Part shown: positions 1-32,000 of the stretch, in pieces
Layout: each line of letters begins with the position of its first letter
Position numbering within the stretch: the stretch's first letter is position 1
Origin: Candidatus Electrothrix yaqonensis
GTDB taxonomy: Bacteria; Desulfobacterota; Desulfobulbia; Desulfobulbales; Desulfobulbaceae
Reading direction: 5' to 3'
Assembly (NCBI GenBank): GCA_047651235.1
Contig: CP178758.1
Span: forward strand, 1,590,001 to 1,622,000
Length of the DNA: 32,000 bases
Program-made: the position numbers and the translations under genes
Notes under the pieces: generated by a model
The model's database searches: none
Told to the model about the DNA's origin: nothing
What the model saw: the letters and a program-made list of their open reading frames with translations, nothing else

Positions 1-1
1 C

Positions 2-493
2 CTCCTGTATAATTTTGAGCAGATTATCCGGGCAATGCGTGAACTGCTGCCCAAGGTGCTGCCCGGACTTCTGGGCGGGACAGTCCTGCTCACGGTTTTT
101 CTGAATATGCTTATCTGCGGCGGTCTGCTGCGCAGATTGGCACCGGAAAAGGTCTGCTGGCCGCCATACAGGAGTTGGCGGCTGCCGGATAAGGCAATCT
201 GGCTGCTTATTTTTGCCTTTGCCTTGGCCCTTCTCGGTCCGGGCAGGCTGCGGGAAGCAGGCTACTGTCTGGTCATTATTGCCGTGCTGCTGTATTTTTT
301 TCAGGGAGCCGCTGTTTTTGTTCATCTCCTGCACCGCTGGAATATACCGCGTTTTTTCCGTTTTCTGCTCTATGGTATTGTTGCCCTGCAGAGCTACGGG
401 ATGCTTCTGCTTGCTGTTGCCGGAGTCGCTGATGTCTGGGCTGATTTCCGCAAACTGGATCGGGAAACTCAGGAAGAAGATCATTCAGATTAA
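2..493 (+). CDS. DUF2232/YybS-like polytopic membrane protein (5' end outside window)
   Basis: Frame is open from nt 2 (LLYNFEQIIRAMREL...), so the Met at 35 is probably internal. Several hydrophobic helices; C-terminal ...GVADVWADFRKLD. Lies directly upstream of rplI-dnaB, the usual position of yybS-like DUF2232 genes. Confidence 0.55.
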   Translation, partial: LLYNFEQIIRAMRELLPKVLPGLLGGTVLLTVFLNMLICGGLLRRLAPEKVCWPPYRSWRLPDKAIWLLIFAFALALLGPGRLREAGYCLVIIAVLLYFFQGAAVFVHLLHRWNIPRFFRFLLYGIVALQSYGMLLLAVAGVADVWADFRKLDRETQEEDHSD

Positions 494-528
494 TTCTGTA
501 TTATTTTTTATAAAATTGGTGAGGATCA

Positions 529-990
529 ATGGAAGTTATACTGAAAAGAACGATCGACACGCTCGGACGTGAAGGTGAGATTGTCAATGTAAAGCCGGGA
601 TATGCCCGCAACTACCTTATTCCGCAGAACATGGCTTCTTCTGTGAACAAGGCCAGTCTGGCCCGTCTGCAGAGAGAGCAGGAAACCATTGCCAAGCGCC
701 GGGAAGAGGAGAAAAAGAGCGCGGAAAAACTTGCAGCGCAGCTTGAGAACGCGACTGTGGTGATTCCCCGGAAAGTGGGCCGGGAAGGACGGCTCTTCGG
801 CTCTGTGAACAGTTCGGATATCGCTGACCGGCTGGCGGAACAGGGCGTAACGCTTGACCGGCGGGCTATCATGCTGGCCGACCCCATCAAGACAATCGGA
901 GAATCCAGGGTAACGATCAAGGTCGGCTACCAGATGACCACAGAGATTACTGTTCAGGTCGCTCCGGAAACAGTGACTGAAGAGCAGTAA
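529..990 (+). CDS. rplI: 50S ribosomal protein L9 (bL9)
   Basis: MEVILKRTIDTLGREGEIVNVKPGYARNYLIPQN... is the canonical bL9 N-terminal domain. 153 aa; GGTGAGGA Shine-Dalgarno just upstream; followed by dnaB as in many bacteria. Confidence 0.97.
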   Translation: MEVILKRTIDTLGREGEIVNVKPGYARNYLIPQNMASSVNKASLARLQREQETIAKRREEEKKSAEKLAAQLENATVVIPRKVGREGRLFGSVNSSDIADRLAEQGVTLDRRAIMLADPIKTIGESRVTIKVGYQMTTEITVQVAPETVTEEQ

Positions 991-1034
991 GCTTTTTTGT
1001 CCGGCTTCGCGGTCGGTTCTGCCGCCCGCCCGCA

Positions 1035-1067
1035 TCATGCTGCTGCTCTTTCCTGACAGCAGCATGA
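1035..1067 (+). promoter_or_regulatory. Perfect 11-bp-stem hairpin between rplI and dnaB (possible attenuator/processing site)
   Basis: tcatgctgctg (1035-1045) pairs with cagcagcatga (1057-1067) across an 11-nt loop. No T-tract follows, so this is not a classical intrinsic terminator. Confidence 0.3.
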
Positions 1068-1139
1068 CCTTTACGTCTGTTCGTCACCGTCTGCCTTTCA
1101 GCCTTCGCAGGTATTCTTTTCTTATGGCAGCGTTCCGGC

Positions 1140-2546
1140 ATGTCTGATCGTACGTTCCCCCCTCCGTCCGGAGACAGCTCATTCCCTGCCACTGCTCATG
1201 CACATCAGATGCTTCCGCCGCAGAATGTGGAAGCGGAACAGGCTCTTCTCGGCACTATCCTGATTCAGGACAAGTCGCTGCTGAGCGTTGTTGAGCTGCT
1301 CTCCCCTGAGGATTTTTATCGCGATGCCCACAAGGTTATCTTTGAAGCCCTGGTTTCTCTGTTTGACCGGCGAGAGCCTCATGACCTGATCACGGTGACC
1401 AGCCTGCTGCGCGACCGGAACAAGCTGGAACAGGTCGGCGGAGCAGCCTATCTGACCTCGCTCACCGATGTGATTCCGTTTACCGGGATGCTGGTCCATC
1501 ACGCGAGGATTATCCGCGAAAAGGCCATCCTGCGCAAACTGATTCAGACCAGTAACGAGGTGGCAGCCCGTTGCTACGATGCCCAAGATGATCTTGAGAG
1601 CCTGGTGGACAGGGCAGAGCAGACGATTTTTGAAATCGCGCAGGCCCGGAAAAAGCAGGGCTTTGAACCCATGTCCCGCATTATTCCCAAAGCCTTTGAC
1701 CGGGTGACCCGGCTTGCTGAACGGAAAGAGCATATCACCGGGATTTCCACAGGATACGACGAGCTGGATCGGATGACCGCTGGCCTGCAGCCGTCTGATC
1801 TTATTATACTTGCCGGAAGACCCTCAATGGGAAAGACCGCACTGGGAATGAATATGGTCCAGCACGCTGCGCTGATCAATAAAGTGCCGGTGGCGGTGTT
1901 CAGTCTGGAGATGTCTATGGAACAGCTCGCCCTGCGTATGCTTTGTTCTGTGGGCCGGGTTGATTCCCAGCGTATCCGCACCGGGCATCTGCAGGAAAAT
2001 GACTGGCCCAAGCTGACTAGGGCCACAGGAATGCTCGCCGATTCTCCGGTGTACATTGATGATACCGCCGGGCTGACCGTGCTGGAAATGCGGGCCAAGG
2101 CCAGACGGCTGAAATCAGAGCATGATCTCGGCCTAGTGGTGGTGGACTACCTGCAGCTTATGCAGGGAAATTCGCGGATTGAAAACCGCACCCAGGAAAT
2201 CAGTGATATTTCCCGTTCCCTCAAAGCGATGGCCAAGGAGCTGGATGTTCCGGTTATTGCTCTGTCCCAGCTCAACCGGAGCCTGGAGAGCCGCACCGAC
2301 AAGCGGCCGCAGCTATCGGATCTTCGCGAAAGTGGTGCAATTGAACAAGACGCTGATGTTATTCTGTTTATTTACAGAGATGAAGTGTACAACAAGGCGG
2401 AAGATAATCCCAATCGGGGGCTTGCCGAGCTGATTGTGGGCAAGCAGCGTAACGGTCCCATCGGCACGGTAAAACTGACCTTTCTCGGCGAGTTTACCAC
2501 GTTTGAGAACTACACCAGCCACGAACCGCCTATGAGGTACGAGTAA
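1140..2546 (+). CDS. dnaB: Replicative DNA helicase DnaB
   Basis: N-terminal PPQNVEAEQALLGTILIQ motif, Walker A GRPSMGKTALG, VVVDYLQLM, SQLNRSLE, KQRNGPIG. 468 aa. Confidence 0.97.
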   Translation: MSDRTFPPPSGDSSFPATAHAHQMLPPQNVEAEQALLGTILIQDKSLLSVVELLSPEDFYRDAHKVIFEALVSLFDRREPHDLITVTSLLRDRNKLEQVGGAAYLTSLTDVIPFTGMLVHHARIIREKAILRKLIQTSNEVAARCYDAQDDLESLVDRAEQTIFEIAQARKKQGFEPMSRIIPKAFDRVTRLAERKEHITGISTGYDELDRMTAGLQPSDLIILAGRPSMGKTALGMNMVQHAALINKVPVAVFSLEMSMEQLALRMLCSVGRVDSQRIRTGHLQENDWPKLTRATGMLADSPVYIDDTAGLTVLEMRAKARRLKSEHDLGLVVVDYLQLMQGNSRIENRTQEISDISRSLKAMAKELDVPVIALSQLNRSLESRTDKRPQLSDLRESGAIEQDADVILFIYRDEVYNKAEDNPNRGLAELIVGKQRNGPIGTVKLTFLGEFTTFENYTSHEPPMRYE

Positions 2547-2674
2547 CAACAGAGCAGAGCGAGAAAAACGTGGTGCTTCCGGGAGGCTTGATCCTTTGAT
2601 TGACAATATCCGGACAGCTGGTACAATTCGGCGGCAGTTATGCAGAAATTCATCAGGGGAACTGTCGATTTGTC

Positions 2675-3211
2675 ATGCAGCTGACAGAGCGGGAACTGCC
2701 GCATTATACCTACAACGAGTACAGTGCCTGGGAAGGCCGCTGGGAACTGATTCAGGGCATTCCCTATGCCATGTCCCCTTCTCCATCCTATGCCCATCAG
2801 CGGATCAGTCAAAAAATAGCCCGACTGCTGGATGAAGCTCTGGATGACTGTGCATCCTGCCGGGCTGTTCTGCCGGTTGACTGGAAGATTGCCGACGACA
2901 CGGTTGTCCAGCCCGACAACATGGTTCTCTGCTATCAGCCGGAGGGCCTGTTTCTGACCAAGGCTCCTTCCCTGATTGTTGAAATTCTGTCCCCTTCCAC
3001 CTCCAGCAAAGACCGTATTACCAAATTCAATCTTTATCAGGAAGAAGGGGTCGATTATTATTGCATTGTTGATCCGGCGACAAAGACAACCAAAATTTAT
3101 GTTCTGCAGAACGGCCGGTACAGCAAACTGTTGGATGCGACAGACGAGACTGTGACCTTTACCCTGAAAGAATGCGTTTTTGATGTTGATTTTTCCCGGA
3201 TCTGGGATTGA
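2675..3211 (+). CDS. Uma2-family (DUF820) PD-(D/E)xK endonuclease
   Basis: YTYNEY...[32 protein letters not shown] and [37 protein letters not shown] match Uma2 family hallmarks. Start is uncertain: ATG at 2675 is preferred, and the ORF track's start at 2600 is a TTG. Confidence 0.75.
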
Positions 3212-3228
3212 AAAAAGAAGAGAAACCT

Positions 3229-5733
3229 ATGAGCGAGACAAGGCAGGAAGCCCGAAAATACGATTTCAAAACTATTGAAGCTAAATGGCAGCAGCGCTGG
3301 CAGGAAGAAAAATCATATAAGGTCAGCGAAGACCCGGACCGGGAAAAATATTATCTGCTGGAGATGTTCCCCTATCCCTCCGGCCGTATCCATATGGGCC
3401 ATGTCCGCAACTACTCCATCGGCGATGTAATTGCCCGGTATAAACGGATGCGCGGCTTCAATGTGCTGCACCCGATGGGTTGGGATGCCTTCGGCTTGCC
3501 CGCAGAAAATGCCGCTCTGAAACGGGGCGTCCATCCGGCAAAATGGACCTACGACAATATCAGCTACATGCGCGATCAGCTCAAGGCTATGGGGCTGAGC
3601 TATGACTGGGACCGGGAAATCGCCACCTGTCATCCGGAATATTACCGCTGGGAGCAGCTGGTTTTTCTCCAGCTCCTGGAAAAAGGACTGGTCTACCGCA
3701 AAAAGACCACGGTCAACTGGTGCGAGGACTGCGCCACAGTGCTGGCTCGTGAGCAGGTCATTGACGGCTGCTGCTGGCGCTGCGATCAGCAGGTGGTGCC
3801 GAAAAACATGTACGGCTGGTTCCTCAAGATCACCGATTATGCCGACGAACTGCTGGACGATCTGGACAAGCTCAGCGGCTGGCCGGAAAAAGTGGTCACC
3901 ATGCAACGCAATTGGATCGGCAAAAGCCGGGGCCTTGCTTGCGATTTTTCGGTTCAAGGGCATGAGGAAAAAATCACCATCTTTACCACCCGCCCGGACA
4001 CCATCTTCGGGGTGACCTTCATGTCGCTGGCTGTGGAGCACCCGCTCATCGACGCCCTGATTGCCGGAACCGAGCATGAAGAGCCGGTCCGCCAGTTTAT
4101 CGAGCAGACTTTGCTGGAAAAACAGCGCATAGCCCTGGATCAGGAGCCGGAAAAACACGGTATATTCACCGGCAAATACTGTGTCAATCCCTTTAACGGT
4201 GATCGTGTACCCATCTATGTGGCCAATTTTGTCCTCATGGAATACGGCACCGGCGCGGTCATGGCCGTGCCTGCCCATGATCAGCGCGATTTTGACTTTG
4301 CCCGCAAATACGGTCTGCCTGTGCGTCCGGTGGTGCAGCCAGAGGAAAAACTGGACGGGAACAGCATGGAGGCGGCCTGGGAAGGAGACGGCATTCTGGC
4401 CGATTCAGCCGAATTCAGCGGTCTGCCTTCGGCTGAGGCCAAGCAGGCCATTATTGCCCATGCGGAAAAACAGGGCTTCGGCAAAGCCCATATCACCTAC
4501 CGCCTGCGGGACTGGGGGATCTCCCGCCAGCGCTACTGGGGCGCACCTATCCCGGTGATTCATTGCGCTGCCTGCGGCGTGGTGCCGGTGCCGGAGGAGC
4601 AACTGCCTATTGTTCTGCCCGGTGCTGCGCCGCCCTACGGCAGTCATGCTCCGTTGCATCAGCAGGAGGTTTTTTATACCGCTACCTGCCCTGAATGCGG
4701 CAACCCTGCACAGCGGGAGACCGATACGATGGACACCTTTATGGAGTCGTCCTGGTACTTTGCCCGCTACACCAGCCCGCGCAGCCAGGACGGCCCTCTT
4801 AACCGGCAGGCAGCGCAATACTGGCTGTCCGTGGATCAGTACATCGGCGGCGTGGAACATGCCATCCTTCATCTCCTCTATGCCCGTTTTTTTGCAAAAA
4901 TTCTGCGCGATCTCGGATATGTGGATATTGACGAGCCCTTCACCAATCTGCTCACCCAGGGTATGGTGATCAAAGACGGGGCCAAGATGTCCAAGTCCAA
5001 GGGCAATGTGGTGGATCCGCACGACCTTATTACGCAGTACGGTGCCGATACAGTACGCCTGTTTTCCCTGTTTGCCGCGCCGCCGGAACGGGATCTGGAA
5101 TGGAACGCTCAGGGGGTTGAGGGCAGTTTCCGTTTTCTCAACCGGGTATTCCGGCTGGTGCAGGTGAACTTGGCCTGTTTTGCAGGGTCCGGGCAGGAAG
5201 AAATGGAAATTCAGCTTGATCAGCTGAACCAGACAGACCGGCAGCTGCATCGCAAGACCCATCAGACCATCCGGCGGGTGACCGACAGCATTGAAAGCAA
5301 TTTTCATTTCAATACCGCCATCGCCGGGGTTATGGAGCTGGTCAATCAGATCAGTTCAACAGCGGGAGAGGGAGCAGAACAGTCAGTCAATAAAGCTGTG
5401 CTCCAGGAAGCTCTGCAGACCGTGCTGATCCTCCTCCTTCCTATGGTGCCGCATTTCTGCGAGGAACTCTGGCAGCTGACCGGTCATGAGAATTCTTTAG
5501 ATAGGGAGCAGTGGCCTGACTTTGATCCGGAGGCCGCCAGGGAGGATGAACTCACCATTGTGGTGCAGGTTAACGGCAAGGTGCGGTCCCGCCTCCAGGT
5601 CCCAGCTGACAGTACCGAAGATGCTCTCAAGGAAAAGGCCCTGGCGGATGAGCGGATTGTCAGCTTTACTGCAGGCAAAACGCCGAAAAAAATCATTGTG
5701 GTTCAGGGTAAACTTGTTAATATTGTTCTGTAG
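3229..5733 (+). CDS. leuS: Leucine--tRNA ligase
   Basis: Class I HIGH motif ([15 protein letters not shown]) and KMSKS motif ([12 protein letters not shown]); CP1 editing domain present. ATG at 3229 fits homolog N-termini (..[14 protein letters not shown]). The ORF-track start at 3208 is a TTG overlapping the Uma2 stop. Confidence 0.97.
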
Positions 5734-5818
5734 CATGTAGAATAAAGCCGGTCATTCTTCAGGCCGTTATACGGTCGGATTCCAGGATAAAAGAAAGCTG
5801 AGAAAAAGGGGAGTAATC

Positions 5819-6370
5819 GTGTTCGGAACGTCTCGAAATCTACTGGTCTTTTGCGGCCTTTTGCTGATACTCAGCGGTTGCGGATATTACTTCCCCAATG
5901 TGTACAGCGGGCCGGAAAGATCGGTGTATATGCCGAATTGGAAAAACCGGACAGACAAGCTCGGTATTGATAATCTCATGTATCAGTCCCTGTCAGCATG
6001 GTTTCAGAAATCCGACAAGATCAACCTGACCAAGGACAGAGAAGGGGCTGATCTGATCCTTGCTGGAGAAATTGTTTCCATTGATTTGCCCAGTATCGGC
6101 TGGGATATGGAGGAACACACTACGGATGTCAAGGTGGAGCTGCGGCTGCGCTATGTGCTCAAGGATCTGCAGACCGGCAAAATCGTCTGGGAGGTTCCCA
6201 CTGATATCTGGACGGAAAATTACAATACCCTGACACAAAAAGCGGATTCCGAAGATGAAGCTGTGGAGGAGATTCTCGATCAGGTTTCAGAGAAAATTTA
6301 TCTCGGCACAATCATGAAGCTCCGCAAGATGAACCCGGACCGGACTGTTCAGGAGCCGAATGACAGGTAG
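5819..6370 (+). CDS. lptE: LPS-assembly lipoprotein LptE
   Basis: GTG start; lipoprotein signal with lipobox LILSGC|G; ~180 aa. Conserved leuS-lptE synteny. Confidence 0.7.
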   Translation: MFGTSRNLLVFCGLLLILSGCGYYFPNVYSGPERSVYMPNWKNRTDKLGIDNLMYQSLSAWFQKSDKINLTKDREGADLILAGEIVSIDLPSIGWDMEEHTTDVKVELRLRYVLKDLQTGKIVWEVPTDIWTENYNTLTQKADSEDEAVEEILDQVSEKIYLGTIMKLRKMNPDRTVQEPNDR

Positions 6371-6447
6371 CCTCCATCTCCTCTCTTTATTATTCCTGCA
6401 GCTGTCCGGTTTTTCGGCGGCTGAGGGTGACATAAAGTAAGGTGCTG

Positions 6448-6489
6448 CGGCTCTGTTCAGAACGGCTGGACAGAGCCGTATTTGTTTGT
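6448..6489 (+). terminator. Rho-independent terminator after lptE
   Basis: cggctctgt (6448-6456) pairs with acagagccg (6470-6478), followed by tatttgtttgt. Confidence 0.6.
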
Positions 6490-6532
6490 ATCCATCTGTT
6501 TCTGCTTGATTGATCTACATTGATGCTGAAAA

Positions 6533-8302
6533 ATGCTGAACAAAACGACAGCCGTTACGGATGAATCCCTGTACAGCCGGCTGATTGATTGTGCTGCGGG
6601 CAGAATTCCGGCTGATCTTGTTTTGAAGAACGGACAGGTTGTTCATGTTTTCTCAGGTGAAATCAGACAGGAAAATGTGGCTGTCATCAACGGACATATT
6701 GCCGGGACAGGGGAATACGACGGCAAGAAGACTGTAGATCTTGCAGGGCGGTATATCAGTCCGGGCTTCATTGAGGGGCATATTCATATCGAAAGCTCCA
6801 TGCTGACGCCTTCCCGGTTCGCAGCAGCGGTTCTGTCCTGCGGCACGACAACGGTCATCTGTGATCCTCACGAAATTGCCAATGTCTGCGGAACAGCCGG
6901 GGTTGATTTCATGCTCGCCCGGACCACACCGTTGGCAGTATACGGAATGGCCCCCTCCTGTGTACCGGCCACGCATCTGGAAACCAGCGGCGCAGTGCTT
7001 TCAGCAGAGGATATCGATGAACTCCTTGCCCGGCCTGATATCATCGGACTGGCTGAAATGATGAATTTTCCCGGCACAGTTGCCGGAGCTGCCGAGGTAC
7101 AGGAAAAAATCCTGCTTGCCCGAAGCAGAGGCATGCCGGTTGACGGACATGCCCCCGGACTCAGCGGCAAAGACCTGCAGGCCTATATCGCGGCCGGAAT
7201 AAGTTCGGACCATGAATGCACCACCCTGACCGAAGCAGAGGAGAAGCTGCGGGCCGGAATGGCGATCTTTATCCGTGAGGGATCAACCGCGCGCAACCTG
7301 GAGGCGCTGCTTCCTCTTCTCCGTTCCTCGGTTTCCCATCGTTGTCTGCTGGTGACCGACGACCGCCATGCCGATGATCTGGTGCGGCATGGTCATCTTG
7401 ACGCTCTTCTCCGGCGGGCTGTGGAGCTCGGAGCGGATGCTATGACTGCTCTGCAGATGGTCACGATCAACCCTGCCCGTCATTTCGGGCTGCAGGGCAT
7501 CGGCGCAGTTGCTCCGGGATACCGGGCGGATTTGGTTGTTTTGGACGACCTTGAGCAGTTCCGGGTGAATCAGGTATACTGCGCTGGAGAATGTGTCGCT
7601 GAACACGGCACTGTGGTAACGGAGTTCCCCGAACAGAAGCTTGCCGAGCTTGATCCGGCTGTCCGGGCCTCAGTCAGGATCCGGGCGGAGCAGATTGACC
7701 TTTCCCTGCCTGCCGGATCAGGATCAGAAAAGATACGGGTCATCACCTGTACTGAGGGGCAGATTGTCACCGGACAGTGTCTTCTGGAGCCGAAAATCCG
7801 GGAAGGCTACCTGGTTGCCGATGTTAAACGGGATATCCTGAAGATCGCTGTGATTGAACGGCATCACGGTACGCACCGTATCGGGATCGGTTTTGTCCGG
7901 GGACTCGGGCTGCAGCAGGGCGCAATAGGTTCAACTGTGGCGCATGACTCGCATAATCTGATTGTCGTGGGCACGGATGATGCCGCCATGCTGCTGGCAA
8001 TAAAAAAAATAATTGAAATGCAGGGCGGAATAGTGGTAACAGATGAAGAGCAGGTGCTTGCCGCTCTGCCCCTGCCTGTTGCCGGTCTGATGTCGGCAGA
8101 ATCGGCTGAACAGGTATGTGTCGATTTACAGATTATTGAACGTGCAACGCAGCAGATCGGAGCAGCAGTGAACAATCCCTGCATGCTCCTGAGTTTCCTT
8201 GCTCTGCCGGTTATCCCGGAGCTGAAAATTACTGACAGGGGGCTTGTTGATGTGCTGAAATTCAGCATTGTTCCCCTGCAGAGGGGCTGCAATAAACTGT
8301 AA
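6533..8302 (+). CDS. ade: Adenine deaminase
   Basis: Amidohydrolase metal site GFIEGHIHIESSMLTP. ~590 aa two-domain architecture with N-terminal DLVLKNGQVV...; typical adenine deaminase length and motifs. Confidence 0.9.
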   Translation: MLNKTTAVTDESLYSRLIDCAAGRIPADLVLKNGQVVHVFSGEIRQENVAVINGHIAGTGEYDGKKTVDLAGRYISPGFIEGHIHIESSMLTPSRFAAAVLSCGTTTVICDPHEIANVCGTAGVDFMLARTTPLAVYGMAPSCVPATHLETSGAVLSAEDIDELLARPDIIGLAEMMNFPGTVAGAAEVQEKILLARSRGMPVDGHAPGLSGKDLQAYIAAGISSDHECTTLTEAEEKLRAGMAIFIREGSTARNLEALLPLLRSSVSHRCLLVTDDRHADDLVRHGHLDALLRRAVELGADAMTALQMVTINPARHFGLQGIGAVAPGYRADLVVLDDLEQFRVNQVYCAGECVAEHGTVVTEFPEQKLAELDPAVRASVRIRAEQIDLSLPAGSGSEKIRVITCTEGQIVTGQCLLEPKIREGYLVADVKRDILKIAVIERHHGTHRIGIGFVRGLGLQQGAIGSTVAHDSHNLIVVGTDDAAMLLAIKKIIEMQGGIVVTDEEQVLAALPLPVAGLMSAESAEQVCVDLQIIERATQQIGAAVNNPCMLLSFLALPVIPELKITDRGLVDVLKFSIVPLQRGCNKL

Positions 8303-8445
8303 AAAATAGTATAATAATAGTATAAGCATTAAAAACGGCTTCATGTATGCAATTATCTGGCGTATAGTCATATAGTCAATCAGTGAAGATATACCGGCTG
8401 GCTCGGTCCCGCCGGACAGACAAGCAATGTTAACGAGGTAATCAG

Positions 8446-8844
8446 ATGAATTACGGTGTAGTCAGCCAGGAACAGCTTGAAAAGATTGATGAGATCCTGT
8501 CGGAGCAGCTCATCAAGATCGGAGTGGACTGTGTCATCATTATCGATATGGCGGGAAATATTATTACGGCCAAGGACAACGGCACATCCAAGTATGACGT
8601 CTATTCGTTTGCAGCTCTGGCAGCCGGTAACTTTGCCACTGTGGATGCGATGGCAAAACTGGTCGGAGAGCAGGAATTTTCTCTGCTTTTTCATAAGGGG
8701 ACGGACTGTAATATCCATTTTTCCAAGATTGATGAGGAGCTGCTGCTGATCACCATGTTCGGAAAACATATCTCACTCGGTTTTCTGCGGCTGAATGTTG
8801 TGAAGGCGCTGGAGCAGATACGGAAACTCTGGGCAGGCAAATAG
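8446..8844 (+). CDS. mglB: Roadblock/LC7-domain GTPase-activating protein MglB
   Basis: 132 aa. Collinear with Myxococcus MglB as I recall it (..VIIIDMAGNIIT.., SFAALAAGNFATVDAMAKLVGEQEF.., FHKG.., SLGFLRLNVVKA). GAGG RBS; immediately upstream of mglA. Confidence 0.88.
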   Translation: MNYGVVSQEQLEKIDEILSEQLIKIGVDCVIIIDMAGNIITAKDNGTSKYDVYSFAALAAGNFATVDAMAKLVGEQEFSLLFHKGTDCNIHFSKIDEELLLITMFGKHISLGFLRLNVVKALEQIRKLWAGK

Positions 8845-8924
8845 AGTTTTTTCTGTTGCGGTATCCGGCGGAGTCCCATCTCTGCTGAGCGCATGAATCC
8901 ACACCCCCATAGCAGGAGAGAACA

Positions 8925-9530
8925 TTGAGCTTTATTAATCTACGCGAAAAGATCGTTCAGGTAAAAGTTGTGTATTACGGTCCGGGCAGGGGAGGAAAGA
9001 CGTCCAACCTTGAATATATCAACCGGAAATTCAGCAAACAGATCCAGTCCGAAATGGTCAGTCTGAAGACGCACGGAGACCGTACCCTGTTTTTTGATTT
9101 TCTGCCCTTTGATATGGGAAAAATCAAAGGATATGAACTGAAGATTCAGCTCTATACCGTGCCGGGGCAGGTGAAATACAACGCCACCCGCAAGCTGGTG
9201 CTGAAAGGGGTGGACGGGATTGTTTTTGTTGCTGATGCCCAGGAGGCCATGCGGGAAAAGAATATCCGCTCCCTGAATCAGCTGCATGAAAATCTCAAAA
9301 GCTATAAGGAGTCCATTTTCAAAATTCCCCTGGTCATGCAGTACAATAAGGTGGATCTGCGTAACCAGGGAATTCCTGTCCTACCCACTGCGGTGCTGGA
9401 AAAGGATCTGAACAGCAAACTGAAGGTACCCTCTTTTGAAGCCAGTGCCCTGACGGGATATAATGTTCCTGAAACACTGAAAAAGATCATCTCATCCACA
9501 GTCGTGTCAGTGCAGAAGAAACTCCTGTAA
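8925..9530 (+). CDS. mglA: Ras-like polarity GTPase MglA
   Basis: TTG start with AGGAGAG RBS 5 nt upstream. MSFIN N-terminus, P-loop VVYYGPGRGGKT, DRTLFFDFLP, LYTVPGQV (switch II Gln), GIVFVADAQ, QYNKVDL (NKxD). Close to the M. xanthus MglA pattern. Confidence 0.93.
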   Translation: MSFINLREKIVQVKVVYYGPGRGGKTSNLEYINRKFSKQIQSEMVSLKTHGDRTLFFDFLPFDMGKIKGYELKIQLYTVPGQVKYNATRKLVLKGVDGIVFVADAQEAMREKNIRSLNQLHENLKSYKESIFKIPLVMQYNKVDLRNQGIPVLPTAVLEKDLNSKLKVPSFEASALTGYNVPETLKKIISSTVVSVQKKLL

Positions 9531-9617
9531 AGAGACGGACGAACGGCATGGGGGCGTTGTCGAGTACGGACATGAAAACGAATACCTCAGACACCTCAGA
9601 CGAATCTGGATAAGGTT

Positions 9618-12600
9618 ATGCCCAAAGTAACAGACGAATTTGAAGACCTCACACAGTTTGCAGATGAGTCGTTTGATACCGAAGAAGTTGATCTGTTTGA
9701 ATTTGCCGATGATGATGATTCCCCTCTCCTTCGTCTGAAGTCGATCGTTCTCTCTCTGGACTGGGACATTACCGAGCAGACTCTAGCCGAACTGACTGAA
9801 GAGGTGGCAAACCTGCGTTCGCTGTGGGACGGCGACAAGGTAGCGCAGATCTATCTTCAGGGAATGGACAATATCGGCAGATATCTTCAAAAAGAGGGGG
9901 CCTATGCTCATCCCAATGCGATTAAACTTCTTCTTACTCTCTTTTATAATTATGAAAAAATAATATCATCAACTGATATCAGCGGCGATGCCATAGCGGT
10001 AATGCTCAAGGCGGATGTCCGGAAATTTAAAGTACTTCAGTATCAGATCAGCGAAATTGCTGCCGGTTATGATGAGTCCGAAGCAGTTGAAGCAGTTGCT
10101 CCGACTGATGAACCTGTGCTTGAAGAGGAAGACAGAGCAGATTCCGGCGGAGACCAGGAAAAAGACAAGGACGACGATCCGCTGCACAGTATGGAAGCCA
10201 CTATTCTCGGCCTGGAATGGGAGGTTACCCGGGAAGGACTTGAGAAATTCCATGCTGAATCTACCGAACTGCGGGAAAGACTGCGTGATAACCGGGAGGC
10301 TCAGGTTCTTGTGCAGGGGCTGCAGGTATTGGGCGCCTATATTCGGGAGGAAGAGACAAATGCGCATCCGGATGCCTTTACTATCCTTCATTCCTTTTAC
10401 GATGCCTTGAAACTCCTGCTCCAGGATAAAAACCTCAGTGCCGAGCAACGGAAAAAAATTCTCCTTGAGCAGGTCGGCAGTCTGAACAGCCTGAAAGAAA
10501 TTATTGCCAAATCAGCAGCTGACAGAGAAGCAGGTCGTAACAATGTCAATAATATCGATAATACTGCAGAACCGGACAGAAAAGAATTTGCCGCCGAACC
10601 GGAGGTCGGAGTGCAGGATGATGCGGATGATATAAGCGGAAGTGACGAGTTTTCGCTTGCTGAAGATGATTTGGATCTGGATACTGCGGATGAGGAAGCG
10701 GGAGAGTTCGATTTTTCCACGTTTGATGAGGAGGAAACAGAATCCGCGTCTTCTGTACCTGAAAAAGAAAAAAATGCGGAAGAGGATGAAGGTGCTCTGG
10801 AACCTGACCTGTTTTCCGATGATTCCGATGAAGATGCGGATTTTGACTTTGGCGATTTGGGTGATTTTGGTGATGATGAACTCGGTGATGATGAACTGGC
10901 GTCCGACCTGAAGAAAGACCTTGATTCTGCTGAAGAAACTGCATCTGAAGAGCTGTTCGGAGAAGCCGAAGATATCGATCTTGATGCTGATTTTGATGCC
11001 GAGCCAGATGCGGATAGCCTCTTTCCGGATGATCAGGATGATGAATCTGAACTGGTGCTCTCTCCGGACAATGACGATGAATCAATCACACCGGCATTGA
11101 TGGATGTTGAAGAAGAAGGCATTCATGAAGAATTCGGATCGGCCGGAGATGCTGAGAACGATAAGCCCGCTGATCTGGATGACCGACTCGATTCGTTATT
11201 TGGTGCTGATGATGTTGAGGAGGATGATACCGGTAGCGGGGAAGCGGACAGGCAGGAGGAGCAGGAGGACCGGCATCAGGAAAAGCCGGTTGCTGAAATC
11301 GAGACGTTCAGCCCTGACAGTGGTGATACCCCGACTGATAAGCAGGCAGATGCCAAAGAAGAAGGCGAGTTGAACGACGATCTTGATTCATTCTTCGATT
11401 TTGACGATGAGCTGGAAAATGATGCGCGGGCGCTGGTTGACAACAGCGGACTTTTTGACGGTCTGAAAGATATTGACGCTGACGGAGAAGAAGATGAGGA
11501 ACTTCTGGAGGGAGAGGAAGACCTTGATTCATTCTTCGATTTTGACAGCGACGATAATGGTGATGAGGTACAGCTGGAGGAGGAGACCTCCGGGAGAGAA
11601 GATGACGCTCCGGCAGCCGATGATGACCAGGATGATGACGAATTCGATGTTGTACTGGAAGATCTTGACGGGGATCAGGAGAGTGAAGATGAAGACCTGC
11701 CGGTTGCTCTTGCGGATGCTGATGAGGAAGGCGGTTTTAATGAGGAGACTGTTGAGGTTGATGATGATCGGTCGTCCGAACTTGATGAAAAACTGGATTT
11801 CTTTTTTGATTTTGACAACGACACATCAGAATCAGAGGATGATCGGGCAGCAAGTGAGGATGAGCCGGTCGCTGCTGCGCAGGAGGATGACGGAACCGGA
11901 GACGATGCGGATTTGTTTTCTTTTGAGGAGGACGAAGCGCCTTCTGCCGCAGCGGAACAGGCACCGGACAACGCCAGGGATGCTGCGGAGGAAACCGGGG
12001 TACTTGCAAAATTGGATTCTCTCTTTGATACTGATGAAGATGATGACGAACTTTCTGATGATATCCAGGTAGAAGAACAGGCTGCAAAGACAGGCGGAGT
12101 GGCCGACGACGAGCTTGTTCTTTCCTTTGAGGATGAAAAGAGCGGACCGGACGAACCTGCCTTATCGTCAGAATCAGAACTCTCCTCAGTTGCCTCCGTT
12201 TCGGATGATCAGCAGGATGTCAGTGATGAACTTACTGAAGAGCTTGACAGTTTCTTCTCTTTTGACGATGAGGAACCGGGAGGAGAGCAGGCGGAAACCG
12301 AGACGGGTACCCCGAATGAATATGAAGAAATCGCTGACCTTGATGATGAACTTATCGTGCCGCTCGATGATGAAACTGCAGAGGAATCGGTAGCGGGCGA
12401 AGATGGGACCGTGGAAGAAAGCTCGGCGTTTGGGGATGCGTTTTCTTTGTTCCCTGATGATGAAGAAAGTGAGAAAAACAGTTCTGAGGAGCCTGCAGCT
12501 TCTCTGCCTGCGCAACCGAAGGAAACTCCATCCGCATCTGCGGATGAACCGGAAGAGCTTGATTCGTTCTTTGCTGCCGATGATGATGATGACGATGATG

Positions 12601-15600
12601 ATTTTGCCGGTGCGGCGCTGAGCGGCGATGCGGCTGCGGAACAGGCTGAGGATGAATTCGCCCTGTCGCTTGATGAGGATGACCTCGGCGGGGATGAGGC
12701 GGATGATTCCTTTTTTGCCGGAGCCGGAGCGGATGAGGATGAAGATGAGGAAGCGGCCGGAGCTGAACCGGATATCTCTGCTGAAGTAGCTGTATCCTCG
12801 GAAGAACCTGGAGATGAACCGGAAGAGCTTGATTCGTTCTTTGCTGCCGATGATGATGACGATTTTGCCGGTGCGGCGCTGAGCGGCGATGCGGCTGCGG
12901 AACAGGCTGAGGATGAATTCGCCCTGTCGCTTGATGAGGATGACCTCGGCGGGGATGAGGCGGATGATTCCTTTTTTGCCGGAGCCGGAGCGGATGAGGA
13001 TGAAGATGAGGAAGCGGCCGGAGCTGAACCGGATATCTCTGCTGAAGTAGCTGTATCCTCGGAAGAACCTGGAGATGATCCGAAAGAGCTTGATTCGTTC
13101 TTTGCTGCCGATGATGATGACGATTTTGCCGGTGCGGCGCTGAGCGGCGATGCGGCTGCGGAACAGGCTGAGGATGAATTCGCCCTGTCGCTTGATGAGG
13201 ATGACCTCGGCGGGGATGAGGCGGATGATTCCTTTTTTGCCGGAGCCGGAGCGGATGAGGATGAAGATGAGGAAGCGGCCGGAGCTGAACCGGATATCTC
13301 TGCTGAAGTAGCTGTATCCTCGGAAGAACCTGGAGATGATCCGAAAGAGCTTGATTCGTTCTTTGCTGCCGATGATGATGACGATTTTGCCGGTGCGGCG
13401 CTGAGCGGCGATGCGGCTGCGGAACAGGCTGAGGATGAATTCGCCCTGTCGCTTGATGAGGATGACCTCGGCGGGGATGAGGCGGATGATTCCTTTTTTG
13501 CCGGAGCCGGAGCGGATGAGGATGAAGATGAGGAAGCGGCCGGAGCTGAACCGGATATCTCTGCTGAAGTAGCTGTATCCTCGGAAGAACCTGGAGATGA
13601 TCCGAAAGAGCTTGATTCGTTCTTTGCTGCCGATGATGATGACGATTTTGCCGGTGCGGCGCTGAGCGGCGATGCGGCTGCGGAACAGGCTGAGGATGAA
13701 TTCGCCCTGTCGCTTGATGAGGATGACCTCGGCGGGGATGAGGCGGATGATTCCTTTTTTGCCGGAGCGGATGAGGATGAAGATGAGGAAGCGGCCGGAG
13801 CTGAACCGGATATCTCTGCGGAAGTAGCTGTATCCTCGGAAGAACCTGGAGATGAACCGGAAGAGCTTGATTCGTTCTTTGCTGCCGATGATGATGACGA
13901 TTTTGCCGGTGCGGCGCTGAGCGGCGATGCGGCTGCGGAACAGGCTGAGGATGAATTCGCCCTGTCGCTTGATGAGGATGACCTCGGCGGGGATGAGGCG
14001 GATGATTCCTTTTTTGCCGGAGCCGGAGCGGATGAGGATGAAGATGAGGAAGCGGCCGGAGCTGAACCGGATATCTCTGCTGAAGTAGCTGTATCCTCGG
14101 AAGAACCTGGAGATGAACCGGAAGAGCTTGATTCGTTCTTTGCTGCCGATGATGATGACGATTTTGCCGGTGCGGCGCTGAGCGGCGATGCGGCTGCGGA
14201 ACAGGCTGAGGATGAATTCGCCCTGTCGCTTGATGAGGATGACCTCGGCGGGGATGAGGCGGATGATTCCTTTTTTGCCGGAGCCGGAGCGGATGAGGAT
14301 GAAGATGAGGAAGCGGCCGGAGCTGAACCGGATATCTCTGCTGAAGTAGCTGTATCCTCGGAAGAACCTGGAGATGATCCGAAAGAGCTTGATTCGTTCT
14401 TTGCTGCCGATGATGATGACGATTTTGCCGGTGCGGCGCTGAGCGGCGATGCGGCTGCGGAACAGGCTGAGGATGAATTCGCCCTGTCGCTTGATGAGGA
14501 TGACCTCGGCGGGGATGAGGCGGATGATTCCTTTTTTGCCGGAGCCGGAGCGGATGAGGATGAAGATGAGGAAGCGGCCGGAGCTGAACCGGATATCTCT
14601 GCTGAAGTAGCTGTATCCTCGGAAGAACCTGGAGATGATCCGAAAGAGCTTGATTCGTTCTTTGCTGCCGATGATGATGACGATTTTGCCGGTGCGGCGC
14701 TGAGCGGCGATGCGGCTGCGGAACAGGCTGAGGATGAATTCGCCCTGTCGCTTGATGAGGATGACCTCGGCGGGGATGAGGCGGATGATTCCTTTTTTGC
14801 CGGAGCCGGAGCGGATGAGGATGAAGATGAGGAAGCGGCCGGAGCTGAACCGGATATCTCTGCGGAAGTAGCTGTATCCTCGGAAGAACCTGGAGATGAA
14901 CCGGAAGAGCTTGATTCGTTCTTTGCTGCCGATGATGATGACGATTTTGCCGGTGCGGCGCTGAGCGGCGATGCGGCTGCGGAACAGGCTGAGGATGAAT
15001 TCGCCCTGTCGCTTGATGAGGATGACCTCGGCGGGGATGAGGCGGATGATTCCTTTTTTGCCGGAGCCGGAGCGGATGAGGATGAAGATGAGGAAGCGGC
15101 CGGAGCTGAACCGGATATCTCTGCTGAAGTAGCTGTATCCTCGGAAGAACCTGGAGATGATCCGAAAGAGCTTGATTCGTTCTTTGCTGCCGATGATGAT
15201 GACGATTTTGCCGGTGCGGATGACAGAGATGAAGATCTTTTGCTTGATCAGAAATATGAGGAAAAATCAGAAGATATAAAGTATCCGGAGACGTTCGTGT
15301 CCGATGAGAAATCGGCAGCAGCCGAAGTTGAGGATGAAGTTGCCGCTGCGCTCATAAGCGATCAAAAGACTGAAAGTATGCCCGCAGCAGCGGCTCTGTT
15401 TGGTGCTGCTTCCCTTATCGGGGCTGCGGCGGTCTCATCTGCTTTTTCCGCAGACAAGGTGCAGCATCTTCAGGAGCTGACTGCTGCAGCCAAAAAAGAA
15501 GCCGGTCCCCAGCAGGGAGTTGTCCTGAACCTGCTGGAGTCTGCAACATCTATGATTGCCCGCACTCCCGAACCGGTGGAGGATGACCGCACCGTTATTC

Positions 15601-15863
15601 AGGAATTGGCTGCCGGGCTCGCCGAAGCGGACGATCCGGGGCAACTGACTGCTCTGGTCAGCCGTTACACTTCCTGGCAGCAGGAATTTTTTACCCGGCT
15701 CCTGACACGGACAGAAATTCCGCATATTGAACCGGCTGTTTCCGGAGCTGACAGCATCAGCAGTCAGGATGCCGTACATCAGGTGCAGGAGAGCTTTGCT
15801 CAGCTCAGGCAGGCCATGATGGATGAATTCAATCTGCTCAGAAAGGAACTGAAAAAAGGATAA
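9618..15863 (+). CDS. Giant hyper-acidic repeat protein (2,081 aa), unknown function; candidate MglAB-associated scaffold
   Basis: Single uninterrupted ORF. N-terminus has two paralogous ~75-aa domains. A long D/E-rich region carries reiterated LDSFF-type motifs. Then 10+1 near-identical 87-aa repeats, one Ala-rich hydrophobic segment, and a ~150-aa non-acidic helical C-terminus. I saw no signal peptide or catalytic motif. Confidence 0.85.
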   Translation: MPKVTDEFEDLTQFADESFDTEEVDLFEFADDDDSPLLRLKSIVLSLDWDITEQTLAELTEEVANLRSLWDGDKVAQIYLQGMDNIGRYLQKEGAYAHPNAIKLLLTLFYNYEKIISSTDISGDAIAVMLKADVRKFKVLQYQISEIAAGYDESEAVEAVAPTDEPVLEEEDRADSGGDQEKDKDDDPLHSMEATILGLEWEVTREGLEKFHAESTELRERLRDNREAQVLVQGLQVLGAYIREEETNAHPDAFTILHSFYDALKLLLQDKNLSAEQRKKILLEQVGSLNSLKEIIAKSAADREAGRNNVNNIDNTAEPDRKEFAAEPEVGVQDDADDISGSDEFSLAEDDLDLDTADEEAGEFDFSTFDEEETESASSVPEKEKNAEEDEGALEPDLFSDDSDEDADFDFGDLGDFGDDELGDDELASDLKKDLDSAEETASEELFGEAEDIDLDADFDAEPDADSLFPDDQDDESELVLSPDNDDESITPALMDVEEEGIHEEFGSAGDAENDKPADLDDRLDSLFGADDVEEDDTGSGEADRQEEQEDRHQEKPVAEIETFSPDSGDTPTDKQADAKEEGELNDDLDSFFDFDDELENDARALVDNSGLFDGLKDIDADGEEDEELLEGEEDLDSFFDFDSDDNGDEVQLEEETSGREDDAPAADDDQDDDEFDVVLEDLDGDQESEDEDLPVALADADEEGGFNEETVEVDDDRSSELDEKLDFFFDFDNDTSESEDDRAASEDEPVAAAQEDDGTGDDADLFSFEEDEAPSAAAEQAPDNARDAAEETGVLAKLDSLFDTDEDDDELSDDIQVEEQAAKTGGVADDELVLSFEDEKSGPDEPALSSESELSSVASVSDDQQDVSDELTEELDSFFSFDDEEPGGEQAETETGTPNEYEEIADLDDELIVPLDDETAEESVAGEDGTVEESSAFGDAFSLFPDDEESEKNSSEEPAASLPAQPKETPSASADEPEELDSFFAADDDDDDDDFAGAALSGDAAAEQAEDEFALSLDEDDLGGDEADDSFFAGAGADEDEDEEAAGAEPDISAEVAVSSEEPGDEPEELDSFFAADDDDDFAGAALSGDAAAEQAEDEFALSLDEDDLGGDEADDSFFAGAGADEDEDEEAAGAEPDISAEVAVSSEEPGDDPKELDSFFAADDDDDFAGAALSGDAAAEQAEDEFALSLDEDDLGGDEADDSFFAGAGADEDEDEEAAGAEPDISAEVAVSSEEPGDDPKELDSFFAADDDDDFAGAALSGDAAAEQAEDEFALSLDEDDLGGDEADDSFFAGAGADEDEDEEAAGAEPDISAEVAVSSEEPGDDPKELDSFFAADDDDDFAGAALSGDAAAEQAEDEFALSLDEDDLGGDEADDSFFAGADEDEDEEAAGAEPDISAEVAVSSEEPGDEPEELDSFFAADDDDDFAGAALSGDAAAEQAEDEFALSLDEDDLGGDEADDSFFAGAGADEDEDEEAAGAEPDISAEVAVSSEEPGDEPEELDSFFAADDDDDFAGAALSGDAAAEQAEDEFALSLDEDDLGGDEADDSFFAGAGADEDEDEEAAGAEPDISAEVAVSSEEPGDDPKELDSFFAADDDDDFAGAALSGDAAAEQAEDEFALSLDEDDLGGDEADDSFFAGAGADEDEDEEAAGAEPDISAEVAVSSEEPGDDPKELDSFFAADDDDDFAGAALSGDAAAEQAEDEFALSLDEDDLGGDEADDSFFAGAGADEDEDEEAAGAEPDISAEVAVSSEEPGDEPEELDSFFAADDDDDFAGAALSGDAAAEQAEDEFALSLDEDDLGGDEADDSFFAGAGADEDEDEEAAGAEPDISAEVAVSSEEPGDDPKELDSFFAADDDDDFAGADDRDEDLLLDQKYEEKSEDIKYPETFVSDEKSAAAEVEDEVAAALISDQKTESMPAAAALFGAASLIGAAAVSSAFSADKVQHLQELTAAAKKEAGPQQGVVLNLLESATSMIARTPEPVEDDRTVIQELAAGLAEADDPGQLTALVSRYTSWQQEFFTRLLTRTEIPHIEPAVSGADSISSQDAVHQVQESFAQLRQAMMDEFNLLRKELKKG
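12541..15229 (+). repeat. In-frame tandem array of 261-bp units (10 complete + 1 partial), inside the acidic-protein gene
   Basis: The motif g[g/a]aagagcttgattcgttc recurs at 12551, 12821, 13082, 13343, 13604, 13859, 14120, 14381, 14642, 14903 and 15164. Spacing is 261 bp, except 270 for unit 1 (+9 bp, extra GAT codons) and 255 for unit 5 (6-bp deletion near 13765). Confidence 0.97.
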
Positions 15864-15871
15864 AGCTGCCA

Positions 15872-16498
15872 ATGTTCGGTTTTCTGCAAAGCGTTACCTC
15901 CTCACTGGGCAGAAAATATATCATGGCTGCAACCGGTCTCCTGCTCGGGGACTTTCTGCTGATCCATGCTATCGGCAACAGCTTTATCTTTCAGGGAAAG
16001 GTCGCGTTTAATGCCTATGCCGAACATCTCCATTCTCTTGACCCTCTGATCCCGCTGTCGGAACTGCTGCTTGCAGCGGTGTTCCTGCTTCATATTGTTA
16101 CCGGGATCAGTCTGTTTCTGGAGAACCGGAAGGCCAGGGGCAGCAGGTACGCTGTCCGCAAATCAGCCGGAGGACAGACATGGGGAACCCGCACCATGCC
16201 GTGGACCGGGGCGGCCATCCTCGCCTTCCTCATCCTCCATCTTCTTACTGTCCGTTTTGTCGATCATGCGGTATCGGTGGCAGACACCGTGGTTACCGTA
16301 CTCGGCAATCCCCTCCTTTCTTTTCTTTATTTCCTCGGCGTGACCGCCTTGGCACTGCATATCAGTCATGGCTTCTGGTCGCTGTTTCAGAGTTTTGGTA
16401 TCAACCACCCGCAGTATAATCGGTTGATACGACGGGGTGGTTATCTACTGACGGCACTGATAAGCTGTATCTTTCTTAGTGTCATCCTGTTGTTATAG
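15872..16498 (+). CDS. Succinate dehydrogenase/fumarate reductase-type cytochrome b subunit (b558 family), orphan
   Basis: 208 aa, five predicted TM helices. N-terminal ..SSLGRKYIMAATGLLLGDFLLIHAIGN.. resembles SdhC/FrdC type B. Four helix-embedded His (H32, H74, H123, H163 by my count) fit dihaem ligation. No sdhA/sdhB-like ORF follows. Confidence 0.7.
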   Translation: MFGFLQSVTSSLGRKYIMAATGLLLGDFLLIHAIGNSFIFQGKVAFNAYAEHLHSLDPLIPLSELLLAAVFLLHIVTGISLFLENRKARGSRYAVRKSAGGQTWGTRTMPWTGAAILAFLILHLLTVRFVDHAVSVADTVVTVLGNPLLSFLYFLGVTALALHISHGFWSLFQSFGINHPQYNRLIRRGGYLLTALISCIFLSVILLL

Positions 16499-16650
16499 TT
16501 TCAAATAAATTCTTTAAGTTTCTGTCTGGAGTCATCAGGGAAACTCAAAATATTCAGGACAGCCGGAACAAACAACGGCATTGAATATCGGGCAACCTTT
16601 CCTTCTTTCCGGAAGGCCGCAGAGGGATGCCCATACCGCCCTTCACCTGT

Positions 16651-17256
16651 CTACCTGTCTGTGCAGGTAAACTGAATTGAAGAAAACATTGCCCAGCCGA
16701 GGCGCCTATTCATCGGGGTGCCATCAATCCAGCCGATCTCGGTCTGATAGCTGCCATCACCGTAATCCTTGCGTACCAGCGCGTGACCTGTCAGAACACC
16801 GGCAATACCACATAGTTTTGCATCTCCAAAGGCATCCTCCAGAGAAATATAGAATGTATGCTCTGTTTCTCCGGTAATATCCCCGGAAGTATAAAGGAAG
16901 CTGCCGACTTCAGGATTACCTTTTTCATCTGCAGGCATTCCTGCTTTGGCCGGGGTGTTTCCAGCTCCTGCCCAGAAATTCGTCTCGACAAGTTCCCATC
17001 CGTCAAGTGTCGCATAGGTGACTTCCAGAAAATCGCCGTCAGGCCTGATACAAACCAGACCTGCCAGAGTACGGTGACCGGCTATGAACGTCTGGCATAT
17101 GGGAGTATCCGTATTATATAAATTGACCTGATAATCCGCCGGATTGACCCGATAACCCGCCTGAGCGGTAAAAGGAATGGAAGCAAACAAAAGAGCTGCT
17201 GCGGAGATGAAACTTCTGCGGAATACTTTTGAAGAAAATTTTGATGTGAATTTCAT
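16651..17256 (-). CDS. Secreted protein of unknown function
   Basis: I prefer the Met at 17256: GGAGG sits 7 nt upstream on the - strand. Signal peptide MKFTSKFSSKVFRRSFISAAALLFASIPFTAQA|GY. Four Cys in the mature part; no family recognised. Confidence 0.6.
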   Translation of the reverse strand: MKFTSKFSSKVFRRSFISAAALLFASIPFTAQAGYRVNPADYQVNLYNTDTPICQTFIAGHRTLAGLVCIRPDGDFLEVTYATLDGWELVETNFWAGAGNTPAKAGMPADEKGNPEVGSFLYTSGDITGETEHTFYISLEDAFGDAKLCGIAGVLTGHALVRKDYGDGSYQTEIGWIDGTPMNRRLGWAMFSSIQFTCTDR

Positions 17257-17757
17257 AATATACCTCCAGATAAAAAAAATGCATGAGAAAGCAGGCAACC
17301 CGGCCGTCTCCCTGCTGGAGACCCTTGGCTTTCCGGCACCGCCTCACGGCGGCTGTGGCTTTATCAACTTTCCGGCTCTGCTTTTTCCGGAAAGTATATT
17401 ATGTCAAAGAACCTGCTGCGCTTAAGAACTATTCTTAGTTAAGATATCCTTACACTATTTATAGCTTAGATGCTATCAAATGTCAAACCTTTTTTTGAAA
17501 AAGTAAGACAAGCAACATTTTGAAATAACTTTATATTAAACCTGCAGGCCAAACAGTACTCGGCGTATATTCTGCTGCTCCTGTTACGCGTCCGGAAGTG
17601 GACTTCCGAAAATCCCGAAACCGGGTAAAAAATATTCACCTTTATTTTCCGGCAGGATAAAAATTACCCGCCCGGCAAGAGAATAAAGATGCAGAGATGA
17701 TAATAAAAACTATTCTTTTCCTTGTGCTGCATAATGGTACCTGCTCTGTCGGATGGG

Positions 17758-17773
17758 TGGCATAAATCTGGCA
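17758..17773 (+). promoter_or_regulatory. Candidate sigma-54 (-24/-12) promoter upstream of the two-CW miniprotein
   Basis: TGGCATaaatcTGGCA has GG and GC at the exact spacing of the TGGCAC-N5-TTGCW consensus, with one mismatch in the -12 box. Lies 77 nt upstream of the GTG at 17850. Confidence 0.4.
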
Positions 17774-17849
17774 GGGTTTATCTTCAGGGAGCAAGCTGTT
17801 ATGCGGTTCAGCTGACAGTATCCGGAGATGGAAACAGAAAGGTGAAACT

Positions 17850-18095
17850 GTGAATTGTTGGAAATATAAACAATGCGGTCGTGAGGAGGGGGGAGTACAT
17901 GCCGAAGAAAAAGGTGTGTGCCCGGCATACCCTGATCATGGCAAGCATTGCGCCCATATTGCTGGAACATTATGCGGGGGCAAGGTGCAGGGTGAATTTG
18001 TGATGAAGCTGCTTTCCTGCATGAAATGCGATTTTTATCAAAGTAAATATTACGACAGGTCGTATGGCGTGACAAAATATAAAAATATCAGCTGA
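17850..18095 (+). CDS. Stand-alone two-CW-domain-like Cys-rich miniprotein (81 aa)
   Basis: GTG start with GAAAGG upstream. NCWKYKQCGREEGG...GVCPA...HCAHIAGTLCGGKVQGEF..KLLSCMKCDFY matches the pattern I recall for the two-CW domain (normally N-terminal in deltaproteobacterial sensor kinases). Seven Cys. Confidence 0.55.
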   Translation: MNCWKYKQCGREEGGVHAEEKGVCPAYPDHGKHCAHIAGTLCGGKVQGEFVMKLLSCMKCDFYQSKYYDRSYGVTKYKNIS

Positions 18096-18107
18096 TAATT
18101 GAAAAGT

Positions 18108-19193
18108 TCATAAATCGGGCGGCTCCTGTGCTTCTGTTCGCCTGAAAAGCCGTCCGCGCCAGGCCCGCTTCCCGGCAGGGTAGGAGAATTCCAGCCGGTC
18201 ACGGAACACGCCGACCCGCAGCCCACGACTCAGGTGCAGTTCACTGTTGTTTCTGCCGCTGAGTGCAGCTTTGATAATCAGCAGGATATGGTCGTATTTT
18301 GCTCGGCAGCCCAGCTGCCACAGCAGCTGTTCGATCACCCGCCGCTGCAGGGCACTCTGCAGGTCGCAGAAAGGCCTGCGGAGGAGCTGCACAACAGTCG
18401 GTCCCTCCTGCTGCTCAGCCTCATCCAGCCGTACAATCTTTACAAATTTTACAACTTTTCTTTCAGCCTCTGCGGTCAGCTCCGCAAGCAGGTTCTCATC
18501 CTCGGCCAGACTGGCAGCCGTTTTGCGCAGGGATTTCCGTATCCCCGCATCAAAATGCTCCTCCAAAAACGGCAGCAGCTGATGTCGGACCCGATTGCGG
18601 AGAAAGAGCAGATCATTATTTGACGAATCAATACAATACGTGACCTGTTCTTTATCCAGCCAGACAAGCAGCTCGTTCTTGCCGACAGTGAGCAGCGGAC
18701 GGATCAGGTCTCTGCTCTGCATCCTCATCCCGGCAAGCCCCTGCCGCCCGCTTCCCCGCAGAAGACGCAGCAGAATTTCCTCTGCCTGATCATCGGCAGT
18801 ATGGGCGACAGCAATGTATTGTGCCTGCACCTCCTGCGCTGTTGCCCGGAGAGCCGCATAACGCAGATTACGGGCTGCATGTTCAAGAGAAAGACGCTGT
18901 TCAGCAGCGCAGGCGGCTGCATTCACCCGATGGCGGACCACCGGAATTCTCATTTTTTCTGCCGCAGCGCAGACGACTGCCTCTTCCTGCGGCGTTTCTT
19001 CCGGCCGCAGGCCGTGATCCACCCAGACTACTGTAAGATGCAGCTGTAACTGTTGCTGCACTCCGGCCAGCAGATGAAGCAGGGCTATGGAGTCCGGGCC
19101 GCCAGAAACCGCCACGACAATCCTGTCCCCCCGGCTGATTCCGCAGGATTGGGTCAGTGTATGAAAAAAAGTCCGGAGCAGGGAGATCTGCAT
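18108..19193 (-). CDS. tilS: tRNA(Ile)-lysidine synthetase
   Basis: PP-loop motif VAVSGGPDSIALLHLL near the N-terminus, ..VAHTADDQAEEILLRLLRGSG.. 361 aa. Confidence 0.88.
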   Translation of the reverse strand: MQISLLRTFFHTLTQSCGISRGDRIVVAVSGGPDSIALLHLLAGVQQQLQLHLTVVWVDHGLRPEETPQEEAVVCAAAEKMRIPVVRHRVNAAACAAEQRLSLEHAARNLRYAALRATAQEVQAQYIAVAHTADDQAEEILLRLLRGSGRQGLAGMRMQSRDLIRPLLTVGKNELLVWLDKEQVTYCIDSSNNDLLFLRNRVRHQLLPFLEEHFDAGIRKSLRKTAASLAEDENLLAELTAEAERKVVKFVKIVRLDEAEQQEGPTVVQLLRRPFCDLQSALQRRVIEQLLWQLGCRAKYDHILLIIKAALSGRNNSELHLSRGLRVGVFRDRLEFSYPAGKRAWRGRLFRRTEAQEPPDL

Positions 19194-19390
19194 GGATTTC
19201 CTTATACCCTGTTTAATTCTACTTTGTCAACCATAACCTTTTGATCTATTTGTAAAAACTTCTTGCAATATCCGGATAAAGTTGTATCTTTCATTAGGAA
19301 GATTTTATCGCTTTTTGATCAAGCTAGCACCTGATAACAGCTATCAAAAAAATACCCGTCAATCGCCCTGATTATAACTTTATTCTTTTT

Positions 19391-20379
19391 ATGAACGCTC
19401 CCAGCCCCGAAAAAAGAAGTCCCCATGACAAATTCTTTGAGTTGACCGGCATCGCCCGGCAACTTACGTCTTTTCACGAAAGATATCATCTCTTTTTTAA
19501 GAGACATACAGTAAGTTTGTCAGATAAAGCATTCCAATACTTGAAAGGTTTATTCCAGTCTGACAAAAAAACATGGAACGTATGGAGGAAAAGGTTCCGG
19601 GCGTTAAATATGAGCCCCTCCAGTATTTTCTTTCCGACTCGAACTGGGATTGGCGTCCTGTAAACAACCAAGTAGCTAAAGATGCAGATAAACTTTTAGG
19701 AGGAAAGGAAGATAGCGCTCTTTTAATTGATGAATCCGGGATACCCAAAAAGGGTAAAATGTCTGTTGGGGTTTCTCGTCAATGGTGCGGGCAGCTTGGT
19801 AAAACCGACAACTGTCAAGTAGTTCTACTTTGGCGATCATAAACATAACTAGCTTATTTTTATTAAGTATTTAAAAACCCCTGTTTTTAGTATTATTAAT
19901 ATTATTAAATAGTTAATGGTATGGTCACCAAAGTAGAATTAGTTGTCAGACGTGAGGTTAAGTCCCCGAAAAAAATTAAATATAGCCTAAGTAATGCGGA
20001 AAGTAACACGTCAACAAGACGACTTGCATATATGCAAGCTCAACGATATTGGGTTGAACGGCCATTTCAGGATGCAAAAAATGAATGTGGAATGGGTGAT
20101 TATCAGGCTCGGGGATGGCTGGCTTGGCATCATCATATGACTATGGTCATGATGGCCATGTTGTTTATGGTCGAGCAACGATTATACCATCAAGTCGGTG
20201 TCCCGTTATTGAGTTGCGCTGATATAACAACATTACTCAAGTCAATTCTTCCACGTCGAGATGTAAACGAAGATGAAGTTATAAGACAGCTTCGTCAACG
20301 GCATGAAAAGAGGCAAGCTTCGATTGATTTCGCATATGAGAAACAACCGAATTGCAAATTATTACCACAGCCTTTGTGA
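19391..20379 (+). pseudogene. IS701-family DDE transposase, frameshifted and internally deleted
   Basis: The N-terminal part is split over two frames at an A7 run (~19564): ..FHERYHLFFKRH..LKGLFQSDKK / MERMEEKVPGVKYEPLQYFLSDSNWDW...LLIDESGIPKKGKMSVGVSRQWCGQLGKTDNCQV. The C-terminal part (19921-20379) has YWVERPFQDAKNECGMGDYQARGWLAWHHHMTMVMMA. The central catalytic region is replaced by 78 bp of AT-rich DNA. Confidence 0.8.
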
Positions 20380-20631
20380 GTGCCAAAGTAGAAGTAAGGT
20401 CAGTCAGGAAATGCTCGACAAGGAAGAGCATTGACCTCCTACGGGGCCGGGTCGCAGCGGACAATAGGGGAAACCTGTCAGAATGGTAAACGAGAAAGAG
20501 AAAAACGTGGTCTGTCCCCTATTGTCCCTGACGTTTTGTTGGGATTTGTGCCTCGTTCCAAGCTACTGGGGGCCTGGGACAGACCTGTACGCCTGTCCCT
20601 ATAGTTGTGAGTACAAAGGGAAGTTATATCC

Positions 20632-21279
20632 CTATGAATTTTTATCGCTTTTCATATCAAGATTGATTTTTTTGTGAGTCGATTGGGTCTGATCAGTATT
20701 TTGATATTGTTCGTTTATCTTGTTTTTGCTATAAGCAAATAACCCTTCATCTATACCGATAAAACAGTTAGTTGAAGATTCCTGTATCTGCATTCCCCGT
20801 GTTTTTTTTTTGGCATGCCAGTCTGCCCAAAGTGTCCAGACAAAGGGATTATAAGGCTCCCAAGCCAGTCCCTGCTCAATCATCCGTTCAAGGCGGCGCA
20901 TAATCCCGGCTGAAAGATTATACCGTTTGAAGAGAATATCGCCCTGTTTACAAAGGGTACGAATAAAGAAATAGCTGTTGCCCGTCAGTTCGGCAAAACG
21001 AAGATTTTGCTCCTGGTTCCTGAAAAAGCGTTCTGCCAGATGCGCAGTGTCCTGTTGTTCACCAGTTTGTAATGCGTGAAGCAGTGATTCTCGTTCCGTA
21101 GCATTAACAGGAAAAACTTTGGGTCTTGATCTACCTCTTCCCTTGACATTTTTTTCAGACAAGATTTGATGCAGCTCCCTTGCCACCTTATCCTGAGCAC
21201 GATTCCTGAACACAGCCAGGGCACTTTCAAGATTCTGCTGCCATATAGCTGGAGCAACATAATTTGAATATGCCCACAA
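20632..21279 (-). CDS. Hypothetical protein; C-terminal half of a gene split by a MITE
   Basis: The first 11 codons (MWAYSNYVAPA) are encoded by MITE sequence. From IWQQNLESA.. onward it continues the upstream ORF 21346-22008 in frame once the MITE is removed. Confidence 0.6.
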   Translation of the reverse strand: MWAYSNYVAPAIWQQNLESALAVFRNRAQDKVARELHQILSEKNVKGRGRSRPKVFPVNATERESLLHALQTGEQQDTAHLAERFFRNQEQNLRFAELTGNSYFFIRTLCKQGDILFKRYNLSAGIMRRLERMIEQGLAWEPYNPFVWTLWADWHAKKKTRGMQIQESSTNCFIGIDEGLFAYSKNKINEQYQNTDQTQSTHKKINLDMKSDKNS

Positions 21280-21350
21280 GAGGCATAAGTTTTGCCTTCA
21301 CGCCTTTCAGATAGCTGATCCTGTATTCAGTTTATACTGCTCCAGCTATA
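21244..21350. mobile_element. 103-bp MITE (copy 1) with 11-13-bp terminal inverted repeats, flanked by TA/TA
   Basis: TA|TAGCTGGAGCA...TGCTCCAGCTA|TA. It differs at 1 of 103 positions from copy 2 at 23395-23497. Confidence 0.8.
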
Positions 21351-22008
21351 TCTGCTGATTTAGCGAATACAGCCCACGGAGTGCAGCGTACTGCTTTTTA
21401 AAATGGGAGTTCGCCTCAGCTCCGCTTGTGTAACAGACAGATTCGTGGATCATCAGAGCCAGCAGCATAAGTACCTGCTTGTTTTCGTCAGAACACCCCT
21501 GCAGGCCGAACAGAGCGACATCCAGATATTCAGGACGTCCATCTGATGCCAAACGCAACCAAGCAGGGACAAAACTCCTTTTTTCTTGCTGACGCCCAAG
21601 CAGTCGCCAGCACTCCAGAGCAGGATCGCGTTCAGGCGCGAGTCGCAAAGGAGTAAGCCAGCGCAACCAACTGTCAAGTCCCTGCTGGAGCTGATAGGGA
21701 AACATCTGCAAGTCAAGAAGCTGAACCGAAATCAGGCAATCACAGATATCCTTGCTATACACAGCAAAACCCAGCCTGTCGATCTTTCGGGCATATTCTT
21801 TGCGCATGGTGGTAAACCAAGCAAACAGAGCCATGTCTATCCGTTTTCGCCGTTCTGCAAATTCAGATACATAAGGAAATTCCTGCCAAAGCAGTTCCGG
21901 GATATCCATCCACGGTGACGATCCCAATCCAGCCCGACCGCTGAATAGATCGTTGACAGCTTTCCGGGGATCAGTATCAAAGGTGGACAGCCAGCGTTCA
22001 ATCAGCAT
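21346..22008 (-). CDS. Hypothetical protein; N-terminal half of the gene split by the MITE
   Basis: GGAGGG RBS upstream. The ATG overlaps the stop of the upstream gene fragment (ATGCTGA). The stop codon TAG lies inside the MITE terminus. Confidence 0.6.
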   Translation of the reverse strand: MLIERWLSTFDTDPRKAVNDLFSGRAGLGSSPWMDIPELLWQEFPYVSEFAERRKRIDMALFAWFTTMRKEYARKIDRLGFAVYSKDICDCLISVQLLDLQMFPYQLQQGLDSWLRWLTPLRLAPERDPALECWRLLGRQQEKRSFVPAWLRLASDGRPEYLDVALFGLQGCSDENKQVLMLLALMIHESVCYTSGAEANSHFKKQYAALRGLYSLNQQI

Positions 22009-22153
22009 GACACCCTCCCGCAGAGTTTTTCGCCAAAATCATACCGCTTGGTTTTGATCTGCAAGGCGGCGAGGTGCAGGTCACGGGTTTCACGTAGCGT
22101 ATCGTTTTTCTGTTGGTGCGGTTTTGAGACATAGCCTAATTTGACCAGATGTC
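22002..22153 (-). pseudogene. 3' fragment of a gene truncated by the IS630 insertion
   Basis: Open frame ..LVKLGYVSKPHQQKNDTLRETRDLHLAALQIKTKRYDFGEKLCGRVSC* runs from the IS630 boundary to a stop overlapping the next start. Confidence 0.5.
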
Positions 22154-23381
22154 TAGTGCTCTGTCAGATCTCAATTTTATGGTAAACGGATTTTAATTTG
22201 CACCGGGCGTCAGAGATTTTTATTTGCCAATCAACACCACGTTGACTGTTGTTCACATCGGTTGACCATGCGGCAATCTCTTCTTGTAACGTCTCAAGCT
22301 CCCCTATGCGACGACCAGAGAGGCATTGTCGAGTCATGGAACTCAGCTCATTTTCTGCTATATTGAGCCAGCTTCCATGCTTCGGGGTATAACAGAACTC
22401 AATCCGGCGCACTAATGCACGGGCACGATCAGGGGCAAAAGCTTCATAAAACGCTCCCTTTGTATGGGTATTGAGATTATCAGATACCAACGTAATCTTT
22501 TCAGACTCGGCATAGCGGCCTTCAAGGAGGCGGGCCACTTCGACGGCCCAGTCTGCTTTGGTTCGCCGTGGGCGTGCGGAGGCTTCACGCCACCCTGAAA
22601 GTGGCTCGGTAAACATAAAAATACTAGCGGTGCCGTTGCGTTCATACTCATAATCAACACGTTTCGGATGATTCTCTGTCGCCAGGATAGGCTTGCGAGT
22701 TTCCTTTATCAATTGAACGGGCTGCTCGTCCATGCAAATAAGAGGATGATCTTGATTATACGGTCTTTCATAGGCTTCCAGTACATCCTCCATATTGGCC
22801 GCAAATTCCGCATCTTTTTTTGGAGGAATAACCCAATATTGGATTTTTCGGTTGTTCATCCCGTTTTTTTTATTACCTGTCGAACACTTTCATGACTAAT
22901 CGACGGAACAATTTCCAATTCAACAACATGGCGGGCCAGCAAACGCAATGACCAGTTTGCATATCCCGGCGGAGGAGAACCAAGGCGAGTGGCAATGATT
23001 CTGGCTTCTTGCTCTCCGTTCAATAGTTTTGGAGTAGGCGGGGTTACACGTTTTTTTCCGTCAAGTGCTTGTTGAAAGCCGTGCAAAACAAAATTCTGAC
23101 GGATGTTCTCAACAGTTTTTGTCCTACAGTTGAACGCTTCTGCTATCCTACTGTCTGTCCAGCAGGGGCCATTTGCATCAGCCTTCAGTAATATGTGAGC
23201 ACGACGTACTTTTTGACTGCTCCCCGAAAGTTTTTTGATAGTCTCGTGTAAATGAGCGCATTCTTCTTGGGTCAACCGAACAATGTATTTTTTGGGCATG
23301 AAGAGCCTCCGAGTGTTTTTCGGCTTCATGTAACATACTTTCGGCAGGATTACTCTAAAATTTAGCTTTTACATAGCACTA
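22154..23381 (-). mobile_element. IS630-family insertion sequence (~1.2 kb) with flanking TA
   Basis: Imperfect TIRs: TA-gtgctctgtcagatctcaattttatgg (left) versus the reverse complement of ctctaaaatttagcttttacatagcac-TA (right), ~20/27 matches. Encodes the two-frame transposase. Confidence 0.85.
22164..23329 (-). CDS. IS630-family transposase, two frames joined at an A8 slippery run (-1 frameshift)
   Basis: ORF1 (22856-23329) is an HTH/winged-helix N-terminus. ORF2 (22164-22859) is the DDE domain (..YWVIPPKKDAEF..ICMDEQPVQL..VSDNLNTH..SWLNIAENE..). They overlap at A AAA AAA C (T-run at 22864-22871 on the + strand). Confidence 0.88.
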
Positions 23382-23592
23382 GTGCTCAGTCATATAGCTG
23401 GAGCAACATAATTTGAATATGCCTACAAGAGGCATAAGTTTTGCCTTCACGCCTTTCAGATAGCTGATCCTGTATTCAGTTTATACTGCTCCAGCTATAG
23501 CTAAATTTTAGGATTGCTATCTCCAAATAAGATACGAATATTAAACGAGTGCGACATGTTCAACCCTAAATTTTAGGCTTTACAAAGCAGTA
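23382..23592. mobile_element. IS630-derived miniature element (~104 bp) interrupted by MITE copy 2
   Basis: Its left end gtgctcagtca[TA-MITE-TA]gctaaattttagga and right end ccctaaattttaggctttacaaagcag-TA resemble the full IS630 TIRs at ~20/27 and ~21/27 positions. No coding capacity. Confidence 0.6.
23393..23499. mobile_element. 103-bp MITE (copy 2), TA-flanked, nested in the IS630-derived mini element
   Basis: Same sequence as 21246-21348 with one c/t difference (tgcccacaag versus tgcctacaag). Confidence 0.8.
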
Positions 23593-23709
23593 GCCCCGAA
23601 AGGGTAGGAGAAAGGAGATGGGAAAAAGAGTTCATGCATCCCGTTATCCAGCACTGTTGGCAGAGCACATGCGGTTGGCACCCTCTTGGACTTCTGGGCA
23701 GCAAATACC

Positions 23710-24348
23710 TCACGCAGTGAAATAGCGCATCAGGGCGACAGGAAGTGCCTTTCTCCCCCAATATCCGAGCCCCAGACGGTCGCGCAGAGCATGGGGCCAG
23801 TCGTCATCATCGCATTCCTCATGCACCTCATTCTGCAAGGCGGCGAAGACAGGACGGTTGTCACGGCAATCGTTCCACCTTGCAAAAAAACGCGCCGCTT
23901 CCTGTTTCGCATCGTAATTCCGACCGGAGTCGGCACGCCGCAAGAGAGACTTCAGCAAGTCAAACTTGTTTCTGAGTTCCGGAGGACCGAGCCCCTTGCC
24001 GCTGGAATTTTTCCATTTGACAAGAGGACGTTCAAGATTTTCAATCCGCACCAGAACCGTGTCCTCAGACAATCCTTCTTTCCACGCCGGGCGGTTAATT
24101 TCAAGAAAGGCATCCGGAATGCTTGAACGGAAAACCTCCTCCTGATTTTCTGTATAGTCCTTTCTGGCTGCCGTCCAGTCTGCCCATGTCATTTTGTCTG
24201 CGTCATCATGCGGCAGATAAATCTCAAACTGTTCCCATCGTTGATCCGATGCTCGCTCCTCAAAGCGGCAATTGTCGGCAACAGCGGCTTCAACAGTATT
24301 TGAGGAACGGGCCAGTTTGTCTAAGAATGATCTGAAATTTAAAGACAT
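23710..24348 (-). CDS. Hypothetical protein (212 aa), first gene of the disrupted accessory cassette
   Basis: Clean ORF with no family recognised (..WPHALRDRLGLGYWGRKALPV..). An open +1 frame continues past its stop toward the IS630 junction. Confidence 0.5.
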   Translation of the reverse strand: MSLNFRSFLDKLARSSNTVEAAVADNCRFEERASDQRWEQFEIYLPHDDADKMTWADWTAARKDYTENQEEVFRSSIPDAFLEINRPAWKEGLSEDTVLVRIENLERPLVKWKNSSGKGLGPPELRNKFDLLKSLLRRADSGRNYDAKQEAARFFARWNDCRDNRPVFAALQNEVHEECDDDDWPHALRDRLGLGYWGRKALPVALMRYFTA

Positions 24349-24408
24349 AACTTATTTCACAGAATGAAAGAACACGATTGCTGAATAGAAGTCTGCTCCT
24401 GCCAGCCA

Positions 24409-26562
24409 TTAGGCCAGAAACTGAATTTTATTCTCATTCGGTTTCATCTCCGGACACGGAGTGATCTCGATGGCCGCCTGGTGCCTGTTTTCCAGCTCTA
24501 TAATCTCCGCGCGTTTTTTGTTCAGCAGATACTGCCCGACTTCAAGGGGCAGGTTAACCTCCACGCGCTTGACTTTTTTCCGGCTCACCCCGGTCTGAAT
24601 CCGGCGGAGATAGTACAGGGCCAGGGTTTCTACGGAGCGGACCACCCCGCGCCCCTCACAGTATGCGCAACAGTGATAGCTGCCCTTTTCAATAGGCGCG
24701 CCCATCTTCTGGCGGGAAATCTGCATCAGGCCGAAACGCGAGATCCGGCTGATATCCACCTTGGCCTTGTCCCGCTTCATGGCGTTTTTGACCTTTTTTT
24801 CCACCTCCCTGATATTGCCCTTGCTGCGCATATCGATAAAATCCACCACAATCAGGCCGCCCAGATCGCGCAGACGCAGCTGGCGGGCCAGCTCTTCGGC
24901 GGCCTCCATATTGGCGAGAAAGATGGACTGCTCAAAATCCCCTTTCTGGGAGGTCCGGCCGGAGTTGACATCAATGGCCACCAAGGCTTCCGTGGGATTG
25001 ATGACAATGGAACCGCCGGAAGGGAGCTGTACCTGAGGCTGATAGATGGACTCGATCTGATCCTCAATATTACTCTGATTAAAGATCGGCTTGGCACCCC
25101 GATGCAGCCTGACCTGCACTTTTTTCTGTCTGGCCGGCAGCAGATCAATAAAATTGGTCACCTGATTGTACGCCTCATCGGTATCAACGATAATCTCCTG
25201 AATATCCGCAACAAAATGATCCCGGAGAAAGCGCAGAATCGTATCCTGATCTTCGTAAAGCAGTGCCGGGGTATCAGAACTCTGCCCCCGATCTTTTATC
25301 TCTTTCCAGAGACCGAGCAGATAACGCAGATCCTGCTGCAGGGCTGTTTTGGTGATATCGGAGCAGGCGGTGCGGACAATATAGCCGATACCCTCCGGAA
25401 TATTGAAACCGGCCATGATTTCGCGCAGCTCGCTCCGGCGCTTTTCTCCGGAAATTTTGCGGGAGACGCCTGTGCTGTCACTGCCCGGCATGAGCACCAG
25501 ACAACGCCCCGGCAAAGAGAGATAGGTGGTCATATTGGCGCCCTTATTGCCGGTCACCTCCTTGACTACCTGAACCAGGACTTCCTGGCCCCGTTTGATC
25601 ACATCTTCTATTTTCAGCTTGCGCCACTGCTGCTGCTCGATCAGTTGCCGGGCCTGCGGGCTGACGTCCTGCCGATAGTATTCAGGATGGATATCGCTGA
25701 ACGGCAGGAATCCGTTACGGCCGGTACCGATTTCCACAAAAGCGGCCTGCAGATTGGCTTCAATGGAGACAATGCGGCCCTTGTAGATATTGTTTTTGGT
25801 CCGCTCCCGCACAACCGTACTGACGTGAAACGACTCGAGACGACCGTTCTCCACCTGGGCAATGCGGCATTCTTCCGGCTCCTCGGCATTAATCAGCAGC
25901 TTGATTTTCTGTTTTTTCTGTTCCTCCTGCTCTTCTTTGCCGGAGGCAGGTTGTCTTTTCTGTTTCCTGCTGTCTTTGCTGTCTTCCGGCTCCTCCTGCG
26001 CAGAGGATTCCTCTTCTCCGGCCTGTCGTGTATTCTGTTTTTCCTGTTTGGGTGCGCTTTGCCTGTTCTTCCCGCTGGAGGCAGTTTTCCTTCTCCCCCT
26101 CTTCTGCGGCTTCTGCTGACGGGATACTTTCTGCTGTTCCTCTGCAGATTTTTCAGGTTGATAGGGCTGGTCCGTCTGTTCCGCCGGTGCCTCGGATTTT
26201 CTTGCTTTCTTTTCGAAAGCAGGCTCTTTGTTCTCTTTATTCAGCTCCTCCAGCTGACTCTGCTTTGCCTTACTGCCCTTACTGTTCTGCCCGCCGTTTG
26301 CCTTGTTTACATCTTTTGCCCCCTGTGGCGCATCAGGCACTGATTCCGGCACCGAAGCTGCCCAGTTGTCGCCCTGGTGATCAGAGCGGTCAGCGGCTGC
26401 CTCTTCTTTTACCGCCTCTGTTGCCGGTTCTCCGTTCAGTGCCTCCTGCCCCTGCCGGGCCATTTTGACGGCTTTAACGCTTTTCCACCAGGCCCCGGTG
26501 GTCACTTTACGTACTTTTTTCTCTTTTTCTTCAAGATTTTTTCCCGCTTCCTCAGTGGTCAT
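24409..26562 (-). CDS. rne: Ribonuclease E/G family endoribonuclease with N-terminal charged low-complexity extension
   Basis: S1 domain (NIYKGRIVSIEANLQAAFVEIGTGRNGFLPFSDI); catalytic core motifs (ALVAIDVNSGR, GGLIVVDFIDM); CAYCEGRG near the C-terminus. AGGAAG RBS upstream of the ATG at 26562. The core is RNase G-sized, preceded by ~220 aa rich in K/E/Q/R. Confidence 0.9.
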   Translation of the reverse strand: MTTEEAGKNLEEKEKKVRKVTTGAWWKSVKAVKMARQGQEALNGEPATEAVKEEAAADRSDHQGDNWAASVPESVPDAPQGAKDVNKANGGQNSKGSKAKQSQLEELNKENKEPAFEKKARKSEAPAEQTDQPYQPEKSAEEQQKVSRQQKPQKRGRRKTASSGKNRQSAPKQEKQNTRQAGEEESSAQEEPEDSKDSRKQKRQPASGKEEQEEQKKQKIKLLINAEEPEECRIAQVENGRLESFHVSTVVRERTKNNIYKGRIVSIEANLQAAFVEIGTGRNGFLPFSDIHPEYYRQDVSPQARQLIEQQQWRKLKIEDVIKRGQEVLVQVVKEVTGNKGANMTTYLSLPGRCLVLMPGSDSTGVSRKISGEKRRSELREIMAGFNIPEGIGYIVRTACSDITKTALQQDLRYLLGLWKEIKDRGQSSDTPALLYEDQDTILRFLRDHFVADIQEIIVDTDEAYNQVTNFIDLLPARQKKVQVRLHRGAKPIFNQSNIEDQIESIYQPQVQLPSGGSIVINPTEALVAIDVNSGRTSQKGDFEQSIFLANMEAAEELARQLRLRDLGGLIVVDFIDMRSKGNIREVEKKVKNAMKRDKAKVDISRISRFGLMQISRQKMGAPIEKGSYHCCAYCEGRGVVRSVETLALYYLRRIQTGVSRKKVKRVEVNLPLEVGQYLLNKKRAEIIELENRHQAAIEITPCPEMKPNENKIQFLA

Positions 26563-26610
26563 GATACAGTCTTCCTACAATGAAAAATAAACAATACAAG
26601 CAGCCGCTCT

Positions 26611-27651
26611 TCAGTCTCGTTCGGGCACGGGATGCCGGACAGCCTGACCAGTTATCCGGGCTGTCTGATAATAGACGCTGTCATCGTGGAACCGTTGTTG
26701 TATGCAGCCGTCCCGGACAAGAGTGTCAAGCAGTTGCTCAACCTTATCCGCCCCTCCGAGATGGAAGGTGCGGTTGATATCTGCGGCCGTACAGGGCCGC
26801 CGTTGCAGCATTTCTGTCACCTCAGCGATGAATGCCTGTCTGTCGGCATCACGGTCAAGGTTAAAAAAAAATTTTGCCGGTTTTACCTTTTCCGGCTCAT
26901 CTTCCTGGGCCGCTTTACAGGCCAGCACGTCAACAGGGCGTGACGGATCATCCTGCTCAAACTGCCGGGCAATCGCCGTCATCTCTTCTCTGGTCAGCGG
27001 CCGAGCAAAGGCCTCCAAGGGCGGACGGGCTACCGTATTGAGCTGGATCCGGTCAAGCCGCATCTGTCCGGCTGCGCGGCGCAGAGCGAGCACCTCTTCC
27101 TCGGAATCGTTGATCCCCCGGGCAAACAGAATTTCCAGCCAGAGCTTCCCTGTGTATTCATGCGAAAAGGAAATCAGCCCTTCTATGACCTGGTGGAGAT
27201 CCACGCAGCGGGCCGGGCGGTCAATCTTTCTGAATCCTGTCGGCAGGGCAGAGTCCAACGAAGGAATCACCACATCGGCGGCGGCTGTTTCCTGCCGAAC
27301 CACCGGATCATACAGGGTTGTGCCGTTGGTCAGCACAGCAACAGGCTTTGCCGTGTTTTCTTTCAGATAATCAATGATTTTTCCGAAATCGGAGTGCAGG
27401 GTGGGTTCGCCGCTGGCAGTGACCGTGATGAAATCCAGTTCCGCAACCCGATCCTGATCCTGACAGTAGGAGTCAATCTCTGCAAGAATACCTGCTGTCG
27501 GCGCATATGCAGCGCGTCTGCAGGTCAGACGGGTTGTTGCGCCCACTTCACAGTAGATACAGTTCAAGGTGCAGACTTTTTCCCGGAAAAGATCAACTCC
27601 GAGAGAGCGTCCGAGCCGCCGGGAATTCACCGGGCCGAAGATGTGCTTCAT
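26611..27651 (-). CDS. Radical SAM protein (COG0731-like)
   Basis: N-terminal IFGPVNSRRLGRSLGVDL followed by a CxxxCxxC cluster (CTLNCIYC). 346 aa; directly upstream of rne on the same strand. Confidence 0.75.
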   Translation of the reverse strand: MKHIFGPVNSRRLGRSLGVDLFREKVCTLNCIYCEVGATTRLTCRRAAYAPTAGILAEIDSYCQDQDRVAELDFITVTASGEPTLHSDFGKIIDYLKENTAKPVAVLTNGTTLYDPVVRQETAAADVVIPSLDSALPTGFRKIDRPARCVDLHQVIEGLISFSHEYTGKLWLEILFARGINDSEEEVLALRRAAGQMRLDRIQLNTVARPPLEAFARPLTREEMTAIARQFEQDDPSRPVDVLACKAAQEDEPEKVKPAKFFFNLDRDADRQAFIAEVTEMLQRRPCTAADINRTFHLGGADKVEQLLDTLVRDGCIQQRFHDDSVYYQTARITGQAVRHPVPERD

Positions 27652-27924
27652 AAAACAGCGCAGGTGCCCGGTAGGTTCCGGGCACAGAATGAACTCTAAT
27701 TTCTATAATTATATAAAAAATCTATATAAAATCAGATATAATCCGTTGGCCGGACTCTATCGGAAAGCCGAAAAAACAGGGGCGGACAGAACCGCCGGAA
27801 TAACCTTTTGTCATAAAACAATTTATTGCTTTACGCAAGGGGAATCTGGCGACCGGTACACCTCCGGGCCGATACCACTTTACTTTTTTCCGGCTCTGAG
27901 GTATTTGTATCTGTATCCTTTTTC

Positions 27925-27953
27925 TTGACACAAAAAGGCCAGGCGCGTACATT
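27925..27953 (+). promoter_or_regulatory. Candidate sigma-70 promoter for lptD
   Basis: TTGACA (27925-27930), 17-nt spacer, TACATT (27948-27953). ~70 nt upstream of the lptD start. Confidence 0.45.
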
Positions 27954-28025
27954 CGTCTGCATGTATTCCTGAATTTTCCCAGTTATCTCTTGCTCCTTTT
28001 GAGCAAGCCACAGGAGCGTATCGAG

Positions 28026-30575
28026 GTGCATTACCGAACCCCTTTTTTTTCAGTCATACCCCTCGGCTGTTTCATCAGCACGGTCAGCGTTTTTACTTTT
28101 TTCACTTTTACTGCAACAGATGCCTGTGCCGAAGCAGTCAGGGCATTGCAGTGGGAAATTACCGCCGACAAACTGACACGATTTGAAGACCCGGCTAGCA
28201 TTATTGCGGAAGGAAATGTTGTCCTGCAGAAAATCGAAAACGTCACAGGCACTGCTCAAGCCGAATCGGATACGGATGATTGGAGTGACCTGCTCGGTGA
28301 GGATGCCGTGACTGCGCGGGACACGAAAGAAGAGGCGAAAAAAGAAGAAAAAAAGGACACGGAATTCGGAGAGGCAAAGGAGAATACACTGATTTCGCCG
28401 AAAGCCGTTCCGGTTATGCAGGAGGTGGATGTACTCCCGGAAGCAGAACCTTCGGAGGGTACGGCAGTTTCAGCTGCTCTGGAGAAGGGTAACAATGAAC
28501 CGGATACCGAACAGAGCGAGGAAGAGGCATCTGTCACGTCTTCCGTGATGACCACCATTAAAGCGGATTGGATCGTTTATGATGTGGATCTGGGAACCGT
28601 CAAGCTGCGCGGCAATGTACTTATCGACGTCGGGCCGGATAAGATAAACGCCACCGAAGGCGTGGTCAATCTGAACAGAGAAACCGGCACGTTCAAAGAA
28701 GCCACTGTCCTGCGCCAGTACAAGGACATGCGGATTGAAGGTCAGGTCATCGAAAAAACAGGCGACCTGACCTATCATATTGAAAACGGCTGGGTCATCA
28801 CCTGTAAACTGAAGGAAGGGGAAACCCCGCCCTGGAGTTTTCATGCCGATGATGCGAAAATCACGGACGGCGGCTATGCCTATCTCAAAGGAGCCACATT
28901 CCGGATCAAGGATACACCTGTTCTCTACTCGCCGGTTTTGCTCCTGCCTGCCAAACGCAGTAGGCAGACAGGCCTGCTTTTTCCCTCTGCCGCCCTCTCG
29001 GACCGGGACGGATTCAGCCTTGAGTGGCCGCTGTTCATCAATCTTTCGCCGAGCAGCGATATCACCCTCTATCCGCATTATTTCGCCGAACGGGGGTTCA
29101 TGGCCGGTGCAGAAATGCGCTACATGCTGGATCAGCACTCCAAAGGCACCATTATGGGAAACTTTCTGGATGACGATCTCAGCGACATCAACGATCCGGC
29201 CAATGACGAGAACTATACCGACGGAGGATATACCCATACAAATCAGGAACGTTACTGGCTCCGCAGCAAGGCGGACCAAAAACTCGGCGAATGGATTACC
29301 CGACTTGACATAGATCTTGTCTCAGATCAGGATTACCTGACCGAGTTCACCAACGGATTCACCGGCTTTACTGTCAGCGACAGACGTCTTTCCGAACAGT
29401 TCGGTCGTGGACTGCAGGACAAGACTGTCTACGAACGGGAAAACAAACTGACCGCCCTACGGTCCTGGTCCAACGGAACTTCTCTGGAAGCCACCCTGAA
29501 GGGGATTGACGACCTGCTGGAAGAGCAGCGTACAGATACCGATGTCAGCCCTCTGTGGAAATTTCCGGAAATTAACTACAGAGGGCTGGTACCGGTATAC
29601 GAAACCGATGTGGACTTCTCCTGGGACGCCGATTATGTGTACTACAAACGCGACTTGGGCGTGGAAGCGCAGAGAGTTGACCTGCATCCCCGGCTGAAAA
29701 CTTCGGTCCCCATGCTGAGCAAATATCTCGAAACCACAGTGGGTGCCGGACTCAGGGAAACTTTATATGCCATTGATGACAACGGCGTCAAAGAATGGCA
29801 GGACAGCGATACGGAGAGCCGTCTTCTTGCAGACTTTGATGCGGAGATCGGCACGACCCTGCGCAAAGATTTTCCTCTCAAAGGCAAAGAATTCTCCGGC
29901 TGGAGTCACACTCTGCGTCCGTTTGTCCGCTATAATTATGTCACAGATCCTGATGAAGAGAATCTTCCCCGATTTGACTCCGTTGATACCGCCGGAAACC
30001 GGAACGCTGTAACTTACGGCGTCAATAACTTCTTTCATCTTGCCGGACCGGAAGAACAGGAAGACCTTGAACGGGAATACGGATACATCAAAGTACAGCA
30101 GACCTATGATCTCCGCAGTGAAACAGATGAAGAGCCTCTGTCGCCGATTCAGTTCCGTCTTGCCTGGAACCCCCTGACAGCACTGAACTTCAAGTACTCG
30201 ACAGATCTTAATGTATATGATGACGGTTTCACCCATCATACCCTTGAAGGGGATTACTGGAACAGCCGGGGCGATCTGTTGTCCATAGATTACCTCTTTA
30301 ACGCCGCTCCGACTGAAGAGGCAGAAGATACCAGTTCAATCAGACTTATCACCAGGGTAGGACTGCTCTATAATATTGCGGTCGGTTATTCGCTGGAACA
30401 GTCCATTGAAGACTCAGTCACCATTTCCGAAAAGATCAATCTGATCTACAGTCCGTCCTGCTGGTCTGTTGAACTGGCTGCTGATGTTACCCCGGATAAC
30501 GAGCAGATCATGGTGATGTTCAAACTGGCCAACATCGGCGCTCCCTTTGGTATCGATCTGATGCCCGGTAACTGA
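28026..30575 (+). CDS. lptD: LPS-assembly outer-membrane protein LptD (OstA family)
   Basis: Signal-like N-terminus; OstA N-terminal jellyroll segments (..IIAEGNVVLQK.., ..VKLRGNVLIDVG..INATEGVVNLNRETGTFKEA..). Large C-terminal beta-barrel (..TGLLFPS.., many aromatic-terminated strands). I prefer GTG at 28026, with AGGAG 9 nt upstream; the ORF-track TTG at 27990 is the alternative. Confidence 0.88.
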   Translation: MHYRTPFFSVIPLGCFISTVSVFTFFTFTATDACAEAVRALQWEITADKLTRFEDPASIIAEGNVVLQKIENVTGTAQAESDTDDWSDLLGEDAVTARDTKEEAKKEEKKDTEFGEAKENTLISPKAVPVMQEVDVLPEAEPSEGTAVSAALEKGNNEPDTEQSEEEASVTSSVMTTIKADWIVYDVDLGTVKLRGNVLIDVGPDKINATEGVVNLNRETGTFKEATVLRQYKDMRIEGQVIEKTGDLTYHIENGWVITCKLKEGETPPWSFHADDAKITDGGYAYLKGATFRIKDTPVLYSPVLLLPAKRSRQTGLLFPSAALSDRDGFSLEWPLFINLSPSSDITLYPHYFAERGFMAGAEMRYMLDQHSKGTIMGNFLDDDLSDINDPANDENYTDGGYTHTNQERYWLRSKADQKLGEWITRLDIDLVSDQDYLTEFTNGFTGFTVSDRRLSEQFGRGLQDKTVYERENKLTALRSWSNGTSLEATLKGIDDLLEEQRTDTDVSPLWKFPEINYRGLVPVYETDVDFSWDADYVYYKRDLGVEAQRVDLHPRLKTSVPMLSKYLETTVGAGLRETLYAIDDNGVKEWQDSDTESRLLADFDAEIGTTLRKDFPLKGKEFSGWSHTLRPFVRYNYVTDPDEENLPRFDSVDTAGNRNAVTYGVNNFFHLAGPEEQEDLEREYGYIKVQQTYDLRSETDEEPLSPIQFRLAWNPLTALNFKYSTDLNVYDDGFTHHTLEGDYWNSRGDLLSIDYLFNAAPTEEAEDTSSIRLITRVGLLYNIAVGYSLEQSIEDSVTISEKINLIYSPSCWSVELAADVTPDNEQIMVMFKLANIGAPFGIDLMPGN

Positions 30576-30644
30576 TTCATTTTTCTGCACACGGGACTGT
30601 CAGGGGTGCTTAACGAACATAGTAATGATAGTAATGGACAGAGA

Positions 30645-31619
30645 ATGAAGTATATTGATGTATTTAATGGCGATGCCGACGGCATCTGCGCCCTGCATCA
30701 GCTCAGGCTGCATGAACCCTGCCCGGAGGCACGACTTGTCAGCGGGGTCAAACGGGATATTGCCCTGCTGCAACAGATTGAGGATGTCCGCAGCAGGACG
30801 GTGACTGTGCTGGACATCTCCCTTGACCGGAACCGGGAGAGTCTGGAAAAACTGCTGGCAGGCGGAAATACAGTTTTTTATGCGGATCACCATTATGCTG
30901 GTGCAGTGCCGGATGCTGACCTGCTGACTGCGCATATTGATCCGGAACCGCTGATCTGCACCGCTCTGATCATCAACCGGCTGCTTGAGGGGAAATATCC
31001 CCTGTGGGCGATAGCCGGTGCGTTCGGCGATAATCTTGATGAATCCGCTCTGCAGCTTGCAAACCAGTCAGGACTTGCTCAGGAGGCAATCGACCGGCTC
31101 AGGGAGATCGGTATTCTGCTCAACTATAACGGCTACGGGGCAACCCTTGAAGATCTGTTTTTTCATCCGGCAGAACTGTTCCGGCAGGTACAGCCCTACA
31201 CGGATCCACTGGAATTTTATGCCGATTCTCCGGCAATGCAGACCCTGCAGCGGGGATATCAGGAGGATATGGAGCAGGCCATGTCCTTTACACCTGTGCA
31301 TCAGGATGAAGCGGGCCGCATCTATCAGCTTCCTGCTGCAGCTTGGGCGCGCCGGGTGGCCGGGGTATACTCTAATACTTTGGCCCGCCAGCAACCTGAC
31401 TTTGCCCATGCCCTGCTGACCGAAAATAAGGACGGGACGCTGCGGATCAGCGTGCGTGCCCCTCTGCACAACCGGCACGGGGCAGATACCCTGTGCCGGC
31501 AGTTTCCGACCGGCGGCGGCAGGGCTGCTGCAGCCGGAATCAATGCTCTGCCTGCCGGGGAACTCGACGAATTCATCAGAGCTTTCAGCAGACAGTTCGG
31601 GCCGTCCTCTCCCGCATAA
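30645..31619 (+). CDS. DHH-family phosphoesterase-like protein
   Basis: MKYIDVFNGDADGICALHQL (Asp-rich motif I/II-like) and FYADHHYAG (DHH motif). ATG at 30645 is preferred over the GTG at 30606. Confidence 0.5.
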   Translation: MKYIDVFNGDADGICALHQLRLHEPCPEARLVSGVKRDIALLQQIEDVRSRTVTVLDISLDRNRESLEKLLAGGNTVFYADHHYAGAVPDADLLTAHIDPEPLICTALIINRLLEGKYPLWAIAGAFGDNLDESALQLANQSGLAQEAIDRLREIGILLNYNGYGATLEDLFFHPAELFRQVQPYTDPLEFYADSPAMQTLQRGYQEDMEQAMSFTPVHQDEAGRIYQLPAAAWARRVAGVYSNTLARQQPDFAHALLTENKDGTLRISVRAPLHNRHGADTLCRQFPTGGGRAAAAGINALPAGELDEFIRAFSRQFGPSSPA

Positions 31620-31645
31620 CCCAATCCATCCAGTCAAACTTTTTT

Positions 31646-32000
31646 ATGTATTCACTGCCTCGGCGAATTTGTTATATTCATCTTTATCTTATCCTCCCTG
31701 TCTTCCTGTTGTCTGTTCTGCCTGCAGCAGTCCAGGCAAAACCGGTACCGGCCATCATTGTTGAAGACAAACAGCCGATCAATCTGGAGCAGAAAAAATA
31801 TAGAGAACTGTTTCAGGAGCTGGAAAAGGACCATCAATTCTCCCCGGAACAACTGCATCAGACATTTCAGGGGGTGAAAATATCCAAACGGGTTCTTGAG
31901 CTTATGGATAAGCAATGGAAACCCAGACCGTATTACGAGTATTTTCCTCTTTTCCTGACCCGGAAAACCATTCTTACCGGCAAAATCAAAATCAAACTCT
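31646..32000 (+). CDS. Lytic murein transglycosylase (MltB-like), 3' end outside window
   Basis: My own translation from the ATG at 31646: MYSLPRRICYIHLYLILPVFLLSVLPAAVQA|KP.. (signal peptide). Then ..YRELFQELEKDHQFSPEQLHQTFQGVKISKRVLELMDKQWKPRPYYEYFPLFLTRKTILTG.., which resembles the MltB N-terminal region. Open to the window end. Confidence 0.55.
   Translation, partial: MYSLPRRICYIHLYLILPVFLLSVLPAAVQAKPVPAIIVEDKQPINLEQKKYRELFQELEKDHQFSPEQLHQTFQGVKISKRVLELMDKQWKPRPYYEYFPLFLTRKTILTGKIKIKL

Follow-up and report, generated by a model that had tools for sequence, protein, structure and literature searches.

The mglB-mglA locus and the flanking cytochrome gene

Within the window (the whole 32-kb stretch of DNA analysed), four ORFs follow one another on the + strand, with intergenic spacings of 80, 87 and 8 bp and a Shine-Dalgarno-like sequence (GAGG/AGGAG/AAGG) 5′ of each. 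This layout had been described in an earlier reading of the letters alone (the sequence-only reading) and was confirmed; the lack of terminator hairpins noted there was recovered as well, no terminator-like site being found in any of the three gaps. From the spacing and the missing terminator-like sites, we infer that mglB, mglA and ORF3 are co-transcribed; a promoter-like site (9436–9464) within the 3′ end of mglA speaks against it. The closest matches of the window belong to Ca. Electrothrix (~72% identity), placing it with a cable-bacterium relative.

ORF1 (8446–8844) corresponds to mglB and encodes a short Roadblock/LC7 GTPase-activating protein of 132 aa. Its 28.6 bits for Pfam Robl_LC7 clear the cutoff of 23, and among PDB sequences it matches M. 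xanthus MglB (1.7e-16), both in agreement with its earlier identification as a Roadblock/LC7 MglB. The alignment covers M. xanthus residues 8–130 and the ORF1 protein ends at the equivalent of residue 130; what follows in M. xanthus MglB, the C-terminal extension and the Ct-helix, has no counterpart in the local 132-aa protein. An acidic C-terminal helix at the MglA allosteric pocket is a trait of M. xanthus-type MglB and not of all MglB proteins. The coupled MglBs all measure 130–134 aa, and the mglB orthologues are 82–100% identical (80 loci). Against the NCBIfam equivalog for Thermus-type MglB, ORF1 scored only 56 bits for a cutoff of 200 and is therefore not an equivalog of that subfamily.

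ORF2 (8925–9530; TTG start) corresponds to mglA and encodes a Ras-like polarity GTPase of 201 aa that matches M. xanthus MglA in the PDB across residues 1–194 (4.4e-51). All the motifs on which it had previously been read as MglA are present, namely the GPGRGGKT P-loop, HGDRT with the intrinsic arginine (R53 equivalent), YTVPGQ (G3) and NKVD. Its pairing with mglB, upstream on the same strand, is kept in 78 loci, and the D. propionicus orthologue of mglA is classed as MglA Group 1. Full-length similarity, motifs and mglB coupling likewise assign ORF2 to Group 1, as judged from sequence.

At the other end of the cluster, ORF4 (15872–16498) encodes an sdhC/frdC-like dihaem cytochrome b of the b558 family (208 aa, five TM). 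It scores 139.1 bits against TIGR02046 (sdhC_b558; cutoff 96) and matches PDB 9lay_C (3e-20), with His32, His74, His123 and His163 aligned to histidines; five hydrophobic segments are present and the ORF is intact with its haem ligands. Profile, segments and the four histidines support membership of the SdhC/FrdC cytochrome b558 family, and bear out the five-TM dihaem cytochrome b proposed earlier.

Architecture of ORF3

ORF3 (9618–15863), the third gene after mglB-mglA, encodes an acidic multivalent protein of 2081 aa (35% Asp+Glu overall). Profile and sequence searches of Pfam, NCBIfam and the PDB matched nothing and no signal peptide was detected, as expected from the earlier statement that ORF3 has neither an enzymatic motif nor a signal peptide. 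The protein begins with a conserved acidic-aromatic peptide (aa 1–32; 9618–9713; EDLTQFADESFDTEEVDLFEF; alignment A1), 41% D/E and of low AF2 confidence, located where the short forms described below carry their N-terminal motif. Two copies of a five-helix bundle, which we call 'DWEIT', follow at aa 33–146 (9714–10055) and aa 185–300 (10170–10517), with hmmsearch values of 1.2e-49 and 2.5e-46 for profile A2. AF2 places the helices of copy 1 at aa 36–158 (pLDDT 71–88) and those of copy 2 at aa 188–310 (pLDDT 79–92). The DWEIT bundle has no sequence match in Pfam or the PDB.

The central part of the protein is a disordered acidic linker of ~1570 aa (40% Asp/Glu) containing 17–27 motifs: LDx[F/L]F itself occurs exactly 17 times, and 10 DDSFF motifs bring the count to 27. 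The sequence-only reading had given ~40% Asp/Glu in the repeats and 17 LDSFF-type motifs, and we obtained the same counts. The first portion of the linker (aa 301–975; 10518–12542; 40% D/E) is irregular, with six LDx[F/L]F motifs starting at aa 524, 589, 636, 726, 799 and 876, and two PALADxDEEGGF-type motifs starting at aa 492 and 696. The second portion (aa 976–1867; 12543–15219; 40% D/E) is a tandem array detected by TRF, in which a 261-bp (87-aa) unit is repeated 10.2 times at 98% identity, each unit holding ELDSFF, DEFALSLD and DDSFF. These ten motif-bearing units are the product of a recent tandem amplification. Other cable bacteria possess arrays with other periods (186–501 bp, 2–23 copies), which points to independent expansions.

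The C-terminal region (aa 1868–2081; 15219–15863; alignment A4) comprises an Ala-rich hydrophobic helix (aa 1920–1945), a degenerate third bundle and a conserved terminal amphipathic helix (FAQLRQAMMDEFNLLRKELKKG). Compared by hhalign with the short-form family A3, this region aligned over 133 columns (probability 95.5%, E 1.4e-8), and its match to the bundle profile alone was weak. The Ala/Gly-rich helix reaches Kyte-Doolittle values of 1.5–1.8 (maximum 1.79).

A family encoded directly after mglB-mglA

Homologues of ORF3 were found in 80 genome loci and in 1034 clusters at 50% identity. The minimal members (205–265 aa) consist of an N-terminal motif, E-[IV]-x-x-R-L-D-x-L-F-G-[DE], one ~114-aa bundle with the signature SIDWEITDE...AHP and, at the C-terminus, an amphipathic helix. 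The family core can thus be described as an acidic amphipathic motif, with the consensus (D/E)(I/L)(D/E)x(K/R)LDx(F/L)FG(D/E), a five-helix bundle (modelled by AF2 at pLDDT 70–92) and a C-terminal helix. ORF3 carries the features by which we propose to define the family (DWEIT bundle, LDx[F/L]F motif and C-terminal helix, in a gene placed 87 bp after mglA), and all three core parts are amplified in it, as two bundles, a motif-rich linker and a degenerate bundle with its helix. ORF3 is thus a greatly expanded cable-bacterium member of an undescribed, presumably cytoplasmic family. The LDx[F/L]F motif occurs in 59 of 60 homologues, and its 335 occurrences, against 30.8 expected, represent an enrichment far beyond chance; motif number rises with linker length.

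The genes mglB and mglA lie immediately upstream of the ORF3 homologue in 78/78 genome loci with upstream DNA, and five distant metagenomic variants (P0017, P0048, P0103, P0223 and P0252; 205–1217 aa) are also encoded directly 3′ of mglB-mglA. Conserved mglBA linkage of homologues of the ORF3 terminal domains, on which the sequence-only reading had staked its proposal, is therefore found throughout these loci. Since the genes 5′ of mglB and 3′ of ORF3 differ among loci and are housekeeping genes, the conserved unit is the mglB-mglA-ORF3 triad. The comparison indicates that the family supplies mglB-mglA operons of Desulfobulbaceae and other Desulfobacterota with a conserved third gene. We found no published description of it in the literature searched, just as the sequence-only reading knew of no MglAB partner with this architecture.

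ORF3 as a candidate partner of the MglA/MglB switch

Because the family is always encoded right after mglB-mglA in relatives among the sulfate reducers, ORF3 is probably a missing partner of the MglB-MglA switch. We consider it reasonably likely that it serves this switch as a multivalent adaptor or scaffold, the connection to MglA and MglB being one of gene adjacency. Docking and oligomerisation would fall to the folded bundles and the terminal helix, while the repeated LDxFF motifs would act as many low-affinity sites through which MglA (or MglB) is concentrated or regulated. A multivalent scaffold or landmark had been proposed from the sequence before; the tie to mglBA and the multivalent build from a conserved motif are supported, and the tethering or redox coupling through ORF4 is not.

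In one version of this mechanism, the ORF3 motif would act in trans in the manner of the C-terminal helix of M. xanthus MglB (residues 147–157, AEISDDDIDNLFSE), which binds an allosteric pocket on MglA through D150–152, D154, L156 and F157 (PMC6785124). This helix, whose sequence we verified in PDB chains, is acidic and amphipathic, hangs on a flexible tether and has the core hydrophobic-D-x-[L/F]-F-[G/S]-[D/E]; its MglA contacts D154, L156 and F157 match the invariant L-D-x-F-F core of the motif. It is present in one copy and in cis, whereas the ORF3 motif is found in many copies on a separate protein, next to a local MglB that has no such helix. On the side of the pocket, the coupled MglAs retain the lysine equivalent to K181 and have hydrophobic residues where M. 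xanthus has L64 and I67; M. xanthus Lys185 is not conserved among them. The likeness of the motif to the Ct-helix is not statistically supported: motif profile HMMs scored −1.6 and −3.5 bits against the M. xanthus tail, values equalled or exceeded by 13–19% of composition-matched shuffles, and rarity (75 in 200,000) was seen only with a regular expression drawn up post hoc.

A close parallel to the proposed adaptor is RomR, which acts with RomX in M. xanthus and Bdellovibrio as a partner scaffold of MglA/MglB. Its linker is disordered, and its acidic helical tail can functionally stand in for the MglB Ct-helix in the allosteric pocket of MglA (PMC6785124). MglA-GTP binding and polar localisation also characterise RomR. 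RomR differs in having an N-terminal receiver domain, a single Glu-rich tail and a gene outside the mglBA operon; ORF3 has no Response_reg match, all-helical N-terminal bundles and 17–27 motifs, and its family is always operon-linked. RomY, a small cytoplasmic co-GAP of MglB that binds MglA and MglB, resembles the short-form members in pairing a conserved C-terminal motif with an N-terminal domain that is likewise conserved and unmatched by any model (PMC9481161). Compared by description, it is not encoded beside mglBA and its domain spans ~83 aa instead of ~114 aa.

An alternative, which we regard as unlikely though worth weighing, is that the LDxFF motifs bind the bundles of ORF3 itself, so that two or three bundles and 17–27 motifs build a sticker-and-spacer network, a self-associating polar condensate of which MglA and MglB would be clients. 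PopZ of Caulobacter offers a precedent, building a polar microdomain from a short binding helix joined by an acidic disordered linker to helices that oligomerise at its C-terminus. ORF3 is of similar design, its folded and helical ends being separated by a disordered acidic stretch, but has no homology to PopZ (no Pfam match), is ten times larger and adds folded N-terminal bundles and linkage to a GTPase switch. Motif and bundle always reside in one polypeptide, including the 205-aa forms, and the scaling of motif number with linker length would fit such a network. Helical bundles that bind LD-type amphipathic helices do exist, as for the FAT domain with the paxillin LD motifs, and FAT is among the weak fold neighbours of the bundle (probability 0.16–0.20). 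However, these FAT matches are non-significant, and the AF2 model of a short form leaves the motif undocked on the bundle (motif pLDDT ~54 versus 78–88 for the bundle).

A second alternative, that the bundle is a degenerate HPt/CheA-P1-like domain docking receivers (for example PATAN response regulators) and conveying chemosensory input to MglA/MglB, strikes us as improbable. Structurally, both bundle models come closest to CheA P1/HPt domains (probability 0.90–0.99, TM 0.53–0.59), genes encoding PATAN-REC, PAS and HAMP proteins occur at short-form loci, and one family variant carries TM segments and a HAMP domain in the same polypeptide; an association of PATAN with MglA/MglB has also been noted (PMC4316618). 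Nevertheless, no fold match reached significance, the CheA P1/HPt hits being the best at Foldseek E 0.08–1, and the Hpt Pfam model matched 0/39 members (E<=10). Moreover, helix 2 lacks a histidine, the conserved histidine belonging to the AHP turn that connects helix 3 to helix 4, and conserved signalling neighbours are absent from Desulfobulbaceae loci.

We find it very doubtful that ORF3 is a membrane-anchored polar landmark of the FimV/HubP type. Two homologues (P0001 and P0008) are named 'pilus assembly protein FimV' in databases, ORF3 is strongly acidic and repetitive as are HubP, FimV and TspA, which are tied to pili, flagella or polarity, and aa 1920–1945 form a single marginally hydrophobic segment. 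Against this, the hallmarks of these proteins (periplasmic LysM, TM helix and C-terminal FimV motif) were not detected in ORF3, the FimV-named homologues likewise lack LysM, signal peptide and FimV C-terminal motif, and NCBIfam gave 0 matches (E<=1) for ORF3, P0001 and P0008. In addition, the hydrophobic segment aligns to the start of the cytoplasmic C-terminal domain, which is also conserved in TM-free forms. The HubP/FimV likeness drawn in the sequence-only reading would thus be functional at most; a relation of sequence or fold is absent.

The remaining possibility, a membrane-tethered or redox-coupled unit of ORF3 with ORF4, is the least likely of all, and comparative synteny largely refutes it. 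In its favour, ORF4 has an intact reading frame with its haem ligands, and the ORF3-sdhC gap is 8–10 bp both in the window and in three Electrothrix loci (L006, L007 and L008). Among ~53 loci with DNA downstream of ORF3, however, an SdhC-like gene comes next in only 3, all from Electrothrix, and in those three it is followed by sdhA; in Electronema, Desulfobulbus, Desulfogranum and every distant form it is missing at this place, which unrelated housekeeping genes take instead. Such Electrothrix-only adjacency, with sdhA next, suggests that ORF4 heads an sdh/frd operon abutting ORF3 by chance; as the opening gene of an ordinary succinate dehydrogenase operon, it would adjoin the MglBA-ORF3 unit without belonging to that system. 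The earlier description of ORF4 as an orphan holds for the 32-kb window, in which no sdhA-like sequence was found, and fails for the orthologous genes of L006–L008. ORF4 looks orphaned because synteny with relatives stops at about position 16470, where the break falls at its 3′ end in this genome.

Linkage of ORF3 to mglB and mglA

The MglA/MglB pair is the model bacterial polarity switch, and to our knowledge its partners RomR/X/Y, MglC and SgmX are known almost only from Myxococcus. In the window, four ORFs lie on the + strand at 8446-8844 (mglB), 8925-9530 (mglA, TTG start), 9618-15863 (ORF3, encoding a 2081-aa acidic protein) and 15872-16498 (ORF4, an sdhC-like cytochrome b gene), separated by 80, 87 and 8 bp, as a first, sequence-only reading had described them. 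Each is preceded by a Shine-Dalgarno-like sequence, and a consensus scan agreed with that reading that terminator-like hairpins are absent from all three gaps. The consensus scan also returned a sigma-70-like site at 9436-9464 (+; TTGAAG, 17 nt, TATAAT; 10/12 matches), within the 3' end of mglA and ~150 bp ahead of ORF3, which might serve as an internal promoter; promoter-like sites across the region are rarer than shuffles lead one to expect. The names given to the first two genes hold: the product of the first clears the Pfam threshold for Roadblock/LC7 and finds structures of M. xanthus MglB at 1.7e-16, and that of the second matches M. xanthus MglA at 4e-51 and contains every motif previously quoted for it.

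The sequence-only reading had proposed that ORF3 encodes an undescribed partner of this switch, and had set as its refutation a lack of conserved linkage between the ORF3 terminal domains and mglBA in related genomes. We scanned one genome per species, which gave 80 loci from Electrothrix, Electronema, Desulfobulbus, Desulfogranum and other relatives, and compared the window proteins with the six-frame ORFs of all 80. mglB and mglA lie directly upstream in 78 of the 80 loci, and in the remaining two the contig ends within ~160 bp upstream of the ORF3 homologue. Identity to the window proteins across these loci is 82-100% for MglB and MglA and just 41-73% for the ORF3 N-terminus. Upstream of mglB the genes vary (adenine deaminase, LptE, or flagellar and PilZ genes), and downstream of ORF3 lie convergent housekeeping genes (ABC permeases, gamma-glutamyltranspeptidase, ThiG, LptD). 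A PilT-like identity considered for the 344-, 349- and 510-aa genes downstream in Desulfobulbus was rejected, as these encode ABC permeases, gamma-glutamyltranspeptidase and similar proteins. Since the flanking genes are variable or housekeeping, the conserved unit is mglB-mglA-ORF3.

A 2015 survey of prokaryotic Ras-like GTPases classified the D. propionicus gene as Group 1 'MglB>MglA>' and described Group 1 MglA neighbourhoods as variable, with no conserved neighbour and only occasional PATAN genes (PMC4316618). Our literature search on MglA in cable bacteria, Desulfobulbaceae or Desulfobacterota found nothing relevant, and the supplements of the RomY study (PMC9481161) do not list Desulfobulbaceae. 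The kind of module is known, an MglA/MglB switch; its third component is new, widespread, unannotated and extreme in cable bacteria.

Anatomy of the DWEIT family

Searches of Pfam and NCBIfam with ORF3 returned no match. Asp and Glu make up 35% of the protein overall, and 40% of its irregular linker and of its tandem array alike. Queried with the first 321 aa, databases returned Desulfobulbaceae proteins exclusively, the closest of which, with 73-74% identity, belong to the cable bacteria Candidatus Electrothrix; almost all homologue records are 'partial' because assemblies break in the repeats. ORF3 is a genuine gene, since its N-terminal and C-terminal regions are both conserved. It consists of a conserved acidic-aromatic peptide (aa 1-32), two mutually homologous segments of ~114 aa (bundle 1, aa 33-146; bundle 2, aa 185-300), an acidic linker (aa 301-1867) that includes a tandem array at 976-1867, and a C-terminal region (aa 1868-2081). 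The minimal architecture is seen in short forms of the family: an N-terminal motif E-[IV]-x-x-R-L-D-x-L-F-G-[DE], one helical domain with an invariant SIDWEITDE signature and a conserved AHP turn, and a C-terminal amphipathic helix AIEELKxFIxxEFxALRxEL. AF2 models this DWEIT domain as a five-helix bundle (pLDDT 78-92); in the model of a short-form member the N-terminal motif is not confidently docked. Profile and sequence searches with the bundle found nothing in Pfam, NCBIfam or PDB.

A search with the C-terminal 214 aa gave no result, as low-complexity words swamped the 8000 candidates, and this region was instead analysed by local locus comparison and hhalign. Its alignment with the short-form family begins in the middle of the bundle and takes in the terminal helix (hhalign probability 95.5%, E 1.4e-8), and with the bundle profile alone it aligns weakly; because an HMM search for a third bundle copy in ORF3 gave no match at E<=10, the case for one is this profile-profile match to the short forms. 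Our reading is that the C-terminal region is probably a degenerate third bundle followed by the terminal helix of the family. The sole hydrophobic window of ORF3 (aa 1920-1945, at the start of this region) is not convincing as a transmembrane helix, being Ala/Gly-rich with a Kyte-Doolittle value of 1.5-1.8.

An exhaustive search with the single-domain bundle profile retrieved 1034 clusters at E<=1e-3 and 336 at E<=1e-30, many of them with two or three bundle copies. Every distant variant with retrievable context is directly preceded by a Roadblock gene and a gene for a 201-aa Ras-like protein; these variants include a 351-aa protein fused to TM segments and HAMP, proteins of 1217 and 1162 aa with three bundle copies, and short forms of 265 and 205 aa. 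HAMP, PAS and PATAN-receiver genes also occur in short-form loci. A larger cluster is conserved among these loci (L088 and L089, 3915-10798; L090, 3914-10618; L003, 4929-11992): mglB, mglA and the DWEIT gene are joined by genes for DUF8082, a Zn-ribbon-HAMP protein, a 327-aa protein of unknown kind, a PAS protein and a PATAN-receiver. L003 differs in that its PATAN-receiver is divergent and lies upstream, and in that a TPR-MshEN-T2SSE (PilB-like) ATPase is encoded downstream. What is new is a strictly operon-linked third family of more than 1000 sequence clusters, without a domain model and with a conserved short motif; its minimal form of about 205 aa is suited to biochemistry and offers a direct handle on the wiring of the switch outside Myxococcus.

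The 17 LDSFF-type motifs previously noticed in ORF3 were recovered exactly (17 LDx[F/L]F, to which 10 DDSFF are added). Of 60 full-length homologues, 59 have the pattern [LIVMF][DE]x[FLIVMW][FWY] in their linker. It occurs 335 times against 30.8 expected from composition shuffles, has the consensus (D/E)(I/L)(D/E)x(K/R)LDxFFG(D/E)(D/E), and is a conserved short linear motif. Its profile had no match in PDB at E<=10. A second linker motif, PALADxDEEGGF, occurs 42 times against 0.3 expected; as PALAD(A/S)(D/E)EEGGF(N/S)E it is found at aa 492 and 696 of ORF3 (window ~11091 and ~11703) and in many other loci (for example L032 and L036), and it alternates with the LDxFF motif in ancestral units of ~60-70 aa. 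DEFALSLD is a third recurring linker motif. From the window's young 87-aa array the PALAD motif has been lost, and DEFALSLD and DDSFF are found there instead. At the DNA level this array has a 261-bp unit in 10.2 copies of 98% identity; over 12543-15219 two variants of the unit, GDEPEELDSFF and GDDPKELDSFF, follow one another as E,E,K,K,K,E,E,K,K,E,K, which suggests amplification of multi-unit blocks and not of single units, and one unit has a 2-aa deletion. Arrays in cable-bacterium homologues have periods of 186-501 bp, 2-23 copies and 85-98% identity; the periods differ among cable bacteria, which therefore amplified motif-bearing units independently and in a lineage-specific manner. Complete homologues measure 1275-2784 aa in cable bacteria and 616-1092 aa in other Desulfobulbaceae.

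Candidate roles in the MglA/MglB switch

The proposal of an undescribed MglBA partner is strengthened, far past what the sequence alone could show, by the linkage in 78 of the 80 loci and by the distant variants. What that partner does we infer, because the established fact is strict operon linkage across deep divergence. From this linkage and the logic of the motif, the most economical reading, which we consider reasonably probable, is that ORF3 serves the switch as a multivalent adaptor or scaffold in the cytoplasm.

A narrower lead comes from M. xanthus MglB, which beyond residue 130 continues with a linker and then an acidic C-terminal helix, the Ct-helix (AEISDDDIDNLFSE, sequence confirmed from PDB chains). 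Residues D150-152, D154, L156 and F157 of this helix bind an allosteric pocket on MglA formed by alpha5 (K181, K185) and the beta2-beta3 loop (L64, I67), this binding promotes nucleotide exchange, and the helix can be replaced by the acidic helix of RomR (PMC6785124). The 132-aa MglB of the window covers M. xanthus residues 8-130 in the alignment and stops at that point, and the MglBs coupled to this family are uniformly 130-134 aa; in the coupled MglAs, the K181 position retains Lys, the L64/I67 positions are hydrophobic, and K185 is not retained. The motif and the Ct-helix share a core, LDNLFGD or LDSFFGE in the family and IDNLFSE in M. xanthus MglB. Motif HMMs did not score above composition-matched shuffles on the M. 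xanthus MglB tail, and among the tests of motif against tail only a post-hoc regular expression was rare. Since the profile does not beat shuffles, we downgraded to a lead the idea that the family motif acts as an MglA-binding Ct-helix from a separate protein, and consider it rather unlikely. Under it, the acidic helix, which M. xanthus carries in cis on MglB and on the tail of RomR, would be supplied in trans and multivalently by the many motif copies of the DWEIT-family protein, and the protein would in this way govern nucleotide exchange as well as local MglA concentration. The 2- to 4-fold expansion of the family by independent tandem amplification, which would be peculiar to cable bacteria (1275-2784 against 616-1092 aa in unicellular relatives), might then adapt the switch to setting and reversing the gliding direction of centimetre-long multicellular filaments. 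The full composite, in which the family is the missing core component of Desulfobacterota MglA/MglB modules, a multivalent Ct-helix in trans and the object of a cable-specific expansion for gliding, seems to us improbable; the extreme lineage-specific expansion itself offers a concrete candidate for what controls gliding and reversals in cable-bacterium filaments.

Alternatively, the motif could self-associate with the bundle in a PopZ-like manner. The bundle could also belong to an HPt-like adaptor that docks receivers: Foldseek gave no significant match in PDB, CheA P1/HPt domains being the consistent top neighbours (E 0.08-1, TM 0.53-0.59), but the bundle has neither an Hpt profile match nor a helix-2 histidine. 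A landmark of FimV/HubP type is very unlikely, as ORF3 fails the test for the defining domains, and 'FimV' database labels are corrected accordingly. The adaptor or scaffold reading is the one we retain.

The cytochrome b gene and the rearranged downstream region

The cytochrome b assignment of ORF4 stands: it exceeds the SdhC b558 family cutoff (139 vs 96 bits), has five hydrophobic segments, and in alignment its His32, His74, His123 and His163 fall on His residues of a b558 subunit of solved structure. Its description as lacking an SdhA partner applies to the window, where there is no sdhA-like sequence, but not to Electrothrix relatives, in which sdhA lies downstream of sdhC. An SdhC-like gene follows ORF3 in three Electrothrix loci only. 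In L008 (16817-19927) an intact sdhA (FAD_binding_2 and Succ_DH_flav_C) starts 121 bp after sdhC and is followed by a Uma2 endonuclease gene, not sdhB; in L007 (15562-20871) sdhA lies 3 kb downstream of sdhC, with three unknown inserted ORFs between them; in L006 (14276-16950) it is fragmented. Because sdhA follows sdhC in these loci, ORF4 heads an sdh/frd operon that in a single genus sits directly beside the triad, and is locally separated from sdhA in the window genome. The earlier suggestion of membrane tethering or redox coupling through ORF4 is therefore unsupported, and the cytochrome b part of that hypothesis should be dropped, which removes a misleading association.

The sdh/frd operon beside ORF3 looks unstable in Electrothrix (window 15872-17300 and the three loci). 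Nucleotide similarity of the window to these loci stops at ~16470, and the genes beyond are unrelated, an IS630-like transposase among them. The latter (22164-23329, -) lies between sdhC and lptD, where the region is rearranged, and is broken into two ORFs, HTH (22856-23329) and DDE_3 (22164-22859), with a 4-bp overlap. Pfam gave no match for five ORFs (152-220 aa) of this rearranged region beyond sdhC (16651-17298, -; 19921-20379, +; 20632-21279, -; 21346-22008, -; 23710-24348, -). In Electronema, lptD lies ~2.5 kb downstream of ORF3 and is convergent (L012, 9368-11737, -), and in the window it is 12 kb from ORF3 in the opposite relative orientation (27990-30575, +), consistent with an inversion or insertion in the window genome. 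AT skew is strong (-0.35) at 26001-27000, which covers the 5' end of an RNase E/G gene (24409-26562, -) and the start of a radical SAM gene (26611-27651, -). At the other end of the window, a gene for a Uma2-family putative restriction endonuclease (2600-3211, +) lies between dnaB (1140-2546) and leuS (3208-5733).

Follow-up and report, generated by a model that had tools for sequence, protein, structure and literature searches.

Near-identical in-frame repeats in the acidic third gene of an mglB-mglA cassette of Candidatus Electrothrix yaqonensis

Results and discussion

The mglB-mglA-X cassette

The window (the whole 32,000-nt stretch of contig CP178758.1 that was analysed) carries genes for a Roadblock/LC7 protein and a Ras-like GTPase, followed by a third, very large gene that holds a tandem repeat array (Table 1) and is here called X. 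MglA/MglB is the best-understood bacterial polarity switch. The window MglB matched that of M. xanthus (PDB 6h5b_B) at E = 1.7e-16 and the window MglA matched M. xanthus MglA (PDB 6hjh) at E = 4e-51, with the P-loop GPGRGGKT, the DRTLFFDF arginine finger and LYTVPGQ all present; the pair shows the marks of an MglA/MglB module, namely a GTPase that has an Arg finger of its own and TxPGQ where others have DxxGQ, coupled to a Roadblock-fold MglB. Among 80 Desulfobulbaceae loci, mglB and mglA precede X wherever upstream sequence exists, while the flanking genes vary. The Roadblock-GTPase-X order recurs in five more distant relatives of other architectures (P0017 and P0106, which are TM+HAMP forms, and P0084, P0067 and P0086). 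Identity to the window across loci is 82-100% for MglA/MglB (84-100% for MglA in related loci) versus 41-73% for the X N-terminus. MglB is 130-133 aa long in 75 of 75 related loci, ending in ...IRKLWAGK, and in none of the 75 does a D/E-rich C-terminal stretch run more than 15 residues past the Roadblock fold. The cytochrome b gene begins 8 nt past the stop of X and lies downstream only in three Electrothrix-type loci (L002-L004); promoter and terminator scans gave no more matches than in shuffled sequence.

We define an 'mglBA-linked third gene' family by two properties, an N-terminal LKSIxLSxDWEIT...YLQ helical domain and a gene position directly downstream of Roadblock/MglA genes; the window protein has both, as do the genes in the 80 loci and five further lineages in respect of gene order. 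The helical domain was matched by 820 cluster representatives at E <= 1e-3, and lies at the protein N-terminus in every one of the 150 matches listed. A 2014 survey of prokaryotic small GTPases describes no conserved third operon gene for the MglA systems of groups 1, 4 and 5 (PMC4316618), and the literature searched made no mention of MglA in cable bacteria (gliding, multicellular). The family defined here comprises about 800 sequence clusters encoded directly downstream of mglBA, which share a novel helical domain together with a short acidic-aromatic motif, and the third gene offers a testable candidate for how the MglA/MglB switch is anchored or tuned in Desulfobulbaceae.

Table 1. Features at the locus (window coordinates)
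Feature	Position	Strand	Basis or remark
mglB, Roadblock/LC7 GTPase-activating protein, 132 aa	8446..8844	+	Pfam Robl_LC7, NCBIfam MglB
mglA, Ras-like GTPase, 201 aa, TTG start	8925..9530	+	match to M. xanthus MglA
X, acidic third gene of the cassette, holds the array	9618..15863	+	composition; no Pfam/NCBIfam family
N-terminal acidic-aromatic peptide MPKVTDEFEDLTQFADESFDTEEVDLFEFADDDD	9618..9719	+	nearly invariant positions in alignments A1 and A2
N-terminal five-helix bundle, copy 1	9720..10085	+	AlphaFold2 pLDDT ~90 or above; hhalign
N-terminal five-helix bundle, copy 2	10179..10553	+	AlphaFold2 model; hhalign to copy 1
Older, diverged acidic linker	10554..12542	+	six LD(S/F)(F/L)F motifs (starts 11187, 11382, 11523, 11793, 12012, 12243) and PALAD..EEGGF-type motifs
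Array, ten full 87-aa units and a partial eleventh	12543..15219	+	in-frame starts 12555, 12825, 13086, 13347, 13608, 13863, 14124, 14385, 14646, 14907; partial from 15168
C-terminal helical domain, then terminal amphipathic helix (...FAQLRQAMMDEFNLLRKELKKG)	15330..15860	+	family-wide conservation
Cytochrome b, sdhC b558 family	15872..16498	+	NCBIfam TIGR02046, E = 1.5e-40; context only, outside the conserved cassette

Architecture of the X protein

X encodes 2081 aa, of which 19% are D and 16% E (35% D+E), with a net charge of -649, and searches with the whole protein returned no Pfam or NCBIfam family. The N-terminal acidic-aromatic peptide has a counterpart, RL(Q/D)DLFG(D/E), at the same position in short relatives. 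It is followed by two helical bundles that are related to each other (hhalign probability 99.4%, E = 3.7e-21), then by an acidic linker of roughly 1560 residues (40% D+E), and then by a C-terminal domain modelled by AlphaFold2 as all-helical (pLDDT 67.7). We regard the C-terminal domain as a probable, diverged third copy of the N-terminal one, a relationship suggested solely by way of P0077, which matches the C-terminal profile at E = 2e-8 and the N-terminal profile at E = 4e-5; direct profile-profile comparison of the two domains was not significant (probability 0.3-1.6%). A homology search with the C-terminal profile recovered two fragments only, and the family profile found no match in the PDB.

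The hydropathy scan found no hydrophobic segment within the first 1900 residues, and the only membrane-segment candidate, an Ala-rich stretch at aa 1921-1939 (Kyte-Doolittle 1.79), might conceivably be a membrane helix, although it carries Arg, Ser and Pro in orthologues. A secreted adhesin or surface-repeat protein was ruled out by the lack of a signal peptide or anchor and by the cytoplasmic type of acidic composition.

Several relatives are named "pilus assembly protein FimV" by JGI and UniRef, and identity with the polar landmark proteins HubP (Vibrio, Shewanella) and FimV (Pseudomonas) was weighed accordingly. Between its folded domains HubP has a long, mostly unstructured acidic cytoplasmic region of imperfect repeats, whose length and number vary even between close species (PMC12918733). 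The window protein shares with these landmarks a long, very acidic, mostly unstructured cytoplasmic region, and an acidic repeat region with species-variable repeat number is itself a HubP property (PMC12918733). The terminal domains, on the other hand, are unrelated helical bundles: the N-terminus has neither a periplasmic LysM-like domain nor a signal peptide, being instead acidic (MPKVTDEFEDL...) and modelled by AlphaFold2 as bundles of cytoplasmic type; the hydropathy scan gave no clear single transmembrane segment where one would divide periplasmic from cytoplasmic parts; and the C-terminal 214 aa had no NCBIfam sequence-profile match at E <= 0.1, the FimV TPR-like C-terminal model included, lacked the FimV C-terminal motif, and were modelled by AlphaFold2 as a helical bundle plus a terminal helix. 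Moreover, the genomic link is to mglBA, not to flagellar or Par genes, and the repeats are far more identical (99%), with a defined LDxFF motif. We therefore reject membership in FimV/HubP on domain content, and the chance that X is such a landmark protein is minimal.

The repeat array

Tandem Repeats Finder reported 10.2 copies of a 261-bp period over the interval given in Table 1, with 98% matches and a score of 5147, and the array lies wholly in the frame of X, which continues into the family-conserved C-terminal domain. This bore out the sequence-only reading, which had described a near-identical, in-frame array. Units follow each other at 261 nt, save for one step of 255 and a first unit of 270 nt; the starts given in the earlier reading (12551, 12821, ...) need a small correction, since they fall 4 nt ahead of the codon for the first Glu of ELDSFF. 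Mean pairwise identity of the units is 99.3% (minimum 98.5%), with only four substitution sites among them: two linked substitutions at the junction (GAA CCG GAA versus GAT CCG AAA, encoding DEPE versus DDPK), a synonymous GCT/GCG site distinguishing units 5 and 9, and a synonymous GAT/GAC site in unit 1. Two indels, both multiples of three, complete the variation: unit 1 has gained 9 bp of GAT type, and unit 5 has lost 6 bp, one copy of a GCCGGA GCCGGA mini-repeat. The earlier reading gave the junctions as E,E,K,K,K,E,E,K,K,E,K, exactly the order found here, and its GCT/GCG site, 9-bp expansion and 6-bp deletion were all found again, as was the Lys as the sole basic residue of a unit; its count of 34 D/E among 87 residues is correct for the K variant, the E variant having 35.

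Each 87-aa unit bears ELDSFF, DEFALSLDEDD and DDSFF, and resembles the modules of the older linker at ~24-41% identity with the same order of motifs. The closest unit in any relative reaches at most about 43% identity to a window unit; the exact array-bearing protein had no match in a collection of 15 billion proteins, nor did a 30-mer common to every unit have one in JGI metagenome contigs.

Synonymous divergence between units is 0.013 (0.185 for an orthologue with a 23-copy array) and fits the recent expansion or gene conversion that had been proposed from near-identity. The pN/pS of the window array, 0.41, comes from four sites only, so that selection on it is not measurable. The same order of variants recurs in units 1-5 and 6-9, and this repeated multi-unit order points to block duplication as its source. 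On this view the array would be an 87-residue acidic module amplified in frame, either young or kept uniform by continual homogenisation, and it most likely gains and loses units through unequal recombination between them or slippage during replication, some of these events presumably involving blocks of four or five units. As an interpretation the earlier reading is supported in part: recent expansion or gene conversion agrees with the data and its warning about assembly holds, while the nature of the gene was missed.

Copy number and assembly

That warning was well placed. Two Logan contigs assembled from short reads of the same strain match the window at 100% identity throughout the part compared, and each begins at window position 15190, ~30 nt inside the 3' edge of the array; in databases, most orthologues from cable bacteria break off inside their repeats. 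Such breakage, together with the occurrence of the largest proteins and the largest arrays in the two loci from chromosome-level records (L004, L009), would fit a real array whose copy number or variant order in the window is an assembly product (expanded, collapsed or mis-ordered). We regard that as unlikely in view of the frame, intact across 2.7 kb and into the conserved C-terminal domain, of the ordered multi-unit variant pattern in place of a uniform consensus, of the two indels in multiples of three, and of arrays of similar or greater size in chromosome-level assemblies (23 copies in L009). Variation in copy number was seen solely in a related gene away from the window locus: P0128 and P0129 have flanks about 99% identical and carry 1 versus 8 units, a difference that could reflect collapse in a short-read assembly instead of true polymorphism. 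Since such arrays break short-read assemblies, this gene will be systematically truncated or mis-sized in metagenome-assembled genomes, a point of practical importance.

Motif amplification in orthologues

Arrays were found in 22 orthologues, mostly within the acidic linker and before the C-terminal domain; their periods span 33-501 bp and are in every case divisible by three. Protein length has a median of 887 aa in other Desulfobulbaceae and 1334 aa in Electronema, and is 1421-2268 aa in Electrothrix (two complete genes only); the window protein has 2081 aa. In the linkers of 40 array-less orthologues the strict LDxFF motif occurred 102 times, versus 0.51 expected from composition-preserving shuffles, an enrichment of about 200-fold. 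Of the 21 arrays counted, 16 had it about once per unit, rising to about two copies where units are longest; the other five comprised three with DSFF and one with EDFF/EAFF, forms missed by the strict pattern, and L047, with only NFFF. The window protein has 17 LD(S/F)(F/L)F motifs, 11 of them from the array, and that of Ca. Electronema halotolerans has 31. The 23-unit array of the latter shows pN/pS = 0.16 with invariant hydrophobic motif positions, an apparent constraint that gene conversion can mimic. The motif profile found no PDB match at E <= 10. Repeated and independent amplification has raised the motif count, to the greatest extent in cable bacteria.

These counts bear on whether the motifs matter at all. 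The extreme composition (35% D+E), linkers that cannot be aligned between species except at the motifs, and widely varying orthologue lengths are what neutral low-complexity growth of a disordered spacer would give, where acidity and length alone count, as for an entropic bristle or ruler, and the motifs have no binding role. We give this little credence, for it sits poorly with the roughly 200-fold enrichment over composition-matched shuffles, with the retention of the motif in independently amplified units, with the low pN/pS and invariant hydrophobic positions of the 23-unit array, and with the conservation of a motif-like N-terminal peptide in short relatives that have no long linker. Similarly, the net charge and long runs of Asp/Glu might suggest a calsequestrin-like role, the protein being a polyanionic store or buffer in the cytoplasm for cations (Ca, Mg or transition metals), with a capacity set by repeat number; this is very improbable, as it leaves unexplained the strictly conserved aromatic motif, the conserved terminal domains and the invariant linkage to mglBA.

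A putative scaffold of the MglA/MglB switch

We favour, with some confidence, the view that the array reflects recent amplification or homogenisation of a motif module, and that the protein carrying it is a putative multivalent scaffold in MglA polarity, its partner being likewise putative; we infer the link to MglA/MglB from gene order alone. The array lies in the linker, taken to be disordered, of a cytoplasmic protein, the third product of the mglB-mglA-X cassette, and this linker, between the N-terminal bundles and the C-terminal domain, is dotted with (E/K)-L-D-x-F-F followed by acidic residues. Every duplication adds one LDSFF motif and two accessory hydrophobic motifs; since each unit brings its motifs, copy number would set both valency and linker length, and the array probably sets the number of partners that the scaffold can bind. 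The protein may thus act as a multivalent scaffold or tether of the MglA/MglB switch, in the manner of the HubP acidic repeat region or the acidic tail of RomR.

RomR of M. xanthus is a scaffold of the MglA/MglB polarity system with a disordered region, and its Glu-rich C-terminal helix can stand in for the C-terminal helix of MglB, stimulating MglA (PMC6785124). The window protein differs from it in architecture, size and repeat array, and the RomR gene lies outside the mglBA operon. No RomR-type receiver domain was found in the window protein (Pfam Response_reg), the N-terminus being the two five-helix bundles.

In M. xanthus the MglB C-terminal helix, EISDDDIDNLFSE, binds an allosteric pocket on MglA (PMC6785124). 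This acidic helix has an (I/L)-D-x-(L/F)-F core resembling DDRLDSLFG and EELDSFF, a likeness without statistical support: against the motif profile the M. xanthus tail scored 3.4 bits, which 11% of shuffles reached. In the window the motif differs in sitting in another protein and in many copies, and the MglB of this family is without the helix. At the K181 position the MglA pocket in this family still has Lys, and positions 64 and 67 are hydrophobic. It is conceivable, if rather doubtful, that the LDxFF motifs are in-trans equivalents of the MglB helix that dock into this pocket, making the X product a multivalent MglA-binding platform. Were this so, platform capacity would be set by repeat copy number (17 sites here and 31 in Ca. 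Electronema halotolerans), and its effect could be to concentrate MglA or to sequester it, the large cells of filamentous cable bacteria being one possible setting.

The mglB–mglA–third gene linkage

Taken alone, the tandem array of 261-bp units is unremarkable: acidic repeats that stay in frame within a disordered stretch are an ordinary kind of feature. What makes the locus interesting is its gene, a member of an uncharacterised, widespread family that accompanies mglBA. In this family a short conserved acidic-aromatic motif has undergone repeated amplification, most strongly in cable bacteria. The whole array is contained in this acidic gene, which stands third after mglB and mglA (see table). 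The window GTPase carries the hallmarks of MglA, namely the arginine finger DRTLFFDF and LYTVPGQ.

Features of the window
Feature	Position	Strand	Remarks
Uma2-family putative restriction endonuclease gene	2600-3211	+	between dnaB and leuS; 4-nt overlap with leuS start
mglB	8446-8844		Roadblock; M. xanthus MglB, E = 1.7e-16
mglA	8925-9530		between mglB and acidic gene; M. xanthus MglA, E = 4e-51
Acidic (third) gene	9618-15863	+	2081 aa
15-bp in-frame tandem repeat	10869-10897		1.9 copies, GDDELGDDEL; older part of linker
Array	12543-15219		period 261
In-frame unit starts	12555, 12825 ... 14907; partial unit at 15168	+	first codon of ELDSFF
Ala-rich hydrophobic segment	15378-15434		aa 1921-1939
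Cytochrome b, sdhC b558 family	15872-16498	+	8 nt after acidic gene; lone, no adjoining sdhA/sdhB
ORF	16651-17298	-	one of five, 152-220 aa
ORF	19921-20379	+	one of five, 152-220 aa
ORF	20632-21279	-	one of five, 152-220 aa
ORF	21346-22008	-	one of five, 152-220 aa
Overlapping ORF pair	22164-23329	-	HTH_32 and DDE_3 domains
ORF	23710-24348	-	one of five, 152-220 aa
RNase E/G homologue	24409-26562	-	~230-residue N-terminal extension before S1 domain
Antisense ORF	24481-26343	+	long, probably spurious; over RNase E/G

A scan for relatives of the N-terminal domain, with one genome per species, found 114, of which 80 loci were kept; all were from Desulfobulbaceae-type genomes, except for a handful of short contigs whose bins bear other names. 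Represented among the loci are the cable bacteria (Ca. Electrothrix, Ca. Electronema), Desulfobulbus and Desulfogranum. The order mglB, mglA, third gene held at every one of these loci with upstream sequence, while the outer flanking genes differed. MglA and MglB were 82–100% identical to the window's proteins across loci, the N-terminus of the third protein only 41–73%; the best N-terminal-domain identity in the collections searched was 73–77%. The closest relatives are Electrothrix genomes, with the LptE, adenine deaminase and sdhC neighbours in common, and the step from acidic gene to sdhC b558 was found elsewhere only in three Electrothrix-type loci (L002–L004). The window thus most likely comes from a cable-bacterium lineage with no species-level representative in the collections searched.

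Distant relatives of the N-terminal domain also lie directly 3′ of a Roadblock gene and a Ras-like GTPase gene (196–201 aa). These include a minimal form of 421 aa (P0084), forms of 742–749 aa (P0067 and P0086), and proteins of 331–351 aa (P0017 and P0106, after Roadblock and MglA) that join the domain to a transmembrane region and a HAMP domain. The HAMP-form loci (L083, 4821–9992; L085, 4698–10037) are on Desulfobacterota-type contigs. The flanking genes in the HAMP lineages encode a PatA_N response regulator and a TPR-MshEN-T2SSE ATPase. Judged by its domains, this ATPase resembles a type IV pilus assembly ATPase, a hint of a connection with type IV pili. An exhaustive search gave 820 cluster representatives with the N-terminal domain, which occupied the protein N-terminus in all of the 150 matches listed. 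A 2014 survey of prokaryotic small GTPases reported variable neighbourhoods for group 1, 4 and 5 MglA, with PATAN proteins only occasional, and described no conserved third gene for these groups (PMC4316618). Our literature searches returned nothing combining cable bacteria, Electrothrix or Desulfobulbus with MglA or FimV.

Architecture of the acidic protein

The 2081-aa protein (19% Asp, 16% Glu, net charge −649) matched no Pfam or NCBIfam family. AlphaFold2 modelled residues 1–311 (pLDDT 83.9) as five-helix bundles at 38–154 and 188–310 with a disordered acidic loop between; hhalign identifies the bundles as homologues of one another (probability 99.4%, E = 3.7e-21), and searches of the PDB by fold and by sequence profile both found no relative. 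The last ~180 residues are conserved across the family and are modelled, with moderate confidence (pLDDT 67.7), as a bundle of helices followed by one terminal helix. A distant orthologue, P0077, joins this C-terminal domain to the N-terminal domain family, transitively only, direct comparison of the two domains not being significant. The acidic linker between the folded ends runs to ~1560 residues, the last ~890 of which are the array. The Ala-rich segment MPAAAALFGAASLIGAAAV (Kyte-Doolittle 1.79) forms the first helix of the C-terminal bundle in the model and is polar in orthologues; membrane association through it is possible.

Structure and age of the array

The array that a sequence-only reading had described was recovered by Tandem Repeats Finder as a single dominant array of 10.2 copies as assembled (98% matches, score 5147), although the unit starts proposed in that reading miss the codon that opens ELDSFF by 4 nt. 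Units are spaced at 261 nt, except for a single step of 255 and a first unit of 270 nt. An alignment of the eleven units has four substitution sites in total: two are linked junction changes (GAA CCG GAA versus GAT CCG AAA, giving DEPE, the E variant, or DDPK, the K variant), and the other two are synonymous, GCT/GCG (units 5 and 9) and GAT/GAC (unit 1). Unit 1 also has a 9-bp insertion, and unit 5 a 6-bp deletion, the loss of one copy of a GCCGGA GCCGGA mini-repeat. Asp and Glu make up 34 of the 87 residues in the K variant, as had been counted, and the alignment reproduces the junction order E,E,K,K,K,E,E,K,K,E,K. Units 1–5 and units 6–9 have a variant order in common, a higher-order pattern that suggests duplication of blocks of several units within the array. 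The 15-bp repeat in the older part of the linker shows slippage at a finer scale too.

Full units share 99.3% mean pairwise identity, and synonymous divergence within the array is 0.013, from four variable sites, too few for a selection test. The corresponding value in the 23-unit array of Ca. Electronema halotolerans is 0.185, showing that the window array is far younger or more strongly homogenised; the earlier proposal of recent expansion or gene conversion is thus largely borne out, as is, for the most part, its warning of assembly risk. Two independent short-read Logan contigs of the same strain, from SRR31704081 and SRR31704082 (L081 and L082), match the window with 100% identity across the compared stretch. 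Each begins at window position 15190, ~30 nt short of the array's 3′ end, as is typical of the k-mer breaks that repeats cause. Many database orthologues likewise end within their acidic repeats. Two related proteins from different metagenome assemblies, P0128 (966 aa) and P0129 (1401 aa), have flanks ~99% identical on both sides and carry one versus eight copies of a ~62-aa EGFDSFFSFDD unit, which is either real strain polymorphism or collapse in one assembly.

Repeated amplification of the LDxFF motif

The window linker contains 17 LD(S/F)(F/L)F motifs, six in its older part and 11 from the array, every unit of which also has DEFALSLDEDD and DDSFF; candidate motif peptides are EPEELDSFFAADDDDD and DDRLDSLFGADD. 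The core (E/K)-L-D-x-F-F, with acidic residues after it, turns up again and again in orthologues, whatever their size. Among culturable relatives, the cassettes of Desulfobulbus and Desulfogranum species carry 1–5 strict motifs. Where no array was detected (40 orthologues), the linkers together contain 102 strict LDxFF motifs, against an expectation of 0.51 from shuffles of the same composition. A single motif-like peptide, RL(Q/D)DLFG(D/E), is present at the N-terminus of short relatives; the window protein has VDLFEF at the matching position.

Tandem arrays of their own were found in 22 orthologues; most of these arrays lie in the acidic linker, before the C-terminal domain, and their periods run from 33 to 501 bp, every one a multiple of three. 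Examples are those of Ca. Electronema halotolerans (23 x 63 aa), L023 (5.6 x 79 aa), L041 (6 x 49 aa) and L028 (4.6 x 63 aa). Of the 21 arrays counted, 16 have roughly one strict motif per unit, or about two in the longest units; among the other five, four have an FF core missed by the strict pattern (three DSFF, one EDFF/EAFF), and L047 has only NFFF. Since no relative has a segment more than ~43% identical to the window unit, the window array is, as judged from this comparison, lineage-specific. In the 23-unit array, non-synonymous divergence is 0.030 (pN/pS 0.16) and the hydrophobic motif positions are invariant, a pattern that favours protein-level constraint, although gene conversion complicates estimates of this kind.

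A possible scaffold at the MglA/MglB switch

The best-supported reading is that of a scaffold: the array would multiply a module with the motif inside a disordered, polyanionic stretch of linker, itself part of a scaffold tied to the MglA/MglB switch, with gene order as the sole source of the functional link. In its mode of working such a linker may be likened to the acidic repeat region of HubP, in which repeat number varies between close species (PMC12918733). Membership of the HubP/FimV family was rejected because a LysM domain, a transmembrane segment and a FimV domain were each tested for and none was found.

A more specific hypothesis is that LDxFF motifs act on the MglA pocket as equivalents of the MglB C-terminal helix. 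In M. xanthus this helix (sequence verified as EISDDDIDNLFSE) binds the allosteric pocket of MglA through D150-152, D154 and F157, L156 serving only as a check of helix register, and an acidic helix of RomR can replace it (PMC6785124). The helix resembles DDRLDSLFG and EELDSFF of the window protein, and the C-terminal extension is absent from 75/75 MglB proteins of the mglB–mglA–third gene loci. Window MglA keeps Lys at the K181 position and has Met and Ile at positions 64 and 67. The LDxFF profile scored only 3.4 bits against the M. xanthus MglB tail, a value reached by 11% of shuffles. This equivalence remains a hypothesis, and one we think unlikely.

Other features of the window

The overlapping ORF pair ~6 kb downstream of the acidic gene is read from its domains as an insertion-sequence transposase, possibly IS630-like. 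Around it is a lower-GC stretch (41–49% GC at 19–24 kb) in which sit the five ORFs of 152–220 aa, none with a Pfam match. The N-terminal extension of the RNase E/G homologue has a high content of Lys, Gln and Glu and is apparently disordered, and AT skew in this region is strong (−0.35 at 26–27 kb).
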